Assembly (NCBI GenBank): GCA_026396275.1
Contig: JAPLXC010000007.1
Span: 37,084-101,083 of the forward strand
Direction of reading: 5' to 3'
Source: Candidatus Moraniibacteriota bacterium
GTDB lineage: Bacteria > Patescibacteriota > Minisyncoccia > Moranbacterales > JAPLXC01
DNA: 64,000 bases
Part shown: positions 1 through 64,000 of the stretch, one piece after another
Layout of the letters: the number at the start of each line of letters is the position of its first letter
Position numbering within the stretch: the stretch's first letter is position 1
Made by a program: the position numbers and the translations under genes
The notes under the pieces: generated by a model
The model's input: only the letters and a program-made list of their open reading frames with translations
Database searches by the model: none
Told to the model about the DNA's origin: nothing

Positions 1-1080
1 GCATTCCTTCATTTGAAGCAGAAAAGGAGAATGGACCGCGGTTCCCTTGCCGTGAAGAACGTTCTCAATAATTTCCTGGCGGTTTGTGCCATAAGCCAGA
101 GCCTTGCGAACATCGTCATTGGCTAGCGCTATGTTCTTGGTCTGATTAAAAAAGACGGCAAAATATCGAGGAATGTTTAATTCATGAATGCGCGTGCTTT
201 TGGACACCTTAATTTCGGAAATTTTCTCCGGAGCAATATTTCCTATTCCTTTTATTTCCTTTTCATTGTAAGCGGAAACTGCGGCATCCTCATCCGGATA
301 GAAATTAAAAGTAATCTTTGAAATGTTGGGCTGGCCTTCGAAATAGTCCTTAAAGGCTGCAAGATTATAAGTCAGAATATTACCACTGGAATCCTTTTGC
401 AAATCAGAAAACTGATAAGGACCGGAACCGATCGGACGAAGATTGTATTCAGCCAGTGAAAATTTTTCCGGAGCAATATTTTCCCAAATATGCTTAGGCA
501 GGATTCCCATTGTTAAGTTGCGAGGAAAGCCGAAGTAGGGGCTGTTCAACGCGAAGGAAAGCGTATAGTCGTCAACCTGGCTAACTTCTACTCCCTGCCA
601 ATTCTGACGAAGAGGACTTTTGTAAGCCGGATCCTGAACAACACTTAAGGTGAAAAAGACGTCGCTCGCGTCCAGCTGCTCCCCGTCATGCCATTTTATG
701 TTTTTCCTTAGATGAACAGTGTGGGTTTTCTGATCAGAAGAAATTTCGTAGCTTTCCGCAAGATTATTAACCAAGTTCCCCTGATTATCGTACTTCAGCA
801 AACCGCTGTATATTAACTGGACCAAATCGGAATCGGCTTCGCTTGTTTGAGAAAGCAGAGGATTTACGTACATCGGCTGTCCCACAACTCCTTCTATATA
901 TTCTCCTCCTTGTTTCGGAACCTCTTGAGTAAGTCGGAAATACCAAGAGCCAATCCAGAAAAAAAGAGAGGTCACAATAATAGTCGCAAGCAACGTAACA
1001 AATGCCTTCTCTCGAAAGCTAAGGGTCTTACTGACATAGAACCAGTTAGAAGGCAGAAGAAATTTAATTTTTTCCTTGAT
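1..1080 (-). CDS. ABC transporter substrate-binding protein, family 5 (peptide/nickel; OppA/DppA-like), 3' end outside window; start codon uncertain
   Basis: Reverse-strand translation gives N-terminal signal/TM segment (AFVTLLATIIVTSLFFWIGSWYF) followed by GGEYIEGVVGQPMYVNPLL, typical of SBP_bac_5 N-terminus; no ATG/GTG found just upstream of the TM so start is unresolved. Confidence 0.55.
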   Translation of the reverse strand, partial: MKEKIKFLLPSNWFYVSKTLSFREKAFVTLLATIIVTSLFFWIGSWYFRLTQEVPKQGGEYIEGVVGQPMYVNPLLSQTSEADSDLVQLIYSGLLKYDNQGNLVNNLAESYEISSDQKTHTVHLRKNIKWHDGEQLDASDVFFTLSVVQDPAYKSPLRQNWQGVEVSQVDDYTLSFALNSPYFGFPRNLTMGILPKHIWENIAPEKFSLAEYNLRPIGSGPYQFSDLQKDSSGNILTYNLAAFKDYFEGQPNISKITFNFYPDEDAAVSAYNEKEIKGIGNIAPEKISEIKVSKSTRIHELNIPRYFAVFFNQTKNIALANDDVRKALAYGTNRQEIIENVLHGKGTAVHSPFLLQMKEC

Positions 1081-1103
1081 GCTAATATGTTTTTTCTAGA
1101 AAA

Positions 1104-1325
1104 TTAAGATCTCGCGAAAAAAACAGTGGCCACTGCCATTGCCAGAAAAAGCACAGATAATACTACCGAGAATTGAAAGAGAAATTTTTCTATTCCCCGT
1201 TTTGTGTAATAGCCCCCGAAATCACCGCCAAATGCCGCGCTTAGCCCCGACCCGCGGTTTTGAAGCAGAATGGAAACCACAAGCATAATCGCTATAACAA
1301 TCTGCGCAATTGTGAGTATTTTCAT
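1104..1325 (-). CDS. secG: preprotein translocase subunit SecG
   Basis: 73 aa, two TM segments, LLQNRGSGLSAAFGG motif characteristic of SecG. Confidence 0.6.
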   Translation of the reverse strand: MKILTIAQIVIAIMLVVSILLQNRGSGLSAAFGGDFGGYYTKRGIEKFLFQFSVVLSVLFLAMAVATVFFARS

Positions 1326-1365
1326 ACAACTAATACCCTATCACAAGTGTGCTGGGAAATCAACC

Positions 1366-2040
1366 TCAAAAAATAATTATTGCTAATTCTCCTTTTATTT
1401 CCCCTTTTTTTTCGCTAAAATACCGCTGTACTTCCTCGATACTTCCCCGGACGATCTCTTCAAACATTTTCGTAAGTTCCCGGCCGACAATTACATTTTT
1501 CTTAGTTTCCATCCGGTTGAGAAGTTCAAGATTTTTGAGCAAGCGGTGAGGCGATTCATAGTATAGTACTGGATGGCGCAAAACGGAAATTTCCCGAAAA
1601 AATGTTTCTCTTCCCTTTTTGTGAGGAGGAAATCCCATAAACGCAAACCGCTGCATATCAATTCCTGCCACGCTTACCAAGGCAGTAAGAGCCGAGGGAC
1701 CCGGAATCGGAATGGATAAAAATCCATCTTTAACCAATTCTCCAACTAACTTATTTCCTGGATCAGAAATTCCGGGAGTGCCGGAGTCCGTTACTAGGGC
1801 AATATTCTTTCCCTGGGTCAGTAAGTCCTTGAGATAATTTTCCCGTTGGCGGGAACTGTGCTGATGATAGGATATCAAGGGTTTTTGTATGTTATAATGG
1901 CGGAGAAGCTTTTGGGTCACGCGCGTGTCCTCGCAGGCAATAAGATCAACATTCTTTAAAACTTCAAGAGCCCTTAAGGTTATATCTTTTAAATTCCCTA
2001 TCGGAGTGGCAATGACGTATAATGTTCCAAAATTGTTCAT
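1366..2040 (-). CDS. rsmI: 16S rRNA (cytidine1402-2'-O)-methyltransferase RsmI (tetrapyrrole methylase family)
   Basis: YVIATPIGNLKDITLRALEVL...LIACEDTR...TDSGTPGISDPG motifs. Confidence 0.85.
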   Translation of the reverse strand: MNNFGTLYVIATPIGNLKDITLRALEVLKNVDLIACEDTRVTQKLLRHYNIQKPLISYHQHSSRQRENYLKDLLTQGKNIALVTDSGTPGISDPGNKLVGELVKDGFLSIPIPGPSALTALVSVAGIDMQRFAFMGFPPHKKGRETFFREISVLRHPVLYYESPHRLLKNLELLNRMETKKNVIVGRELTKMFEEIVRGSIEEVQRYFSEKKGEIKGELAIIIF

Positions 2041-2127
2041 TAAATTATTAACGAGTTAATGTGTTAACGAGTTATTTTTATTAACCCGTTAATTCGTGAA
2101 CCCGTTAACTGGATAATTTTTTAATAT

Positions 2128-2583
2128 ATGCTTTTAGCTACTCACGCTCTTACCGGTGCGATTATCGGGAAAAACATAGCGAGCTCCTGGCTGGTAATTA
2201 TTTTTTCCCTGATACTGCATTACGTTCTGGATATTTTTCGCCACGGGGAATACTTGAACCGAAATTCCCGCTGGATCGAATTCTGGAAAGTGCTGGCCGA
2301 TCTGGCAGTAGGATCTTCAATTCTTGCGCTAGTAATTTATTTTTTAAATCCTCCGGCGGCAGTGACAAAAAATATGCTAATTGGCGCTCTTTTTTCAATG
2401 TTTCCCGACTTTTTCTCCCTTATGTATTTTAAGTTCAATGTCGGATTTCTCAAAAAACTATTTGATTTTCATGTCTGGATCCACCGCTACCCGCCGCTTT
2501 CTCCTGAGAGGGAATGGAATTTAAGAAACGCATTTAATGATATTATCGTTTCAATAACTGCTATTATACTTTTAATAGTTTAA
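2128..2583 (+). CDS. hypothetical membrane protein
   Basis: 151 aa, several hydrophobic helices; divergent from rsmI across a GTTAA-repeat region. Confidence 0.4.
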   Translation: MLLATHALTGAIIGKNIASSWLVIIFSLILHYVLDIFRHGEYLNRNSRWIEFWKVLADLAVGSSILALVIYFLNPPAAVTKNMLIGALFSMFPDFFSLMYFKFNVGFLKKLFDFHVWIHRYPPLSPEREWNLRNAFNDIIVSITAIILLIV

Positions 2584-2652
2584 TGCAAAGTGAAAATCTC
2601 AAATTGCTTTTTATATTGTCATTTTGATTTTTGATATTTGATTTTTGATTTT

Positions 2653-5502
2653 TTATAAATACTTCGCTGTCCAGCTTTTTTTGCATTTCTTTAATTTATC
2701 AGGCGTTCCTTCATAGACAATTTCTCCGCCTTTTTCTCCCCCGTCCGGCCCCAGTTCAATCACCCAATCGGCATTGCGGACAACGTCAAGATTGTGCTCC
2801 ACCACCAGAACCGTGTTGCCTCTTTCCACCAGCGCGTCCAAAACGCTAAGAAGGCGTTTAGTATCATCAAAGTGGAGTCCGACCGTGGGCTCATCCAGAA
2901 TATAAAGAGTTTTTCCGGTAGATTTTCTCGCCAGTTCGGCCGCCAGCTTGATCCGCTGCGCTTCCCCGCCGGAAAGATTGGTGGCGCTTTGGCCCAGCTT
3001 GAGATATCCCAGTCCCACTTTCTCCATTATCTCCAGCTTTTCGGCAATAAGCGGATAATCGCTGAAAAAGTTAAGGGCAAAACTTACATCCATATCCAAC
3101 ACTTCAGCAATATTGAACCCCCTGAACTCAACATCCAGGGTCTTTTTGCTGTACCGAGTGCCATCGCAGGCCTCGCACTTGATGTACATGTCCGGCAAAA
3201 GATACATTTCAATTTTATTCATTCCCTCTCCCTGGCAGACCTCGCAGCGCCCGCCTTTCATATTAAAACTGAACCGGCTGGCGGCGTAACCCCGAGAGCG
3301 AGCTTCTTCCGTTCCGGCAAAGAGGTCGCGAATTTGAGAAAACACACCGGTGTAGGTGGCGGCATTGGAGCGGGGAGTTCTTCCGATCGGGCTCTGATCA
3401 ACACTGATTACTTTATCAATGGCGCTTATTCCCTGTACGTCTTTATGCTTTCCTGGCTCATCTTTGGCCTTATAGAAATAACGGGCAAGAGCTTTAGCTA
3501 GAATATCTTGAACCAGGGTTGATTTTCCCGATCCCGAGACCCCGCAGATAACCACAAATTTTTCCAATGGAATTTTAACATCAATGTTTTTGAGATTGTG
3601 CTCGCTAGCCTTAATGACTTCAAGTGTTTTTTTGCTTCCTTTCCGATAATCTTCTTTTTCGCAGACCTTCTTTCTTCCGACCAAATAAGCAGCGGTAAGA
3701 GTTTTCGATTGGAGAAGTTTATCTAGTGTTCCCTCAAACACTACGGTCCCCCCATTTTCTCCTGCTCCCGGCCCCATATCAATAATCCAGTCGGCGGCGC
3801 GAATGATGTTTTCGTCATGTTCCACAATCAGCAAGGAATTGCCAGCGTCCCGCAGTGACTTCATAGTCGCCACCAATTTGTCGGTATCGCGGTTATGAAG
3901 TCCGATGGATGGCTCGTCTAAAATATAAGTAATTCCCATGAGACGAGAATTTATTTGCGCTGCGAGGCGAATTCTTTGGGCTTCTCCGCCGGAAATCGTC
4001 TGGGCGCTTCGCGCCAAATTCAGATACTCCAAACCGACATTTTCCAGCGACTCTAGTCGTCTTATCATTTCACGAACCAAGGGCTTGGCAATTTTTCTTT
4101 CCCGATTTTCAGCTTTCCACTGATTACTGTTTGCCAAAAAACGCTTAAGCCGCACCATGTCAAGATTTACTACTTCATCAATCGAACGTTCATCAATAAG
4201 AACAGAAAGATACACTTTTCTTAAGCGTTTTCCTTCGCAGATAGGGCACTGCTGGGAAACCATGTACTTTTCCATTTCGGCTTTCAGAAAATCAGATTTC
4301 GTTTCTTGGTATTTTCTCTCCAGGCCGGGAATAACTCCTTCAAATGGGATCAGAACTGAAGAAACTCCTCCTAAATCGTACTCCCTTCGTTCGGCAATCA
4401 GCTCATCCTTGTCTCCAAAAAGAATGATATCCAGATGCTTGGAAGAAAGCTTTTTCACAGGAACATTGACGGAAAAGCCATATATTTTCGCCAAGGATTT
4501 TAAAACGGAGAGATGATTCGTCTGGCTGTTCATTTTTCCTCCGGCTTTGCTCCAGGGCTGAATAGCTCCTTCGGAAAGTGACAGATTTTTATTGGGAATA
4601 ATTAGATCCGGGTTTATCTTGAGCACAAATCCCAATCCGGAACATTGCAGACAGGCCCCTTCCGGGTTGTTAAAAGAAAAGTGGCGAGGAGTGAGTTCCC
4701 GCAGCGCAGTGCCGCACTGCCGGCAAAGAAAGTCCTGATTGTAAGTTTTTTCTTTACTGTTATCAATTACAACAAGAGTTGATCCCTTTCCCAGTTTCAT
4801 AGCCGTTTCAATCGAATCCACGATTCGCTCCCGATCCGGATTTTTTCGGTCAAGGATAATTCTATCGACCACAATCTCGATATCAGCAGGAATTTTATCA
4901 CTGGCAATCAGCAAGGCCTCAGGTGCTCCCATCACTTTTTTGTTAAAGCGCACTCGGGCATAACCGGCTTGTTGAATACCGCGCAGTATCTCTTTGGAAT
5001 TTTTATTTTTGTCCAATGGTTTAGCTAAAATCATAATGTGGCTCCGGTGGGGCAGCGGCAGAATCTCGTCCAGAATTTCCTGATTGCTTTTTTTCTGCAT
5101 CAGCGTTCCGCACTCGGGGCAATGGGGTTTTCCGATTTTGGCAAAAAGAATTCGCAGATAATCGTAAATTTCCGTGAGCGTTCCCACAGTGGAGCGCGGG
5201 CTGCGGCTGATTGACCGCTGATCAATGGCAATGGTGGGGCTCAGGTTCTCGATCTTATCAACATCGGGCTTGACGGAGGCATCCAAAAAATTGCGCGCGT
5301 AAGAAGAAATCCCTTCCATATAGCGGCGATTGCCTTCGGTAAAAATTGTGTCGAAAGCCAAAGAGGATTTTCCCGAACCGGAAAGTCCTGTGATTATTAC
5401 CAGTTTGTCGCGGGGAATGTCGACATCAATATTCTTCAGGTTGTTCACCCGCGCACCCCGAACCAGAATTTTGTCCCTTTGGCTTGAACTTTTTTTTGCC
5501 AT
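2653..5502 (-). CDS. uvrA: excinuclease ABC subunit A
   Basis: 949 aa, two ABC ATPase modules ([26 protein letters not shown]), zinc-finger cysteines, LSGGE signature x2. Confidence 0.95.
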
Positions 5503-6036
5503 TTGAGAGGAAAGTACACCCCCACATCAATTCCAGGAAAACCCGAGATAATTTAAAGTCATAAGTCGAAGCCGCTTATCGGCTTTAGTAATCGATTACT
5601 AAAGGTCTTTATAAGAATTGGTGTGGAGGTAAATAAATCACGCTAATTGTAAATGGTAAAGGATTTTTAGGGATTTGTAAAGACCTGAATTCCGGACATA
5701 GACAAGTTACGTCCAAATAAATAATATTAACCCCGGAGCAAGCTCTGGACTTTATTTGCGCAGTTCCGCTGCAGCTTGAGAGAAGAAGAAAGCAATCGAG
5801 AGCGAATTAGATCAGATGAGACTCAAACTTCAGCAACTTAAAGTCATTTTTGACACGATTACAGTTCCAACTCAGCAATGAGCTACCCGTCCAGGCAGGA
5901 GTAATAAGTTCAAACTTATCTCCTGCTTTTTTATTTCTAAATCAGTTTGTAGTTTACTTTTCTAGCTATGGCTAGAAAAGTAAACTAATCGCGGATTGGA
6001 AGTTATTAATAAAATTAATTATGCTATAATTTCCTT

Positions 6037-6258
6037 ATGAGAACCAAAAAAATCAAAGCTCCTGCCCGCAATGTAACCCATAATAAAAACCAGCAAAAAC
6101 CATTAACTGAAATGGATACTGATGAAATTTTAGAAGCATACGGGCATAGCGTTGCAGGCGGGGAAAAACGCGAGATTAAAAAACGAAAGAAAATGATGGT
6201 TTCCGGCAAAAGCGTGTTTAAAATCAAGGAAATTATTGACAAAAAATCGAAGAACTGA
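6037..6258 (+). CDS. hypothetical lysine-rich small protein
   Basis: 73 aa, TATAAT box about 16 nt upstream; no recognisable family. Confidence 0.3.
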   Translation: MRTKKIKAPARNVTHNKNQQKPLTEMDTDEILEAYGHSVAGGEKREIKKRKKMMVSGKSVFKIKEIIDKKSKN

Positions 6259-6331
6259 TAAGCTTTTATTACAACTTAGAAAGTCCCGATTCGCTTCGCT
6301 CCGATGTTGCGTCGGAGATAAGGCGAAATAA

Positions 6332-6364
6332 TCCATCAAAAGGGCTTTCTTTGGTGGATATTTT
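6332..6364 (+). terminator. hairpin (10-bp stem, 1 mismatch) followed by T-rich tract downstream of 6037..6258
   Basis: atccatcaaaagggctttctttggtggat then attttaata. Confidence 0.4.
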
Positions 6365-6437
6365 AATAACAAAACTTGAAGCTTGAAACGTAAAAATAAA
6401 TTTGTTTCATGTTTTATGTTACATGTTACATGAACTA

Positions 6438-6884
6438 ATGCTCTACGAACTTTGTTACCTCGTCGGTGAATCCAATGAGCCCAAACTGGAAGAAATAAAA
6501 AAGGAAGTGGCAGCTATCGTCACCCAGACAGGAGGCATTTTTCAGGAACCCCAAATTATTGAAAAAAGAAAAATGTCTTATAAAATAAAAGGACAGTTTC
6601 GGGGAACATACGCTGCCCAGCGTTTTGAAATACCGGAAAAAGATTTTTCTGAACAAAAGCCCGGGGAGGCAAATGCTATCCAGGCCATAACCAAAAAGCT
6701 GAATCTTGACCAGAACATCCTTCGCTTTATTATCGTAAAAACCGATGATCTTCCTGAACTTAGGCCGAAGGAAATTGCTCCCAGAGAAAAAGTAGTCGCT
6801 GCACCGGTCAAAAGAAAAGATAAGGAGAAAACCGCGCCGGCTAAAAGCATTGACGAGAAATTAGAGGAAATTTTAAACATATAA
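6438..6884 (+). CDS. rpsF: 30S ribosomal protein S6
   Basis: MLYELCYLV...AAIVTQTGGIF...ILRFIIVKTDD matches bS6; ORF-track start at 6402 lies inside an upstream palindromic repeat, the third ATG (6438) fits the S6 N-terminus. Confidence 0.85.
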   Translation: MLYELCYLVGESNEPKLEEIKKEVAAIVTQTGGIFQEPQIIEKRKMSYKIKGQFRGTYAAQRFEIPEKDFSEQKPGEANAIQAITKKLNLDQNILRFIIVKTDDLPELRPKEIAPREKVVAAPVKRKDKEKTAPAKSIDEKLEEILNI

Positions 6885-6955
6885 TTCACAAAACATGAAA
6901 CATGAAACATGAAACAATTAATGTTACATGTTGTATGCTACATGTTATATGACGT

Positions 6956-7408
6956 ATGAACGTCAACAAAGCAATCTTAGTCGGCCGCTTAACCCGCGAT
7001 CCCGACATCCGCACCACTCAATCCGGACAAACCGTGGTCACGATAGGGCTGGCCACCAACACTTTCTGGACCGACAAAAGCGGCCAGAAACAGGAAAGGA
7101 CAGAATTTCACAATGTTGTTTTGTGGGGACGCCTCGCCGAAATTGCCGGCCAATATCTGACCAAAGGGCAGGAGGCCTATTTTGAAGGTCGTCTTCAAAC
7201 CAGAACCTACACCGGCAAAGACGGCGTGGAGCGAAGAGCAACTGAAATTATCGCCGAGAATATGCAGCTGGGCAGCCGTCCGCGAGGGGAAGGTGTGTCT
7301 CCGTCCTCTGCCGCTGCGGCGCAAAAAAAAGAACTGACTGAAGAAATCCCCACTATCAACCTTGACGAAGAGCAGGGAGAAGTGAAAATTGAGAATGTCC
7401 CGTTTTAA
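6956..7408 (+). CDS. ssb: single-stranded DNA-binding protein
   Basis: MNVNKAILVGRLTRDP...HNVVLWGRLAE OB-fold motifs and acidic C-terminal tail ending NLDEEQGEVKIENVPF. Confidence 0.9.
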   Translation: MNVNKAILVGRLTRDPDIRTTQSGQTVVTIGLATNTFWTDKSGQKQERTEFHNVVLWGRLAEIAGQYLTKGQEAYFEGRLQTRTYTGKDGVERRATEIIAENMQLGSRPRGEGVSPSSAAAAQKKELTEEIPTINLDEEQGEVKIENVPF

Positions 7409-7493
7409 TAACTATCCTCGCATGCGACATATAGCATAAAACACGCAATAATGGAGAATGTTTTATGTTACATATTTCGTGTTACGTGAAAAT

Positions 7494-7700
7494 ATGGAAG
7501 CAAAAATCTGCCACTTTTGCGATCAAAAGATGGATAAAATCGACTATAAAGACGCCTACCTTTTGCGCCGGTTTATGAATTCGCAGGGGAAAATCTATCC
7601 GCCCCGCCGGCACGGAACGTGCTCCAAACACCAGCGAACTCTGGTTCGGGCTATCAAAAGAGCCAGAATTATGGCATTGGTGCCGTTTACAGTTAAGTAA
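7494..7700 (+). CDS. rpsR: 30S ribosomal protein S18
   Basis: MEAKICHFCDQK...YLLRRFMNSQGKI...RAIKRARIMALVPF; true start is the internal ATG at 7494. Confidence 0.9.
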   Translation: MEAKICHFCDQKMDKIDYKDAYLLRRFMNSQGKIYPPRRHGTCSKHQRTLVRAIKRARIMALVPFTVK

Positions 7701-7772
7701 AATCATGAAACATAAAACACGAAACATGTAACAATAAGTTACAAATGTTTTATGTTGTATGCTACATGGAAT

Positions 7773-8330
7773 ATGTTGGGTATTTCTGAAATCAAAACCG
7801 GAAAAAACATTGTCCTAGACGGCGAGCCATACGCTGTGCTTTATCACGAACATTCCAAAATCGGGCGAGCCGGAGCGGTACTGCGCACTAAAATAAAAAA
7901 TCTGGTGACCGGCGCAGTACTTGAAAAAACTTTCCAAGGAGCAGATAAAGTTGAAGAGGCGGACATTAGCAAATCCAAAGCGCAGTATTTATATAGAGAA
8001 GGAAATAGTTATTTTTTTATGGATACTGAAAGTTATGATCAATTTTCATTGCCGGATAAAGTATTGGAAAACGCAGTAAATTACCTCATTGAAGGAACCG
8101 AAGTTACCATTCTCAATTTCAACGAAAATTCCATAAATGCGGAACTGCCGATAAAAATGAAACTGAAAGTTGTCGATGCTCCGCCGGGAATCAAAGGCGA
8201 CACAGCTTCCTCGGGCGGAAAATCAGTAACCGTGGAGACGGGAATGAAAGTAACCACTCCTCTTTTTGTTAAGGCCGGTGATGAAATAATAGTAAACACT
8301 GAAACGGGAGAATATGTCTCCCGGGCATGA
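7773..8330 (+). CDS. efp: elongation factor P (Arg-type loop: SKIGRAGA)
   Basis: KTGKNIVLDGEPYAVL...three-domain length; Arg at the position equivalent to E. coli Lys34. Confidence 0.9.
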   Translation: MLGISEIKTGKNIVLDGEPYAVLYHEHSKIGRAGAVLRTKIKNLVTGAVLEKTFQGADKVEEADISKSKAQYLYREGNSYFFMDTESYDQFSLPDKVLENAVNYLIEGTEVTILNFNENSINAELPIKMKLKVVDAPPGIKGDTASSGGKSVTVETGMKVTTPLFVKAGDEIIVNTETGEYVSRA

Positions 8331-8682
8331 GTTATTCTTTACGAATTACGACGTAAAGTCGCGTGGCGACCACGTCGCTTTACACGAATCAATTACGAAT
8401 ATACTAATTCTTCAATCAGATATTCATATATTTGCCCGCCTGCTGTGAAATTCCTTAAAACTAGTACTGACTCAATAAATTTCTGTTAATAACAAATTTG
8501 TAGAATTTTATTACGGCAGCATTTCGAGCAGGTACGAAATTAATAATTAGTAAACCATTAAAAAAGACGAAGTATGTTACTCCGCCTTTTTTTATTTTCA
8601 AGCGAAGCGAGTGAAATGAAAATTTATTTTCATTTCCGAGCGAGCGCTGAAAAATTTATTTTTTGTCTGGCAGTTCTCGTTT

Positions 8683-8757
8683 TTATATTATCCCTATCTG
8701 GCCGAATAGCGTCATGGCCAAAAGAGGCGTCAGCGCTATAAGCACAGCGAGATTCAT
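8683..8757 (-). CDS. putative 24-aa hydrophobic peptide (MNLAVLIALTPLLAMTLFGQIGII)
   Basis: Strong SD (aaaggaggaa) 6 nt upstream of ATG; lies just downstream of recA terminator; below ORF-track length cutoff. Confidence 0.25.
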   Translation of the reverse strand: MNLAVLIALTPLLAMTLFGQIGII

Positions 8758-8852
8758 TTCCTCCTTTTCTTTCTCCTCCTGCTCCCTCCTTTCGCAATGA
8801 GGGCATTTATCGGTTGTTGGCTCCATAGTATTGGGAATTAATAATTAAAAGC

Positions 8853-8878
8853 AAAAAACGGGCTGCCACCCGTTTTTT
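8853..8878 (-). terminator. rho-independent terminator downstream of recA (A-run/T-run flanked hairpin, potentially bidirectional)
   Basis: aaaaaacgggctgccacccgtttttt. Confidence 0.6.
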
Positions 8879-8933
8879 AAGCTCTTTATAGAGATTATAG
8901 CAGATTTTTAGCAGGTTGTCAATAATGGAACTT

Positions 8934-9941
8934 CTATCCTTTGGCTTTCTGGATAACGCTTTTTTCTACGTCTTTGATAATTTTCGGATTTTCTTTCAGG
9001 AACTGCTTGGCATTTTCCCTTCCGGTCCCCAGTTTTACTCCTTCAAACATATAAGAATTTCCTGTTTTTTTAATTATTTCGTATTTCACTCCGGTATCAA
9101 CCAGATCCCCCGTTTGGGAAATTCCTTCATTATACATAATATCAAATTCGGTTGTTCTGAATGGAGGAGCTACTTTATTTTTCACCACTTTGGCTTTAAC
9201 GCGGTTGCCCACTACTTCATCCCCTTTTTTGATTTGGGCCGAGCGCCTTACTTCGATCCGGACTGATGAATAAAATTTCAGGGCTTGCCCGCCGGTAGTT
9301 GTTTCTGGATTGCCGAACATTATGCCGATCTTCATCCGGATTTGATTAATAAAAATTACAAGTGTATTTGATTTAGCGATAATGGCGGTTAGTTTGCGAA
9401 GGGCTTGGGACATGAGGCGTGCTTGTCTTCCAATGTGCAGGTCACCCATCTCTCCTTCAATTTCAGCCCGCGGGACCAGAGCCGCTACCGAGTCAATCAC
9501 TATCACATCCACCGCGCCGGAACGGACCAGGGTTTCCACGATATCCAACGCCTGCTCTCCGGTATCCGGCTGGGATATCAAAAGATCGTTAATCTCCACT
9601 CCGATCTTTTTCGCGTATTCCGGATCCAGCGCGTGCTCTGCATCAATAAAAGCTGCCGCTCCGTCCGCTTTTTGGGCATTAGCAATAATGTGAAGAGCGA
9701 GAGTTGTTTTTCCCGACGACTCCGGCCCGTAAATTTCAATTACTCGTCCCCGGGGAACTCCCCCGATTCCCAATGCAATATCCAAGGATATTGAGCCGGT
9801 AGGAATGGCTTCCACATCCACTTTGCGGGCGTCACCCAATTTCATAATCATTCCCTCCCCGAATTTTTCCTTAATTTCCTCCATTACCTTGTCAACTTCT
9901 TTTTCCAAGCCCCTATCATGAATTTTTTGTCCTTTTGGCAT
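8934..9941 (-). CDS. recA: recombinase RecA
   Basis: [13 protein letters not shown] Walker A, full-length RecA conservation. Confidence 0.95.
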
Positions 9942-9985
9942 ATGTTTATTGAATAGTTAGATGATTAATTATGTTATTTAGTCCG

Positions 9986-10975
9986 TTAATATTTTGTATT
10001 AGCGTCAAATATAACGTCCCGCACGATTCCCGGATCGTTACTCAAGACCCCGATATCCTTTCCGTTTATTTTCAAATAGGTGTTATTGCCTTTCCCCGAG
10101 GTGATGCTTATTTTTTCATTGGCGGAAAATTTCTGAACGGCTTGAGGCAAAAGCGTTCCGCTAAAAACAACGCTTCCGTCCGCTTCCACTGAAAGCCAGG
10201 TGGAGTTGGGCTGGACCGTAATTTCTACTTCCAGCTTCTTTTCTGTCTGCGATTTATTCTCGCCTCCAGTAGCGGAATTTCCTTCAGCCGGCCCCGCGTA
10301 ATTGGCTTTCACCGAAACGGTGCGGATTGACTCCTTGCGAAATTTGTTTACTGCTTTCACGGTGATCGTGTTAATCCCTTCCTGAAGGCCTATATGTTCA
10401 TTGAATTCTCCATTTTCGCTTACCAGAACCGGCTGGTCGTTTATGAATACTTCCGCGTCCTTTTCCGCGATTCCTTTGACGTTCACAGTATCTCCTTCAA
10501 TAATCTCTCCGTCTGCCGGCTGGACGACAACCAGACGAGGAGTGGCAATGAAAGTATCCACTTCTTTGTAAAGATAGAAAATACCGACTAGTATTACCAG
10601 GATAACAAAACTTATAACCAAAATCCGCGGAGTGATGACCAAGCCGGAAATTTTTATCGGCCCAATGTATTCTTTCTTGCCATCTGTCTTTTTGATATTC
10701 TTTTGGATGCCCTCCTCACGCTCGTAGAGCTTGATTAACGCCTTTTCGCTAACTCCGGTATAAGCGGCGTAGCTTTTCAAAAAACCTTTTACGTAAACAT
10801 CGGCCGGAAGTTTTTCATACTGTCCGTTTTCCAGATATTCCAAATACTTTGCCTGAATCTTGGTATTCTTTGAAATTTCACTCAAACTCAGCCGCCTCTC
10901 ACTTCTGATTTTTTTCATTCGCTCTCCTAAAGTCAGAGAGTCAATCTTTTTTCTAGTAAAGTCACGACGAGCCAT
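9986..10975 (-). CDS. RodZ-like cytoskeleton protein (XRE-type HTH + single TM + C-terminal domain)
   Basis: N-terminal LTLGERMKKIRSERRLSLSEISKNTKIQAKYLEYLENG HTH, central TM helix, extracytoplasmic C-terminus. Confidence 0.55.
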   Translation of the reverse strand: MARRDFTRKKIDSLTLGERMKKIRSERRLSLSEISKNTKIQAKYLEYLENGQYEKLPADVYVKGFLKSYAAYTGVSEKALIKLYEREEGIQKNIKKTDGKKEYIGPIKISGLVITPRILVISFVILVILVGIFYLYKEVDTFIATPRLVVVQPADGEIIEGDTVNVKGIAEKDAEVFINDQPVLVSENGEFNEHIGLQEGINTITVKAVNKFRKESIRTVSVKANYAGPAEGNSATGGENKSQTEKKLEVEITVQPNSTWLSVEADGSVVFSGTLLPQAVQKFSANEKISITSGKGNNTYLKINGKDIGVLSNDPGIVRDVIFDANTKY

Positions 10976-11014
10976 AAAAAAACTTAAAAACGCAAAAATT
11001 AAACCTTAAATTTT

Positions 11015-13324
11015 CTACATTTGCCACCTATTCTGTTCTTCCTCGTTCTCTAAAGAAATGGGATTGTCATGTCCTTCCTTTTTCGCTAAAACTTCCCGCG
11101 GCTTGGCTCCTTCTCCCGATCCCACTACTCCCCGCTCTTCCAGCACATCAATGAGGCGCGCCGCCCGGGCGTAACCGATGCGCAGCCGCCGCTGGAGAAG
11201 AGAGGAGGAGGCCTTCCCAGCTTCAATTACAACGCGTTTGGCTTCTTCATAGAGGTTGTCTTCATAAAGATCACTTGCCGCAACAGTACTAAAGTCAACT
11301 TTCCCGTTTTCCAGAAGGCCTGAATTTTCTTCGCCTGCCTGCCGGCCAGGCAAGCTTTCCAGTTCTTCTTCCTTTATCTCCCACTTTTGACTTTTAATAA
11401 AATTCACCACTTTTTTCACTTCCGCTTCAGACACAAAAACGCCTTGAATGCGGCGCAGTTTGGCGGACTGCGAAGAAAGATAGAGCATGTCGCCATTGCC
11501 CAGCAATTTATCGGCGCCGCCAACATCCAGGATTGTTCGCGAGTCAACTTGAGTGGCTACTTTAAAAGCAATTCGGGTGGTAATATTGGCTTTAATAAGC
11601 CCGGTCAATACTTCCACGCTGGGGCGCTGGGTGGAAACCACCAAATGAATCCCTACCGCCCGCGCCATCTGGGCCAGACGAATAATGGCTCCTTCCACTT
11701 CTTTGCCGTGTGAGGCCATCAAATCCGCTAACTCATCAATAACAATGATAATATAAGGCAGTTTTTCCAATTTTTCTTCGCGGACTTCCTTTGTTTCAGA
11801 ATCAGTGTAAATTATTTTTTGGCCGGATTGGATTTTTTGATTGTAGGAAAGAATATCTTTCGAGCCCGTGTCCTGAAGCAGATGATAGCGATGCTCCATT
11901 TCTCCAATCGCCCATTTGAAGGCACCCAGCACTTTTTTGCTTTCCACGATAACATCGGAAAGAAGATGAGGAATGTCGTTATACAAAGAAAGCTCCACCC
12001 GCTTAGGATCAACCATAATCAGCCGAAGATCATCAGGAGAATTTTGATAAAGAAAAGAAAGGAGAATGGAGTTGATGCACAAACTCTTTCCGGAGCCGGT
12101 GGATCCGGCAATAAGAAGATGCGGCATTCTGTGCAGGTCGGAAAAAATATGGCTGCCACTCACATCTTTCCCCAGAGCAATTGTCAAGTTGGATTTTCGG
12201 GACTTAAAAGCATCGCTTTGAAGAAAATCCTTAAGCCGGACCAAAGCCGGCTGTTTATTGGGAACTTCAATTCCAACAAGTGACTTTCCGGGAATGGGCG
12301 CTTCGATGCGGATAGGATGGGCTGCTAGCGCTAGAGACAGATTATTGCTAAGTGCGGTGATTTTGCTCAATTTTATTCCCACCGCCGGACGAAAACTGTA
12401 CTGGGTGACTGTCGGTCCCACTTGAATGTCGCCCAGTTCCACCTCAATGCCAAAGTGTTTAAGCGTATCCTCGATAATCTGAGCGCGTCTTTTAACATCT
12501 CCGCCGTAGGCCTTGCCTGACTCCGGCTCCAGCAAATCCAGGGGTGGAAACTGCCAGGATCGTTTGTGAGAAGTCGGCTCTTCCATTTTTTTATCGCGGG
12601 AAAGCCAGGGAATTGATTTAATTGAAAACTGGGGTTCAACTTTTTCTTCTTCTTTAATTCCTTCACTCTTGGCTTCTTTTTTCTCTTCTTCCGGACTATC
12701 CACAAATTCTATTCCGGAATCGGCCGCTGGTTGTGAGCTGATGACTTCTTCTTCCTTAATTGTCTTTTCTCTTTTCCAGAAAGCTGACATTCCCCGGAAA
12801 AAACCGGCAATTGAGACATTAAAAGCGATAATAATTCCAATTAGAAAAAGGGCTGCTAAGACAACTGTTCCTGCCGTTACTTCAGAAACTTTAAGCAAAA
12901 GATAGGCCAGGCCGAAACCGACATATCCTCCGCCTTCTCCGTTTTGAGCAAATTTTGCCAATTTTTCCGGATCAAGAAAAAGGTGGAAAAAACCCAGCAA
13001 GGCCAGGAAGGCCACTGCCAATCCCACTAGCTTAGTGACATAAAAGAGTGTTTCTTTGCGAAAAAGGAGAATTATTCCCGCAACAATTAAAACTAAAGGA
13101 GAAAGCCATTTGCCCCAGCCGAAAAGAAGACTGACCATCTTATCAAGGTATTTCCCCAAGGCACCGGCGCTTTCAAAAAAACCCAGGACGAAAATTATCG
13201 CCAGGGCAAACAAAAAAATCGCCACTGCACTGCGCTTGGCATCGCCATGGACATTGCCTTTTTTAGCGTCATCGGACTCCTCTTTGTCCCGTTCTTTCCT
13301 TTCTTTATTCTTTTTTCTTGCCAT
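11015..13324 (-). CDS. ftsK: DNA translocase FtsK/SpoIIIE
   Basis: N-terminal TM helices, GSTGSGKS Walker A, C-terminal gamma wHTH (LYEEAKRVVIEAGKASSSLLQRRLRIGYARAARLID). Confidence 0.9.
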   Translation of the reverse strand: MARKKNKERKERDKEESDDAKKGNVHGDAKRSAVAIFLFALAIIFVLGFFESAGALGKYLDKMVSLLFGWGKWLSPLVLIVAGIILLFRKETLFYVTKLVGLAVAFLALLGFFHLFLDPEKLAKFAQNGEGGGYVGFGLAYLLLKVSEVTAGTVVLAALFLIGIIIAFNVSIAGFFRGMSAFWKREKTIKEEEVISSQPAADSGIEFVDSPEEEKKEAKSEGIKEEEKVEPQFSIKSIPWLSRDKKMEEPTSHKRSWQFPPLDLLEPESGKAYGGDVKRRAQIIEDTLKHFGIEVELGDIQVGPTVTQYSFRPAVGIKLSKITALSNNLSLALAAHPIRIEAPIPGKSLVGIEVPNKQPALVRLKDFLQSDAFKSRKSNLTIALGKDVSGSHIFSDLHRMPHLLIAGSTGSGKSLCINSILLSFLYQNSPDDLRLIMVDPKRVELSLYNDIPHLLSDVIVESKKVLGAFKWAIGEMEHRYHLLQDTGSKDILSYNQKIQSGQKIIYTDSETKEVREEKLEKLPYIIIVIDELADLMASHGKEVEGAIIRLAQMARAVGIHLVVSTQRPSVEVLTGLIKANITTRIAFKVATQVDSRTILDVGGADKLLGNGDMLYLSSQSAKLRRIQGVFVSEAEVKKVVNFIKSQKWEIKEEELESLPGRQAGEENSGLLENGKVDFSTVAASDLYEDNLYEEAKRVVIEAGKASSSLLQRRLRIGYARAARLIDVLEERGVVGSGEGAKPREVLAKKEGHDNPISLENEEEQNRWQM

Positions 13325-13408
13325 ATCGTCTTCATTCTAGCATATAATTTTTAATTTATCCAACTAAAAAGTAAAAAGGGCGACATTTTTTGCCGCCCGG
13401 AAATTAAC

Positions 13409-13771
13409 TTAATCGGTCTTTATTTTTCCCTTTTCTTTTCTTTGCTCTTTTAATTTTTCCACTTTTTTAAGAGCTTCTTTCTCCTTTTCGGTAGTTTTTT
13501 CCCTTTTTATTACTCTGATTTCTCGAACGCTTCCTTTTTCATCCTTCCCGAATAACCTGAATCTAAGTCGAAGATATTTTTTACTTCCTTTCAGAAGCAT
13601 AACGAGATTTTCGTCAATTACCAGCACTCTGTGAATTTTCGTAAAGCCATAAGATACTCCCAGAACAGTGGTTATTACCAGACCAGTTTCAGTTATCACA
13701 TCAGTGATGGTTTTGTTAGTATTGCTGTCTAAGGGCTCAACGTAGTATTCCTTATAAATTTTTCCTGCCAT
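13409..13771 (-). CDS. hypothetical protein
   Basis: 120 aa, Lys/Glu-rich C-terminus; no family recognised. Confidence 0.4.
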   Translation of the reverse strand: MAGKIYKEYYVEPLDSNTNKTITDVITETGLVITTVLGVSYGFTKIHRVLVIDENLVMLLKGSKKYLRLRFRLFGKDEKGSVREIRVIKREKTTEKEKEALKKVEKLKEQRKEKGKIKTD

Positions 13772-13892
13772 TTCAAACCTCGCCTCCTCTATTTTTTAAT
13801 AGTTTTTACAAAGAACGAAACATTATCTTGTTTTAGCACCTCGTAGCCGTTATGTCAACTGCATGGCGGAAGAATTCCAAATATTGCTAATG

Positions 13893-14162
13893 TCATTCCA
13901 TTGCAAAGCCGTCAAATTCTTTCGTGTCCGGCTGGTATTCAAAATCAACTTTTTCCACCCGGGCGAGCGGCGGCCCTTTCCGGCACCACTCCAAGAATTT
14001 CTCAAGTTTAACCTTGCCGCCCTCGGCTTCAATATAGACCGTGCCGTCCGGCTCATTGCGGGCAAAACCGCTGATTCCCAGTTCTTCCGCTTTTTCTCTG
14101 GCTGAATGGCGAAAAAATACCCCCTGCACCCGCCCGTAGATTTTAATCCTCAAATGCCACAT
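13893..14162 (-). CDS. acyP: acylphosphatase
   Basis: IYGRVQGVFFR ... GFARN..DGTV motifs. Confidence 0.8.
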   Translation of the reverse strand: MWHLRIKIYGRVQGVFFRHSAREKAEELGISGFARNEPDGTVYIEAEGGKVKLEKFLEWCRKGPPLARVEKVDFEYQPDTKEFDGFAME

Positions 14163-14249
14163 AACAGTCCGGTATAATTCTTAGCTCCTTTATCTTTGTA
14201 ACACTATACAGCCGTAAACAAAAACCGGTTCAGGAAAGAGCTGGATAAA

Positions 14250-14903
14250 TTATTTTTGACTTTTAATCTTCTTCTGAAACGCGCGGTAGAGAAAGTAAGA
14301 ACCAGCTGTTCCCAAAAGCAGGACGCCGGCGAAAAGAAATATACTCTCGCTAATTAGTATATAACTTGAATAAATAACAAAAATAGCAAACGGCAGTTCA
14401 GCCAAAATCGTAGCCAGCAAGTATTTTTCGAAATCATAGCGGATGATGCCCAAAGTGTAGCTGGCTACTTCAGAAGGAACTGCCAGACGAAAGAAGAAAA
14501 CCAGCCAAAACTGGGATCGCGGAGATATCCGCTCTTTATAGTATTCTATTTTTTCAAAGGAAACGAAGCGCTCGATTAGTTTCTCCCGCGAGTAAGAGCC
14601 GACCAGATAGGCAACGATGCCCCCGATGATCCAGCCGGTAAAAAGAAGCAGGAATGTCAGAAAGTTTCCCCACGCCAGAACGGCTGAAGGAACAAGCGGA
14701 ACACTGCTGAAGGGCGAGAGCAAGACGGAGAAAGCGGAAATCCCGATAAATAAAATTCCTCCGAAGAACTTGTTTTCTTTAAGATAGTCGCCAAGATATC
14801 CTATTGAACTTAAAACGACATTATAAAGATATGAGGAACAAAATATAATCAGAGCCAGGGCGGCCAAAACGGACAGGATTAAAAAAATTTTCTTGCTGTT
14901 CAT
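14250..14903 (-). CDS. TVP38/TMEM64 (DedA-like) family membrane protein
   Basis: 217 aa, 5-6 TM helices, LSPFSSVPLVPSAVLAWG-type DedA core. Confidence 0.45.
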   Translation of the reverse strand: MNSKKIFLILSVLAALALIIFCSSYLYNVVLSSIGYLGDYLKENKFFGGILFIGISAFSVLLSPFSSVPLVPSAVLAWGNFLTFLLLFTGWIIGGIVAYLVGSYSREKLIERFVSFEKIEYYKERISPRSQFWLVFFFRLAVPSEVASYTLGIIRYDFEKYLLATILAELPFAIFVIYSSYILISESIFLFAGVLLLGTAGSYFLYRAFQKKIKSQK

Positions 14904-15039
14904 ATTTGCATTATAACACTAAAAATACTTGTCCGCCCTCTACTCAAAGAGGATAAATTAGGCGGAAAACCCAGCCCCGGAGAAGCTGGAAAACATCACA
15001 TTAATTTACCCACGCACCAGAAAGCCCCGGACGTCAGTC

Positions 15040-15170
15040 CAGGGATGAATGACAAAAGCCCGAAAGGCTTTCGGTACGGGGTTCCGCTCCACGGAACTCC
15101 GAACAGAAAGAAACCACGGGCGTAAGCCCGTGGAGCTTCACTTGACGAATTAATGACAAAGTACTATGCT
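15040..15170 (+). ncRNA. candidate structured RNA / cis-regulatory leader (GC-rich, GNRA-type hairpins) upstream of 15227..15460
   Basis: aaagcccgaaaggcttt hairpin, ccacgggc-gtaa-gcccgtgg GNRA hairpin, and ctccacgg (15087-15094) can alternatively pair with ccgtggag (15128-15135); GC-rich island in AT-rich genome. Confidence 0.35.
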
Positions 15171-15226
15171 ACGCTCATAAACTTGAGCAGTTTCTTAATT
15201 AAAAGAACTCAAAGAGGAGGTAAAAA

Positions 15227-15460
15227 ATGGGATCCGGTCCGGAAAGACATCACAAAATTGATCTCATAGAAGATCTGGAAAAAGTTTACAAAGAGAAAGG
15301 AAGAATTCCGAGAGCTACCGACCTTATGGAAGCTCATCAAAAAGGAAAGTGTGTTTCTTACACCGTGTATTGCCGCAGGTTCGGAAACTTTAAAAATGCC
15401 ATTAGACAATTGGAGAAAAAACTGGGAAGAAACCCTTCCGATCAAGCAAAACTGTTTTAA
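15227..15460 (+). CDS. small protein with homing-endonuclease-associated-repeat-like motif (YCRRFGNFKNAIRQL)
   Basis: Strong SD aggaggt 6 nt upstream; 77 aa. Confidence 0.45.
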   Translation: MGSGPERHHKIDLIEDLEKVYKEKGRIPRATDLMEAHQKGKCVSYTVYCRRFGNFKNAIRQLEKKLGRNPSDQAKLF

Positions 15461-15521
15461 ACGCACTCAAAAAGTAAGATCCCGTCTTAACACAAGGCGG
15501 GATTTCTTTTTTTTGTGAACT

Positions 15522-16181
15522 TTACCTTAAACCAAAAACTTTCTCAAAATCCAGCCACTGGGAAAGCTCCCTTTCATTTTGAACGTAACCCCGAAAATCT
15601 GTTTTTCCGCCTTTGTGAATTCCCAGATGCAGGTGTTTTCTCTCCCCGCTGGTTTCCCGGCTGAAGGGCTCACCCAGAATTGCAATTAGTTCTCCTTTTT
15701 TAACTGGCGCATTAATTTGAGCCGGTGATTTTTGGAGGGAAAGATGACCATAAAGCACTGTTACTGCTTCATTATTTATCGCGCAGGATTCGATTATCAC
15801 GCCCCCATAACCATTTACTTGCCCTTTAAAAATCACTTTCCCGTCGCAAATGGCAAAAACCGGGACATCCTGATTTTCTTCTCCGGCAAATATTTCAAAA
15901 TCCGTCCCGGTGTGAAATCCGGTAAACTTTTCCGGCTGAACCGGAGAATTTTGCGGCGTGACATAAATCCCAAACGGTTTTTTTGTAATTCTTTCCCTAG
16001 CTTTTACTAATGGAATATCCAGTGAAGGAATTTCTTGGCTGGGAGTACTAATTCCGCCCGCGGCCGGACTCGGTCCGGAGGATGGCTCGTTTTTTGAAAT
16101 TTTTTTATTGGCGGAAAAGAAGGAAAAGGCAACCGTCGCCGCCAGCAGGAATATGATGCCGATTGCTAAGTACTTTTTCAT
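15522..16181 (-). CDS. M23 family metallopeptidase (LytM-like)
   Basis: N-terminal TM/signal, HTGTDFEI ... LHLGIHKGG M23 motifs. Confidence 0.8.
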   Translation of the reverse strand: MKKYLAIGIIFLLAATVAFSFFSANKKISKNEPSSGPSPAAGGISTPSQEIPSLDIPLVKARERITKKPFGIYVTPQNSPVQPEKFTGFHTGTDFEIFAGEENQDVPVFAICDGKVIFKGQVNGYGGVIIESCAINNEAVTVLYGHLSLQKSPAQINAPVKKGELIAILGEPFSRETSGERKHLHLGIHKGGKTDFRGYVQNERELSQWLDFEKVFGLR

Positions 16182-16290
16182 TTTCTTGCGAACTTTATGA
16201 AATTTTAGGCATTTCTATCCTATGCTAAAAACCAACTGCGGTCAAAAGAAAAACGGGCAAGGAGTGTAATCCTGCCCGTCAAGGTGAGTG

Positions 16291-16524
16291 CTAGTTTCTC
16301 CCGATGACTAACCTGTATTGTCGTTTGCGGGAGATGTCCTCTTTTTTAAGAAATTTGCTAATTTCTTCATCTTTGATACTGCTGGTCTCGGATATAACGA
16401 ATCCGTTTCGCTTGAGCCCTTTCCGATAACCGGCAGTTCTTTTGGCTTCAATTAGGGAAAAATAGGCTTTCCCTTCTCGGCTAAATATGAACCCGACGTA
16501 ATTTAATGCAACTGATTGTTCCAT
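16291..16524 (-). CDS. hypothetical small protein
   Basis: 77 aa; no family recognised. Confidence 0.3.
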   Translation of the reverse strand: MEQSVALNYVGFIFSREGKAYFSLIEAKRTAGYRKGLKRNGFVISETSSIKDEEISKFLKKEDISRKRQYRLVIGRN

Positions 16525-16631
16525 CTACTCCTCCTTTTTTCGTTAACAAAAGAGCAAATCAAATAATTATACAAAAATCGCGTTTATTGTCAAGATCATA
16601 AGCCCCTACTTGATTTTTTTGCGGAATTTAT

Positions 16632-17258
16632 TTACTGCGTCTTCTTGAACGTAGCCAGAATCTCATCGCAAACGTCGCACTGGTTGGTAAAAATTATTCG
16701 GCATCCTTCATTGCCCTTGGTGATGTAATAAGTGAATATCTTTACGCTTGAATCCCCTGGGGTCTGGTCTTCCGAGAATTTTATTGCCTCCATTCCGTTA
16801 ACTGTCAGTTTTTCATTACTTTTTCCTTCCTGAAGCATAAACTTAACTTCTCCAATGCTATCAAGGTTTCCTTCATAAAGGCAAGTGACGTCAAAGCCAT
16901 ATACTCCCGGCTTCATTTGGTTTTGCGCATATTCCAGTTTCTTGCTTGAGTAATTGTTGAGCGTCACATTGGCCGGCGGTGGAGGACAGCAGCCGTCCTT
17001 GAGGAAGTACCAGTTTTTGGGATATTTTATTTCATAGTTATAACTTTCATTTTTGTAGGTTTGCCAATCCGTATAAAGATCGGCTTGACCTTCTTCAACA
17101 GCTTGATTATCAGACACTTGATCGGCAGCCGGCTGACCAGAAATTTTTGCTCCGTTTTGATTTTGCGTTTGGGTATTTTTCGCGTTTTTGCAACCGGCTA
17201 AAATAAATACAAAACCGACCAGCAAAATAAACATCGGTAAAAATTTAAATTTTTTCAT
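16632..17258 (-). CDS. lipoprotein, hypothetical (lipobox LAGC)
   Basis: MKKFKFLPMFILLVGFVFILAGC signal peptide with lipobox; CCPPPP motif. Confidence 0.5.
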   Translation of the reverse strand: MKKFKFLPMFILLVGFVFILAGCKNAKNTQTQNQNGAKISGQPAADQVSDNQAVEEGQADLYTDWQTYKNESYNYEIKYPKNWYFLKDGCCPPPPANVTLNNYSSKKLEYAQNQMKPGVYGFDVTCLYEGNLDSIGEVKFMLQEGKSNEKLTVNGMEAIKFSEDQTPGDSSVKIFTYYITKGNEGCRIIFTNQCDVCDEILATFKKTQ

Positions 17259-17452
17259 TTAAGTTTTATTATTATAATTACGCTTTTATTCTACCACAAA
17301 AATCATACAACATTCCAACATTCTGCAGAAAATGAGAATGTTTTTAGTATTGCTTGATGACTGCTATAAATTGCGTACGCAATCCATAGCAACTGTTAGG
17401 TTTGATGGCCGAAGCGAGAACGGTTCTCGAGTGATCTCTTTATAGCATTAAA

Positions 17453-17490
17453 AACAGGAGTTAGTCAGCGACTAGCTCCTGTCGAATTCA
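17453..17490 (-). terminator. rho-independent terminator for 17506..17958 (13-bp stem, 3-nt loop, T-run on minus strand)
   Basis: acaggagttagtcagcgactagctcctgt preceded (plus) by taaaaac. Confidence 0.55.
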
Positions 17491-17505
17491 TTTGGTGTTA
17501 ATATT

Positions 17506-17958
17506 TCACCAAACAACCGCCCATAATTCTCCGTCCGTAGAGAAAATGAATTGGTTATATTCTGGCTCTGTTTTTAAGAGGACTCTTTCTAACCAAGGAG
17601 TTTTACATGTTTGTGAAACTTGCTTGATTAAGCTATGCGCTTTTTTATGGTTCGTGCGAAGCGCATGTAGTCTCAAATCGAAACCCAAAGATCCGTCTTT
17701 CATGCGATAGGCTCCACTAGTGCCGAAAAAACCAACATTTGGAATGCCATCGCTCAAGCGCTGTAAAAAAATCCTGACAGCCTCAATATGCTGTGCTGGT
17801 ACTTTCCCTATAAAATTATAGGGCTTTTCATAGTGAAAGAAACGAGTTTTTCTTTTTTTCATCCGTACTCTTTCTATCTTTTTTTTCGGCATTCTTACCT
17901 CCTTTTTTAACATTCTCCGACCAGTTCTTTTAGAACTTGCGTATAAACTTCCAGCCAT
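17506..17958 (-). CDS. hypothetical protein (basic N-terminus; start uncertain)
   Basis: 150 aa ORF; GIPNVGFFGTSGAYRMKDGSLGFDL region; overlaps the upstream small gene so real start is probably an internal Met. Confidence 0.4.
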   Translation of the reverse strand: MAGSLYASSKRTGRRMLKKEVRMPKKKIERVRMKKRKTRFFHYEKPYNFIGKVPAQHIEAVRIFLQRLSDGIPNVGFFGTSGAYRMKDGSLGFDLRLHALRTNHKKAHSLIKQVSQTCKTPWLERVLLKTEPEYNQFIFSTDGELWAVVW

Positions 17959-18044
17959 TTTTCATTAAAATTACCCCCTGTTTCCTTATAATATTCTTCG
18001 GCTTCTCGGTCTGCAATATGTGCGGCTCTTTCAACTATATTATG
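17907..18044 (-). CDS. hypothetical 45-aa protein (GTG start with perfect SD AAGGAGGG)
   Basis: ORF-track 66-aa ORF contains its own SD inside; GTG 5 nt downstream of the SD is the likely start; promoter-like TTGACA-17-TATGTT with a 9-bp perfect palindrome (acatagcat/atgctatgt) in the spacer. Confidence 0.3.
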   Translation of the reverse strand, partial: HNIVERAAHIADREAEEYYKETGGNFNEKWLEVYTQVLKELVGEC

Positions 18045-18183
18045 TGTGTGATGTTTCACTAATTCCCTCCTTCTTTTTTTAATGTTCTGAATAAAATAAC
18101 ATAGCATGAAGCTATGCTATTGTCAATATCTTGCTTAGAGAGATTATCGAGGTTCAACCTCGATAGGAAATACTCTGAAGGGC

Positions 18184-18645
18184 TTATTCCCCTCTTTTGT
18201 ATTTGAAAGAAATATTCGGATAAACTTTAATTAATTTATCAAGAGAATCAGCATCTCCCAATATTCTCAGAACTTCCCCAAATATGTGCTGGTCGCTCAT
18301 TTGACTGTGATGGTATTCCACATCTTCAGGCTTGGCATCGTTACGCAGTGTTATATACAATACGATCTTTGGATCGAGGACATCTTTTGAATCATTTAAT
18401 TTAATCTCTGCGTATCTTGCTATTCCTAATGCCTGTTGTATAGAACTGCTTACTTGCAGATTCTCTCTGTCGAGGGTGCGTGTTTTATTCATCCCATCAA
18501 GGACACTCTGATAATCTTTTTTATTGATAATCCCGCCTAATTCCAAATAGCGTTGATAACTATTTTCGAGGATATCTGCATTTCTTTCTCTTCCTTCGAT
18601 ATCTTGTGTAGCCACGACTTTATTTTCAATAGATTCTCTGCTCAT
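18184..18645 (-). CDS. hypothetical protein
   Basis: 153 aa; no family recognised. Confidence 0.4.
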   Translation of the reverse strand: MSRESIENKVVATQDIEGRERNADILENSYQRYLELGGIINKKDYQSVLDGMNKTRTLDRENLQVSSSIQQALGIARYAEIKLNDSKDVLDPKIVLYITLRNDAKPEDVEYHHSQMSDQHIFGEVLRILGDADSLDKLIKVYPNISFKYKRGE

Positions 18646-18841
18646 ACTTATTTTTTTATAAATAAAAAATAACTTATATATATATTATCACAACCGTTTA
18701 GTGATTATTACTCATCTGCTCCGAACGCTGAACGCCTGTCCGCCTTTGGCGGAAAATCTTTACCCCTTAGTGCCCCGCCACAGCGGGACTACTACTGGGG
18801 TTTCCACCGCCGCCGAATTCCTGCCTGCCGGCAGGCAGGTT

Positions 18842-19423
18842 TTACCCCAAAACAACTTTCAACAGTTCCGGAAATTCTTCTGTTCCCATATCACCCAATG
18901 TATAATGCCCCTTACTCTTAAGCTCAATTATTTTGCCATCTAAAACCTTATGGTAAATTTGAAGGCTTTTTTTGCCATCCTCTTCCTCGTCATCAGCGGT
19001 AAACATGATAATCTCTCCAATCCTATCTTTAATTTTCTCGTCTATTGGATAGACATAGAAAGCTTCCCTAAATTTATCGCCCGCGTCAGGAATTTTCCAG
19101 GGAGCTACCAGTATTAATTTTCTTATTTTCTGTCTTGTTTCACCCAGCCAGCGCACCAAAAAAGCACATCCGCAACTATGTCCAATTAAAATCGTATTTT
19201 CCGTAACTTCATATTTTTCAAATTCTTTTTTGAATTTTTCATAATCCGGCGCCCAGGGTTCAGGCAAAAGCGGAGTTTCTGTCTTTATTCCTTTGGCAAT
19301 TAATTTTTCCTTAATCCACGGAATCCAATGTTTGTCATATGTCCGCGTCTGCGGATCCATTGCTTTCTCTTTGTCCGAGGGACACCCATGAATTATTATG
19401 CAATTTATTTGTGACTGATCCAT
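18842..19423 (-). CDS. alpha/beta hydrolase, YdeN/RBBP9-like serine hydrolase family
   Basis: IIIHGCPS ... LIGHSCGC nucleophile elbow, about 190 aa typical of the family. Confidence 0.6.
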   Translation of the reverse strand: MDQSQINCIIIHGCPSDKEKAMDPQTRTYDKHWIPWIKEKLIAKGIKTETPLLPEPWAPDYEKFKKEFEKYEVTENTILIGHSCGCAFLVRWLGETRQKIRKLILVAPWKIPDAGDKFREAFYVYPIDEKIKDRIGEIIMFTADDEEEDGKKSLQIYHKVLDGKIIELKSKGHYTLGDMGTEEFPELLKVVLG

Positions 19424-19506
19424 ATAATAAAGTTGAGGTAAGCTTGTCCCGTGATCCGCCGCGGATTTTACGGGGTAATTAATTACGTAATTCTGAATAT
19501 TACACT

Positions 19507-19534
19507 ATCCTTAAATTCTCAAGTATTTAAGGAT
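19507..19534. promoter_or_regulatory. 28-bp inverted repeat atccttaaattctcaagtatttaaggat (copy 1, downstream of ArsR gene / upstream side of the hydrolase gene)
   Basis: 10-N8-10 palindrome, exact second copy at 19843..19870. Confidence 0.6.
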
Positions 19535-19538
19535 GGTG

Positions 19539-19844
19539 TTATTCTGTCTGGAATGTTTTTAAGAATCGGACGAACATTTTACCATAAGGCGACAGGGCGT
19601 GCTCCACAAAATTGCCGCGATATTTTTTGTTAATAAGCCCCGCCTGATAAAGTCTTCTGGTATGCTCGCTGATTGTTTTCTCATTGGCTTTCAGTTTTTT
19701 AACTATATTATCAAGTGTAATGTCTTTTTGTTCATCTATTAGTAGCAATATATCAATGCGGTGATGGTTGGCCATTCCTTTCAAGTGCCGCTCCATTTGT
19801 TTTGCCGTTTTGATTTTCCTCATATTAACATTATACACAACCAT
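19539..19844 (-). CDS. ArsR/SmtB family transcriptional regulator
   Basis: RIDILLLIDEQKDITLDNIVKKLKANEKTISEHTRRLYQAGLINKK winged-helix signature. Confidence 0.7.
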   Translation of the reverse strand: MVVYNVNMRKIKTAKQMERHLKGMANHHRIDILLLIDEQKDITLDNIVKKLKANEKTISEHTRRLYQAGLINKKYRGNFVEHALSPYGKMFVRFLKTFQTE

Positions 19845-19870
19845 CCTTAAATTCTCAAGTATTTAAGGAT
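19843..19870. promoter_or_regulatory. 28-bp inverted repeat (copy 2) overlapping ArsR start region: candidate autoregulatory operator
   Basis: Identical to 19507..19534. Confidence 0.6.
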
Positions 19871-20062
19871 AGTTTAGTAGTTAGGTGTTTCTTGAAAACT
19901 CCTATTCAACCCAATCCCAATGCCCAAAGGCAAAATCAAAACTCCGGCAAGGATGATTATAGATTTTTTGGAGATGAACATGAACGAAATTTATTTATTA
20001 TATTTGTGCCAGCGACTTGTCCCGAGTTTATTGAGGGAAGCTGGCGCGCCGCTTTCATATTT

Positions 20063-20434
20063 CTAATTTATCACGCCTCTGCAATTTTTACTGCCGCATT
20101 TGCATTTAAAAGAAACCAAACTACCTTTTCCGTAATCAGAAGTTATTTCCTCACCTTTCTTAATGTCTCTAACGGCGACATCGCAATAGTTTTTTACTCG
20201 CGTGTTTGGTTCGCAAGAATGATTAACAAATTTTTCAGGCGATTGCATTAATAAATATTTATTCCTTCCGGCTTTATAAATATAATGTCTTTGGCCATTT
20301 CTTAACTTTTCAATTTCTGATTTTCCCAAAAATTTTGGGGTCCACTTTAAAACAATTTCGCCTTTCTTGAAATTTCTTGCGGCAAATACACCTTTCTTTT
20401 CGATTTTCGACTTTTTTACTATTATGTTTTTCAT
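20063..20434 (-). CDS. SET domain protein (putative protein lysine methyltransferase)
   Basis: FVNHSCEPNT, GEEITSDYG and post-SET CKCGSKNCRG cysteine cluster. Confidence 0.8.
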   Translation of the reverse strand: MKNIIVKKSKIEKKGVFAARNFKKGEIVLKWTPKFLGKSEIEKLRNGQRHYIYKAGRNKYLLMQSPEKFVNHSCEPNTRVKNYCDVAVRDIKKGEEITSDYGKGSLVSFKCKCGSKNCRGVIN

Positions 20435-20584
20435 TCAAAATTTTTGAGATAAGCTTACCCCGCCTGCCCCGTAGGGAAACTTTGTTTCTCCTTTGGGGTA
20501 GTGAGTCCCTGACTCTACTACTGGGATTATACCACCAAAATAAAAACCGGCCTCATTGCGAGAGCCGGTATAGAAACCGCGAGA

Positions 20585-20869
20585 TTAAAATAGTTTTTCC
20601 TGAATATATTTGATTTTAATGGCTTTTTTCTTTCTCTTTTTCGGCGCGTGACTTTTTTGAATTCGCAGATTGTCTGCTTGTTCAATGGTAGTGCCTTTTC
20701 CGTACTTTCTCGCGGCCATCCTTTTGGCATAAGCGATTGCCATATTTTTCGCCGCCGCTGGAAAATAAGCTTCAAAGATTTTGTTGATAAAGAACTGGTC
20801 GGTTATAAGGATTCCGAGCTTATTGTGCGCTTCAAATCTTCCCGAAGCTTTATAATACTCTGTCTTCAC
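20585..20869 (-). CDS. hypothetical basic protein (GTG start, SD ggagaaagg)
   Basis: 94 aa; C-terminal KKRKKKAIKIKY. Confidence 0.35.
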   Translation of the reverse strand: MKTEYYKASGRFEAHNKLGILITDQFFINKIFEAYFPAAAKNMAIAYAKRMAARKYGKGTTIEQADNLRIQKSHAPKKRKKKAIKIKYIQEKLF

Positions 20870-20891
20870 ATCCTTTCTCCTTTCCTTCTGA

Positions 20892-21389
20892 TTAATTTCT
20901 TGAGCGCCACTCGTTTTCTATGGCCTCTATCTTCGCTTTCTCCTCGCCTAAAATTTGCTTCAGCTTGGTAGGATCATTGGAATAAGTCGGACGTCCGGGA
21001 GTGTTCTCCAGAGTAAACACATTGTCATTATTGGCCGGGAAGGAATCAGCTGCTCCGCCGCCAATAAGAGTGGGGATGCGATTAACAATTCTTAAACCGC
21101 ATTCTGTAGCAACTTTTTCCATAAGATGAGACTTTTCCTTAGGAATGCTTATCATAATCCAGATAATCTCCTCCCACTTAAACGCTTTTAATAAAAACTC
21201 GTCGTTGCTGGGCGTACCGGGGATAAAGTAAGTGTATTCAAGCTTTACTGAGCAGAGCATTACTCCCGGGTGCGGCGGCTTAACCATTCCAACATAATGA
21301 ATATACTTTGAATCCCTGACAAATTTTTTGAGGGATTCATAACTTTTCCCATGATCCATCCTGCCATATCTTTCTCTGCTATTTTCCAT
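20892..21389 (-). CDS. hypothetical protein
   Basis: 165 aa; no family recognised. Confidence 0.4.
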   Translation of the reverse strand: MENSRERYGRMDHGKSYESLKKFVRDSKYIHYVGMVKPPHPGVMLCSVKLEYTYFIPGTPSNDEFLLKAFKWEEIIWIMISIPKEKSHLMEKVATECGLRIVNRIPTLIGGGAADSFPANNDNVFTLENTPGRPTYSNDPTKLKQILGEEKAKIEAIENEWRSRN

Positions 21390-21704
21390 TATCTCCTCCT
21401 TTACAATCCCTCAATGTTTATGGTTTATTGTTAATAAAAAGAACTGGTGCTTAATCTTAGCGCAGTTTACCATTTTGTCAAATAAAAACCAGCCGCTTGG
21501 GGCTGATGGGAAGGTAAGCCTGCCCCGAAGTGAGCCCTGCTCTACTTCTGGGGTTTACCCCGTACCGCCTTACTGGTGCGTGGGTAATTTTTATCCGCCT
21601 TTGGCGGAAATTACGTAATTTTCCAGCCGCCGAATTTCGTGCCAGCAAAGCTGCCGCGCCGCCCAAGATTAATGCAATTTCTCCTAATTTTCTTGTTGGC
21701 CAAG

Positions 21705-22556
21705 TCATAGATTATTTTGCCTTACAATTTCATCGATTCTAGCCTTACTTTTTTTTCTTGTTTCATTTATTTCTTCTTCAAGCTTTTTCATTTCAATAGA
21801 TATTTCATTAGTTAAATTATGAGGATATTTAGCCGCTGCTATCAAATGAACGATTTTAGTAAAAATCGGCTTTTCTTTCATTAATATCCTAGTTTTTACA
21901 ACAATCTTTTTATTTTCACTTTCAAGATCTTCCAAGAAAACTTTTAGCTCTGCTACTTTTTTTATTAAAATCTCAATGTTTATTTTATAAGTTTCAAAAT
22001 CAATATGTTTTTGAATAAATGCTTTTTTTATTTCGCTATAAAATCTATTCGTAGAATTAATCGATCCATTCATTTTATCTACGCTTGTTTCAAAAGAAAA
22101 AACTTCGTTGACTAAATCTAAATTCATTAGATCTACGGATATTTCTTCGTCTAAAGCAAATTCATGTAGAACATTAAAATAAACAAATGGCCTGTTATAT
22201 TCTATTGCGTCTTGGGCAATATTAATGAAATCATCAATTATAAAGATGTTGTCGGAGATGACATTCAAATATCGATTGCAAATTCTTTCAATCTTTACAA
22301 GGGCATTGTAATGCTTAACTTGTCTATCATAAATTCTGGTGAGTGCATCTGCAAGTCTTATAAACAAGAAAGCGAAAAACGCCCCCATGAAAGCACTTAT
22401 TGCGCTGTTGATATATCTGATGTCATTAGAAATGAAGATTTTATTAAAAATAAAAAATCCAAAAACAAATATAAATGAACAAATTAAAGTTAAAAGCAAA
22501 AGTGGATATGTTTTTTTAATACATTCTCTTAATTTTTTTGTTGGCCAGTTATTCAT
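21705..22556 (-). CDS. hypothetical membrane protein with cytoplasmic coiled-coil domain
   Basis: Two N-terminal TM helices then long helical/coiled-coil region; very AT-rich; start overlaps stop of RusA-like gene. Confidence 0.5.
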   Translation of the reverse strand: MNNWPTKKLRECIKKTYPLLLLTLICSFIFVFGFFIFNKIFISNDIRYINSAISAFMGAFFAFLFIRLADALTRIYDRQVKHYNALVKIERICNRYLNVISDNIFIIDDFINIAQDAIEYNRPFVYFNVLHEFALDEEISVDLMNLDLVNEVFSFETSVDKMNGSINSTNRFYSEIKKAFIQKHIDFETYKINIEILIKKVAELKVFLEDLESENKKIVVKTRILMKEKPIFTKIVHLIAAAKYPHNLTNEISIEMKKLEEEINETRKKSKARIDEIVRQNNL

Positions 22557-22557
22557 T

Positions 22558-23022
22558 TTATATCAACCTACTAATCTGCGAGGATATTCTTTTAATGATC
22601 TCTTCGTCCAGTATTTTAACAGATATACGAAAAAAACTTTCTTGTGAATTTATTATAAATGCTTTGTGAGTCCAGAGCATTTTAACTTGGGAGTCATCAA
22701 AATAAACAACCCCTTTAAGTGCATCTAGTATACATTTTGCGCGATTATCTAAATCACATTTTTTATATTCAGTACCTGAATTTATACCATGCACTATTGA
22801 GACAAGGACATTTTTATCTGTTGGAAAAATATTTACATTTTTTAATTCTTTTTTAAGATCTTCTTTTAATTCATTCTCGAATTTATGGGTACTAGCTTTT
22901 TCAATCACAATATTCTTTTCTATTTCACCGTCATACTTATAAGCTATGCTTTTAGATGGTACCAAAGTGTTACCTTGAAGATATACTATTTCTGGATTGA
23001 TAATTTCTTTAAGCTTTCTCAT
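22558..23022 (-). CDS. RusA-family crossover junction endodeoxyribonuclease (Holliday junction resolvase)
   Basis: KKCDLDNRAKCILDALKGVVYFDDSQV matches the RusA catalytic core (D-L-D-N ... LDAL ... DD); start set at internal ATG that overlaps upstream stop (aaaTGAtATG). Confidence 0.7.
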   Translation of the reverse strand: MRKLKEIINPEIVYLQGNTLVPSKSIAYKYDGEIEKNIVIEKASTHKFENELKEDLKKELKNVNIFPTDKNVLVSIVHGINSGTEYKKCDLDNRAKCILDALKGVVYFDDSQVKMLWTHKAFIINSQESFFRISVKILDEEIIKRISSQISRLI

Positions 23023-23023
23023 A

Positions 23024-23191
23024 TCATTTTTTCTTTTTCGCCAAAAATTCAACTCTCACGGATTTTGGAATAAATTTTTTTGCTCTAAAACTTACCTCCT
23101 CGCCCTTTCTAGTATAAAAAATAACTTTTACAGGTTTAGAAACTATCTTAGTCGCTTTAAACGAAATATGTTGTCTTGCTTGTTTTGGCAT
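23024..23191 (-). CDS. small basic protein (55 aa) translationally coupled to RusA-like gene
   Basis: MPKQARQHISFKATKIVSKPVKVIFYTRKGEEVSFRAKKF...; stop 1 nt before RusA ATG. Confidence 0.35.
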   Translation of the reverse strand: MPKQARQHISFKATKIVSKPVKVIFYTRKGEEVSFRAKKFIPKSVRVEFLAKKKK

Positions 23192-23349
23192 AAATTTTAT
23201 CTTAATCAAAAATAAATACTATTAATCTCCTTCATAATTTTATCCGTCTCAACCAGCACGCACTCGGCTTAAATTTTTTCTAGATTTCTCCTAAAGTTGT
23301 TTTTTTATTTCTTGTTCATAGAAAATTATATCTTCTTCATTTTCAAGAG

Positions 23350-23514
23350 CCTTTTTCAATTTCTTGAGATTCCTCGCTAAATTCTCCTACATCCTCACCA
23401 AATTCAACTTTTTGGCCATCCTCAATAAAACCATCATTTTTATCTTTCTCTTCTTGTTTTTCAGAATTCTCATCTTCAAGATCATTTTCTTGATCAATTC
23501 TCATATATTTCACA
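23350..23514 (-). CDS. small highly acidic protein (54 aa), unannotated
   Basis: MRIDQENDLEDENSEKQEEKDKNDGFIEDGQKVEFGEDVGEFSEESQEIEKGS; 15 nt downstream of the preceding membrane gene; below ORF-track cutoff. Confidence 0.3.
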
Positions 23515-23528
23515 AAGATATTATTAGC

Positions 23529-24002
23529 TTAGATTGATAAAACTAACAGTACGACACCTGCAATTAGAAAAATAATTGAAAATTTAAACCACAGAGCAAG
23601 TTCTGAAGATATTTTTTCATTATTAGTGATATCTGTTTCTAATTTTTTATTGAATTTCATTACTAATTTTTCATGAGGCCACTCGAAGCTTTTTTCTATT
23701 AGTTCTTTTAATTTTGGTCCTTGACTATATTTTTTTGACCAAATTGAACAAACAGCAAACAACAAAGAGACAGCAACTAGAAAAAAAGATTTTTTTTGAA
23801 AGCCACTAAGACATGAACTCTTACTGATTAGAAATCCCAATAAAGCAACATCTGCCACAATAATCCAATTAAGCTTATTATTAAGATAATCTATGGCTTT
23901 TTGTTGGCTATTGGAAAATTCTACAATTTTTTCATGAACAAAAAGTGTCTTGTGTAGATCGTCTTTGCTATTATTCTCTTTTTCTTCATTGTTATCCACC
24001 AT
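23529..24002 (-). CDS. hypothetical membrane protein
   Basis: 157 aa, hydrophilic N-terminus then 3-4 TM helices; AT-rich. Confidence 0.5.
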   Translation of the reverse strand: MVDNNEEKENNSKDDLHKTLFVHEKIVEFSNSQQKAIDYLNNKLNWIIVADVALLGFLISKSSCLSGFQKKSFFLVAVSLLFAVCSIWSKKYSQGPKLKELIEKSFEWPHEKLVMKFNKKLETDITNNEKISSELALWFKFSIIFLIAGVVLLVLSI

Positions 24003-24341
24003 ATTCGTTATTCTTTAAATTTAATCTATTGGCAGTCAGCGCTTATATTTCAAAATTTTAATAACTTTTTGAATCGTCTTTTCCAGATTTTTTTGAATTT
24101 CATGCTCCCGCCGCTGAATTTTCCGCCTGATATACTAATTACAGGCAGGCTGTAAATTTTGCGATAGCAATAAATACAGCCTGGTTGGGATTTATTGAGA
24201 GTGGAATACTGTACAAACCCCGGCGAGGATGATTGAAAGTTTTTTAAAATAAACGCGGGCGAAATTTGGGTTTTTTGGATTATGTAACATATGTAATTTT
24301 TCCATCAAAGTTGTATTTTTAATTTCTCTCTCTCATAATTT

Positions 24342-25622
24342 TTAATAGTCAATGTAAAACTTAGTTATTCCGAACCCCTTGTCGTCATCAAACATACCAA
24401 ACTCCCATGGATGTGATGGGTATACCTGTATATTGTTATCTTTTCGTTCAATAAATTTAAAATCACGGGGTGACTGCATGAGAAAATCTTTCTCTTCGCC
24501 GCCTGATGTAAATTGCCTTTCATAAATCGAAAGGGCATTGCACAACATTGCAAAAAGAAATGAACAGAAAATATTACCTCTCGTAATAACTCCCCTCTCT
24601 TTAAAATCATTAAAATATTTCCTGTCTGACTTATTATCAATTTTGAAATACTTTGCTGCCTCTATGCACAATGTAACTCGGAAATCCGGCTCAAGCCCAT
24701 CATCTACCTGATTTTTGTATATAAGATCGGCTTTCCTGATTATTAACTTCAAAAGTCGCATATTTGTCTCCACTCTTTCTACAAACAATCCTTCAAGAAA
24801 ACTAATTATTTGACTCTTTCTGTTTGCACCGGTCCAAACCAATTTATTATTATCCTGTCTATTGAATGAGCCTGTGAATAAATTATTACGAAAAATTTCA
24901 TCAACGAATTTATCAAGCTTTACCTTTTCAGGTTGAAAAAAGTCGAAATAATCAATGCACTTTAAATACGACTCTAAATTTTTATAGTAGTTCTCATTGG
25001 CTATAGGAACAATAACCACAAACTTTTTCTTAAAGCTGTAGGAGTGCAAAAATTGTTTCAATGTTTCCAGAAAAAACACACCCGCATCTCCTGACCTATC
25101 TATATCTTCAACAATAATAAACAGATTGCTATCAGCTTTTTCTACCTGCTCTTTTAAAATTTTCTGTATCTCATCAACTCTTCTTGCTGGAGACGTTTCG
25201 AAAAAATGATTTATGCCTTCAAGAACTGCAAATCCTGGTATTCTAGAAATAGTTTTAATTAATGTTTTTTTATCCTCATTTTGTGTTCCCTGAATTTTTT
25301 TCTCTGTTTCTGCAAAATCTTTCGGACTTATTTCCTTTGAAAAATCTAAAATAAACCCCTCCCACAAATCTTTCCTGTCTGGATATTTCCAAGCATCAAA
25401 CTCTATCCACTTTTCACCGCTTCCTCGCTCGTTCATAACTCGATTTATCATAGTGCTTTTCCCGCTTCCAAAGGGCCCAACCAAAGCAATGATTGAGGAA
25501 GTGGGAAGGGAATCTATTTTCTTAGCAAAACTGGCAACAATGTCAGAAAAACCTAGTAGATCATTGACCTTGCTATGTTCTTTTAATAATTCGTGATTTT
25601 TTACGAAACCTTGATTAGCCAT
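24342..25622 (-). CDS. KAP family P-loop NTPase
   Basis: LVGPFGSGKSTMINRV Walker A, WKYP, LFIIVEDIDRSGD Walker B-like; 426 aa; candidate sigma70 promoter TTGCAA-17-TAATAT about 35 nt upstream. Confidence 0.7.
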   Translation of the reverse strand: MANQGFVKNHELLKEHSKVNDLLGFSDIVASFAKKIDSLPTSSIIALVGPFGSGKSTMINRVMNERGSGEKWIEFDAWKYPDRKDLWEGFILDFSKEISPKDFAETEKKIQGTQNEDKKTLIKTISRIPGFAVLEGINHFFETSPARRVDEIQKILKEQVEKADSNLFIIVEDIDRSGDAGVFFLETLKQFLHSYSFKKKFVVIVPIANENYYKNLESYLKCIDYFDFFQPEKVKLDKFVDEIFRNNLFTGSFNRQDNNKLVWTGANRKSQIISFLEGLFVERVETNMRLLKLIIRKADLIYKNQVDDGLEPDFRVTLCIEAAKYFKIDNKSDRKYFNDFKERGVITRGNIFCSFLFAMLCNALSIYERQFTSGGEEKDFLMQSPRDFKFIERKDNNIQVYPSHPWEFGMFDDDKGFGITKFYIDY

Positions 25623-25745
25623 ATGATTCTATTAAACTCCCATCTCTCCGCTCATTAACTTTGGCAAAAGCAAATTGCAGAGAAATCATATCTTATATTA
25701 ATATCCACAGGGCATATTTGCAAGTATGGTATAATTAATTTAGGA

Positions 25746-25788
25746 AGAGGGCGAATATCTATCTTTTGGATAAAATATTCGCCCCTCT
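25746..25788 (-). terminator. strong hairpin terminator (13-bp perfect stem) downstream of 25790..26107
   Basis: agagggcgaatat ctatcttttggataaa atattcgcccctct. Confidence 0.55.
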
Positions 25789-25789
25789 T

Positions 25790-26107
25790 TTACTTAATCC
25801 CGCATGGGGGATTCTTCTTATTTCGGATGTCTTTTTCAATCTTCAATCGATCTTCTAGAGAATACTTATCGGTTGGCATCCATTTAACTGCGACAGAATA
25901 ACCACCGTGTTTATCCCAACATGGTTTTCTTTCATGTGTCAGCAACCTCGTTCCCGTTTCACCGGATTGTCCAACATCAATAACTGAGTATATCACATTG
26001 AGGATTACGTAAATTGCAGCTCTATCAATCTTAATCTTACCAATTTTATAAGGTCCATCGAAATTATAACCTGCGATTGTAACCATTGGACTTAATTTTC
26101 TAGCCAA
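25790..26107 (-). CDS. hypothetical protein, possible GIY-YIG-like nuclease fold
   Basis: AAIYVILNVIYSVIDVGQSGETGTRLLTHE resembles GIY...YIG...R..H pattern; weak. Confidence 0.35.
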   Translation of the reverse strand: MARKLSPMVTIAGYNFDGPYKIGKIKIDRAAIYVILNVIYSVIDVGQSGETGTRLLTHERKPCWDKHGGYSVAVKWMPTDKYSLEDRLKIEKDIRNKKNPPCGIK

Positions 26108-26238
26108 CTTTTCGGCTGGATTAATAATTATTTAAACCTTAGGGAAATACCGACCTATTTCCCATAGGCACCTGTGGATAACTTGACCTTGTTTAGGTTT
26201 TCTTTAGGTATTATAATATAAGTAGTAAAAAAGTCAAT

Positions 26239-27771
26239 ATGATCTCAAAAAGATTATCAAAAAAACAAAAGGAAGTTCTTGATTTTATTACCGCTTTTCA
26301 ACAAAAGCGCGAGTATTCCCCTTCCCTAGAAGAAATCGCTAAACATTTCAATATTGCAATTCCCACTGCTCACCAACATGTGCAGGTATTAAAAAGAAAA
26401 GGATTTATAAGCGCAAGAAAGGGGGAAAAACGATCTATCTCAGTAAAAGAAAAAGCTTCAATGGTACAAGTCCCGCTGCTTGGTGTTATTACTGCTGGCC
26501 AGCCGATTGAAGCGATAGAAAATAAAGAGACAATTGCTGTACCACAAAATAAACTCTCCCATTCCGGAGAATTTTATGCTTTACGAGTTTTGGGCAATAG
26601 CATGATTGATGAAAATATAAAAGACGGCGATATTGTTTTAGTAAAAAAACAAGAAGTTGCAGAAAATGGACAAAAAGTCGTTGCTTTAATTGATAACTAT
26701 GAAGCAACACTGAAAAAATTTTATAAGGAAAGAGGACACATTCGGTTGCAACCAGCTAATAAGAACATTGAACCAATAATTATAAAAAGGGATAGAGAAC
26801 TAACTATTCAGGGCATTGTAATAGATGTAATTAAAAATGAAGAGGAATTGCAAGCGGAAGAAATTTTAACTGCAGGAAAGGTTAAAAGACACTTAAAACT
26901 TCCTCTTAATAAAATTATTTTAGGAGACGCTGTTAGAGAATTAAGAAAATTACCGGATGAAAGTTGCGATATTATTATTATCGACCCGCCTTATAATATC
27001 GGAAAGGATTTCGGAAATAATATTGATAAAAGAGAATTAAGCGAATATATTGAATGGAGCAAAAAATGGATTAATGAATCTATAAGAGTAATGAAATCAA
27101 CTGGTACAATGTTTATTTACGGATTTAGTGAAATTTTAGCGTACTTGTCAGTTGAAATTCCTATAAATAAGCGATGGCTCATTTGGCACTATACTAACAA
27201 AAATGTTGCATCTTTAAATTTTTGGCAAAGAAGCCACGAAGCAATTATTTGCGCCTGGAAAGAAAAACCAATTTTCAACCGGGACGAAGTGAGAGAGCCA
27301 TATACTGAAGGATTTCTAAACGGCGCCGCTGGAAAAGTACGTAAAGGAACTATGGGAAGATTCAGCCGAGGTGGACAAGAAACTGTTTATAATGCACACG
27401 AAGGTGGCGCGTTACCAAGAGACGTTATAAAAATACCCGCTCTAGCAGGAGGAGCGGGAATGGTTGAAAGGTGGTTTTTATGCAAAACATGCAATGACGT
27501 TTTTGAGCCACGTGAATTAAAAAAACACCAAAATCATGAGATTATAAAACATCCGACACAAAAACCCTTGGAACTTTCAAAAAAACTTATAAAATCAGCC
27601 TCCTCAAGCAAAGAAGGCGTTATTTTGGTACCATTCGTCGGCAGCGGTTCAGAATGCGTCGCAGCCAAAGAACTTGGTAAAAATTATCTTGGTTTTGAAT
27701 TAAACCCAGATTATGTAAAGTTGGCCGAAGAGTGGTTAAAATCTACAAAGACTGCTCCTAAGTTATTTTAA
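26239..27771 (+). CDS. LexA-like repressor (wHTH + S24 peptidase) fused to N6/N4 DNA methyltransferase (beta class, DPPY then FxGxG)
   Basis: N-term: KQKEVLDFI...VPLLGVITAGQP (Ala-Gly site), GNSM catalytic Ser, VVALIDNYEATLKKF catalytic Lys; C-term: IIIDPPYNIGKDF (motif IV) and VPFVGSGSECVAAKELGKNYLGFEL (motif I). Confidence 0.85.
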   Translation: MISKRLSKKQKEVLDFITAFQQKREYSPSLEEIAKHFNIAIPTAHQHVQVLKRKGFISARKGEKRSISVKEKASMVQVPLLGVITAGQPIEAIENKETIAVPQNKLSHSGEFYALRVLGNSMIDENIKDGDIVLVKKQEVAENGQKVVALIDNYEATLKKFYKERGHIRLQPANKNIEPIIIKRDRELTIQGIVIDVIKNEEELQAEEILTAGKVKRHLKLPLNKIILGDAVRELRKLPDESCDIIIIDPPYNIGKDFGNNIDKRELSEYIEWSKKWINESIRVMKSTGTMFIYGFSEILAYLSVEIPINKRWLIWHYTNKNVASLNFWQRSHEAIICAWKEKPIFNRDEVREPYTEGFLNGAAGKVRKGTMGRFSRGGQETVYNAHEGGALPRDVIKIPALAGGAGMVERWFLCKTCNDVFEPRELKKHQNHEIIKHPTQKPLELSKKLIKSASSSKEGVILVPFVGSGSECVAAKELGKNYLGFELNPDYVKLAEEWLKSTKTAPKLF

Positions 27772-28470
27772 TTTTGAATCAATTTCTTCTTTCTTTTGTT
27801 CAAAAATGTAGGGCTCAAAAATAACAAAGCCATTCGAGAATACACGAAGCATTTTTGTGTCTAGATAGTTTTTCTTAAAAGTAAGATATGATTTTAAAAA
27901 TCCCGTCCCTCTTTTCTTTTTAGGATGCAAAATGGTTTTAAGATCAGGTACTTCATAGCGGATTGGAATTGTTATGCCCGGAATCGGCTCTTTCGGCTTA
28001 TGACTACGCCCCATTACACCACTATTTGATTTCTTCTTTACATCATAATTAATAACTAATTCCCTATATTGTACCTGAATGTCAGCCCCTTTATGATCAA
28101 GTTCCTCTGACATATTGACCGTATTTTTTCCAAATACTGACTCGGCAACATATCCTGCATGCATTTGAGTAATAAGCCCTGCCCATGTCCTATATATACG
28201 CGCCTCGATTCCTTTCTTAAAACAACTAGGACACATCCCAATTTTCTTTCGAAACTCGCTGAGTTTTTTTCTATTTTCCCTTCTATAAATATCATAGAAG
28301 GCGTTAAAATCAACAAAGTTCTTTTCATCCCAGTAAATTCGATATAACAGCTTAATAGCTTGAATATTCTTTGGCAGATTCATTTCCACTATTTTAATAG
28401 AACTATACTTTTCTCTGTAAGCACTTAGGTTAACTGTTTTCAAAAAATCACTAAATTTTTGTAGATACAT
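27763..28470 (-). CDS. putative restriction endonuclease partner (PD-(D/E)xK-like), convergent and overlapping with methyltransferase gene
   Basis: GADIQVQYRELVINYDVKKK fits D-x(n)-D-x-K; convergent 9-nt overlap with MTase 3' end as in many type II RM pairs; assignment is inferential. Confidence 0.4.
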   Translation of the reverse strand: MYLQKFSDFLKTVNLSAYREKYSSIKIVEMNLPKNIQAIKLLYRIYWDEKNFVDFNAFYDIYRRENRKKLSEFRKKIGMCPSCFKKGIEARIYRTWAGLITQMHAGYVAESVFGKNTVNMSEELDHKGADIQVQYRELVINYDVKKKSNSGVMGRSHKPKEPIPGITIPIRYEVPDLKTILHPKKKRGTGFLKSYLTFKKNYLDTKMLRVFSNGFVIFEPYIFEQKKEEIDSKLK

Positions 28471-28514
28471 ATATTTAACAAATAATTTACTTTTTCCAAT
28501 CTTTTAAATATTTC

Positions 28515-29108
28515 TTACAAATTTTTGATTTCCTCTACGATTTCCGGGAAGTGTTCTTGGTTGAAATGCTGGCGGTCTTCAAAAATATGCGCTTTAACAC
28601 TTGGTAAATCTTTCTTATATCTTTCAACTTCATTAAAAGGCACAATTGGATCATCCTTGCTTTGATACAAATGAATTATTGGGCATTGCTTTTCAACTCC
28701 TTCGAGCGATTTTTTAAAAACAAAATCACTAATCTCATGGGTTTCTGAATGTGGCGGAGCTACCAAAAAAAGAGCTTTTATTTTTTTAGGAAATTCGTTT
28801 TCAGATAAATATTTAACCAGAAAGATGCCTCCTTGCGAATGTCCGATTAAAATCGGTTCACTTTCCATAAATGGAAACATTCTTTTAAACCATATTTTCC
28901 ATTCCTCATACCTGGCATTATTTGAATTGGGCATACGGGGCGCAAGCACTTGGAATTCTCCTCCCAATTCCGATTGCAGGTGAATTTTCCAATCTTTTTT
29001 GGGCAGAAATGATTCAATCGTTACTTCCTGATTTTTAAGATCATCCAAAAATTTTTTGTACGAATCAAACGAACTTCCGCCATGTATAATAATAACTTGT
29101 TGTTTCAT
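28515..29108 (-). CDS. alpha/beta hydrolase, YdeN/RBBP9-like (second, divergent paralog)
   Basis: VIIIHGGSS ... LIGHSQGG. Confidence 0.6.
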   Translation of the reverse strand: MKQQVIIIHGGSSFDSYKKFLDDLKNQEVTIESFLPKKDWKIHLQSELGGEFQVLAPRMPNSNNARYEEWKIWFKRMFPFMESEPILIGHSQGGIFLVKYLSENEFPKKIKALFLVAPPHSETHEISDFVFKKSLEGVEKQCPIIHLYQSKDDPIVPFNEVERYKKDLPSVKAHIFEDRQHFNQEHFPEIVEEIKNL

Positions 29109-29273
29109 ACTGTAAATTTTTTACTTTCTCTAATCCCATCCTTCGCCATAAAGCTTCCACCGACGCCAAGGCTTTGGCGGACAAGTCGGAAGGACATGCC
29201 TAATTATTTACTTCTATAATCTCTAATCACCCCGTAAAATCCGCGGCGGATAACGGGGCAAGCCAACCCTCCC

Positions 29274-29293
29274 CCCAGTTAAATAATACTTCC
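29274..29293 (+). repeat. 20-nt direct repeat cccagttaaataatacttcc (copy 1)
   Basis: Exact second copy at 29905..29924; the pair brackets gene 29327..29806. Confidence 0.7.
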
Positions 29294-29326
29294 GCAAATT
29301 AGCGGGACAGGCATTCAGGGTAAAAT

Positions 29327-29806
29327 CTAAATTTGCCGGGTTTTCAGATTTTGATACTCTAAGTAAGTTAATGTTACGACAAAAATGTCCAAAATGGTTA
29401 AGACAATCAGCCAGGCAGAATGAGAAATTGAATAGCGATACATCTGGTAGAAAATAAATATTCCAAATACGGCGATTGCGAGCGGATAAGCCCACAATTT
29501 TTTTCTAAAAAGGGCGGCAATCAGAAATATTTTTATGAGCCCGTGGCTCAAGAGGAACAAACCTCCAAAAATTTGGCTGCTCACGGAAAAGCCGCGGGCC
29601 GCGTGAACCAGAAAATTGGCAAAGAGGTCTTTCGGATCCTCGCTTAATTCGTTTTGAGTAAGGAGTCTTACCAAATAGTTAAGGGTTTCAGGGCGAATGA
29701 AAAACAGCAGTATTCCGCCGATAATTTCCAAAATTCCATTCAGCCCTTTAAGAAGGATGCCGACCCGAAACGTGTCATGGATTACCTTGGCATACATTTT
29801 ATCCAT
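29327..29806 (-). CDS. hypothetical membrane protein (DUF2127-like)
   Basis: 159 aa, 4 TM helices. Confidence 0.45.
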   Translation of the reverse strand: MDKMYAKVIHDTFRVGILLKGLNGILEIIGGILLFFIRPETLNYLVRLLTQNELSEDPKDLFANFLVHAARGFSVSSQIFGGLFLLSHGLIKIFLIAALFRKKLWAYPLAIAVFGIFIFYQMYRYSISHSAWLIVLTILDIFVVTLTYLEYQNLKTRQI

Positions 29807-29904
29807 GAATAAAGTATAAATTCTTTACCGCAAAAACACCAGCCACTAACCACTTCCCAACATCGTACGCCAAGAAATAAAAACTAAGGGGCAGGCGGGG
29901 TAAA

Positions 29905-29924
29905 CCCAGTTAAATAATACTTCC
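29905..29924 (+). repeat. 20-nt direct repeat cccagttaaataatacttcc (copy 2)
   Basis: See 29274..29293. Confidence 0.7.
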
Positions 29925-29926
29925 TT

Positions 29927-31105
29927 TTATTTTTCAAACAATTTTAAGTATCCAGAAAACACAAATAACCGGTTTCTTTTAAATCCGGTGATTTCTTTAA
30001 AAATCCCGATCTTTTCAAATTGTTTGACCAGCGTGCTTGCTGAAGGATGAGTTATTTGTAATCTTTTAGCTATCTGTTTAGTGTTTAAGATGGGCTGAGA
30101 ATACAAATGTTTCAGCAGTTCTTGTCCTATTTTTGCTCTTTTACCAAGAGACATAATTTTTTGTTCGGATTGATGTCTAAGAGCAATAATTTTTTCAAAC
30201 GTCAATTTGCCGTTTTTTGCCGTTTCCGCAACACCAACCAAAAAAAACTTGATCCAGTGTTCCAAGTCATTTGAAGTTCTCACAACGGTAAGCGCATCGT
30301 AATAAGCACCTTTGTTTCTTTCAAAGAAATCCGATAAATATAGCGTTGGTTTTGAGAGAATCCTCTGTGACACAAGATAGAGAGTAATAAGTAATCGGCC
30401 AATGCGACCATTGCCATCTAAAAATGGATGTATGGTTTCAAATTGATAATGACTAATAGCAATCTTAATCAGGTGAGGCATATCAATTTTCTTATTATGC
30501 CAAAACTTTTCTAAGTCGCTAAGCAAATACGGCATTTCATTGGGATGCGGCGGAATGAATACGGCGTCTTTCAATGTTGCGCCGCCAATCCAGTTTTGAC
30601 TGGTGCGTATTTCTCCGGAATCTTTATGTTTGCCGCGAACACCAGTTAATAAAATCTTATGAGTATCTTTAAGAAGTCGCATTGAAAGCGGAAGTTTTTC
30701 TAATTCAGCAATTGCATAATCCATTGCCTTTGTATAATTTTGAACTTCTGCCCAATCATCTCTTCTTTCGGGATTGATTTCTTCTTTAGGTAAAAGCGCC
30801 TCATCCATTCCCGTTTTAGTCCCTTCAATTCTACTGGACGTTGTTGCCTCTTTGAAAACATGCATGCGGATAAAAAAATCCACATCAGGCACAAGTAAAG
30901 AATAAGCATTCAATTCTCCCAGGTATCGTGTCGCTTCTTCAAGCAATACGTCAATCTTAGGGTCCAACCATTTAAAAGCCACATTGATCAGAGACGGGGA
31001 AAAACTTTTATATTCATATTGCTGTTTATATACGCCTGACTTAAATGTTGTATTTTTCATAATAATTGACTTTACATAAGAATATTTATATTTAAAGTTT
31101 AGCAC
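29927..31105 (-). CDS. Fic family protein (Fic/DOC domain with C-terminal winged helix)
   Basis: [14 protein letters not shown] Fic motif. Confidence 0.85.
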
Positions 31106-31344
31106 CTAACTTTACATATGTCAATTCATGTTAAAAGTTGGATTGTGGATAAAAGCGGGCAACCGCCTGCCTGCCCGCTTCGCAGTGAGGCGACCAGGCC
31201 TCGTAAAATTGACACCATAACGGGGTAAACAATCCATATCAGACGCTATATTATCCGGTAAAATCACGTGTTCAAAATACCAAACTATATCACCTAGTAA
31301 TTGCGGGTAATTACGAATTTTATGACGCCTTCTTTACGAATCTA

Positions 31345-31722
31345 TCAAAAATCATCCTCGCTTTTTTCATGAAAATATTTAAACCTCAATTCGCTGTAGC
31401 GCGGGTCGCTGACTATCTTATTAATTTTTTTTGATGTGTGTTTAATCTGAACATACAAGTCGCGCAATTCTTTTTCCATAGCCGCGATGAGATTTTTGCC
31501 GGTTTTCAGTTCAACGTAATTAAGCTTTTTTCTCATTTCAAAATCGGCCTGCTCCTTTTTTACCCTTTCAAGAATCCGCTTCTTTTCCGTATACTCTTTT
31601 TTGAGCGCAAGATACGCGCCGATCTCCATTTTTACGGCCTCTAGCTCCTCACGAAATTCCTCGTCGCCTTTTTCGCTTTTTTCACCAGCCGGAAACTGGA
31701 AATTTTCTAATTTTTGAGCCAT
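31345..31722 (-). CDS. hypothetical helical protein (downstream of AbrB/MazE-like gene)
   Basis: 125 aa, charged coiled-coil-like. Confidence 0.4.
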   Translation of the reverse strand: MAQKLENFQFPAGEKSEKGDEEFREELEAVKMEIGAYLALKKEYTEKKRILERVKKEQADFEMRKKLNYVELKTGKNLIAAMEKELRDLYVQIKHTSKKINKIVSDPRYSELRFKYFHEKSEDDF

Positions 31723-31749
31723 AAATTTACTTCTTCCAATCTTTAATCA

Positions 31750-31785
31750 CAATCCTGCCTCTAAACGCGCAATAATCGCGCAAGA
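31750..31785. promoter_or_regulatory. three direct CGCGCAA repeats at 11-nt spacing (iteron-like)
   Basis: aacgcgcaataatcgcgcaagaaatcgcgcaatag. Confidence 0.4.
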
Positions 31786-31799
31786 AATCGCGCAATAGT

Positions 31800-31976
31800 T
31801 TATCTATTTTTATTCCTATAATCCCTAATAACAATTCCTCCCTTAATCCTTTTCACCCTCACTCGCTGTTTTTCCTTCCAGCCGAGCGCATCGGTCATCT
31901 CTTTAGGTAAAGTCGTGGCCAAGCTCGTTTTGCCCAGCCGCACCAATTTTCTCGTGTTTTTGTCCTTTAATTTCAT
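31800..31976 (-). CDS. AbrB/MazE/SpoVT-family DNA-binding protein (antitoxin-like), 58 aa, unannotated
   Basis: MKLKDKNTRKLVRLGKTSLATTLPKEMTDALGWKEKQRVRVKRIKGGIVIRDYRNKNR: swapped-hairpin signature (VRLGKT.L..P......LG...G..V.V); palindrome atatacttaagtatat in its leader. Confidence 0.55.
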   Translation of the reverse strand: MKLKDKNTRKLVRLGKTSLATTLPKEMTDALGWKEKQRVRVKRIKGGIVIRDYRNKNR

Positions 31977-31982
31977 AGGCGA

Positions 31983-31998
31983 ATATACTTAAGTATAT
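31983..31998. promoter_or_regulatory. perfect 16-bp palindrome atatacttaagtatat between promoter and AbrB-like start: candidate operator
   Basis: Seen directly. Confidence 0.5.
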
Positions 31999-32016
31999 AC
32001 TTGGGTATATACCTCC

Positions 32017-32052
32017 ATCCTACGCCAAAAAGGCCTGGAAATCAAATAAAAA
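32017..32052 (-). promoter_or_regulatory. 36-nt exact repeat containing sigma70-like promoter on minus strand (TTGATT-17-TAGGAT), copy 1
   Basis: atcctacgccaaaaaggcctggaaatcaaataaaaa; identical copy at 32536..32571. Confidence 0.5.
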
Positions 32053-32137
32053 ACGGCGGGAGTTTGCGCCGTGAAAATCGGTTTGCCCGCGCCTCTTTTT
32101 TTCAAACAAAAACCCTGCCTCAATAATTGGGCAGGGC

Positions 32138-32365
32138 TTAGATGTTCATCCAGTGTTTCAGCAGGTACATATTTTCTTTAATTGAAATAGCAAGATAAAA
32201 CAGTAGAAAAGCTATGAGTATGGCAGTGTAATAAATCTCTTTGCGCTTTCGTGCCGCGGCATCAATCCGGCAACCCGTCTCAATGGCAAAAATACCCAGG
32301 CCGCAAATGACGACTTTGCCAAAGATGACGCCTCCCAATCCCCACAGTTCGTAATAAATTCCCAA
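32138..32365 (-). CDS. possible small membrane protein (TTG start; weak)
   Basis: 75 aa with two hydrophobic segments; no ATG start; downstream of second promoter copy. Confidence 0.2.
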   Translation of the reverse strand: MGIYYELWGLGGVIFGKVVICGLGIFAIETGCRIDAAARKRKEIYYTAILIAFLLFYLAISIKENMYLLKHWMNI

Positions 32366-32392
32366 GACAGGGCCCTTTTCTGCCGCTCCTCC

Positions 32393-32473
32393 TCATCCTG
32401 ACTGAATGACTAAAACAGTATAAACCAGATCAACAAAACAAAGCAGCAAGAAACACATCGCCAATCTACTCAC
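32393..32473 (-). CDS. possible 26-aa hydrophobic peptide (GTG start, strong SD aaaggaggtgg)
   Basis: MSRLAMCFLLLCFVDLVYTVLVIQSG; SD 5 nt upstream of GTG. Confidence 0.25.
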   Translation of the reverse strand: MSRLAMCFLLLCFVDLVYTVLVIQSG

Positions 32474-32535
32474 CTAAACCACCTCCTTTAAAGAACTGTC
32501 CTTTTATTCATCTTAGCTTCTTTTCAGACACTTAT

Positions 32536-32571
32536 ATCCTACGCCAAAAAGGCCTGGAAATCAAATAAAAA
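32536..32571 (-). promoter_or_regulatory. 36-nt exact repeat / promoter copy 2
   Basis: Identical to 32017..32052. Confidence 0.5.
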
Positions 32572-32634
32572 GCAGATGCTAATTATTTTTATTGTGATAA
32601 AAAAATACCCTAAACACCATGCTGGCATTTAGGG

Positions 32635-33219
32635 TTAAAAGAGGGTTAATATTTTTCTAAAAAAGGACTTTTTTTCTTTGGCAGTTCTCTGCCCTTCTTT
32701 TTTAACATCAACAATCTGCCCATATCCGATTTCTTTGAAATAAGCGATAGCCGTGGACTGGCCTAATATGCCATGAACCATCCTTTCCCTTGCTACACAG
32801 TATTTTGATTTAACTGTGCCAATGAAATTATTGGCACTTATTTTCCGGGAAAATTCTAAGGAAAATTCATTGTTGAACACAGTAAGCAAGGCTTCGATAT
32901 ATGCCAATAAGTAGGAACTACTATCGAAAGAAATCCCGTTTTTCGCAATTAAGTTTCTCTGCTCCAAGGATAACCCCATCTCTTCTAGATATGATATTAT
33001 CTCTTCTTTGTCCTGATCTGATATTTTGCAATCCCCGCTCATGATTGGAAAATCGAAACGCACAGACACATTGCATTCAAAAACAATGAGTCTGATCTCC
33101 TGTTTACCTATCCGCTTTGATAATTTCACTAAGTTGAACTGCATGGCATTCCTCCTTTCATAAAAAATTTCAAATAACTGCTGAAAACAGAATATATCAC
33201 AGTTTTTATTTTTTGTCAA
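32635..33219 (-). CDS. hypothetical protein
   Basis: 194 aa (likely starts at internal MQFNLVKL); hairpin terminator ccctaaa...tttaggg downstream. Confidence 0.4.
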   Translation of the reverse strand: MTKNKNCDIFCFQQLFEIFYERRNAMQFNLVKLSKRIGKQEIRLIVFECNVSVRFDFPIMSGDCKISDQDKEEIISYLEEMGLSLEQRNLIAKNGISFDSSSYLLAYIEALLTVFNNEFSLEFSRKISANNFIGTVKSKYCVARERMVHGILGQSTAIAYFKEIGYGQIVDVKKEGQRTAKEKKSFFRKILTLF

Positions 33220-33386
33220 TCAAAAGCACCGTCCGAATTTGCATCACGATTTGGACTTTTTATATTTTTATCCTAAGCTAAAAGTTTTTCTTTAATGAAA
33301 TTGGAAAAAAGATTTAAAAATAAAAAGAGAGATCGGCCGATCTCTCTAAAGGATAAAAGAATAAATGGAAGAATTACCCCGGAAAA

Positions 33387-36300
33387 TTAGGGTGATTTTT
33401 TTCGAAATCCGGTTCCGGCGGGAATGAGCCGTCCGATGATGACGTTTTCTTTCAACCCCCGCAACCGGTCTTCCTTGCCGATAACCGCGGCGTTGATGAG
33501 AACGCGCGCCGTTTCTTGAAAAGACGCCGCCGAAAGAAATGATTCAGTGGAAAGTGCCACTTTGGTAATGCCCATAATTATCTGTTCGCCTTTGGCTGCT
33601 GCGCCTCCGGTTTTCTTTATTTCCCTGTTGGCCTCTTCAAACTGATCTTTTTCCACAATGTCTCCCGGCAGCAGTTCAGTGTCTCCCGGGTCAAGAATTT
33701 TAATCCGACTCAACATCTGGCGGATGATAACCTCAATGTGCTTGTCGTTAATTCCTTCACCCTGGGAAGCATAAATTTCCTGAATTTCCCGGGTGATATA
33801 GCGCTGCACCTCTTCTCTTCCCAGCAGGTGGTAAAGTTTCTTAAGATCAATATTTCCCGCGTTGATCAAGGCGCCTTTGGCAATTGCCTGCCCTTTCTTC
33901 ACTAAAAGAGTTAACTCCGCCGGCACCGCATATTCCCGAATATCTTTTTTCTTGCCCTCGGTCTCGATTATAACAGTTATGGTTTTGTGATTTTTATTGT
34001 TAATATCCGCCACCTTTCCGTCCACTTCGGAAATAAGGCCTTCTCCCTTGGGCGGGCGGGCTTCAAATATTTCCTCCACCCGGGGAAGACCCTGGGTGAT
34101 GTCGGTTCCGGCCACTCCCCCGATATGGAAGGTTCTCATAGTGAGCTGGGTTCCCGGTTCTCCAATAGCCTGGGCGGCCACAATTCCGACGGCCTGGCCC
34201 AAGTGGACTACTTCATTTCTTCCCAGATCAATGCCGTAACATTTCTGGCATACTCCGCGCTTCGTCTTGCAGGTTATCACGCTGCGAATTTTCACCTTTT
34301 CAATATTAAGGCCTTCGATTTTTTTGGCATCTTCGCGGCTAATCAGGATATCTTTCCCGACAATTACTTTTTTGCCTTTGGGATCAGTGATGTCCTCAAT
34401 GGTCACTCTTCCCTCAACGCGGGCGGCAAAACTTTGCCCGATTTTATCGGAATCGGCTTTGTAAAGATAAGATCCTTCTTTGTCTTTGCAATCCTCTTCC
34501 CGGACAATCACGTCTTGAGCCACATCCACCAGGCGGCGGGTGAGATATCCGGCGGTGGAAGTACGGAGAGCCGTGTCGGCCATTCCCTTCCGGGCGCCGT
34601 GGGTGGAAATAAAATATTCAAGCACGTTGAATCCTTCTTTGAAAGAACTCTTCACGGGAAGTTCAATGGTCTCCCCGGTGGGACCGGCCACCAATCCTTT
34701 CATTCCCGTCATCTGCACTACCACCGATTCGCTTCCCCGGGCCTTGGAATGGATCATGAAATGAACCGCCCCTTCTTTATCCAGAGAATTACGAACCGCT
34801 TCCGCGATTTTATTCTTGGCTTCGTTCCAGACCTCGATCACCCGGTTCTTTCTTTCTTCTTCAGTCAGCAGTCCCATATTGTACTGCTGATTAATCGTTG
34901 CCACACTTTGCTCGGCCTGAGCCAGCACTGCTTTTTTCTCTTCCGGAACTTTCAAATCATCCATTCCCCAGCTGATGCCGGAACAGGTAACTGCCTGGAA
35001 GCCCAGATTTTTAATCCGGTCAATGTAATAAGCCGTTTTTTCCTGCCCAATTTCCTGGAGTAATCTAGCCACCAATCCCTTAAGTTCTTTCTTGGTCATT
35101 TCCTCATTAATGAAGCGCAACTGTTCGGGAAGGGCGTCGTTCAGGAGAACTCTGCCCACCGTTGTTTCAATAATCTTTTCGTTGAGCAACAGTTTTACTT
35201 GAGCATTAACTCTTACTATTCCCAGCTGATAAGCGTGAATGGCTTCTTCTTCCGAAGAGAATGCTTTTCCTTCTCCCTTTACGCCTTTTTTAATATGAGT
35301 GAGGTAATAAATTCCCAGTACCACATCCTGGGAAGGAACGGTGATGGGCTCACCGGTAGCGGGCTTAAGCAAGTTTTTAGTTGAAAGCATTATCTGGGAA
35401 CTTTCTTCCCGGGCCTGATCGGTAAGAGGAACGTGAACGGCCATTTGGTCGCCGTCAAAGTCAGCATTAAAGGCGGCGCACACCATCGGATGAATCTGAA
35501 TGGCTTTCCCTTCAATGAGCACCGGCTGGAAGGCCTGGATGGAAAGGCGGTGCAGAGTCGGCGCCCGGTTGAGGAGCACGTAGTGGCGTTCGATAATCTC
35601 ATCCAGAATTTCATAGGCCTCTTCGGCTTCAGCGTCCACCATTCTCCCGGCGGTGCGGACGTTGTGAGCGTATTCTTTTTCAATGAGTTGGTTAATGATA
35701 AATGGTTTGAATAGTTCAAGGGCCATTTTTTTCGGCAGCCCGGCTTGATGCAGTTTGAGCTGCGGTCCTACTATAATCACGCTCCGACCGGAGTAATCAA
35801 CTCTTTTTCCCAGTAGGTTCTGGCGAAAGCGTCCCTGTTTGCCTTTGAGAGAATCCGCCAGTGACCGGAGTGGCCGGCGCTGTCCGGTGGAGGCAGCCAC
35901 AGCCATCTGGCGCCGGCGGGCGCTATTGTCAAAAAGAGCGTCTACTGCTTCCTGCAGCATCCGTTTTTCATTGCGGGTAATTACTTCCGGAGCTCCCAAG
36001 TCAATGAGTTTTTTGAGACGATTGTTACGGTTGATAATCCGCCGGTAGAGATCGTTAAGGTCGGAAGTGGCAAAGCGGCCGCCATCAAGTGCAACCATTG
36101 GGCGAAGGTCGGGAGGAATGACTGGAATAACAATTGGCAGCATCCATTCAAGACGCAGTTTGGCTTTTTTAAACCCTTGAAAAAGTTTCAAGCGTTTGAG
36201 AAATTTTTTCCGATCGGTTATCTCTTCAGATTCCAACTCTTTCTTGAGGCGCTGGATCTGATCATCAACATTCATTTTCTCCAGAACCCGGCGGACAGCT

Positions 36301-36977
36301 TCAGCTCCAATGCCGGCGGAAAACACCTGGCCAAAACGGCTGGAAAGATTGAAATACTCCAGCTCCGAAAGAATCTGAAGGGAATGAAGACCCCTGAGCT
36401 CCTCCCGGGCGGAGCGGTAAATTTCTTTTAGCTCCTCCAAAAGTTTTTCGGGTGATCCGTCTTGAGTTAATTTTCCGCTCTTAATCTCTTTTTGCTTGGC
36501 TTTGTACTCATTGTCCAGCTGTTCCAGAGCCCGGGTGCGAGCCCCCTCGTCTAATTCCATAATTAGGTAGGCAGAAAAGTAGACAACTTTTTCAATATCC
36601 TGAAGCGATATTCCCAGAGCCAGTCCTATCTTGGAAGGAACCCCCCGCAAAAACCAGATATGCGAAACCGGAACAGCCAGCTTGATATGGCCCATCCGCT
36701 CTCGGCGCACAATCGAACGGGTTACTTCCACGCCGCACTTATCGCAGACAATGCCTTTATAGCGGATGCGTTTGTATTTGCCGCAATAACATTCCCAGTC
36801 CTTCGAAGGACCGAAAATCTTTTCGCAAAACAGTCCGTCCTTTTCATACCGCTGGGTGCGGTAATTGATGGTCTCTGGCTTGGTTACTTCTCCGTGAGAC
36901 CAGGTCAATATTTTGTCGGGACTGGCCAGTTTCAGCTGAACGCTGTTAAAATCGCTTACTCTGATAATGTTTTCCAT
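33387..36977 (-). CDS. rpoC: DNA-directed RNA polymerase subunit beta'
   Basis: [14 protein letters not shown] catalytic motif, zinc-binding Cys cluster at N-terminus, 1196 aa. Confidence 0.97.
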
Positions 36978-37044
36978 AAATTATAGAATATATTAAGGTA
37001 TATTTTTCAGTGGTATCTTTTTCATTCTTGAATAATAGGCTGTT

Positions 37045-40000
37045 TTATTTCTTTTCCTTTTTGGCGATACCCTTTTCTTCCGCATTTACTAATTCCACAT
37101 CCAGGCATAATCCTTTCAGCTCATTGACCAGCACCTGAAAGGAAGCTGGAATGTTTGGGCTTTTGATTCTTTCTCCTTTGATAATCGACTCATAGGCCTT
37201 TGACCTTCCCAGAACATCATCTGATTTGATAGTGAGCATTTCCTGGAGAGTATAGGCCGCGCCGTAACCTTCGAGCGCCCACACTTCCATTTCCCCGAAC
37301 CGCTGGCCGCCGAATTGGGCTTTACCTCCCAAGGGCTGCTGGGTAATGAGCGAATAAGGGCCAATGGAGCGCATATGAATTTTGTCTTCTACCAAGTGAT
37401 TGAGTTTCATAATATACATTATGCCTACCGTTGATTCGCTGTCAAAATATTCCCCGGTCTTTCCGTTAATAAGAAGGATTTTTCCGTTTTCCGGCAGTCC
37501 GGCTTTACGCAGCTCCTCTTTGATGGTTTCTTCCGGCACTCCATCAAGAGATGGACTGGCGGCTTTATAACCCAGTTTCAGAGCTGCCCAGCCAAGATGG
37601 GTTTCCAGGATCTGGCCGATATTCATCCGGCTGACTACTCCCAAGGGATTAAGGATAACATCCACGGGAGTTCCGTCAGGAAGATAGGGCATGTCTTCCA
37701 CTGGAGCAATGCGGGAAATCACTCCCTTGTTGCCATGGCGCCCGGCCAGTTTATCACCGACGGAAACCTTGCGCAGCTGCGCCACCGAAACCTGAATTTG
37801 TTTGATGACGCCGGTGGAAAGTTTGTCGCCCTGATCGCGCGAGAGTATCCTGATGTCCACCACTTTTCCGTGTTCGCCGTGAGGGAGATAAAGAGAAGAA
37901 TCCTTGACATCTTTTGACTTTTCACCAAAAATTGCTCGGAGCAGCCGCTCTTCGGGGGTAAGATCGCCCTCTCCTTTGGGAGTAATCTTCCCGACTAAAA
38001 TATCCCCGGATGATGCTTCAGCGCCGATGCAGATAATTCCTGTTTCATCCAAATCCTTCAAGCGCTCCTCGCCGATGTTGGGAATATCGCGAGTGATAAT
38101 TTCCGGACCCAGTTTTGTGTCGCGCACGTCAATGGAAAAATCCTCAATGTGAATTGAACTATAACGGTCATTCTGAAGCAATCTTTCGGAAATAATAATA
38201 GCATCCTCAAAGTTATAGCCCTCCCAGGGAAGAAGAGCCACCAGCACATTTTGTCCCAAGGCCAGCTCTCCGTGATCAGTGGCGGCTCCATCAGCTAGAA
38301 GCTGTCCCTTTTTCACTCTTTCACCTTTTCCTGCCCGGGGAATTTGACTCATACTGGTAAAAGCATTGGACTTGAGGAAATTCTGCAAACGGTATTCCCG
38401 CTTTATGTAGTCCTTTTTGACTCCCGAGGGCGCTTTTTCCTTGACGATGATATGATTGGCATCCACTTCCACTATTTCGCCTTCCTCCGCTGCCAATACC
38501 ACTTGTCCGGAATCAGCGGCCGCCTTGTCTTCAATCCCCGTTCCGACAATCGGCGACTCCGGTACGACGCAGGGAACAGCTTGGCGCTGCATATTGGATC
38601 CCATCAGCGCCCGGTTGGCATCATCGTGCTCCAGAAAAGGAATGAGAGCTGTAGCGATTGAAACGCATTGCTTGGCGGAAACATCAATATAGTTCAGCTT
38701 TTTCGCTTCAGTCATTTCCGGGTGGCCTTTGACTCTCGCTTCCACAAATTCACCAATAATGTTACGGTGATCATCTAGTTTTATCCCGGCGTGGGCAATA
38801 ATATTGCGGTCTTCCACCACGGCATTGAGATACTCAATTTCGTCAGTGACGAAAGGTTTTACTTTAATGGTTTTGCTAGAGGTCTTAGAGATTTTTTTAG
38901 CCAGTTCTTCATTAATAAAGTCACCGGCTTTGCCTGCTTCTTTAATCTCTTGGTTCAAAATTCTGTTCGCAAGCGCTTCCGGCTTATTTTCCACTTCTTG
39001 AGCAATTATAATATAAGGCGTCTCCAGAAAACCATACTCGTTAATTCGGGCATAAGTAGCCATATGCCCCACCAGCCCGATGTTTGGGCCTTCCGGCGTT
39101 TCCACCGGACAGATTCTTCCATAGTGGGAATGATGAACATCCCGAACTTCAAATCCGGCTCGTTCCCGCGTAAGGCCTCCCGGACCCATGGCACTCATCC
39201 GGCGCTTATGTTCCAGTTCTGCCAGAGGATTAACCTGATCCATAAATTGGGATAATTGGGAGCTGGAGAAAAATTCTTTAATGGCGGCAGCCACCGGCCG
39301 GGAGTTAATAAGCTGGCCGGGAACCACAGTGGCGATATCGCAAGTACTCATCCGGTCCTTAATATTGCGCGCCATTCGAGCCAGGCCCACCCGCAGTTTG
39401 TTCTGGACCAGTTCGCCCATGCTCCGGATTCTCCTGTTTCCCAGATGATCTATATCATCTTCCTTCGCCAAGGGATTATTATTAAGACGAATAATTTCTT
39501 TGATAATCAAAATAAAATCCTCCACTCTCAGGACCCTGTTTTCTTCATTGTCTGGCCGATCGACGTTGAGCCGCTGATTGAGCCGGTAGCGTCCCACGCT
39601 TCCAAAATCATATTTTTCAAAATCGAAAAACATTGAATCAACCATTTGTTTGGCGTTCTCTTCTGTCGCCAGATCCCCTGGGCGAATCCTTTTGTAAACT
39701 TCCTTATATCCCTCCTTCTGATTTTTGGCAGTGTCCCGGCTGATGGTCACTTCGAGGTAGCGAACTTCTCCGTTATCTACATCAGAAAACTGGCGAATCA
39801 ATTCCTCGTCGCTTCCAAAACCAAAAGCGCGCAGCAGTGAAGTAACCGGCACTTTTCTTTTGCGGTCAATTTTTACAGATATCATTCCTTCGAGATCCGT
39901 ATCAATTTCAAGCCAGGCTCCCCGATTGGGAATAATTTTGCCACCGAACAATTTCTTTCCTTTCTGATATTCCATGGTGAAAAAGACACCGGGACTTCTG

Positions 40001-40458
40001 ATCATCTGGCTGACAACAACGCGCTCCACTCCGTTGATTACAAATGTTCCCCGATCTGTCATCACCGGAAAGTCCCCGAGATAAATTTCCTGCTCTTTCA
40101 CTTCACCGGTTTTTTTAACGGTGAGTCGGGCCTTGACCCGAAATGGCGCTTCATAAGAAATATTTTTGTTCTTGGCTGTCAGCTCGTCGCATTTTGGCTC
40201 ATCGAGGTAGTAGTCGCCCAGCTTCAATTCCAAATCTTTCCCCGTAAAATCTTGGATGGGGTTTATTTCGTCCAGCAGCTCTTTGAATCCTTTTTCTAAA
40301 AACCAGCGACAGGAACTGACTTGGGCTTCAATCAGATTAGGCAACGATACCATTAAATGTTTCTTGAAGAATTTTCTCCGAGAAAGCGAAGAAGAAGGAC
40401 CAAAAGTGTCCTTGATTTTTAAGACCTTCTGGTTTGTAAACATAAAAACAACTCTCAC
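37045..40458 (-). CDS. rpoB: DNA-directed RNA polymerase subunit beta (true start probably internal Met near 40443)
   Basis: Full-length RpoB conservation (SLPNLIEAQ..., GDKLAGRHGNKG, etc.). Confidence 0.97.
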   Translation of the reverse strand: MRVVFMFTNQKVLKIKDTFGPSSSLSRRKFFKKHLMVSLPNLIEAQVSSCRWFLEKGFKELLDEINPIQDFTGKDLELKLGDYYLDEPKCDELTAKNKNISYEAPFRVKARLTVKKTGEVKEQEIYLGDFPVMTDRGTFVINGVERVVVSQMIRSPGVFFTMEYQKGKKLFGGKIIPNRGAWLEIDTDLEGMISVKIDRKRKVPVTSLLRAFGFGSDEELIRQFSDVDNGEVRYLEVTISRDTAKNQKEGYKEVYKRIRPGDLATEENAKQMVDSMFFDFEKYDFGSVGRYRLNQRLNVDRPDNEENRVLRVEDFILIIKEIIRLNNNPLAKEDDIDHLGNRRIRSMGELVQNKLRVGLARMARNIKDRMSTCDIATVVPGQLINSRPVAAAIKEFFSSSQLSQFMDQVNPLAELEHKRRMSAMGPGGLTRERAGFEVRDVHHSHYGRICPVETPEGPNIGLVGHMATYARINEYGFLETPYIIIAQEVENKPEALANRILNQEIKEAGKAGDFINEELAKKISKTSSKTIKVKPFVTDEIEYLNAVVEDRNIIAHAGIKLDDHRNIIGEFVEARVKGHPEMTEAKKLNYIDVSAKQCVSIATALIPFLEHDDANRALMGSNMQRQAVPCVVPESPIVGTGIEDKAAADSGQVVLAAEEGEIVEVDANHIIVKEKAPSGVKKDYIKREYRLQNFLKSNAFTSMSQIPRAGKGERVKKGQLLADGAATDHGELALGQNVLVALLPWEGYNFEDAIIISERLLQNDRYSSIHIEDFSIDVRDTKLGPEIITRDIPNIGEERLKDLDETGIICIGAEASSGDILVGKITPKGEGDLTPEERLLRAIFGEKSKDVKDSSLYLPHGEHGKVVDIRILSRDQGDKLSTGVIKQIQVSVAQLRKVSVGDKLAGRHGNKGVISRIAPVEDMPYLPDGTPVDVILNPLGVVSRMNIGQILETHLGWAALKLGYKAASPSLDGVPEETIKEELRKAGLPENGKILLINGKTGEYFDSESTVGIMYIMKLNHLVEDKIHMRSIGPYSLITQQPLGGKAQFGGQRFGEMEVWALEGYGAAYTLQEMLTIKSDDVLGRSKAYESIIKGERIKSPNIPASFQVLVNELKGLCLDVELVNAEEKGIAKKEKK

Positions 40459-40775
40459 GAAAATCCTCCCGTTCCGTTTATTTTCTTGAAAACGGGAATG
40501 ATTGCAATGAGATTAAGTAAAGATGTATTTAATTTTTATTGATAGTGAGTATCAAAAGTATCTTGACAAGTATTCTCTTATTATACATGCCTTGGAAAAT
40601 AATGCAAGAAGTAAAGCACTTTTCTTTTACCTTTGGTATAGGAACGATTGTATCATTTCTGCCTGCCTATGTCAAATATGGCTTTAAATAGGCATAATTT
40701 AAAAATCGCGCGTTTACCGGCTGCCTGGTTTCCTGTTCGGGTCTTCTTTTTTCTCTGTCAAGTTATTGACAGTTT

Positions 40776-41057
40776 TTACACGTTTTTGGTTTTGTTTTTT
40801 GTTGCAAAGTTATAGGCCCTGGTTACTGCTTGGGCGATGCGGGAGGTGGTAAAACTTTTGGGAGTATCGGTTTGGACAATAACTTTCTTAATATCTCGCG
40901 GGATTAATTTATTTTTCTTTAACAACTTATCGATTTCTGGGAGCAGTTTTTCGGAAAGATTATAATTCTCGGTAAAAGACAGCCGGCTCAATGTTTTTTT
41001 TCCGTAATATAATTGGATGCTAACCTTTTTATCTTTTATTTTAATTAAAAGCCTCAT
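40776..41057 (-). CDS. short TsaB/YeaZ-like protein (N-terminal domain only)
   Basis: IKDKKVSIQLYYGKK ... DIKKVIVQTDTPKSFTTSRIAQAVTRAYNFA resembles TsaB GPGSFTGLRIG region; 93 aa. Confidence 0.35.
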   Translation of the reverse strand: MRLLIKIKDKKVSIQLYYGKKTLSRLSFTENYNLSEKLLPEIDKLLKKNKLIPRDIKKVIVQTDTPKSFTTSRIAQAVTRAYNFATKNKTKNV

Positions 41058-41398
41058 TTGCTTTCCGGTTTGATTTTCTTAAATTCATATTCGGCGATTT
41101 CATCAGCAAGACCTTTTAATTTTTCAAGAGAACATTTTTCTGTAACCTTGTTCCAGGCCTCTTTGGAAGAAGGATTTTCAATCCCGTTCTGCTCGGCCAG
41201 TTTTTCAATGATTTTGAATTTCATATTAGAAAAAAAGGCGTCTGTGAATTGGTCTTTATCCGCGCTTCCCTCTAATACTCTTTCAAACAAAGCGGTGACA
41301 GCATCGTAATTGTCATAAACAACTGAATTCATTATTTTCTTCAACCTTAAATCTCCCGTCCGATTGATATCTTCAACGCTAAATTTTTCCTTTTCCAT
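41054..41398 (-). CDS. hypothetical protein
   Basis: 114 aa acidic helical protein. Confidence 0.4.
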   Translation of the reverse strand: MEKEKFSVEDINRTGDLRLKKIMNSVVYDNYDAVTALFERVLEGSADKDQFTDAFFSNMKFKIIEKLAEQNGIENPSSKEAWNKVTEKCSLEKLKGLADEIAEYEFKKIKPESK

Positions 41399-41434
41399 TT
41401 TTTGAGTTGTTAATGATTATGTAACTTACACGCT

Positions 41435-41522
41435 TGATGTCATTCCGGCCCCTGAGCCGGAATCTAGAATAAAAATAAGGATTATCTACTGGATTCCTGG
41501 TCAAGCCAGGAATGACATCGAG
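41435..41522. other. nested inverted-repeat element (11-bp outer stem gatgtcattcc/ggaatgacatc enclosing two 8-bp hairpins)
   Basis: cgatgtcattccggcccctgagccggaatc ... ggattcctggtcaagccaggaatgacatcg. Confidence 0.5.
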
Positions 41523-41547
41523 GGACATTAAATGAACTTTGTGTTTA

Positions 41548-42318
41548 TCAGTTTACTCTATCCCACTCAAAATTCCAAGGATCGGATTTTCTTCCGGATG
41601 CAATCTGATTATGTCCCAGGACATATTTAATTTTATATTTACTACGTAGATATCTCAGTAGATAATTAAGGGAATCATACTGATCATCCGTGAATTTTCC
41701 GCTTTCTTTATTCATCAGCTCAATTCCGATGGAAAAATTGTTGACATCGGTTCTTCCGTCCGGCACTTTGCTTTCTCCCGCGTGGTAGGCAATATTGTTT
41801 TCTGAAACCAGACGATAAATATTTCCCTGGCGGTCAATCAAATAGTGCGACGCCACTCTATACTGCTTGTATTCTTTCAGCAGTCCAGCTAAATCATAAG
41901 GATTTGATCCTAGTGCGTCATAGGAAGAATGGATCACTAGGGTATCAATGGAACGGCTGGCGGACTGCTGATAGCCCCAAGAAACATAGCGAGAAATAAT
42001 AACCGGATTTTCCGTTGTTTTTTTCTTTTCTTCCGGCACTGAATTATTCCCGCCTTTTGGCTGTTGGAATGAGACACTTTCTGATAAAGAATTATCATCA
42101 TCTGGTATTTGAGATACGGCTGGATCGTTTTGCGCTGATTGTTCTTCCGGGGCTTCCGTCTTGCTTCTTTCATTTTCCGGCACAGCCCGGAATTCTTGCT
42201 TGTCCGCTGAAAACCAGGACGTTTGAGTAGCAGCAATATAAATCACCGCTCCTAAGAGCGCGATAAAAACACTGCTAATCAAAAAATTTCTTTTATTTGA
42301 ATTAAAATAACGCATCAC
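41548..42318 (-). CDS. N-acetylmuramoyl-L-alanine amidase (Amidase_2/PGRP-like) with N-terminal TM anchor
   Basis: IDTLVIHSSYD ... NIAYHAGES motifs. Confidence 0.7.
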   Translation of the reverse strand: MMRYFNSNKRNFLISSVFIALLGAVIYIAATQTSWFSADKQEFRAVPENERSKTEAPEEQSAQNDPAVSQIPDDDNSLSESVSFQQPKGGNNSVPEEKKKTTENPVIISRYVSWGYQQSASRSIDTLVIHSSYDALGSNPYDLAGLLKEYKQYRVASHYLIDRQGNIYRLVSENNIAYHAGESKVPDGRTDVNNFSIGIELMNKESGKFTDDQYDSLNYLLRYLRSKYKIKYVLGHNQIASGRKSDPWNFEWDRVN

Positions 42319-42333
42319 GAATTATTCTAATAC

Positions 42334-43545
42334 TTACCTGTATGTCCCGCGCAGAATTTTATTAATGGCCTCCTCGTCCTTGCAGCGGTAATTGTGGTCG
42401 GGCGAATAAAAATGTTTATCGGGGCCATAACAGCCGTTATTTTCTTTATTCAGCACCGCCAGAAACGGCATAAGAAATCCCATTTTCCGGGAAGAAAAAA
42501 ATTGGTGCAAATTGCTAAGTGTCTTGGCGCGGGTGTTCCTGTCCATTCGGGCGAATATTCCCATATCATCCCATGGCAGACCGCTCCAATCAAGGTGTAA
42601 AATCACGTCATTGGCCCGAAGACGAAAATTATCATGCCACAGTAAAGCCCAGCATCCGCCCTTGCCGCTCAAGCACGGGCCGTTTTCAATTTGACCCTGC
42701 GAATCAATGCCAATACCGCCTTCAATATAGTCAAAAAGCCGCAAATATCTTTCATCAGTGATGCTGTTGGTCTGGGCGCCGATTATAATATCTATACCTA
42801 ATTCATTAGCGTACCGTCGCATTTCACCTAAAACTTTTTCAATATCAGCGGTGTTGCCGCCGGGACGCTCGTCCTGAAGCATAATCTGGCCGAAGAGAAA
42901 CCCTTGAATTCCCAGATTCATCGCCTGACGGGTAATGGAACGGAGGTATCGGCGATACTCCGGCTTTTGAACGCTCGGGATGCAAGTGTGATCGCCCCAC
43001 CGGTTTTCCGATCCCTCCCGGCACATCTGGGAAAAGCCGTAGTCCTTGCCGGTCAGCGGGTCATCATATTCGCCCTTGGCGGAAATGGCTTCTGCCAGAA
43101 ACATTCCGTAGACCATCGGGCGTTTTTCCACTTTCTGCATAATTTCGCTCGCTTTTTCAAAATCCGGCTGATCAAGCCAGGTTTCCAGCGCCCGATGAAG
43201 ATAAGTGCATTCGGAACGGTTGATCAATTTAACCATTTGCTTTGTTTTTCCGCCATACTCTGACAAAAAACCATCAGCCACGCAACCTTTGCTTTTTACC
43301 AGATCCATAGAAATCGGCCCCGGGATATAGCGCCAAGCGGGGGGCTTCGGGGTAGGCGCCGGCTTGGATTGGGGTCGAAACTGAACTATTTCAGTGCTCA
43401 TTTCATTTTTCACCCGTGATGCCTTGCCGACAAGAAACCAGGCGGCAGCGCCAGCCAAAATTATAACCATCGCCAAGGCCACTAGCGGCGGCACGCGCCT
43501 CTTCCAAATTTCCTGTTTTTCATTTGTCCGTAAATCAATGTACAT
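42334..43545 (-). CDS. hypothetical membrane-anchored protein
   Basis: 403 aa, one N-terminal TM, higher GC than neighbours. Confidence 0.45.
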   Translation of the reverse strand: MYIDLRTNEKQEIWKRRVPPLVALAMVIILAGAAAWFLVGKASRVKNEMSTEIVQFRPQSKPAPTPKPPAWRYIPGPISMDLVKSKGCVADGFLSEYGGKTKQMVKLINRSECTYLHRALETWLDQPDFEKASEIMQKVEKRPMVYGMFLAEAISAKGEYDDPLTGKDYGFSQMCREGSENRWGDHTCIPSVQKPEYRRYLRSITRQAMNLGIQGFLFGQIMLQDERPGGNTADIEKVLGEMRRYANELGIDIIIGAQTNSITDERYLRLFDYIEGGIGIDSQGQIENGPCLSGKGGCWALLWHDNFRLRANDVILHLDWSGLPWDDMGIFARMDRNTRAKTLSNLHQFFSSRKMGFLMPFLAVLNKENNGCYGPDKHFYSPDHNYRCKDEEAINKILRGTYR

Positions 43546-43577
43546 AACACCCTATAATTATATACCAAAAATCAAAA

Positions 43578-43606
43578 AAATCCTTTCGGAGGATTTTTAC
43601 GGATGG
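43578..43606 (-). terminator. A/T-flanked hairpin terminator downstream of tRNA-Gly
   Basis: aaaaaaatcctttcggaggattttt. Confidence 0.5.
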
Positions 43607-43623
43607 AAAATATCTTCAGGATG

Positions 43624-43695
43624 AGCGAGTGATGGGAGTCGAACCCACGTCTTCAGCTTGGAAAGCTGACATAATAGCCGTTATACTACACTCGC
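43624..43695 (-). tRNA. tRNA-Gly (anticodon UCC)
   Basis: 7-bp acceptor GCGAGTG/CACTCGC, anticodon stem TCAGC/GCTGA with loop TTTCCAA, T-arm GTGGGTTCGACTCCCAT. Confidence 0.85.
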
Positions 43696-43780
43696 ATTTC
43701 GGCAGGCGGGGAAAGGAGCCGTACTATCATTATACTAATTCCGCTTTTCATTTTGTCCAAAGTATACATATAATATAACT

Positions 43781-44227
43781 ATGGCTACCCTTGCCGTCAA
43801 TAAGCGCGCCCATTTTGATTACGAAATTTCGGATAAATTCGAAGCGGGTTTGGTTTTGACTGGCCAGGAAGTGAAGTCCGCCAAGACCGGTCATATTTCG
43901 CTCAAGGGCAGTTTTGTGACAGTTCACGGCAACGAGTTATATCTTACCAACGCTAATATCCCTCCCTATCGGCATGCGGGCGACGTGAAAAATTACGACC
44001 CGACAAGATCCCGAAAACTGCTGCTCAAAAGGACGGAAATCAAATCACTTATCGGAAAAGCCCGCGTTTCCGGCTTGACGCTGGTGCCGATTCGTGTGTA
44101 TACTAAGAAGCGACTCGTGAAACTGGAATTCGGCGTCGGACGCGGGAAGAAAGAATTTGATAAAAGAGAAAAGATTGCCAAGAGAGAAGTAAAAAGAAGA
44201 ATGGAAAGGGAACTTAAAAATTTCTAA
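43781..44227 (+). CDS. smpB: SsrA-binding protein SmpB
   Basis: VLTGQEVKS...KGSFV ... conserved SmpB core, basic C-terminal tail. Confidence 0.9.
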   Translation: MATLAVNKRAHFDYEISDKFEAGLVLTGQEVKSAKTGHISLKGSFVTVHGNELYLTNANIPPYRHAGDVKNYDPTRSRKLLLKRTEIKSLIGKARVSGLTLVPIRVYTKKRLVKLEFGVGRGKKEFDKREKIAKREVKRRMERELKNF

Positions 44228-44282
44228 TTAACCTAGTGTATTAGACATTCCCGCTCGCGGCGCAAAGTGTAGCGATGCGGGC

Positions 44283-44681
44283 GGGGTTGTCTAGCTTCGA
44301 CATTTTGCACTTTAAAAAATTTGCAAACCGATTATGACAGTCATATCGTTAAACTGCCTGTCAAAATTATAAGTGCAAACTTATACTCAAAAGTAAAGGC
44401 CAGCATCGCGCAAGCGTTTGCTCCGGCTTTTGCTACCGCTTTGGCTTAATTTAAGCTTTAGCCATCGGACTATTGACTCCTTATAAATAGCAACCGGTGC
44501 CAACCATAAGGATAGCCCGCCTGATATTTTCTAAGTTAAGCGGGCAAAATTAAATTAGAAATAGATTAAAAAGATTTTGCTTGTTTATTACTTTTTAGTC
44601 AAAATAAATAAACCGGCTAAGTTTGTAGAAAATTTTTTAAAAGCAACAATGGACGCGAGTGCAATTCTCGCCAACTCCACC
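44283..44681 (+). ncRNA. ssrA: putative tmRNA (SsrA), ~399 nt, tag ORF ...AQAFAPAFATALA*
   Basis: 5' GGGGTTGtctagCTTCGAC resembles tmRNA 5' acceptor/D-loop; 3' GGACGCGAGtgcaattCTCGCcaactccACC = T-arm + complementary acceptor strand (one G-U) + ACC; in-frame gcg caa gcg ttt gct ccg gct ttt gct acc gct ttg gct taa at 44408..44449; adjacent to smpB. Confidence 0.65.
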
Positions 44682-44682
44682 T

Positions 44683-45228
44683 ATGCGCAGACGCTACGGG
44701 TTTCGACCCAAACCAAAACCAATTTCCCCCCAGCACCGGGCCAACGAACGCATCCGCGCCTGGAAGGTGCTGGTTATTGACGAAACCGGAAAAAACCTTG
44801 GGGAGATGGATACTCAAGAAGCGCTGGCTCTTGCCCGCGAGCGGGAGCTTGATTTGGTCGAGGTCTTTCCTAAAGCCGATCCGCCTGTCTGCCGCTTAAT
44901 GGACTTCGGAAAATTCCAGTATCAACAATCAAAACAGGACCGGCTGGCTAAAGCCAAGCAAAAGAAAGTGGAACTCAAAGGAATCCGGATAGGACTGCGC
45001 ACCGACGAGCATGATTTAACTTTCAAAAGAAATCAGGCGGAAAAATTCCTTAACAAGGGAAGCAAAATAAAAATAGAAATTCTGTTAAGAGGAAGGGAAA
45101 AAGCTCACCCGAATTTAGCCAGAGAGAGTTTGCTTAAGTTCATCAAACAAATTCAGACCCCTCATCGGATTGAAGAGGAAATAAAACGCTTTCCGGAGGG
45201 ATTCAATACAATTATCGCTCCGGAATAA
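44683..45228 (+). CDS. infC: translation initiation factor IF-3 (alternative ATT start at 44722 possible)
   Basis: ANERIRAWKVLVIDETGKNLG ... IF3 N- and C-domain conservation; ORF-track start 44659 would lie inside the tmRNA. Confidence 0.85.
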   Translation: MRRRYGFRPKPKPISPQHRANERIRAWKVLVIDETGKNLGEMDTQEALALARERELDLVEVFPKADPPVCRLMDFGKFQYQQSKQDRLAKAKQKKVELKGIRIGLRTDEHDLTFKRNQAEKFLNKGSKIKIEILLRGREKAHPNLARESLLKFIKQIQTPHRIEEEIKRFPEGFNTIIAPE

Positions 45229-45319
45229 GCCATAAAACACGTAACATGAAACATGTAACACAGTAAAGTCGTTAAACGGAAAAATCAAATGTTATATGTT
45301 TTATGTTTCATGAATAATT
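45229..45319 (+). repeat. ~90-nt palindromic intergenic element (catgaaacatgtaaca ... tgtta(t/c)atgtt...tttcatg), copy A, abutting rpmI start
   Basis: Near-identical copy at 45518..45617; shorter relatives upstream of rpsF, ssb, rpsR, efp. Confidence 0.7.
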
Positions 45320-45517
45320 ATGCCTAAACTAAAGACCAATAAAGCAGTTTCAAAGAAAATAAGGGTGACCGGAAGGGGGAAAGCCATGAGGCGCTATACC
45401 AAGCAAAATCATTTTAATTCCCGCGAAACGGGAAAGTTCAAGCGTTTCAAAAGAAAAGATCAGCGGCTTTCTGAATATGACGAAAAGAATGTTTTAAGAG
45501 CCCTGCCATACAATTAA
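45320..45517 (+). CDS. rpmI: 50S ribosomal protein L35
   Basis: MPKLKTNKAVSKKIRVTGRGK... typical bL35. Confidence 0.9.
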   Translation: MPKLKTNKAVSKKIRVTGRGKAMRRYTKQNHFNSRETGKFKRFKRKDQRLSEYDEKNVLRALPYN

Positions 45518-45617
45518 AAATCATGAAACACTTAACATGAAACATGTAACAAAGTAAAGTCGTTAAACGGAAAAACCAAATGTTACATGTTATGTGTTTT
45601 ATGCTCCATGAATAATT
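45518..45617 (+). repeat. ~90-nt palindromic intergenic element, copy B, abutting rplT start
   Basis: Shares loop agtaaagtcgttaaacggaaaaa(t/c)caaa with copy A. Confidence 0.7.
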
Positions 45618-45965
45618 ATGACTAGAATCAAACGCGGCGTTGCCGCTTCAAAACGAAGAAAAAAAGTCTTAAAAATGGCCAAAGGTTTCCGCTGGCGCCG
45701 AAAATCACACTACCAGGCGGCTAAAGAAGCGCTGCTCAAAGCCGGAAAATATGCCTATCGTGACCGTCGGGCTAAAAAAAGAACGGCAAGATCGCTTTGG
45801 ATTCTGCGTCTCAATAATGCCGTGCGCAACTTCGGCCTCACCTACCGGGAATTTATTAAAATCGCCGGGAGCAAAAAAATTCAGCTGGACCGCAAGGTAT
45901 TGTCCCAGCTGGCTGTTGAACATCCTGCTGTTTTTAAAAAGTTGATTGAAGAGATAAAAAAGTAA
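45618..45965 (+). CDS. rplT: 50S ribosomal protein L20
   Basis: MTRIKRGVAASKRRKKVLK...RDRRAKKR typical bL20. Confidence 0.9.
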   Translation: MTRIKRGVAASKRRKKVLKMAKGFRWRRKSHYQAAKEALLKAGKYAYRDRRAKKRTARSLWILRLNNAVRNFGLTYREFIKIAGSKKIQLDRKVLSQLAVEHPAVFKKLIEEIKK

Positions 45966-46424
45966 TTATTCCGATTTGGAAAAACTTCCTGCTTCTGCAG
46001 GAAGTTTTTTGTTTCGCCAATTCCGCCACAATAAAAAAAGATTCCAAATTACCAGACCGGCCAATATTCCCAGCGCGTCAATTCCAACATCCAGAATTTT
46101 TCCTTCTCTTCCAGCCACAAAGACCTGATGAATTTCATCTGAAATAGCATAGAGAAGTGAAGCAAAAAATGCCCAATGGTATAATTCGGTCTTTTGGTAA
46201 AAATAATGCATCCTAAAAATACGCAGCCAAAAAACTGCTAAAATGACATATTCAAAAAAATGAGCCCCTTTGCGCTGGGCGTAAAACCAGAAGTCGCGGC
46301 TTCCTGCGTCAGCTGATCCGGAAAGAGAAGAAAAATAAAAAATGATCCCCATCCAGAGTAGAAGGGGTAAATAATAATATAATACCAATCGTCTTTTGTT
46401 ATTTAATAGTGCGTTTTGTTTCAT
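45966..46424 (-). CDS. VanZ-like family membrane protein
   Basis: 4 TM helices; HFFEY ... SDEIHQVFVAGREGKILDVGID pattern. Confidence 0.5.
   Translation of the reverse strand: MKQNALLNNKRRLVLYYYLPLLLWMGIIFYFSSLSGSADAGSRDFWFYAQRKGAHFFEYVILAVFWLRIFRMHYFYQKTELYHWAFFASLLYAISDEIHQVFVAGREGKILDVGIDALGILAGLVIWNLFLLWRNWRNKKLPAEAGSFSKSE
45981..46012 (+). terminator. rho-independent terminator after rplT
   Basis: aaaaacttcctgcttctgcaggaagtttttt (8-bp perfect stem, T6). Confidence 0.7.
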
Positions 46425-46602
46425 TGCTCATTCGCAAAATCAATTCCCTGGTTAAATTATACAGGGCGTAAAAAGGAAGCCAGACCCAAAGAATTCTTCT
46501 TAGCCATTTCTCGATAAAAGGATTGGTTCCGCTCATGAAAAAATCAACCAGAAGAAGGACTATAATGATTAATATTGCTATTAGGATAATTAGTGCGGTC
46601 AT
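46399..46602 (-). CDS. small membrane protein, hypothetical
   Basis: 67 aa, two TM helices. Confidence 0.3.
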   Translation of the reverse strand: MTALIILIAILIIIVLLLVDFFMSGTNPFIEKWLRRILWVWLPFYALYNLTRELILRMSNETKRTIK

Positions 46603-46606
46603 AAGA

Positions 46607-47329
46607 TTATTTTATATTATCACTGCTGTTTATTTCATAAATAACGTCCTTTTTTTCTACCACTATTCTCCATTTTTTCTCCTTGGCAATTTTGGTAAGG
46701 TTGTGATTGGGATTAAAAGCAATGGGATGCTCCACCATTTCCAGAAAGCTCACATCTGACTCCGTGTCTCCTATTCCGTAGGAATCCTGCCAGCCGAAAT
46801 TATTCTCAAAAATATATTGCTTGATCACCTGGCCTTTGTTGCGGGTGGGCTCAAAAACCACTCGTCCGGTGTATCTGCCTTGCTTATCGATTTCATAAAC
46901 ACTGCCGAATACCGCGCCAAAATTCAGATGGCGGCGATTGTACTCCTCAACAACCTCCAGGGGCGACCCGGATACAGCTATAATGTGATAATTTTTATTC
47001 TTAAGCTGGCTGATTAGATTTTCAGCAAATATATAGGTGCGATTTTCATGAAACGGCACCACGATCCGGCTGGCTTCCTCCACATCCAATTTCCGGCAAC
47101 CTTTGATATACCGGGAGTAAAGATCAACCAGGGCTTGACGATAGGTCTCATAAGTTCCTTTATGTTCCAGCCAGTCAGTGTATAAGTCAACTAATTGATC
47201 ACGGACCTTATGGGGAAAAATCTTCATCCAGGCCAGCTCATTAATCAATTCAAAATGGAGGTTTTTGCGGAAAATTGTCCCGTCAATGTCAAAAACGGCA
47301 ACTTTATTTTTTTCTTTCATATTTTTCAC
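46607..47329 (-). CDS. HAD-IB family hydrolase (phosphoserine phosphatase-like)
   Basis: VAVFDIDGTIF motif I; about 240 aa. Confidence 0.6.
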   Translation of the reverse strand: MKNMKEKNKVAVFDIDGTIFRKNLHFELINELAWMKIFPHKVRDQLVDLYTDWLEHKGTYETYRQALVDLYSRYIKGCRKLDVEEASRIVVPFHENRTYIFAENLISQLKNKNYHIIAVSGSPLEVVEEYNRRHLNFGAVFGSVYEIDKQGRYTGRVVFEPTRNKGQVIKQYIFENNFGWQDSYGIGDTESDVSFLEMVEHPIAFNPNHNLTKIAKEKKWRIVVEKKDVIYEINSSDNIK

Positions 47330-47840
47330 CTGATTTTTTCTCTAGTGAGTCACGAATTGAAAATCCAACAATTCCCAAAGCGACGGCCACGTTGAGGGAC
47401 TCTTTTTTTCCCCGCATCGGAATTTCAATAATTTTATCGCAGATTTTTAAAATTCTTTTATCAATTCCCAGCGGCTCGTTTCCCACTACGAGAACCAGGG
47501 AAATCCGCGGCTGAAATTTTTCGTAACTAATGCTTTTTTCGTCTTGCTCTATAGCTGCGATGAAGTGTCCTTTCTTTTTAAGCTTTTTTATAAGCGCCGA
47601 GATGTTGCTTACTTTTTCCTAGTGAATGTACTTTTCTGCTCCCAAGGCGGTCTTGGCAATCATTTTTCGGGCTTGGCTGTGATAGAGCGCCTTGCCAGCC
47701 GAGGGGGATGGAGTATAACCGGAGAGATAAATCCTGCTTGTTCCCATTCCGTCAGCCGTGCGAAATATGGCTCCGACGTTGTAGGCACTGCGAATATTGT
47801 GGGCGATGATGTAAACCTCTTCTCCGGCTGGATGTTTCAT
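47304..47840 (-). pseudogene. SpoU/TrmH-family RNA 2'-O-methyltransferase, interrupted by a frameshift between ~47490 and 47619 (pseudogene or sequencing error)
   Basis: N-terminal piece VYIIAHNIRSAYNVGAIFRTADGMG (ORF 47619..47999) and C-terminal piece NEPLGIDKRILKICDKIIEIPMRGKKESLNVAVALGI (ORF 47304..47486) are in different frames. Confidence 0.55.
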
Positions 47841-48072
47841 AGTTTTTTTATGAACCTCCGCAAGCTTACGCATTCGGTATTTTCTGAATCTTTGGCGGAG
47901 TGAAATCCGCCGAAGCAGAAGATGCATCTTCGCATTATCCCCTGGCTCACGCCCGAGGTCTTCTGCGAAGGCGGATAAAAACAGAATTTTCAAGAACAAG
48001 AGAAACGCAGAAAATTATTTTCTCGTTGAAGTAATTAATGAGATAATTTGGTAAATTATCATGCTTAAAAAA

Positions 48073-48261
48073 TTAGGCACCTGGAGCTTGACGCTCGCCA
48101 AAATAAAGCGCGTATACTGCTAAAGCAATGGCTATAAGTATCCACTGCGTGCCGGCCAGCCAGAGATTAATCTGAAAAACGGAAACAACAGTTGCGGCGA
48201 CCAGCGCCACGACTGAAAGCCAAAAAGCGATTGTCGCAAAAGTTTTTGTGTTCTGCATCAT
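48073..48261 (-). CDS. small membrane protein, hypothetical
   Basis: 62 aa, 2 TM; SD gaaaggaggtg. Confidence 0.35.
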   Translation of the reverse strand: MMQNTKTFATIAFWLSVVALVAATVVSVFQINLWLAGTQWILIAIALAVYALYFGERQAPGA

Positions 48262-48481
48262 TTTTCACCTCCTTTCGCGAATTTTATCAAAATTTATAAT
48301 TTTGTTATAAAATTCAGCGTCCCGCTTCTTTTCTTTAATCAATCTATTTATTGCCACAATTTCAGGCGTAGCCGTTCCGCGCCTCTGATATGGAACGCCC
48401 TAAGCTTATTTCGGAAAAGAGGCAGGACTTGTCATATATTCCTTCCTCTATTTTACCACATATTTGCTCTTTTGGTAGTTA

Positions 48482-49282
48482 TCAACTTTGCCCGTCAATT
48501 ACGATCATGGCTTTTCTGCCCTCATTAATCTTGTTCTTGTCTCCCGGAAAATCGTGAATGGCATTATACAAAACATCAATTGGATAGCGGTATCCTTCCC
48601 CTTTTCTTGTTCCCGGATCATTAGTGATAATTTTGTCACCGCTGTATCCCACTAGAACAAGATTGTGATACAAGGGTCCCGGTTGAGTATAATAAGGATT
48701 GCCCAAAAGCCGGCCGGCCGCCGGCACGATGATGGGATTCCCCTTGGCCAGTTCTTTTTTAATTTCCCCTTTACTAAAATCGTAAATTACTCTCAAGTTT
48801 TTAATTCCGTAAAAATCTTCCGCTAACTTTACTATCTCACCGACATTGCTGTCTTTATAATCGCCATATTTTTCTATTTGAAATTTTATCAATTCCTGAA
48901 CCTCCTTTTCAGCTATCTCTTTATTTAATTTCTCTCCCTGAAAATAATAGGCCAACATCAAAAGCGATGCTTCTTCACAGGCCTCCTCGTGCCGTATATC
49001 CCAAACCGCAAAAGGGGCTTGGGAAGTAAAGGGAACTTTAATAAAAATTTTTTCGGGAAGCGTTTTTTCTTCCTTAATAGATCCTGCTGGTTCTGCAGTT
49101 ACTGCCTTTTCTTCCGGCTGGCTAACATCTGCACCCGGGCTTTTAACAATATCCTTAAATTCCTCCAAATACGTTTTTGGAGCTTTACTGCTCCGCAACA
49201 AAAAATATCTGCCGGCAAACAGTGCCGCCAGAACAACTAAAACGACTATTCCCGAAATATAAATTTTTTTCCGGCTAAACAT
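48482..49282 (-). CDS. C39-like (YvpB-like) peptidase domain protein, membrane-anchored
   Basis: N-terminal TM; Q...EEACEEASLLMLAYY ... YHNLVLVGY ... D pattern. Confidence 0.5.
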   Translation of the reverse strand: MFSRKKIYISGIVVLVVLAALFAGRYFLLRSSKAPKTYLEEFKDIVKSPGADVSQPEEKAVTAEPAGSIKEEKTLPEKIFIKVPFTSQAPFAVWDIRHEEACEEASLLMLAYYFQGEKLNKEIAEKEVQELIKFQIEKYGDYKDSNVGEIVKLAEDFYGIKNLRVIYDFSKGEIKKELAKGNPIIVPAAGRLLGNPYYTQPGPLYHNLVLVGYSGDKIITNDPGTRKGEGYRYPIDVLYNAIHDFPGDKNKINEGRKAMIVIDGQS

Positions 49283-49288
49283 AATTTA

Positions 49289-50428
49289 TCAATTGTGGAC
49301 AACTACCGGCGTTCCGATCTCGGCCCAATTATAAACAAATTGCGCCGGCCCGACTCCCAGCCGGACACAGCCATGGGAAACGGGAGTCCCCAGATGGGCT
49401 GCTCCTTCCTTGAAACCGCCCGGCCATTCCGGGAGTTCATGAATTCCGAAATCGCCTGACGGTACCAACGCCATCCAATAGGGCATAAAGAGGCCGTATT
49501 TTTTTGACCAAGCGCGGGGAAATTTATTGGAAATATGGAAAGTTCCCTGAGGAGTGCCCATTCCCCGCTTCCCCGATGAAATGAGAAAAGCGTCCACTAA
49601 TTTCCCGTTTTCAAAAATGGTCATTACTTGGCTTTCCACATTCAGGTCAATGTATTTTCCCTCTTTAATTTTCGGATCGGAAAATCTCCTGGCTTGCTCT
49701 AGCCGCAGATTAAGGTCTTTTTCCCAGGTGGCGGGAGGAAATGGTTTGGTTTCAAACCAAGTCGTGTAGATCTTCTGATATCGGCTTTCGCTTTCATCCT
49801 TATGGCGAACCATAATTTCTACGTCGTAGCGCTGGCCTCGCTGAAAACCATTTTTCGAAAGAAAGTCAACTTTCTTTTTTTCCAGATCCAGCTGATTGAC
49901 AAGATTTTCGGCAGGATTAATAACAACTTTAACGCGGAAGTCCTCAATTGATTTGCTAAAAACAGCAGTCATTGGATCCTCGATATCAAAAATAACATCT
50001 CTTTCTCCCATCTTTGGATAAAATTCTGATACTCGGGGATAAGCGACTGTCCGAAAGGTAAGGCGTTCATTAATTTCAGTAAGCATTATGCTTATTCCCC
50101 CAGAGATAGTAATGTTGTATTCTTGCTCGGGCTTCCAGGAATCAAAAGGAGTGATAACTAAGGATTTATTTCCATTCAGCCAATGAAAGTTGACTTCCTC
50201 CTTTGGACTTATTGTCACAACACTGCTAGTTCGCTCCACTATCATTGGCTCTGAAAAGTTCAACTGCAGCGCCTCTCTGGGCGTGATGTCGCGATCTGAT
50301 TCCAACTGGACATCAACCCGAAAGACCTGCGGATAGGCGCGGACACTGTAAACAATCCCCAGTACTCCGGCGATAAAAATAATTGCGGCTAAGATATGAT
50401 GTATTTTGTGTTTTAATTTTTCGTCCAT
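49289..50428 (-). CDS. L,D-transpeptidase (YkuD domain) with N-terminal TM and Ig-like region
   Basis: C-terminal GTPVSHGCVRL catalytic motif. Confidence 0.75.
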   Translation of the reverse strand: MDEKLKHKIHHILAAIIFIAGVLGIVYSVRAYPQVFRVDVQLESDRDITPREALQLNFSEPMIVERTSSVVTISPKEEVNFHWLNGNKSLVITPFDSWKPEQEYNITISGGISIMLTEINERLTFRTVAYPRVSEFYPKMGERDVIFDIEDPMTAVFSKSIEDFRVKVVINPAENLVNQLDLEKKKVDFLSKNGFQRGQRYDVEIMVRHKDESESRYQKIYTTWFETKPFPPATWEKDLNLRLEQARRFSDPKIKEGKYIDLNVESQVMTIFENGKLVDAFLISSGKRGMGTPQGTFHISNKFPRAWSKKYGLFMPYWMALVPSGDFGIHELPEWPGGFKEGAAHLGTPVSHGCVRLGVGPAQFVYNWAEIGTPVVVHN

Positions 50429-50481
50429 TATTTAAAAAAGAAAAGGGTGATGTTTCACCCTTTTAGTATAACATTAATTTT

Positions 50482-50646
50482 TCAATTTATTAATTTGTCT
50501 TCACTGCAAGGACAGTTCGGATGATGTTCTTGATCATCACCTTTTCCGCAGCCGGAACAAATTCCCTTTCCATTATTATTTTCGACAATTCCCTCTTTTT
50601 TTTTCTTTGCATTCAATTTTTCTATTGCTTCTACTATATCTGCCAT
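50482..50646 (-). CDS. small Cys-rich (CxxC...CxC) zinc-ribbon-like protein, 54 aa, unannotated
   Basis: MADIVEAIEKLNAKKKKEGIVENNNGKGICSGCGKGDDQEHHPNCPCSEDKLIN; SD AAGGAGG 5 nt upstream; contains an A9 homopolymer in codons for KKKK. Confidence 0.5.
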   Translation of the reverse strand: MADIVEAIEKLNAKKKKEGIVENNNGKGICSGCGKGDDQEHHPNCPCSEDKLIN

Positions 50647-50720
50647 AACTACCTCCTTAAATTTATTTCAAAAAAAGAACTGTTTATAATCAATTCGTTA
50701 ATCTTATTATAGCTCACATT

Positions 50721-51731
50721 TCATTTGGAAAAAAGTCCCTTGGCTTCCTCCCAAACCTGCGGATAATTTTTCTTTTCTTTCAGCCAATACCACCACTCGG
50801 CTCCCCAGAGATAAATCGGCGAAAATCCCGTCTTTTCGGCAAATTCCACGTTGCTCCGGAGCTTTTCGGCGTTCATCGACTCAAGTTGCTCCTCCAGCGG
50901 CTGATCCACTGTCCAGCCGTCCAGCCAGGGCTCTCCCTGAAGCTCAACGATCATAATATTTTCCTGCCCGGCGAAAGTTTTGATCAGCCAGTATTTAAAT
51001 TTAAAAAAATTGGGTCCAATGGGATAATCAAAGGCGATTCCCAGTTTTCCGCTTACCACTGAACGGTATAAAGTCGTTCCAAAAACATCGGCTCGCTTAG
51101 CTGCCTGGATCCACAAGCTCAATTCCCCGCTATCAGTGACAATAACCGGCCGGCTGGAATCCAGGTTTCGAACAAGAGCTAGCTCTTCATCAAGAAGTTT
51201 CACATCCAGCGGGGGGCAAATGCCAAAAGGAAGAAACGGTTCATTCTCTACTTGCCAATAAGTAACAGTGGGATTATTTTTATACCGCTTAACAACTACT
51301 TCAATGTATTCCAGTAATTCCTGCTTCTTAATTCCTAATTCCTGATTCCTAATCCATTCGGGCTCGTGGCATTCCGGCCAGCGGGGAACTTTTTGTCCGA
51401 TTATTAAAATTACATCAACTTTTCTCTTTTCGGCCTCTGTCAACTGCCAGTCAATTTCAGAAAAATCAAAATAATCCGGATGCGGTTCAACGAAATCCCA
51501 GTATAAAGGAAGGCGAATGTGCCGCGCTTTCAAATCGTCCAGTAATGCCAGATACGCCTCCTTTTCGTCAAGGCCAATGGCTCTCGCGTAACGGGAGGAA
51601 TAAGTGACTCCCAGTTCCGGTTTTTGGAAAGAACTTTTTACGGGAAGATTGAAATAAATCAAAAGAAGGCCGGTAAAAAGAAACAATAGTCCGCAAGTTA
51701 TGACAATGACCTGAATAATTTTTCTAATCAT
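50721..51731 (-). CDS. glycoside hydrolase, clan GH-A (cellulase/beta-galactosidase-like), membrane-anchored
   Basis: WQVENEP acid/base motif and downstream IVELQGEPW nucleophile-like Glu. Confidence 0.5.
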   Translation of the reverse strand: MIRKIIQVIVITCGLLFLFTGLLLIYFNLPVKSSFQKPELGVTYSSRYARAIGLDEKEAYLALLDDLKARHIRLPLYWDFVEPHPDYFDFSEIDWQLTEAEKRKVDVILIIGQKVPRWPECHEPEWIRNQELGIKKQELLEYIEVVVKRYKNNPTVTYWQVENEPFLPFGICPPLDVKLLDEELALVRNLDSSRPVIVTDSGELSLWIQAAKRADVFGTTLYRSVVSGKLGIAFDYPIGPNFFKFKYWLIKTFAGQENIMIVELQGEPWLDGWTVDQPLEEQLESMNAEKLRSNVEFAEKTGFSPIYLWGAEWWYWLKEKKNYPQVWEEAKGLFSK

Positions 51732-51736
51732 TTCTT

Positions 51737-52690
51737 TTATGGCTTTAACAGTAAGCTCTCAATGGAAACTAGCGAAGAAACAAGCGCTACACCGATGGCA
51801 ATAATGATAATCGCTCCAATTTTCTGTGCCCAGTCCCAGAACAGCAATTTTTCCGAAAACACTTTGGGGTGCCAAGTGGCTGCCAGCGTCGCCAAGATCA
51901 AAACGAAGACATATTGAGAGGAAACAAGCGCGTTAATCAGCGTGGCGCTTCCCAGCGACAGCGCGTAGTTAAAAAGAATGGAACTCGTTCCGCCAATTAG
52001 TTTATTGATTATAACTAACGCTCCCGTTCGGTATTGCGTATGGGTGGGACGACGAAATCCTCTTAAGCTGCCGATAATATCTTTTCTCCATTTTGGAATT
52101 ATAAAAAATCCGGCGATAGCAACGGCTGACCCGAATCGCGTCCAAATGAAGCCGTTGAAAAAGGCCTGCTCATTATAGACGACCTTAAAAAGCAAATAGG
52201 CAACCGCCAGAACTACTCCCGACAGCAATGCGTAGTAAAACCCCGAGAAAAATTTTTTCCTGCCAAGCTGCAAAGGCAAATCGAAAGAAATTAAAAGCCC
52301 TCCGAAAATTAAGAGGACTGCTCCGATTAGCTGGACGCTGTTCAGCTTTTCCTGAAAAAAAACAATGGAAAAAAGATATACGGCCAGCGGGGTAACCGCG
52401 CCAATCACCGTCGCCACCCGGCTGGCCTCCGCTTTTTGGATGGCAAAATAAAGGGCCAGAATCCCGAAAGTAAAAAGCGCTCCAGACGTTAAACTGATGA
52501 CAATTTGATAACCGGAAGGAAGTGAAAATCCAAAAGGAGCAAAAATCAGCGCACCTAGTCCTAAAAGACCGATGTAAAAAGAGTACACCGGCGGGGAGGA
52601 AATTCTTTTCGAGCCCAGGATGAATTTATCAAGAATTACCGCCAGTGCGCTAAGAAAGTAAGATGTGAGGGCGATGGATAACCAAGTCAT
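51737..52690 (-). CDS. EamA/DMT family transporter
   Basis: 317 aa, ~10 TM helices in two repeats. Confidence 0.55.
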   Translation of the reverse strand: MTWLSIALTSYFLSALAVILDKFILGSKRISSPPVYSFYIGLLGLGALIFAPFGFSLPSGYQIVISLTSGALFTFGILALYFAIQKAEASRVATVIGAVTPLAVYLFSIVFFQEKLNSVQLIGAVLLIFGGLLISFDLPLQLGRKKFFSGFYYALLSGVVLAVAYLLFKVVYNEQAFFNGFIWTRFGSAVAIAGFFIIPKWRKDIIGSLRGFRRPTHTQYRTGALVIINKLIGGTSSILFNYALSLGSATLINALVSSQYVFVLILATLAATWHPKVFSEKLLFWDWAQKIGAIIIIAIGVALVSSLVSIESLLLKP

Positions 52691-52752
52691 TCACATTGTG
52701 TCACTGCGAGGAGTCCCGCCGTTCGGCGGGATAAACTCCGCGACATGACCAT

Positions 52753-54051
52753 TTAACTTTTAGATTCCTCGGCTTCCTGCCTCGCCGGCGGGCGGGCACT
52801 CGGAATGACATTCGTTATTAAGCCGTTATTTTTTATTATCTCTTCATACGCGTAAAAGCTTTTCCTCGGCTTCCGTTCCAGCGTTTGGTAATCAATTTCA
52901 ACAAGACCGAAACGCGGCCAAAAACCCTTGTCCCATTCGAAATTATCCATCAGCGACCAGTAGAAATAACCGCGCACATCCGCCCCTTCGTCAATAGCTT
53001 TTTTAATCCACTGCAGATGATTTTTGATAAAATCAGCACGCTTTTCGTCTGCGTCCGCCAACCCGTTTTCCGTCACATAGATCGGCAAATTATATTCCTT
53101 AAGCCATTTTAACACATGGTACAAACCTTCCGGATATATTTCCCAGTTAAGATCATTCACGGGCTTGTCACCTAATCGAATCTTTCTGGGAAATTTGAAA
53201 CGATTATGAAAATAATACTGAACAGTAAGAAAATCATTGTATCCTTTCGTAAGATTAAGCATTCGCTTATTGACAAAGTAAAGGCCAACAGCCACGCTCA
53301 ATTTGTCCAGCCAGGAATTTTTGCGATAAGGCTCAAAAGAATGGAGAGCATTGGCAAATCCCACTCTAGCATCTTTAGAAATTAAACGAATTATTTTATA
53401 TGCTTCAATGTGAGCCCGAGCAAAGTTTCCATATAATTTCCAAGCGACAATAAGGTTTTTCTTTTGCGGCGGCCAATTCCCAATGCAGTAAGAGGCAGCT
53501 ATTACTGATGTCGGCTCATTTAACGTGATCCAAAATTTCACGCTCTCCCCTAAATTTTTGACGACATATTGAGCATAACGGGAAAAAAAGAAAGGAAATT
53601 TTTTGCTTTCGCATCCTCCTTTTTCTTCCAGCCATAAAGGGTTGGTCCAGTGCCAAAGAGTGGCAAACGGCTCGATATTTCTTTTGCGAAGGGCCAGAAT
53701 AACTTTCCGGTAATGTTCAATTTCTTTCTCATTGAATTTTCCCTCCTCTGGTTCAATCCTTGACCACTCAATGGAGAAACGATGAGCGTTGTGTCCGCTG
53801 GATTGCGCTAAATCGAAATCCTCTTCATAGCGGTTGTAATGATCGCAGGCCCGGCCGGAAATATAGTTTTCCGGGTTAAACATTTCCGGAAATTTTTCTT
53901 TTTGCCAATCCTGCCATTTATCTTTAGCTTCTTTAGCTAGACGCCCGGCGTTCTCCCTTTCCCACTGCGACCAATTATTAACATTATTTCCTTCTACCTG
54001 ATGAGCCGACGTCGCCGCTCCCCAAAAAAAGTCCTTTGGAAATTGTTTCAT
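52753..54051 (-). CDS. glycoside hydrolase family 1 (beta-glucosidase)
   Basis: FPKDFFWGAATSAHQVEG, TLNEP, YVTENG signatures. Confidence 0.85.
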   Translation of the reverse strand: MKQFPKDFFWGAATSAHQVEGNNVNNWSQWERENAGRLAKEAKDKWQDWQKEKFPEMFNPENYISGRACDHYNRYEEDFDLAQSSGHNAHRFSIEWSRIEPEEGKFNEKEIEHYRKVILALRKRNIEPFATLWHWTNPLWLEEKGGCESKKFPFFFSRYAQYVVKNLGESVKFWITLNEPTSVIAASYCIGNWPPQKKNLIVAWKLYGNFARAHIEAYKIIRLISKDARVGFANALHSFEPYRKNSWLDKLSVAVGLYFVNKRMLNLTKGYNDFLTVQYYFHNRFKFPRKIRLGDKPVNDLNWEIYPEGLYHVLKWLKEYNLPIYVTENGLADADEKRADFIKNHLQWIKKAIDEGADVRGYFYWSLMDNFEWDKGFWPRFGLVEIDYQTLERKPRKSFYAYEEIIKNNGLITNVIPSARPPARQEAEESKS

Positions 54052-54160
54052 AAGCCTATTTTACAACAATTACCCAATATAAAAAAGCGGCATCTCTGCC
54101 GCTATTTTAAGTTTTGCATTTTCAACTGTAATTTTGCGCTTTTCGCTTTGAACTTTTAAT

Positions 54161-54892
54161 TTATTTATAAGCAATCTGATTGTAATAGCCGCTTACGTCG
54201 CTAATCCATTTCTTCACGCTTCCAGGATCATGCCCAGCGCAACTGGCACCGCATTTCCAGATCACCATCTTTTCCGGAGTGTTCAGTTTCCGGCTGACAA
54301 AAAACTGAAGCCGCTGGGCAACTGCTTCCACGCCTTCTTTGGGACTGGCAAAACATCCGTAGCCCAGTGCTGTTCCCCGACTGCCGCTGCCTTTGTATCC
54401 CCAGTAGTTGTAACAATTTTGTCCATCTTTTGAGGGGGTATGCTCGCCCCATCCGCTTTCCTTCTTAGCAATTCCCACCAGAAGGCCAGCTATCACCCGA
54501 TCATATTCACTGATAAAGGGCACCATTTCCCGAATAGGATAATTTCCTACCAGCTGGTAGAGCTCTTCCTCCAGTTGCTGTTTTTCCAAGTTGCCGATTT
54601 TATTCTTAAGGCCGCAATTGGAAATATCCTTCCTTTTTTCCTTCCAAGGATCATTTCGCAGCAACTGGTTAGGTAAATCAGAAAGAAAACCGGCTTGCTC
54701 AAGGGAAATAACGCTTTCCTTATGTATCTGGATATAAAGGCGCGGGAACGCTTCTCCGCTTCTTAGCCAAAAAAAACAACCTAATACTAAGATTAGGGTC
54801 GTTAAGAGAATAATATCAGTTGATTGATGCTGGTTATTCTTCTCTCGCCTCCAGGAAATCAGCTTTTTCAGCCGATCCGTAAAAACACCCAT
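54161..54892 (-). CDS. hypothetical membrane-anchored protein, possible glucosaminidase-like domain (paralog 1)
   Basis: LLVGIAKKESGWG ... NYWGYKG ... KMVIWKCGASC; paralogous to 55002..56087. Confidence 0.4.
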   Translation of the reverse strand: MGVFTDRLKKLISWRREKNNQHQSTDIILLTTLILVLGCFFWLRSGEAFPRLYIQIHKESVISLEQAGFLSDLPNQLLRNDPWKEKRKDISNCGLKNKIGNLEKQQLEEELYQLVGNYPIREMVPFISEYDRVIAGLLVGIAKKESGWGEHTPSKDGQNCYNYWGYKGSGSRGTALGYGCFASPKEGVEAVAQRLQFFVSRKLNTPEKMVIWKCGASCAGHDPGSVKKWISDVSGYYNQIAYK

Positions 54893-55001
54893 ACCTTGAA
54901 TTCAATGCTTAAGTCCTCCTGAAAAACACGCTTCCTATCCTAGCATTAAAGGGAGTCGGGCGTCAAGAAAAATATGATTTTTTGGCTTCATAAAGCTTAA
55001 T

Positions 55002-56087
55002 TTAGTTGTTAAGTTTCTCAAAATACATGCTTACGTCACTAATCCACTTGCGTACCGCTGCTACATCGTCCTTGTCGCAGGCCGAGCCGCATTTCCAGAT
55101 AACCATCTTAGTCGGCGTATTCAATTTTTTATTTTTAATAAGCCATTCCAGCCGCTTGGCAACTGTGTCCACTGCGTCTTTCGGACTATTAAAGCAAGTG
55201 TGCCCGCCGGTGCCCATCAGGCGGCGCTGTTCCCGATAACCCCAGTAATTATAACAGTCCTGGCCGGCAAGTAACGGCACATGCACTCCCCAACTGCTTT
55301 CTTTTCTGGCAATGCCAATAAGAAAAGCCGCCACTATCCGGTCTTTTTTTACAATATAGGGAATCATTTTTTCTATCGGGTAGCCCTTAACCATTTTTCT
55401 TATTTCTTTTTCAAATTCCTCTTTTTTGGCACTTTCCAAGTCCCTGATAAGATTGGCAATGTATTCACCGTTTTCCTCTCCGCTTATATCAAAGCCGGCT
55501 GAATTTAGCACTAATGTTTCTTCTCCCAGCACTAAGCCAGTTGTTCCACTGGGATCCTGATATTGCGCCGCCTGGCTTACATCCCGGGCCGAAGCACTCA
55601 GTCCCAGATAGTGATAAATAAGCGCCATGGAAATCATTCCCAAAAGAACAGCGCTAATAATTGACATATTCCAGATTTGAGCTAGCGGCCACCGGCTGGC
55701 AATAAAAACTGGACGGCCGGAAACTGCCTCGCGAAGCGCTTGACGATGCTTGGCAAAAGTTTTGTAAAGAATATCTCCCGATTTCGGCCTGCCAGGTTGA
55801 TAACTTTTCAAAATCCTCCGGTTCAAACTGTCTAAGCCCTTTATCACTTTATTGAAAATGACACCGCTTTCCATCAGTTTTTTCTCCTTGGGGGTTATAT
55901 ACAGTTTGGAGTCCTCGGTAAAAAAACACTCCATCCTCCGGCTGCGGGAAAATAGAGTGGATTTTATTTTTCCGGACTGAAAATTTTGAATTACTTTTTG
56001 GGTTCCGGGGAAGGGAATAAAATAAACGGCTTCTTTTTCAATTGAAGCGCTGTCAAAAAAATATCTTTCTTGCCTGTTTTTGTTCAT
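55002..56087 (-). CDS. hypothetical membrane-anchored protein (paralog 2, longer N-terminus)
   Basis: FLIGIARKESSWG ... NYWGYRE ... KMVIWKCGSAC. Confidence 0.4.
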   Translation of the reverse strand: MNKNRQERYFFDSASIEKEAVYFIPFPGTQKVIQNFQSGKIKSTLFSRSRRMECFFTEDSKLYITPKEKKLMESGVIFNKVIKGLDSLNRRILKSYQPGRPKSGDILYKTFAKHRQALREAVSGRPVFIASRWPLAQIWNMSIISAVLLGMISMALIYHYLGLSASARDVSQAAQYQDPSGTTGLVLGEETLVLNSAGFDISGEENGEYIANLIRDLESAKKEEFEKEIRKMVKGYPIEKMIPYIVKKDRIVAAFLIGIARKESSWGVHVPLLAGQDCYNYWGYREQRRLMGTGGHTCFNSPKDAVDTVAKRLEWLIKNKKLNTPTKMVIWKCGSACDKDDVAAVRKWISDVSMYFEKLNN

Positions 56088-56117
56088 CTGCGGATAAAAT
56101 GTAAATAATAGGATTTT

Positions 56118-56549
56118 CTACGGTATTTCCGCTTCTTTCTTAAAAAAATCAACCACATCTGGCGTTCCGATAAGACACTTTCCCTGGGCGTAAAGAAACG
56201 GGACGCCAACTTTGCTTTTGTCCAGTCCGCATTCTTCCGCCCGCTGTTCCAGTTCTGCCGCGTTTTCCCGGTTGTGCCAGACCTCTTTTTTGGAAAAACT
56301 GACTTTCTCGGCGATTTTATTTTCCTCAAGAAATTTAACGACTTCCTGGCAATGAGAGCATTCCTGGCCGTAATAGTAAACGATTCCGTTCGCAGGAGAT
56401 GCTGGTGCTTCGGCCTTTTTTGGCTGATTGATACCCCAAATAATCAATCCGCCAATTATCAAAAGGGTTACTCCCGCAATCGGAAGCACCCCTTTTTTCT
56501 TAAAAAGCGCGAAAAAACTCGGATTCTTTATTTTTTCCATTTTTTTCAC
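56118..56549 (-). CDS. membrane-anchored glutaredoxin/thioredoxin-like protein
   Basis: N-terminal TM, CSHC active-site motif. Confidence 0.55.
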   Translation of the reverse strand: MKKMEKIKNPSFFALFKKKGVLPIAGVTLLIIGGLIIWGINQPKKAEAPASPANGIVYYYGQECSHCQEVVKFLEENKIAEKVSFSKKEVWHNRENAAELEQRAEECGLDKSKVGVPFLYAQGKCLIGTPDVVDFFKKEAEIP

Positions 56550-56550
56550 T

Positions 56551-59346
56551 TTACGGCGCTACTTCTTTCCAGCTTGGACCGCAGTTCTTGGTCCCGGGGC
56601 AAACGGAGTTGCCGCAACTGTCATTGCAATTAGTGCCCTTGCAAATACTAGCTTCGCAGCCGGTGTTGCAAACACACACGGGGAGAGATGAAACATTGAC
56701 TGTGAAATTTACCGTATAGCCGCTACTGGCGGAGGATCTCATACTCACTCCTTCGGAGCCGGGATTATCAGCTGTTAAAACTTTAGGATTAGTGCCAGAC
56801 AAACTAACCGCGTTGTTAGGAGTATTATTGTCGCTCCAGAAGACAAGATTGGAATAGGTAATATCCCCGCTTGCATCGTCACACGCCGATGAGAGATTAT
56901 GGCAGGCCTTCAGATTTAAAGTTTGACCAACTGTCATAGTTCTGGAAGACTCATTGGCAATTAAAATTCCACTGTCGCAGGCATTCACGCACAATTTTGT
57001 GGTAGATGATTGGTACTGAATGGGAACATGAGCGATGGTTTTGATATAATTTGCCGCCTTATTTAAACGACCGTATGCCATAAGATAAGCGTAAAGATTG
57101 CCATTGGAAAAACTACCGGGAGCGGTTCCTTTATCGCCGGATCCGGGAAAGGAAAGAAACGTTATGTCATAGATGAAATAATCATTAGAAGAAGGACCCG
57201 GAGGAACAGACGGAAAAGTATAGTAATTAACCGCTGAAAGCGAGGAAGGACTGACGATTCCTGATTCACTGCTTCCGTAAGGTTCAACTGTATAGCTGAA
57301 CTGCTCACTGGAAATGCTGAACTGCAAGTTGTCCAGATTAGTAGCAGAGCCGTTTTCACAGACATTATTGGACAACATCCCGCTGAATGTTATCGGATTG
57401 CCCGCCCCGAACGAAGAATTGGGAACTGGATTTCCCCATTCCGTCAGATATAAACCTTCGGGGACACCAGAACTAGAATTATAATAATAAAAATCCATCA
57501 CGACTTGCGAAGAGCGAGCTGGCAACACAGTGTGGGATATTCCCGCTGTCATATAGCATCCGGGACTGGCTTCTATATAATCAATAGAACCGAAATAAAT
57601 ATAGCGACTGTCTCCGCTAAATTGTCCTTGGCTTCCAGTGTTAAGCATGGGCTGAATCTCGTTAAACGAGGAATGAACTGTTTTAGGAAGCATAACATAA
57701 TTTACATTTTTTAAAATTTCAAATATTCTGCAGCTATCACTGGGGGCAAAGGGGAAGGTGATAGGAGAATCAGTTATTATGAAGTGCCCCTCATCGCCAT
57801 TCCGATCTCCTTTCAAGCGCAGTCCGAAATAGTCCGGGGTGTATTCCGCCTGGAAGCAGGGATTGTCTCCATAATCCTTTATTGAGTTATCTGTACAACC
57901 TTTACCGCCACCAGGATAATCCTGCGATTGAACCTCCGGAGAAAATCCAAGCAGTACTGCCGAAGCCAAGGCCAGGGTTCCGATAAAAACGAAGATTAAC
58001 ATAACATTCTGCCTTTTTCTGATCTTCCAGATTACCAAAGCACTGATAATTAGCACTAAAACAAGTGCCCCAACGGCGGCGATTTTTCCTGCCGTCATTT
58101 TTCCTTTGGCTTTTTCAACTTCAACTGGAGCTGATTTAGGTCCTTCCAGTAAGGAGGATAAATCAGAGGGATTGAGTTTGACTGAATAACTGTCCAGAGT
58201 TGAGTTATCCTTTGATATTTTCGCTTCAGCGCTTAAAACCGCGGCCAGTTTTTCTGGTTTCACATTAGAAAGATCAATAGCCACATTTTCCGTGAAAGTT
58301 CCGGAGAGCCGGATATCTTTTTTAGCCGAGCTAAGAATTTCCCCGCCATTCTTGATGTCAACAGACAGCGTTCCGGTTCCGGCATTGGACATATCCGCCG
58401 GCCCGGCGTAACTCACAGCGAAAGTTAATGCTTTCTTTCCAATTTCCCCTTGAGAGGAAGCCAGTGAAACACTTAGTATTTTAGCGCTCACTCCTTTCAC
58501 TACCCAGCGGAAATAGACCTCATTGGAAACAGCTTCATTTGTTTGGAGATCAATGATCTGGATTCTGGCTAAATACGATCCTCCCGGCTTATCTATTTGA
58601 GGAAGAACGATGGTTAAATTGCTTTTGCCAGCTGAAACAGCTAAATCTTGAGTTTCTTCTTTTAATTTTTCCAGTAAGGTATCGCGGTAATAAACCTGAG
58701 TTTTTATTTTGACATTTTTGAGATCAGTTTTATTCTCTACCGTAAAAGCGGCTTCTATCTTGTCTCCCTTATCAACACTTACTCCTTCAATGGGAGAGCC
58801 GGCGGCCGTTCCGTTCGCCAGCAATTTAGTATCGGAAATGGAAAGATATTTCCCGCTGGCGTCAGTCACCGTAATTTTGGCGCTTTTCCAACTGGCCATC
58901 GTGCCAGATGATCGGAATGCTTCGATTAGGAACAGGTGTTCGCCGGATTGGAGATTAAGGGGAACAACGTAACTAAAATTAATATTCTTTTCCCCTAGGA
59001 TGCCAAGGGAAATAAAATCTGGAGATATTTGAGTATCAATAGGAACACGGGGTGTGTTGTCAATATACCCTTTCCCTGTGTCTCCGGCTGGCTTCTCAAA
59101 GAGCCGCATTTTGTAGCGCAAATCAGAAACAATTTGGCCGCTGTTATTTACCAGCGTAAAGCTTCCCGTCAGTTTTTCTCCCGCCTTAACAGTACCGCTG
59201 CCTAATTTAATATCCTTGATTTGAATTTCCGTAGGACTGGCATTCATCCCGCTGTTTCCCGTCTGGGCCGAAGCTAGGAAGGGAATCAGCCCCAAAAACA
59301 GGAATGGCGCTAAGGCAAAAAGATAAACTTTTTTGTTTTTCCGCAT
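56551..59346 (-). CDS. large secreted/surface protein with internal TM segments and Cys-rich C-terminus
   Basis: Signal peptide, 931 aa, C-terminal CVCNTGCEASICKGTNCNDSCGNSVCPGTKNC. Confidence 0.5.
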   Translation of the reverse strand: MRKNKKVYLFALAPFLFLGLIPFLASAQTGNSGMNASPTEIQIKDIKLGSGTVKAGEKLTGSFTLVNNSGQIVSDLRYKMRLFEKPAGDTGKGYIDNTPRVPIDTQISPDFISLGILGEKNINFSYVVPLNLQSGEHLFLIEAFRSSGTMASWKSAKITVTDASGKYLSISDTKLLANGTAAGSPIEGVSVDKGDKIEAAFTVENKTDLKNVKIKTQVYYRDTLLEKLKEETQDLAVSAGKSNLTIVLPQIDKPGGSYLARIQIIDLQTNEAVSNEVYFRWVVKGVSAKILSVSLASSQGEIGKKALTFAVSYAGPADMSNAGTGTLSVDIKNGGEILSSAKKDIRLSGTFTENVAIDLSNVKPEKLAAVLSAEAKISKDNSTLDSYSVKLNPSDLSSLLEGPKSAPVEVEKAKGKMTAGKIAAVGALVLVLIISALVIWKIRKRQNVMLIFVFIGTLALASAVLLGFSPEVQSQDYPGGGKGCTDNSIKDYGDNPCFQAEYTPDYFGLRLKGDRNGDEGHFIITDSPITFPFAPSDSCRIFEILKNVNYVMLPKTVHSSFNEIQPMLNTGSQGQFSGDSRYIYFGSIDYIEASPGCYMTAGISHTVLPARSSQVVMDFYYYNSSSGVPEGLYLTEWGNPVPNSSFGAGNPITFSGMLSNNVCENGSATNLDNLQFSISSEQFSYTVEPYGSSESGIVSPSSLSAVNYYTFPSVPPGPSSNDYFIYDITFLSFPGSGDKGTAPGSFSNGNLYAYLMAYGRLNKAANYIKTIAHVPIQYQSSTTKLCVNACDSGILIANESSRTMTVGQTLNLKACHNLSSACDDASGDITYSNLVFWSDNNTPNNAVSLSGTNPKVLTADNPGSEGVSMRSSASSGYTVNFTVNVSSLPVCVCNTGCEASICKGTNCNDSCGNSVCPGTKNCGPSWKEVAP

Positions 59347-59386
59347 ATGTTTTTTGTTTACGCTTTAGTTAGTTAACTGCTTGAAA

Positions 59387-60238
59387 TTATACCATATTTT
59401 TCCTCCTTAACAAAAAGGTAGCTGTGGATAAAATAATTAGCGCTATTGATAATATTTGCCCCAGCGTAAGCCAATTATTTGCCAAAATTGCTCCTTTCTC
59501 CGGCTCGCGGAAAAATTCTATAAAAAATCTAAAAAAACCGTAGCCGAAAAGATATAACATAAAGCATGGAACATGGAACACTTTATTTTTATATTTTATT
59601 CCATTTCTCAATGCCCAAAGAATGGCAAACAGCACTATTCCCTCCAGAAATGCTTCATAAAGTTGCGAAGGGTGGCGCAGCAGTCCCAGTCCATCAGCCG
59701 GAAAGTACATTCCCCACGGCAGATTTGTCGGCACGCCATAGAGCTCGCCGTTTAAGAAATTTCCTATCCGACCGAAAAAGTAGCCGGCGGGAACGGCGGG
59801 AATGACAAAATCGGCCAGCTGCCAAAAATTAAGATTATTTCTTTTGGCGAACACAAGGCCGGCAATTATCACTCCGACAAGCCCGCCAAAGTAGCTCATT
59901 CCGTAAAAACCGGTATACTCAAAGCCCGCAATCTGCAATCCGTAACCCTCTATGCTAAACGGCAAAAAAATTTCCAAAGGATGTTGAAGATAATACGGCA
60001 AACCATAAAAAATAACATAGCCCAGCCGCGCGCCAATAAGTAATCCTATAATCAAATAAATCATTAAATCCGGAATGGAAATTTTATTTGGCGACTCTTT
60101 TATTCTATATTTAAGTAATAAATACACTGTCAGGAAACCCGCTAAATACATAATTGAGTACCACTTAACAGAAAAAGATCCGATTGAAAAAACAATCGGA
60201 TTGATGTGTTCAGGAATATGTTGATACCATTCAAGCAT
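59387..60238 (-). CDS. lgt: prolipoprotein diacylglyceryl transferase
   Basis: GRIGNFLNGELYG signature, multi-TM. Confidence 0.85.
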   Translation of the reverse strand: MLEWYQHIPEHINPIVFSIGSFSVKWYSIMYLAGFLTVYLLLKYRIKESPNKISIPDLMIYLIIGLLIGARLGYVIFYGLPYYLQHPLEIFLPFSIEGYGLQIAGFEYTGFYGMSYFGGLVGVIIAGLVFAKRNNLNFWQLADFVIPAVPAGYFFGRIGNFLNGELYGVPTNLPWGMYFPADGLGLLRHPSQLYEAFLEGIVLFAILWALRNGIKYKNKVFHVPCFMLYLFGYGFFRFFIEFFREPEKGAILANNWLTLGQILSIALIILSTATFLLRRKNMV

Positions 60239-61391
60239 TATAGTCCTTTAATTGCCCTTTAAACTCAATCGCGTAAATCTCCCAAAGGGTGAGAAAAAGC
60301 GCCATGATAATGGGACCGATGAGAAAACCGGGAAGGCCAAAAACCGCCAGTCCTCCCAAAGTGGCGAAAAAAACCAAAAGAGGATGCATTTGAGTGTCAC
60401 GCCCCACTAACTTGGGCCGGAGCAGGTTGTCAATGGTGGAAATAATTCCTAATCCCACCGCTAAAATTAAAATTCCCTGCCAAACATTGCCCAAAAGAAT
60501 CATAATAACGCCGGCTGGAAACCAAACGACGGCCGGACCCACCATCGGAACGAAGGAAAAAATCAGCATCAGCACCGTCCAAACAACCGGTGAAGAAACA
60601 CCAGCCGCCGCCAAAGTAATGCCCCCGATAGTTGCCTGAATAATGCCAATAACCAGCGACCCTTTGAGCGTAGCCCGGGTAATGGAAACAAATTTATCAA
60701 TGAGCAGTTTTTCGTGAACATCCCGCAAAGGACTAAGTTGCGTAATTTTCCGAACTAACTTACCTCCGTCAGTTAAAAAGTAAAAAAGAGTAAAAAACAT
60801 TACGAAGGTCCAAAAAATAAAATGGACTGCGCCTTGGTAGGTTTTTTGAATGATATTCAGCGCTCCTTGGCTGATGTTTTTGAGAGAATCAATTGTTTCT
60901 TTCTGCTGGAAAAGTTTCTCCAGTTCAAAATTTTGAACGAGGGGAAGATTTCTAAAATACTGCAATCCCTTATTCAGTTGTTCGGGAAAGACCGTTTCCC
61001 CGGCGGAGATGTCTTTTACTAAAGAAGCGACTTCATTGGCTACCAGCCCCAAAATTACAAAGAAAGGGGTGACGATTACTATTATTACCAAAAGAGAAGT
61101 AAGCAAAGCGCTCACGCCGGAGCGATTCCCGGTAATTTTGAGGAAAAAGCGGTGGGGTTTTTGAAAAATGACGGCTAAAATCGCCGCTGTTAAAACAGCC
61201 GTGAGAAACGGCTGGAAAAGAAAAAAAGCGATCGCGCTCACTAAAACGAGAACAAGAAAGAAAAAATATACATTAAAATTGCGAAGTTCCATTCGTTTTG
61301 AAATAAAACCGGCATCTGCTAAAATTATATCATAGAGAAAACTAATATCAAATTTAAGAAAAATGGAGCACCAGAAAATTTCAGTGGTCAT
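60231..61391 (-). CDS. AI-2E family transporter (PerM/UPF0118)
   Basis: 8 TM topology and length; start likely internal MELRNFNVYFF. Confidence 0.55.
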   Translation of the reverse strand: MTTEIFWCSIFLKFDISFLYDIILADAGFISKRMELRNFNVYFFFLVLVLVSAIAFFLFQPFLTAVLTAAILAVIFQKPHRFFLKITGNRSGVSALLTSLLVIIVIVTPFFVILGLVANEVASLVKDISAGETVFPEQLNKGLQYFRNLPLVQNFELEKLFQQKETIDSLKNISQGALNIIQKTYQGAVHFIFWTFVMFFTLFYFLTDGGKLVRKITQLSPLRDVHEKLLIDKFVSITRATLKGSLVIGIIQATIGGITLAAAGVSSPVVWTVLMLIFSFVPMVGPAVVWFPAGVIMILLGNVWQGILILAVGLGIISTIDNLLRPKLVGRDTQMHPLLVFFATLGGLAVFGLPGFLIGPIIMALFLTLWEIYAIEFKGQLKDYNA

Positions 61392-62121
61392 TCCCTGCTT
61401 TAACGAGGGAAAGACGATTTATCAAAATATCAAAAAAATAAGCGAATACCTTGTCCAGAACTTTTCCGATTTTGAAATTATCGTTGTCAACGACGGCAGT
61501 ACTGACAATACTCTTTCAGAATTGCGCATCGTCAAGCAGGAAGTGCCGCTCAAAATCATCAATAACGAGCAAAATGAAGGTAAGGGCAAGGCAGTGAGAG
61601 ACGGAATTTTGGCGAGCAGCAATGAGATTGTGATGTTTCTGGACGCTGATCTGGCTATTCCTATCGAGGAACTGGGAAAGTTTATGGAAGAATTAAAAAA
61701 AGGCAACGACATTGTCATTGCTTCCCGCTTTATTCCCGGTCTTAAAATTTTAAGGCCGGTCTTGTGGTATCGCAAAATAATGGAAAGAATATTTAGAGCC
61801 CTGCGAATGATAATGCTCAATTCCTGGAAAGTCAAAGACACCCAGTGCGGCTTCAAGGTTTTTCGGAAAGAAGTCGCTCAACGGATATTTTCTATGGCGA
61901 CTATCAACCGTTTTGCTTTTGACGCGGAAATAATCTTTGTCGCCAAAAAATTCGGCTACCAAATAAAGGAATTGCCAATTTCTCTTCAAAATCCGCCGAA
62001 AAGCCATGTCAGAATTTTCCGCGATTCTATCAATATGTTTTTTTCCCTCATAAAAATCCGCTTTAACGACTTAAACGGAATATACAAATGGAAACAGAAA
62101 GTAATTACCGAAAAAAACTAA
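61363..62121 (+). CDS. glycosyltransferase family 2 (dolichyl-phosphate glycosyltransferase-like)
   Basis: ISVVIPCFNE ... VVNDGSTDNT ... DAD motifs. Confidence 0.8.
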   Translation: MEHQKISVVIPCFNEGKTIYQNIKKISEYLVQNFSDFEIIVVNDGSTDNTLSELRIVKQEVPLKIINNEQNEGKGKAVRDGILASSNEIVMFLDADLAIPIEELGKFMEELKKGNDIVIASRFIPGLKILRPVLWYRKIMERIFRALRMIMLNSWKVKDTQCGFKVFRKEVAQRIFSMATINRFAFDAEIIFVAKKFGYQIKELPISLQNPPKSHVRIFRDSINMFFSLIKIRFNDLNGIYKWKQKVITEKN

Positions 62122-62780
62122 TCGTCTCGGCTGACGATTTTGGCCTAAGTGGCAGGGCAAATGAAAATATTTTGAAATTAGCCAGGCTCGGAAAAATTGA
62201 CCGGGTCTCTATTTTAATTAACGGATTTGTTTTAATGGAAGATATTAAAGAGCTCCAGAAAAGTAATGTTAAGATTGATTTGCATCTCACTTTTCCGGAA
62301 GGAATAAGAAAAAGAAGGGGAATAATTCGCCGTTCTTTCGTGTTTCTTTCCAAATACGCTCTTCACAAGTCAAGCGTTTCGGTTCTCGAAAAAGAATGGC
62401 GAAAACAGATTGACTTGTTTTTTGAAAATTACGGCCGCGCGCCTGACGGCCTGAACTCGCACGAATACATTCACTTTTTTCCCGCCTATTTTAAGATAGC
62501 TGCCGGCCTTTGCGAAAAATATAACATTCCATACCTGCGCTTCGGAAAAAAAGGCGTGATAAAAAACAGCAGCGCCGTTTCCAGAATACTAGGCATCCTT
62601 TGCGAAAAAAACAAGCGTGCCTTTTCAGCTTCGGGATTGCTGACTTCGGATTACCTGATCAGTCTTGACTGGATAAAGGACGCGCAAAAATTAAAAAACT
62701 CCTTCCCGAAAGGAACAATTGAAATTGTTTGCCATCCGCAAAGAGAAAAAGAATTTAAAATAATTAGACAGAATTTCTAA
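62088..62780 (+). CDS. ChbG/YdjC family carbohydrate deacetylase
   Basis: LIVSADDFGLS ... HLTF ... HEYIHFFP motifs. Confidence 0.7.
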   Translation: METESNYRKKLIVSADDFGLSGRANENILKLARLGKIDRVSILINGFVLMEDIKELQKSNVKIDLHLTFPEGIRKRRGIIRRSFVFLSKYALHKSSVSVLEKEWRKQIDLFFENYGRAPDGLNSHEYIHFFPAYFKIAAGLCEKYNIPYLRFGKKGVIKNSSAVSRILGILCEKNKRAFSASGLLTSDYLISLDWIKDAQKLKNSFPKGTIEIVCHPQREKEFKIIRQNF

Positions 62781-62823
62781 GCCAGCCAACGCCTGTGATC
62801 CCCGCTAAACTTTCATTCACTTC

Positions 62824-63393
62824 CTATTCCTTGCAGCAATCCATTATCTTTTCAATGATATTTCCCAATTTTCCCCAGAGGGTGATTTTTTTTCCGCCGG
62901 ATGGAGAATCATCTCTCGGAACTATCACTTCCAAATTTTCTTCCTTATTTTCTGCCTCGCTTTCTATGTCTTTAACTCCCAACAAATCAAGATTTAATCC
63001 CCAGAAAATATTCCAGAGAGTATAGGCCTTGTCAAATAATTCTCTGGCCTCTTTTTCTTCACCCACGCCTAACTTTTTCGTTCCAACCTCAATAAAACGC
63101 ATCGCCGCCGCCAGCAGGTGCTTGGAAATGCACCATACCTCTCCTTTGGTATTTTTGACAATCTTCGCCAGCATTTCTTTGCGCATTTCTCTTACTTCCC
63201 CGAGAAGCTGCAAAAAATTATCGTCTTTTGTTTTTTGATAGGTAAAGTAAAAATGTTCTTCCAGTGAAATCAAATTCATTACTCCGATTCCCAAGTCCTC
63301 TTTGGAGGAAAGATCAAGCTCATGGCTTTTTTCCTTCAGAACTTTTATTCTGTCAAGAAGGTTACGAACTTTTTCTTCATTATGAGTAGTCAT
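62824..63393 (-). CDS. hypothetical protein
   Basis: 189 aa; no family recognised. Confidence 0.4.
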   Translation of the reverse strand: MTTHNEEKVRNLLDRIKVLKEKSHELDLSSKEDLGIGVMNLISLEEHFYFTYQKTKDDNFLQLLGEVREMRKEMLAKIVKNTKGEVWCISKHLLAAAMRFIEVGTKKLGVGEEKEARELFDKAYTLWNIFWGLNLDLLGVKDIESEAENKEENLEVIVPRDDSPSGGKKITLWGKLGNIIEKIMDCCKE

Positions 63394-63410
63394 AAAAATC
63401 TAATAAAAAA

Positions 63411-63845
63411 TTAAAGCATCCAATAAAATACAGCACTTATCGCCAGCAGTCCAGCTAAAGGAATAATAATACGCTGGTAATGAAAATATATCTGGCCGTT
63501 ATGGCGGGAAATAGCAAAATCATTTATCTTAGCAATGAGGAAAAGCATCACGGCTCCCGCCAAAGAGCCGGCAATTACCCTAGGAAGTCCCAAAATAATA
63601 ACAGAGGAATCCCAAGAAAGCTGCCTATAGATTGGGAAAAAGGAAATAAGCCAAGTTGCCAGCAGAATAAGCCAAAAACTGAAAGGGAAACCCTTCCCTT
63701 TTTTAATTAAAAATTTATTAAGGACAACCGAAAATGACACGATGAGGGCTCCAATCCACAAGCCCAGAATAAATTCATCAACTCCCAGCAGACGAGCCAG
63801 TCCCAGACCACCGGCTATTCCTACCGGGCAAAGAGGGCCGCACAT
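63411..63845 (-). CDS. hypothetical membrane protein
   Basis: 144 aa, 4 TM helices. Confidence 0.45.
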   Translation of the reverse strand: MCGPLCPVGIAGGLGLARLLGVDEFILGLWIGALIVSFSVVLNKFLIKKGKGFPFSFWLILLATWLISFFPIYRQLSWDSSVIILGLPRVIAGSLAGAVMLFLIAKINDFAISRHNGQIYFHYQRIIIPLAGLLAISAVFYWML

Positions 63846-64000
63846 ACAGCATTATGTGAATTTTAACTTTTACAACTGTTTTATTATACTCTGTTTTTAG
63901 AGTTTAGAAAAGCGATCGCTTCCCAACCAGTCGCTTTTCTAAATCATGTCTTCAATTATTCCCGTCAGTCGGAAAATGCCAAATACGCTGGAATGAAAAA

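Follow-up and report, generated by a model that had tools for sequence, protein, structure and literature searches.

The C proteins of type II restriction-modification systems are small, autoregulated and of the Xre helix-turn-helix type, and to our knowledge the promoters of the Candidate Phyla Radiation have hardly been described. Near-identical non-coding sequences that stand upstream of unrelated genes have been termed putative mobile promoters, with an operational cut-off given in that work of at least 50 nt at no less than 80% identity (Matus-Garcia, Nijveen and van Passel, 2012; PMC3575422). The window analysed here is a stretch of 64,000 nt of contig JAPLXC010000007.1 from a metagenome-assembled genome of Candidatus Moraniibacteriota. 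It contains a predicted promoter of 36 nt in two exact copies, copy 1 before a small AbrB/SpoVT-family regulator gene and copy 2 before a neighbouring gene of the DUF5658 family.

The two copies of ATCCTACGCCAAAAAGGCCTGGAAATCAAATAAAAA are identical, as a preliminary description of this DNA had claimed, and constitute the longest exact direct repeat of the window, shuffled sequence yielding a maximum of 17 nt. The repeat search covered 64 kb of the 121.7-kb contig; within it no further site was found at up to three mismatches (0.00 in shuffles), and the best remaining ungapped match to the 36-mer was 23/36. A search for more copies, which had been proposed earlier, gave no match to 22–24-nt cores of the 36-mer in the genome_contigs, metagenome_contigs and viral_contigs collections, and neither the exact AbrB protein nor the exact 75-aa protein occurs in the gene-position index. 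The same description had named membership of a longer, recent tandem duplication as the finding that would overturn it. The 200-nt flanks of both copies are at chance level (alignment scores of 11 against 11.0 ± 1.7 and 12 against 11.4 ± 2.0 for shuffles); similarity ends at both ends of the 36-mer, and a longer, degenerate or tandem segmental duplication is ruled out.

The most plausible reading of the 36-mer is that of a complete core promoter of the sigma-70 type, predicted from its T-rich tract, its -35 and -10 hexamers and the 17-nt spacer between them, which ends in TTTTGGCG (Table 1). The minus-strand reading TTGATT-17nt-TAGGAT put forward previously is present at both copies, with the hexamers 17 nt apart (17 ± 1 being required) and with A2 and T6 of the -10 in place. 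Together the hexamers agree with the Escherichia coli consensus at 8/12 positions, and a consensus scan that needs 9/12 does not list the 36-mer. Each copy is co-oriented with its gene, the end of the -10 lying 40 nt from the abrB ATG and 62 nt from the DUF5658 GTG, and copy 2 extends as far as the final base of the -10 and no further. The promoter assignment is supported for copy 1 by comparison with loci of AbrB homologues, where the same -35/17-nt/-10 layout and spacer end recur. Copy 2 is followed by an unstructured leader (z = +0.8), and no Rfam family was detected in the region.

Table 1. Features of the locus and its surroundings (window positions; dot, no strand assigned)
Feature	Position	Strand	Basis or remark
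125-aa charged ORF, probably coiled-coil, downstream of AbrB gene	31345..31722	-	Without family or toxin domain
AbrB/MazE/SpoVT-family gene, 58 aa	31800..31976	-	PF04014 profile, 33.3 bits against a cut-off of 24.7
Putative operator, boxes GTATATAC / GTATATAC / GTATATTC, 8-bp palindromic, 12-bp period	31981..32012	.	Begins 4 nt after -10
36-mer copy 1, predicted promoter of AbrB-family gene	32017..32052	-	Exact match; architecture conserved before AbrB homologues
Copy 1 T-tract	32052-32046	-	
Copy 1 -35, TTGATT	32045-32040	-	Followed by 17-nt spacer ending TTTTGGCG
Copy 1 -10, TAGGAT	32022-32017	-	Predicted transcription start near 32010
Intrinsic terminator 2, ACGGCG-8-CGCCGT	32053..32072	-	T-tail enters copy 1 T-tract
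Intrinsic terminator 1 after DUF5658 frame, stem GCCCUGCC...GGCAGGGU and U-run	32103..32139	-	Fold
DUF5658-family frame, 111 codons, ~3 transmembrane helices, GTG start 32473	32138..32473	-	Same frame; homologues
75-aa ORF	32365-32138	-	
26-aa ORF	32473-32393	-	In-frame TGA 32395-32393
Ribosome-binding site GGAGGTG	32480..32486	-	6 nt before GTG 32473; read from sequence
36-mer copy 2, identical predicted promoter module before DUF5658-family gene	32536..32571	-	Exact match; no operator after
Copy 2 -35 and -10	32564-32559 and 32541-32536	-	Predicted transcription start near 32529
Terminator of upstream orphan ORF (32635-33144/33219)	32597..32635	-	25 nt before copy 2
Diverged third promoter-family member CTTTATGGCGAAGGATGG before Ser_hydrolase gene 28515-29108	29136..29153	-	Alignment

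The gene after copy 1, described at first as AbrB/MazE-like, is a genuine member of that family by its PF04014 profile match and has 101 homologues at 57–84% identity, mostly in Moranbacteria and other Patescibacteria. The 16-bp perfect palindrome seen after copy 1 (ATATACTTAAGTATAT at 31983-31998) likewise exists and lies inside a three-box site, each box reading GTATAT(A/T)C, that is unique in the 64 kb (0.07 expected); the palindrome is read as the putative operator of the AbrB family. No GTATATAC dimer was found elsewhere in the window, so none follows copy 2, and control of copy 2 by the AbrB-family protein was considered and rejected, the only candidate being one 6/8 half-site that overlaps the junction. 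In 35 tabulated loci, proteins of the RKL type are accompanied by GTATATAC-like boxes in 10/11 cases (11/12 when the RKL-type gene of the window is added) and proteins of the RKIT type by ATACNTAY-like boxes in 22/24. This co-variation of operator type with protein subtype points to autoregulation, and the regulator most likely binds the three GTATATAC boxes and represses its own transcription. An operator of the ATACTTAC type occurs at a paralogue.

Downstream of copy 2 two small genes had been proposed, a hydrophobic 26-aa peptide with a ribosome-binding site and a 75-aa ORF with two transmembrane segments. The GGAGGTG site is present, and both ORFs stand as mechanical reading frames but not as two genes, since they form a single reading frame parted by one TGA, and the hydrophobic "peptide" is residues 1–26, the first transmembrane helix, of a DUF5658-family protein. 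Homologues of 103 aa align with residues 1–101 across the TGA (BLASTP against P0103, E = 9e-22), the PF18902 match covers residues 9–96 of the read-through product, which scores 19.5 bits against a cut-off of 25.2 (39.8 bits for the homologue P0104), and the codon-usage score of the frame, 0.285, falls inside the range of real genes. As in the DUF5658 (PF18902) small membrane proteins, with whose 100–103-aa members it aligns over its full length, the read-through product retains the invariant residues C12, D15, L16, E32, E65 and R69; unlike those members, the frame is interrupted by a TGA within a two-codon, GGA-rich insertion. Recoding of UGA (code 25 or code 4) is ruled out for this genome, in which TGA terminates 9/46 long ORFs and translation with table 11 leaves both rpoB and rpoC uninterrupted. 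Since TGA is a normal stop here, the DUF5658 gene is probably broken by this one in-frame codon, and mutation of one GGA to TGA in the stretch GGA TGA GGA GGA is a simpler account than origin of the gene in an organism that reads UGA as glycine. A further ORF, of 38 aa and overlapping the stop (ATGA), was discarded for its poor codon score and arginine-rich product. The annotation can be corrected in that the 75-aa "hypothetical protein" NT136_02350 is a fragment of a DUF5658-family gene, a family of which the literature searched makes no mention.

The locus is situated in a defence island downstream of rpoC, together with Fic and a TaqI-like restriction enzyme (27763-28470, 3.3 kb downstream of the AbrB gene) with a LexA-methyltransferase fusion. 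A BLAST search of the 881-bp region against phage and plasmid collections for a mobile element returned nothing. Two intrinsic terminators part the DUF5658 unit from the AbrB unit, the second being fused to the T-tract of copy 1. Such a fusion of hairpin and promoter T-tract is the usual arrangement in the AbrB family, occurring also before the homologues in L028, L032, L078, L080 and L089, and in the window it is found at copy 1 only, an indication that copy 2 was derived from copy 1.

The promoter layout extends well beyond this genome. Strict TTGNNN-17-TANNAT was detected within 160 nt upstream in 15/35 loci of AbrB homologues, compared with 0.98 (maximum 5) in shuffles, and the order TTGnnn-17-TAnnAT, spacer end TTTTGGCG, operator boxes is repeated before homologues in many Patescibacteria. 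Locus L089 matches copy 1 from GGC-TTTTGGCGTAGGATGAAGGTATATACCCGAGTATATAC on through the operator, and L003, L091, L017 and L032 have the invariant columns TTTG...TTT-GGCGTA--AT in common; copy 1 is, on these alignments, at a homologous position in AbrB loci, a term used here short of orthology. Every site of the longer pattern is co-oriented with an ORF that starts 12–170 nt downstream, and such sites also precede genes outside the AbrB family (a nitroreductase gene in L006, and others in L041 and L080). Matches of 26–27/36 to the 36-mer occur in L006, L034 and L080 before unrelated genes, and L080, from another species of Moranbacteria, carries a match of 33/36. The third member of the promoter family in the window, before the Ser_hydrolase gene, is diverged; it aligns to the promoter and leader of L080 (z = 10.9, 0/300 shuffles) and to copy 1 (z = 6.5). 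A testable consensus for Moranbacteria promoters can be proposed, namely TTTTTATTTGAT, a spacer ending in TTTTGGCG, and TA(A/G)(A/G)AT.

The explanation that we favour, with somewhat better than even confidence, is promoter reuse, in which the promoter of a neighbour was duplicated or captured within the defence island. Copy 1 would be the native promoter of the AbrB-family gene and copy 2 the promoter module alone, copied before the neighbouring DUF5658 unit. Both promoters would then fire at the same basal strength, while feedback repression would strike the regulator gene only, leaving the DUF5658 unit outside the control of this operator. The sequences themselves establish that the copies are identical and where they end, that promoter and operator are conserved, and that the DUF5658 frame is single; that transcription starts at both copies, that the regulator binds its boxes and that copying proceeded from copy 1 to copy 2 we infer. 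Neighbouring units are often headed by short control elements that have been reused exactly: other exact pairs in the window measure 28, 23, 20 and 19 nt, and further AbrB loci contain pairs of a 34-nt operator (L046), a 24-nt promoter (L078) and an operator (L001). No closely related genome with the state before duplication was found in public collections. The case is unusually precise in that the copied segment starts with the T-tract, finishes with the -10 and takes in nothing else, and the matched promoters with and without an operator would offer a natural experiment for autoregulation in the AbrB family. Copy 2 itself may no longer serve a function, given the premature stop in its gene.

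The boundaries of the 36-mer, at the end of the terminator stem and the end of the -10, could also be read as recombination joints across which a unit of 519 bp, made up of 36-mer, leader, DUF5658 gene and terminator, entered or can leave. The repeat would then be a by-product of insertion, whether a circle was integrated by homologous recombination of the Campbell type or the event was site-specific, and the cassette could be lost again through repeat-mediated deletion. The two copies enclose precisely one gene unit that is complete in itself, their identity ends abruptly, and the island contains a second exact pair, of 20 nt and spaced by 631 bp, on either side of the neighbouring DUF2127 unit. 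However, an element that heads two consecutive genes must bracket the first of them, so that bracketing by itself does not discriminate, and the operator/leader pairs at 19507/19843 and 45242/45533 bracket likewise. Promoter and leader regions of the AbrB family are insertion-prone elsewhere, with hairpin inserts in L001, L016, L034 and L078; in L080 promoter and operator are separated by a gene of 204 aa, and in L091 one paralogue has taken the place of another from the -10 region. Against this, neither an integrase, a transposase nor any other recombinase is present in the window among the best 25 of 60 families, and no cassette-free allele or other copy was found in public collections. The 36-mer is also devoid of an att- or attC-like palindrome, its best hairpin reaching -3.8 kcal/mol, and its reading as such a site was rejected on account of this weak structure. 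Recombination across the repeats is, in our estimation, unlikely.

It is more doubtful still that there was no duplication event and that two old promoters of the lineage consensus (TTTTTATTTGAT...TTTTGGCGTAGGAT) have been held identical by selection. This consensus does extend over many positions and shows strong conservation from one species to the next, as the matches in L006, L034 and L080 attest, but the positions that vary between species argue otherwise. L080 differs from the 36-mer at 3/36 positions and L034 at 5/30 before its insertion. Most of the differences fall in the first half of the spacer, with L034 having changes in the T-tract and the -35 as well. Both window copies are identical at every one of these positions, which indicates that they are copies of each other and not independently conserved. 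Other promoters of the window match the 36-mer at no more than 23/36, and the diverged copy before the hydrolase gene has the look of an older family member.

Very little probability attaches to the functional proposal made in the preliminary description, that the identical promoters place an antitoxin-like regulator under joint control with two small membrane peptides in a toxin-antitoxin or bacteriocin-like module. The regulator does belong to the AbrB/MazE fold family (PF04014), and the 26-aa ORF, hydrophobic and preceded by a strong ribosome-binding site, would yield a membrane peptide if the TGA terminates translation. Nevertheless, the two ORFs are one DUF5658 frame, with no independent small ORF that encodes a whole product, and co-regulation is not supported, as no operator follows copy 2 and the units have a basal promoter in common but not a regulatory site. 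No known toxin family adjoins the AbrB gene here or in 32 homologues, the partners of which include restriction-modification, hydrolase and Fic genes, among others. The 125-aa neighbour has no toxin match, PADLOC and NCBIfam give no toxin, and the surroundings (orphan ORF, abrB, 125-aa ORF and Fic) contain no transporter, modification or immunity genes and no leader-type peptide. Intact DUF5658 homologues in L006 and L008 are ordinary membrane proteins not linked to an AbrB-family gene, and these loci have no genes in common with the window.

An assembly artefact, in which two strain variants were stitched through a common 36-mer, is scarcely credible in spite of the metagenomic source and the lack of a second copy of the locus in public collections, for a false k-mer join leaves one copy and not two 519 bp apart, a 36-nt repeat is below typical read length, and both junctions are biologically sensible successions of terminator, promoter and gene.

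When set beside described systems, the pair resembles integron gene cassettes in that a single promoter-proximal unit is bracketed by a short repeat within an island of variable genes, but it differs from them in having no attC-type palindrome, no integrase (best 25 families) and a repeat that is the promoter itself. With mobile promoters it has in common adjacent coding sequences without homology (AbrB-family and DUF5658-family) and a highly similar copy in another species (33/36). It departs from them in its length of only 36 nt, at 100% identity, which falls short of the length cut-off, in its exact limits from T-tract to -10 and, with regard to dispersed mobile promoters, in the adjacency of the two genes, whose repeats are 519 bp apart.

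The regulator is like the AbrB/MazE/SpoVT antitoxins and transition-state regulators (PF04014) in its profile membership, its small size and the palindromic operators at its own promoter; unlike MazEF, it has no MazF/PemK or other toxin partner, and the family is present in multiple copies in Patescibacteria with a downstream gene that varies. That gene is often a restriction enzyme or methyltransferase gene in relatives (MvaI/BcnI in L001, L088 and others), and restriction-modification genes follow directly in at most ∼14/32 of them, since matches to more than one Pfam family may fall on a single protein and inflate the count. The arrangement recalls C-protein circuits, with a gene for a small putative autoregulator upstream of defence genes and palindromic boxes at its own promoter, although the window regulator is of the AbrB/SpoVT family, the next gene is the 125-aa ORF, and the TaqI-like enzyme lies further downstream. 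AbrB-family proteins were not linked to restriction-modification control in the literature search. As a speculation to which we give only slender credence, the AbrB gene with its 24–36-nt promoter/operator module might be a portable control cassette of Patescibacteria defence islands and an AbrB-fold counterpart of the C proteins, its cis elements being actively copied before adjacent genes, the promoter-operator junction serving as a preferred site of insertion or exchange, and the 36-mer pair representing a fresh product of this process. The more valuable lead is the broader one, in which AbrB-family regulators stand at the place of the C protein in restriction-modification systems, with operators that co-vary with the protein subtype.

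A match search of the 64-kb window, which belongs to a 121.7-kb contig, located exact copies of the 36-mer at two sites (see table), confirming the duplication reported in the preliminary description; the relevant genes around them all sit on the minus strand. The 36-mer is the longest exact direct repeat of the 64 kb, where shuffled sequence reaches 17 nt at most, and the further copies whose search had been proposed were absent from the window even at three mismatches (zero also in shuffles), the next-best ungapped match there being 23/36. The minus strand does read TTGATT-17 nt-TAGGAT as first described, preceded by TTTTTAT. These hexamers agree with the E. coli consensus at 8/12 positions, one short of the 9/12 from which the promoter scan lists sites. 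Identification of the 36-mer as a promoter is supported by comparative evidence from loci encoding AbrB homologues.

Features around the two 36-mer copies, in minus-strand order
Feature	Position	Strand	Remark
rpoC	33387-36977	-	first in minus-strand order
Orphan ORF	32635-33144/33219	-	own strong promoter and terminator; between rpoC and copy 2
36-mer copy 2	32536-32571	-	followed by leader and GGAGGTG ribosome-binding site
26-aa ORF, TGA, 75-aa ORF	TGA at 32393-32395	-	after GGAGGTG ribosome-binding site
Terminator 1	32139-32103	-	from folding; after 75-aa ORF
Terminator 2	32072-32053	-	from terminator scan; just before copy 1
36-mer copy 1	32017-32052	-	followed by operator
Operator, three GTATATAC boxes	31981-32012		between copy 1 and AbrB gene
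AbrB/MazE/SpoVT gene	31976-31800	-	PF04014, 33.3 bits
125-aa ORF		-	no family assigned; after AbrB/MazE/SpoVT gene
Fic protein			PADLOC SoFic, E = 3e-118; after 125-aa ORF
DUF2127 gene, then Ser_hydrolase gene			after Fic gene
TaqI-like restriction enzyme	27763-28470	-	convergent with LexA-methyltransferase fusion, 26239-27771 (+)

The 58-aa AbrB-family protein encoded after copy 1 has 101 homologues (57-84% identity), the named ones nearly all from Moranbacteria or other Patescibacteria, and 209 such loci occur in species-representative genomes, often several per genome. Their common upstream plan consists of a terminator hairpin whose T-tail merges into TTGnnn, a 17-nt spacer typically ending TTTTGGCG, TA(A/G)(A/G)AT, and two to four operator boxes within a few bases of the -10, 5' of the start codon. 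Of 35 loci, 15 have the strict pattern TTGNNN-17-TANNAT no more than 160 nt upstream (shuffles 0.98, maximum 5), and the columns invariant in an eight-sequence alignment are TTTG, at the start of the -35, and TTT-GGCGTA--AT. At L089, where the protein is 84% identical, an unbroken match to copy 1 extends from the spacer through the operator (GGCTTTTGGCGTAGGATGAAGGTATATACCCGAGTATATAC), by which copy 1 and the operator are read as the ancestral unit; this comparative evidence supports copy 1 as the native promoter of the AbrB-family gene. A longer form of the pattern also precedes non-AbrB genes, always co-oriented with an ORF starting 12-170 nt downstream, and so looks like the general promoter form of the lineage. 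The spacer end TTTTGGCG abuts the -10 (TAAAAT or TAGGAT) at 32023-32030 and 32542-32549 (minus strand) in the window and recurs in L003, L006, L016, L032, L080, L089, and L091; since it is also found before non-AbrB genes, it is possibly an extended promoter element specific to this lineage.

The operator boxes, each itself palindromic, follow copy 1 with a 12-bp period, the first lying 4 nt past the -10. The 16-bp palindrome described previously between copy 1 and the AbrB/MazE-like gene is indeed present, formed where the two gene-proximal boxes overlap, and no second dimer of boxes was detected elsewhere in the window at up to three mismatches (0.07 expected). Among 35 tabulated loci, GTATATAC-like boxes accompany 10 of the 11 proteins of RKL(V/L/M)(R/K)(L/I)GKT type, the sole exception being L001, in which a hairpin insert has displaced them, and the window gene, also RKL-type with three boxes, brings this tally to 11/12; ATACNTAY-like boxes accompany proteins of RKIT(R/K)(V/I)GKT type in 22/24. 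Such co-variation of box type with protein subtype is what an autoregulatory protein-operator pair predicts, and from it we infer that the AbrB-family protein binds its own operator. The RKIT-type boxes can be written ATAC(T/G)TA(C/T), and a third AbrB paralogue type (MANKKSTEANIRKL...) carries GTAAGTAATTAATTCATGAATTAATT boxes.

Copy 2 had been thought to head a gene for a hydrophobic peptide and a second small gene, a reading that did not hold. The 26-aa and 75-aa ORFs occupy one frame, separated by TGA and nine sense codons, and the 111-aa read-through product can be aligned across the stop with the homologue P0103 over residues 1-101 (40% identity, E = 9e-22). Family-invariant residues are found within the 26-aa ORF (M1, C12, D15, L16), and E32, another such residue, falls after the TGA and ahead of the TTG 'start' of the 75-aa ORF; in an exhaustive profile search the 75-aa part has two relatives besides itself, both of 103 aa and matched from their residue 37. 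The Pfam DUF5658 match of the read-through product (residues 9-96, 19.5 bits) is under the cut-off and that of a second homologue, P0104 (39.8 bits), is over it; the codon-usage score of the frame, 0.285, is the best of six, real genes of the window scoring 0.14-0.43. A single frame with homologues spanning the stop points to one DUF5658-family membrane-protein gene after copy 2, of which the annotated 75-aa 'hypothetical protein' is, on these alignments, a fragment. Since 9 of 46 long ORFs in the window end in TGA, the codon serves as a stop in this genome. Compared with all five homologues, the gene has a GGA-rich insertion of two codons, and the in-frame TGA falls within it (GGA TGA GGA GGA); one substitution, GGA to TGA, would account for the stop, and the gene is probably inactivated or polymorphic in the population. 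A 38-aa ORF that starts at an ATG overlapping the stop (ATGA) is rich in arginine and scores poorly on codon usage. The leader after copy 2 is unstructured on folding, and the only resemblance to an operator found there is one 6/8 half-site overlapping the junction; with the operator confined to copy 1, the suggested co-regulation of both units is not supported. No AbrB gene lies beside the DUF5658 homologues in L006 and L008.

The arrangement suggests two insulated transcription units driven by the same core promoter, in which P(abrB) would be feedback-repressed via boxes overlapping the predicted transcription start and P(DUF5658), free of boxes, would be constitutive with a basal strength equal to that of P(abrB). 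In L080, from another Moranbacteria species, a 33/36 match heads a 204-aa gene immediately upstream of the AbrB homologue, with all three mismatches in the spacer's first half; the L034 match breaks off at an insertion immediately preceding the -10 and has five mismatches, of which the spacer holds three and the T-tract and -35 one each. The window copies agree at every position where L080 or L034 differ, which favours copying of one from the other over independent conservation of two promoters. Since the terminator-hairpin fusion usual in the family is kept by copy 1 and lacking from copy 2, the latter is most likely the derived copy, its five leading T's having been carried along. That the 36-mers are instead the joints of a cassette insertion, the main rival explanation, appears unlikely: another exact repeat, of 20 nt at a spacing of 631 bp, flanks the neighbouring DUF2127 unit and promoter and leader regions of AbrB-family loci are visibly insertion-prone in other genomes, but such bracketing is automatic when consecutive genes have one control element in common, as at 19507/19843 and 45242/45533, no recombinase is among the 25 of 60 window families listed, and no att-like structure was found in the 36-mer. 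A longer tandem duplication, raised in the preliminary description, is ruled out, since identity stops sharply at both ends and alignment of the 200-nt flanks is no better than chance, so that the 36-mer is not the visible core of one. The copied promoter is a new example of a known event, promoter reuse without a recognised vehicle (PMC3575422); it falls under the length criterion of at least 50 nt used there, yet the phenomenon is the same.

Reuse of control elements before neighbouring genes is recurrent. Other exact pairs (28, 23, 20, and 19 nt) precede consecutive genes in the window, L046 has a 34-nt operator pair before a 177-aa gene and the AbrB homologue, L078 a 24-nt promoter pair with a similar third copy, and L001 an operator pair at its AbrB locus. 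The promoter family of the window has a third, diverged member in front of the Ser_hydrolase gene at 28515-29108, and this one shows homology with the promoter and leader of L080 (z = 10.9).

The 20-nt direct repeat around the DUF2127 gene, GGAAGTATTATTTAACTGGG on the minus strand (29274-29293 and 29905-29924), precedes that gene and the Ser_hydrolase gene; downstream of each copy come a stretch that is G-rich or forms a hairpin and a degenerate GGCG(T/A)A(C/G)GAT -10. An exact 28-nt palindrome, ATCCTTAAATACTTGAGAATTTAAGGAT (19507-19534 and 19843-19870), is placed at the -35 of two promoters in succession, that of an ArsR/MarR-type 101-aa regulator and that of the next gene, Ser_hydrolase (18842-19423); a 34-nt pair in L058 resembles it. 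Both Ser_hydrolase paralogues share the leader hairpin CCCCGTAAAATCCGCGGCGGAT(C/A)ACGGG (~19448-19478, minus strand, and 29230-29264), the second inverted. A ~75-nt leader before both rpmI and rplT (45242-45284 and 45533-45575; 19 and 23 nt exact) forms the hairpin AACATGAAACATGTAACA ... TGTTACATGTT and may be a duplicated L20-type translational operator; it has no Rfam match at the gathering threshold. The motif ATGTT(G/T)TATG(C/T)TACATG (6409, 6928, 7458, and 7752, plus strand) lies on or just before the rpsF, ssb, and efp start codons, with related sequence also in the leaders of rpmI and rplT.

Hairpin inserts of ~38 nt (TTACCCCGT...ACGGGGTAA type) within the promoter or leader of AbrB homologues (L001 3897-3932, L016, L024, L034 1426-1465, L039, L071, L078 2931-2966) may be miniature mobile elements; that of L034 parts TTTTTGGCG from TAGGAT. 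In L091 (1913-2075, minus strand), the GTATATAC operator and initial codons of one AbrB gene give way to a second -10 (TTGGCGTAAGAT) with a distinct operator and a distinct AbrB paralogue, and in L080 (3957-4491) a 78-aa GIY-YIG gene lies between the GTATATAC operator and a truncated AbrB paralogue; judged by sequence, both are modular exchanges at the promoter. Between one AbrB-type promoter and a terminator, L078 holds a 460-nt GC-rich ORF-free segment (1796-2255, plus strand), absent from the window, that folds at z = -7.1 relative to shuffles, a candidate structured RNA with no Rfam match at E <= 0.01.

The promoter copy is in itself of modest interest, and the biology of the surrounding family is the more interesting lead. 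The region is a defence island downstream of rpoC, and a metagenome-assembled genome of Candidatus Moranbacteria encodes proteins identical to its 58-aa product and its 75-aa product (locus tag NT136_02350 for the latter). A similar layout is seen in L001, from a related Moranbacteria genome: rpoC, many small ORFs, the AbrB homologue, an MvaI/BcnI enzyme, and a convergent LexA-methyltransferase. The window's fusion joins a LexA (DNA-binding and S24 peptidase) domain to an N6/N4 DNA methyltransferase, and such fusions are also convergent to AbrB-restriction enzyme pairs in other Patescibacteria (L001, L013, L065). The interval from the AbrB-family stop to the start of the 125-aa ORF (31723-31799, minus strand) holds TTGCGCGAT(T) as three direct repeats, and the ORF itself contains the related AAGTCGCGCAAT at 31457-31479.

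The toxin/antitoxin- or bacteriocin-like layout first proposed is not supported: in none of 32 loci is the AbrB-family gene immediately followed by one for a MazF, PIN, or Doc toxin, and the window's 125-aa ORF shows no toxin signature in family and PADLOC searches. The gene directly downstream is a restriction-modification component in at most ~14 of the 32 loci, a figure that sums per-family member counts where several families can match the same protein (N6_Mtase, DpnI, D12, N6_N4 methyltransferases, Eco57I, EcoRI methylase, Type ISP, C5 methylase, MvaI/BcnI); alpha/beta hydrolases account for at most four loci and a MazG-like protein for one, the remaining genes being varied. Fic, hydrolase, and LexA-methyltransferase homologues are found repeatedly near AbrB homologues. 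Members of the 55-59-aa AbrB/SpoVT family typically lie just upstream of restriction-modification, alpha/beta hydrolase, Fic, and similar genes, with no known toxin adjacent in these loci (window; L001, L003, L088, L010-L089). By its gene neighbourhoods, the family appears to control transcription locally, acting on genes that vary from locus to locus and are often defence-related. Among the papers searched, none describes an AbrB-fold counterpart of the restriction-modification C proteins, which is what this family looks like: a local controller near defence genes, as the C proteins are, but built on a different fold.

Follow-up and report, generated by a model that had tools for sequence, protein, structure and literature searches.

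Two near-identical hairpins flank rpmI in the infC-rpmI-rplT operon of a Candidatus Moraniibacteriota bacterium. Their position raises the question of whether L20 controls its own operon through a duplicated site in the mRNA or whether the elements belong to something that is not specific to L20. In Escherichia coli, translation of rplT is coupled to that of rpmI via an mRNA structure. The original prediction for this locus left two possibilities side by side, namely, a copied L20-binding autoregulatory site and a co-opted member of a repeat family that occurs at 6.4 to 7.8 kb of the same DNA. Both were evaluated in the window, by which we mean the whole 64-kb stretch of DNA that was analyzed, and in the corresponding loci of related CPR genomes.

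The hairpins were found where they had been predicted, on both sides of rpmI, and each of them occupies the entire spacer between the neighboring genes (Table 1). Alignment of the two copies yielded 91% column identity, and the sole internal indel was 7 nt long (ATGTTAC), which is exactly one repeat unit. The arms are composed of tandem heptamers, with CATGAAA/CATGTAA opposite TTTCATG/TTATATG. In copy 1, CATAAAA-CACGTAA-CATGAAA-CATGTAA faces TGTTATA-TGTTTTA-TGTTTCA-TG. Both copies folded into long imperfect hairpins with z-scores of about -4. The values were -22.1 kcal/mol for copy 1 (z = -4.0; 1 of 200 shuffled sequences was as stable) and -24.2 kcal/mol for copy 2 (z = -3.9; 0 of 200). With 18 to 24 pairs, the twin stems provide the approximately 20 bp or more of double-stranded RNA between cistrons that is characteristic of an RNase III intercistronic site. 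The 28-nt loop had been quoted correctly in the original prediction. Its 23-nt core, AGTAAAGTCGTTAAACGGAAAAA, occurred exactly twice in the 64-kb window at three or fewer mismatches and was not obtained in 100 shuffles. Neither terminal inverted repeats nor target-site duplications were visible at the twin copies upon inspection of the sequence.

Table 1. Genes, twin hairpins, and hairpin family members in the 64-kb window (bit scores of family members derive from a covariance model built from the six copies of the same window)
Feature	Position	Strand	Remarks
Family member 5' of rpsF	6367..6437	+	rpsF ATG at 6438; 67.9 bits
Family member filling the rpsF-ssb spacer	6885..6955	+	ssb ATG at 6956; 84.6 bits
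Family member in the ssb-rpsR spacer	7418..7493	+	rpsR ATG at 7494; 69.1 bits
Family member filling the rpsR-efp spacer	7701..7772	+	efp ATG at 7773; 82.3 bits
smpB	43781..44227	+	First gene of the probable transcription unit
tmRNA gene (ssrA)	44283..44682	+	Rfam match, 146.5 bits
infC (IF3)	44683..45228	+	tmRNA match ends 1 nt before the ATG
Hairpin copy 1 (infC-rpmI spacer)	45229..45319	+	91 nt, bounded by the infC stop codon and the rpmI ATG (45320)
Copy 1, 5' arm	45231-45260	+	CATAAAA CACGTAA CATGAAA CATGTAA CA
Copy 1, loop	45261-45289	+	23-nt insert at 45262-45284 within
Copy 1, 3' arm	45290-45312	+	TG TTATATG TTTTATG TTTCATG
Copy 1, linker	45313-45319	+	AATAATT, reaches the rpmI ATG
rpmI (L35)	45320..45517	+	
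Hairpin copy 2 (rpmI-rplT spacer)	45518..45617	+	100 nt, bounded by the rpmI stop codon and the rplT ATG (45618)
Copy 2, 5' arm	45522-45551	+	CATGAAA CACTTAA CATGAAA CATGTAA CA
Copy 2, loop	45552-45580	+	Insert at 45553-45575
Copy 2, 3' arm	45581-45610	+	One heptamer more than copy 1
Copy 2, linker	45611-45617	+	AATAATT, reaches the rplT ATG
rplT (L20)	45618..45965	+	
Intrinsic terminator 3' of rplT	45979..46010	+	14-bp stem, then U-run; -22.9 kcal/mol, z -5.8

The arms of the twin hairpins were also present elsewhere in the window. The arm motif had 23 matches, compared with 0.48 expected, and these were grouped at six loci, all on the plus strand and each immediately 5' of an ATG: those of rpsF, ssb, rpsR, efp, rpmI, and rplT. 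All six copies fold as hairpins and fit one consensus that consists of TCATGAAACATGTAACATGAAACATGTAACAA, a loop, AATGTTACATGTTATATGTTTTATGTTACATGAA, 4 to 7 A/U-rich nucleotides as the linker, and the ATG. A covariance model that was built from the six window copies and then run against the same window scored copy 1 at 72.1 bits (E = 2.6e-12) and copy 2 at 84.8 bits (E = 6.6e-15). This model detected no convincing seventh copy in the 64 kb; its one further match was weak and located inside the lgt coding region (positions 59548-59620, E = 0.026). Variation within the family concerns both the arms and the loop. The member in front of rpsF combines a degenerate 5' arm with a strong 3' array (TTTCATG TTTTATG TTACATG TTACATG), and the pair around rpmI is set apart from the other four members by the additional 23-nt loop insert. 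Membership of this pair in the family at 6.4 to 7.8 kb is therefore supported by the six-copy consensus and the covariance model, and no evidence was obtained for the second half of that proposal, co-option for L20 control. Antisense small open reading frames starting with MFHV(T/K/S)CFM were rejected as genes; they are by-products of the heptamer reverse complement and overlap real genes in antisense.

To extend the comparison beyond the window, the infC-rpmI and rpmI-rplT spacers were taken from 82 related CPR genomes. The closest other L20 sequences were at most 83% identical to that of the window, and those of GTDB species representatives, which comprised Moranbacteria and other Patescibacteria, reached up to 79% identity. 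Spacer lengths at the two rpmI junctions ranged from 0 to approximately 270 nt in the 82 genomes. In 40 of them, the rpmI-rplT spacer measured 50 nt or more. A strong hairpin was present in 20 of these 40 spacers, compared with 1 upon shuffling, and a 7/8-nt periodicity was seen in 12 of the 20 hairpins. The infC-rpmI junction yielded 38 spacers of at least 50 nt, 12 with a strong hairpin and 7 of those with the same periodicity. The sequence of the unit varied by genome, as illustrated by CAGTAAT/TAGTTAC (L011), AGCTAAAA, TAGCTTAT/AAGCTAAA (L007), AGCTAGGR (L002), GGAATTT-type units (L035 and L048), and CATGGAA/CTCCATG (L024), where the ATG of the L20 gene is itself the final unit. Units differed even among neighboring spacers of one genome (L002 and L082). 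By inspection, no loop motif was common to the rpmI junctions across the 82 genomes. A shared meaning of the unit was considered in the form of stop codons in all frames, AUGs, or GGA- or Shine-Dalgarno (SD)-like cores, and each of these fit some units and failed for others. As far as can be read from the spacers, it is the architecture that recurs at these junctions across genomes, and not the sequence.

L201, the nearest relative represented by a long contig, has an L20 that is 83% identical and lacked the hairpin at both rpmI junctions. Since the elements occur neither in this genome nor in roughly half of the long spacers, they are dispensable. Conservation in related genomes, which had been put forward as a check on the L20 site, was accordingly not observed, either in this relative or in the form of a motif shared between the spacers of the 82 genomes.

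Similarity between the two spacers of one and the same genome is a recurring pattern. Both rpmI-flanking spacers were 50 to 260 nt long in 28 genomes, and with the 98th percentile of between-genome similarity as the cutoff, 10 of the 28 were found to have twin spacers. In four of them (L048, L068, this window, and L007) the similarity was very high. Other neighboring noncoding pairs of the same loci exceeded the cutoff in only 3 of 37, 4 of 39, and about 1 of 37 cases. In L178, a similar twin pair surrounds an unrelated 243-amino-acid gene. Twin identities of 91 to 97%, in the window and in other genomes, point to recent copying. Taken together with the family membership, the sequence of the pair around rpmI indicates that it is a recent local duplication or the result of gene conversion and no L20-specific device. 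Frequent gene conversion between palindromes merely 200 nt apart is the simplest explanation for the recurrence of twins. In the minimum-energy fold of the 426-nt region (-100.3 kcal/mol, z -4.7), each 5' arm is paired with the 3' arm of the other copy, the two quasi-palindromic loop cores (CGUUAAACG) are paired as well, and the L35 cistron is enclosed. This cross-pairing results from the likeness of the two copies, and it may have a regulatory use.

Tandem-repeat hairpins of this build are widespread in CPR genomes. In 648 kb of CPR loci, the period profile of intergenic tandem repeats peaked at 7 to 8 nt. Period-7 arrays numbered 49 in intergenic sequence, 9 in coding sequence, and 2 in shuffled intergenic sequence; the corresponding numbers for period-8 arrays were 26, 2, and 1. 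An inverted partner was present for 39 of 85 arrays, and at some loci (L002 rpmI, L012 rplT, and rpsF of the window) a direct array stood alone beside the ATG. A metagenome scan for CATGWAACATGWAACA revealed many more hairpins of the same build on unrelated contigs. The 83 tandem-repeat hairpins that were collected over all loci had a median stem of 29 bp, a median loop of 22 nt, and an arm GC content of 27%. Downstream genes were tallied in the pattern-selected metagenome set and included gatA (twice), ligA, the genes for a PBP and for HU (twice), serS, and genes for a glycosyltransferase, a HIT protein, an M50 protease, and thioredoxin; in this set, the function of the downstream gene showed no pattern. 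We found no description of tandem-repeat hairpins of such build in CPR bacteria in the full-text literature, coverage of which was incomplete.

The position of the hairpins relative to their neighbors was evaluated as well. Co-directional spacers harbored 54 of the 71 classifiable hairpins, which represents a modest enrichment over the 65% baseline of spacers that are 40 nt or longer, and the remaining hairpins were located in convergent (11) and divergent (6) spacers. Within co-directional spacers, the median gap was 5 nt between the stop codon and the hairpin and 12 nt between the hairpin and the start codon. Many of the other cases flank the tmRNA gene. In nine or more genomes (L005, L009, L018, L022, L032, L044, L045, L047, and L052), a hairpin directly separates the smpB stop codon from the tmRNA 5' end, and one starts 1 to 5 nt past the tmRNA 3' end in L002, L008, L011, L049, and L052 and about 30 nt past it in L007. 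The hairpins therefore mark borders between units of probable polycistronic transcripts, irrespective of whether these units encode protein or RNA. Those that adjoin the tmRNA gene cannot serve translational coupling. Arrays were close to start codons in 48 to 60% of cases, compared with a baseline of 25%, a weak statistic whose baseline is inflated by in-frame internal ATGs; the distances given here rest on the Pfam-verified starts of the window and on spacer-based measurements.

The arms displayed a non-random polarity: types with an A-rich 5' arm and a T-rich 3' arm outnumbered the reverse by 52 to 13. G.U wobble, considered as proof of a helix in the sense strand, was rejected, being apparent only with asymmetric scoring and vanishing or reversing when scoring was symmetric. 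Symmetric scoring yielded 71 G.U pairs versus 115 A.C mismatches for the sense strand, with G.U exceeding A.C in 16 hairpins and A.C exceeding G.U in 27. As G.U pairs did not exceed A.C mismatches, wobble pairing gives no sign that a sense RNA helix is under selection.

The expression context of the operon is poor in SD sites. SD-like sites preceded 7 of the 58 window genes, which equals the random rate (11%), and five of the seven were a full GGAGG. A TATAAT-like -10 box ending 4 to 12 nt 5' of the ATG was present at 11 of the 58 genes, compared with 5.6% at random. To judge from the motif counts, this excess indicates leaderless transcripts, including that of smpB. The promoter-like site of smpB, TTTTCA-18-TATAAT, ends at position 43774, 6 nt ahead of the ATG, and suggests that its transcript is leaderless. 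The N terminus of IF3, MRRRY, is kept in relatives, and the ATG of infC directly adjoins the tmRNA 3' end. On account of this arrangement and the SD-poor, leaderless-type context, smpB-ssrA-infC-rpmI-rplT is probably a single transcript that needs processing. Rfam matches in the window were restricted to the tmRNA and one tRNA; miRNA-like and snoRNA-like matches at E > 0.5 represent noise.

The sequences show the family membership, architecture, position, and lability of these hairpins, as well as the absence of an L20_leader match; their action at the RNA level, by coupling or by processing, is our inference. We consider the chances about even that the elements are a labile, lineage-wide class of intergenic hairpins and, at the same time, have a general RNA-level role as punctuation. 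Any specific mechanism within that role is much less probable. In this class, both arms consist of a 7-nt (occasionally 8-nt) unit repeated in tandem, the two arrays being inverted relative to each other; the arrays lengthen and shorten by whole units, consistent with slippage, and, according to the model, copies spread or homogenize locally. The elements occupy spacers between probably cotranscribed units, starting a few nucleotides past the stop codon (or tmRNA 3' end) that precedes them and stopping a few nucleotides short of the next start codon. They would most likely act in the transcript as punctuation, in a host that rarely uses SD sites and often appears to have leaderless mRNAs. A stem of approximately 20 to 30 bp ending 4 to 7 nt from the AUG would block the entry of free 30S subunits, and two routes past it can be envisaged. 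By the first, the stem would be opened at its base by a ribosome that terminates 3 to 10 nt ahead of the 5' arm, and the start codon would become accessible, resulting in coupling or reinitiation. By the second, an endonuclease would cut the transcript, either RNase III in the stem or an RNase E/Y-type enzyme in the A/U linker. The cut would leave an upstream RNA with 3'-hairpin protection and a near-leaderless downstream cistron.

A more far-reaching version holds that the hairpins are a CPR-specific stand-in for SD-based internal initiation, through shunt-like reinitiation or cleavage into leaderless cistrons, and this we regard as improbable. Folding would bring the upstream stop codon, located at a median of 5 nt from the stem, beside the downstream AUG (median of 12 nt; 4 to 7 nt in the window). 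A terminating ribosome could thereby reinitiate across a spacer of 80 to 130 nt, in what would be a bacterial counterpart of ribosome shunting. The other option is that the leaderless cistrons are produced by cleavage. Twins that pair mutually and loop out the L35 cistron could set the L35:L20 ratio in place of a classical L20 operator.

Several known systems share part of this build. REP/BIME and Correia/NEMIS elements are multi-copy imperfect palindromes in transcription units, and their RNA hairpins can stabilize upstream mRNA or be cut by RNase III. REP elements have GC-rich stems, Correia elements have terminal inverted repeats with target duplications, and these fixed family sequences are located mostly 3' of genes. 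The six copies in 64 kb are likewise multi-copy imperfect intergenic palindromes inside transcription units, of the REP/BIME or MITE-like kind, but the known elements are not made of tandem short units. We know of no transposase associated with tandem-heptamer hairpins. Intercistronic RNase III sites occur in the early region of phage T7. Like these sites and the E. coli rpmI-rplT structure, the elements place a long stem-loop exactly between cistrons, where it would separate or couple neighbors; the sequences are unrelated, however, and the stems described here are AT-rich and have periodic mismatches.

Heptanucleotide repeats termed STRR were reportedly described by Mazel in 1990. For heptanucleotide long simple-sequence repeats, an origin by slippage was proposed (Mrazek 2007, as cited in PMC4679880). 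Both resemble the present case in that a 7-nt period dominates intergenic tandem repeats, but theirs are direct and have neither the hairpin build nor a fixed relation to gene borders. The closest described analogue is the TAACTGA heptamer of the Beggiatoaceae. These heptanucleotide direct repeats are found in marine Beggiatoaceae, some cyanobacteria, and Bacteroidetes (MacGregor 2015, PMC4679880). They form arrays of 2 to 6 copies that end a few nucleotides before start codons without an SD site, and junctions inside ribosomal-protein operons are one of their locations; their function is unknown, and a post-transcriptional role was proposed (PMC4679880). The CPR elements share with them the tandem 7-nt units a few nucleotides from SD-less start codons, also inside ribosomal-protein operons. 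They differ in the structure and diversity of the unit. TAACTGA is one fixed unit genome-wide, arranged directly and predicted to be unstructured, with one inverted case in 170 sets (PMC4679880), whereas the elements described here, which are from a different phylum (CPR), have many units and usually two inverted arrays that form a hairpin of 20 to 40 bp. In the window, the units are CATGAAA/CATGTAA, the arrays are inverted, and the z-scores of the twins are about -4.

The strongest alternative to a role as RNA punctuation is that the hairpins are a functionless by-product or selfish repeat. Slippage would generate the arrays, template switching the palindromes, and local duplication or gene conversion their spread, and the hairpins would persist only because SD-less spacers tolerate them, in a REP- or MITE-like manner. 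We judge this to be somewhat unlikely, and yet the lack of G.U bias, the modest co-directional enrichment, and the quick gain and loss make it a serious rival. Lability is high, with the closest relative devoid of the elements and units that differ by genome; the near identity of the twins and their changes in whole units are what recent copying would produce. All spacer types are occupied in rough proportion, and the downstream genes follow no functional pattern. Against a mere by-product stands the retention of 60- to 120-nt elements between essential, highly expressed genes of small compact genomes. A helix of 20 to 30 bp at 4 to 7 nt from a start codon should affect initiation. In addition, the same junctions have been filled repeatedly by unrelated sequences in independent lineages, as seen in half of the long rpmI-rplT spacers, the polarity of the arms is non-random, and no terminal inverted repeats or target-site duplications are visible at the twin copies.

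A second alternative is that a single-strand RNA-binding protein whose footprint is approximately 7 nt, such as a cold-shock protein, S1, or a CsrA-like protein, uses the repeats as a binding array, with the opposite arm acting as a competitor. The 7-nt period and the position at SD-less starts match the TAACTGA repeats (PMC4679880), and loci at which a direct array alone adjoins the ATG would suit such a protein. However, the wide variation of units among genomes, and even between neighboring spacers, is hard to reconcile with one sequence-specific binding protein, and the inverted partners of nearly half of the arrays are unlike the direct, predicted-unstructured TAACTGA arrays. This makes the binding array highly improbable.

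As to the question raised at the outset, a duplicated operator would require L20 (or L35) to bind the loop or the hairpin at both junctions and to repress translation of rpmI and rplT. The location fits the control exerted in E. coli at the translation start of rpmI, and the element resembles the E. coli L20 operator and the L20_leader (RF00558) in being a structured RNA that adjoins rpmI in the same operon. Moreover, the 23-nt loop insert is exclusive to these two copies, twin spacers are far commoner around rpmI than in other neighboring spacer pairs, and the region can adopt a long-range fold enclosing rpmI. Nevertheless, the Rfam L20_leader model matched nothing in the window at the gathering threshold, nothing in positions 44200-46100 at E <= 10, and nothing in the loci of 28 relatives. 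The element is not specific to the operon, as its arms belong to a family that is present at four non-L20 loci (those of rpsF, ssb, rpsR, and efp), and it is not conserved, being absent from the closest relative. Twins of different genomes share neither sequence nor a loop motif even though L20 itself is 65 to 83% conserved, which is hard to square with mimicry of a conserved rRNA site. Lack of structural likeness to L20-binding sites and occurrence at non-ribosomal loci had been named in advance as evidence against such a site. With no L20_leader match, occurrence at non-L20 loci, and no conservation, this is essentially what was found, and a copied L20-binding site now has a very slight chance of being correct.

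Action as DNA, through transcription-factor operator arrays or through internal promoters or terminators that give each gene its own unit, is scarcely probable: leaderless promoters are common in the window, palindromic symmetry is compatible with DNA binding, and one weak promoter-like match (9/12) in copy 2 extends over its 5' arm and its loop, but this match is at chance level and weaker in copy 1, no -10 box is consistently at a leaderless distance from the ATGs, a 7-bp period is out of helical phase, the unit is not conserved among genomes, and the elements lack a GC-rich stem with a U-tract and are very different from the real terminator after rplT. Intrinsic terminators and internal promoters had each been considered as candidates and were rejected, the former with no flag from the terminator scan and an arm GC content of about 27%, the latter with no consistent -10 box at leaderless distance.

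CPR bacteria, or Patescibacteria, constitute a large share of bacterial diversity, and almost nothing is known of their gene expression. The window combines few SD sites and many leaderless-type promoters with a hairpin that is variable in sequence and constant in architecture at the borders of expression units. If the hairpins are non-functional, they provide a clear case of palindromes that grow by whole-unit slippage in streamlined genomes and a caution against calling twin structures beside ribosomal genes autoregulatory operators. Functional hairpins would shed light on the translation of internal cistrons or the cutting of polycistronic RNA in CPR organisms and would offer a testable role for heptamer repeats, a long-noted but unexplained feature of bacterial genomes.

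Long, non-repetitive spacers occupy the junctions around rpmI in other CPR lineages. The rpmI-rplT spacers of two of the compared loci, L042 and L043, are about 150 nt in length, and spacers of this type were also found at the same junctions elsewhere, namely, infC-rpmI in L042 and L058, as well as in L049 and L050. They are conserved between genomes, as exemplified by GGGACTTTATAAT…ATTATAAAGTCCGA, which is common to L042 and L043. None of the conserved spacers from these five loci had a match in Rfam. These spacers resemble structured RNAs; compared with the heptamer hairpins, whose arms consist of tandem 7-nt units, they may be the better candidates for L20 or L35 regulatory leaders.

The covariance model built from the six heptamer hairpins of the window returned one further, degenerate segment. 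Its hairpin potential is weak, and the match is probably due to chance. In another CPR locus, L178, twin hairpins were located on both sides of a gene encoding 243 aa, of unknown function; gene-flanking twin elements are, therefore, not limited to rpmI.

Coordinates of the features described in the text
Feature	Locus	Position	Remarks
Palindrome TTAAC-NN-GTTAA	Window	2041-2127	12 bp, four copies
LexA-S24-methylase fusion and TaqI-like restriction endonuclease	Window	26239-28470	
TaqI-like restriction endonuclease	Window	27763-28470	- strand; tail-to-tail with the 510-aa LexA/methylase fusion
tmRNA 3' end/infC start	Window	44283-44685	infC ATG at 44683
Degenerate heptamer segment CATAAAG CATGGAA CATGGAA CA	Window	59548-59620	Opposite strand, within lgt coding region; covariance model E 0.026
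Example gene starts (start signal survey)	Window	43781, 14903, 13324, 43545	
Twin hairpins	L178	4000-4094 and 4842-4931	Near-identical 5' arms CATGTAACATGAAGCATATAACATATAACAT

The palindromes (TTAACGAGTTAA, GTTAACGAGTTA, TTAACCCGTTAA, and GAACCCGTTAAC) lie in the intergenic region that separates an unknown ORF from a divergently oriented tetrapyrrole-methylase-family gene, and they resemble an operator array. The fusion protein combines a LexA DNA-binding domain, an S24 peptidase, and an N6/N4 DNA methylase. Together with the endonuclease, it looks like a restriction-modification system in which the methylase bears a LexA-type self-cleaving repressor module. This pair belongs to a series of small ORFs on the - strand (~13400-32000), separated by unusually long spacers and often lacking a Pfam match, which also includes RusA, a KAP-family NTPase, a SET-domain protein, Fic, and two serine-hydrolase-family proteins. 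The region may represent a mobile or variable island.

The gene order smpB-ssrA-infC-rpmI-rplT was kept in every relative scanned. In the window, the tmRNA match ends with …CUCCACCU, at a distance of 1 nt from the AUG of infC, whose N terminus, MRRRY, is conserved; 3' processing of tmRNA would, therefore, yield an infC mRNA with almost no leader. In L201, the closest relative with a long contig, the tmRNA-infC gap (~8990-9140) holds ATACCATTTCTAACCAACTACTAC … CCAGTAGTTAGTTAGAAATGGTAT, a long-range inverted repeat that encloses a loop of ~100 nt; after it comes a leaderless-type infC promoter, TTGTTATAATTAAAATATG.

Across all gene starts in the window, Shine-Dalgarno motifs were few, occurring at the random rate (7 of 58 genes), and a TATAAT-like box ending 4 to 12 nt 5' of the ATG preceded 11 of the 58, compared with 5.6% at random. 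Taken together, these frequencies suggest that leaderless transcripts are widespread in this Moranbacteria genome.
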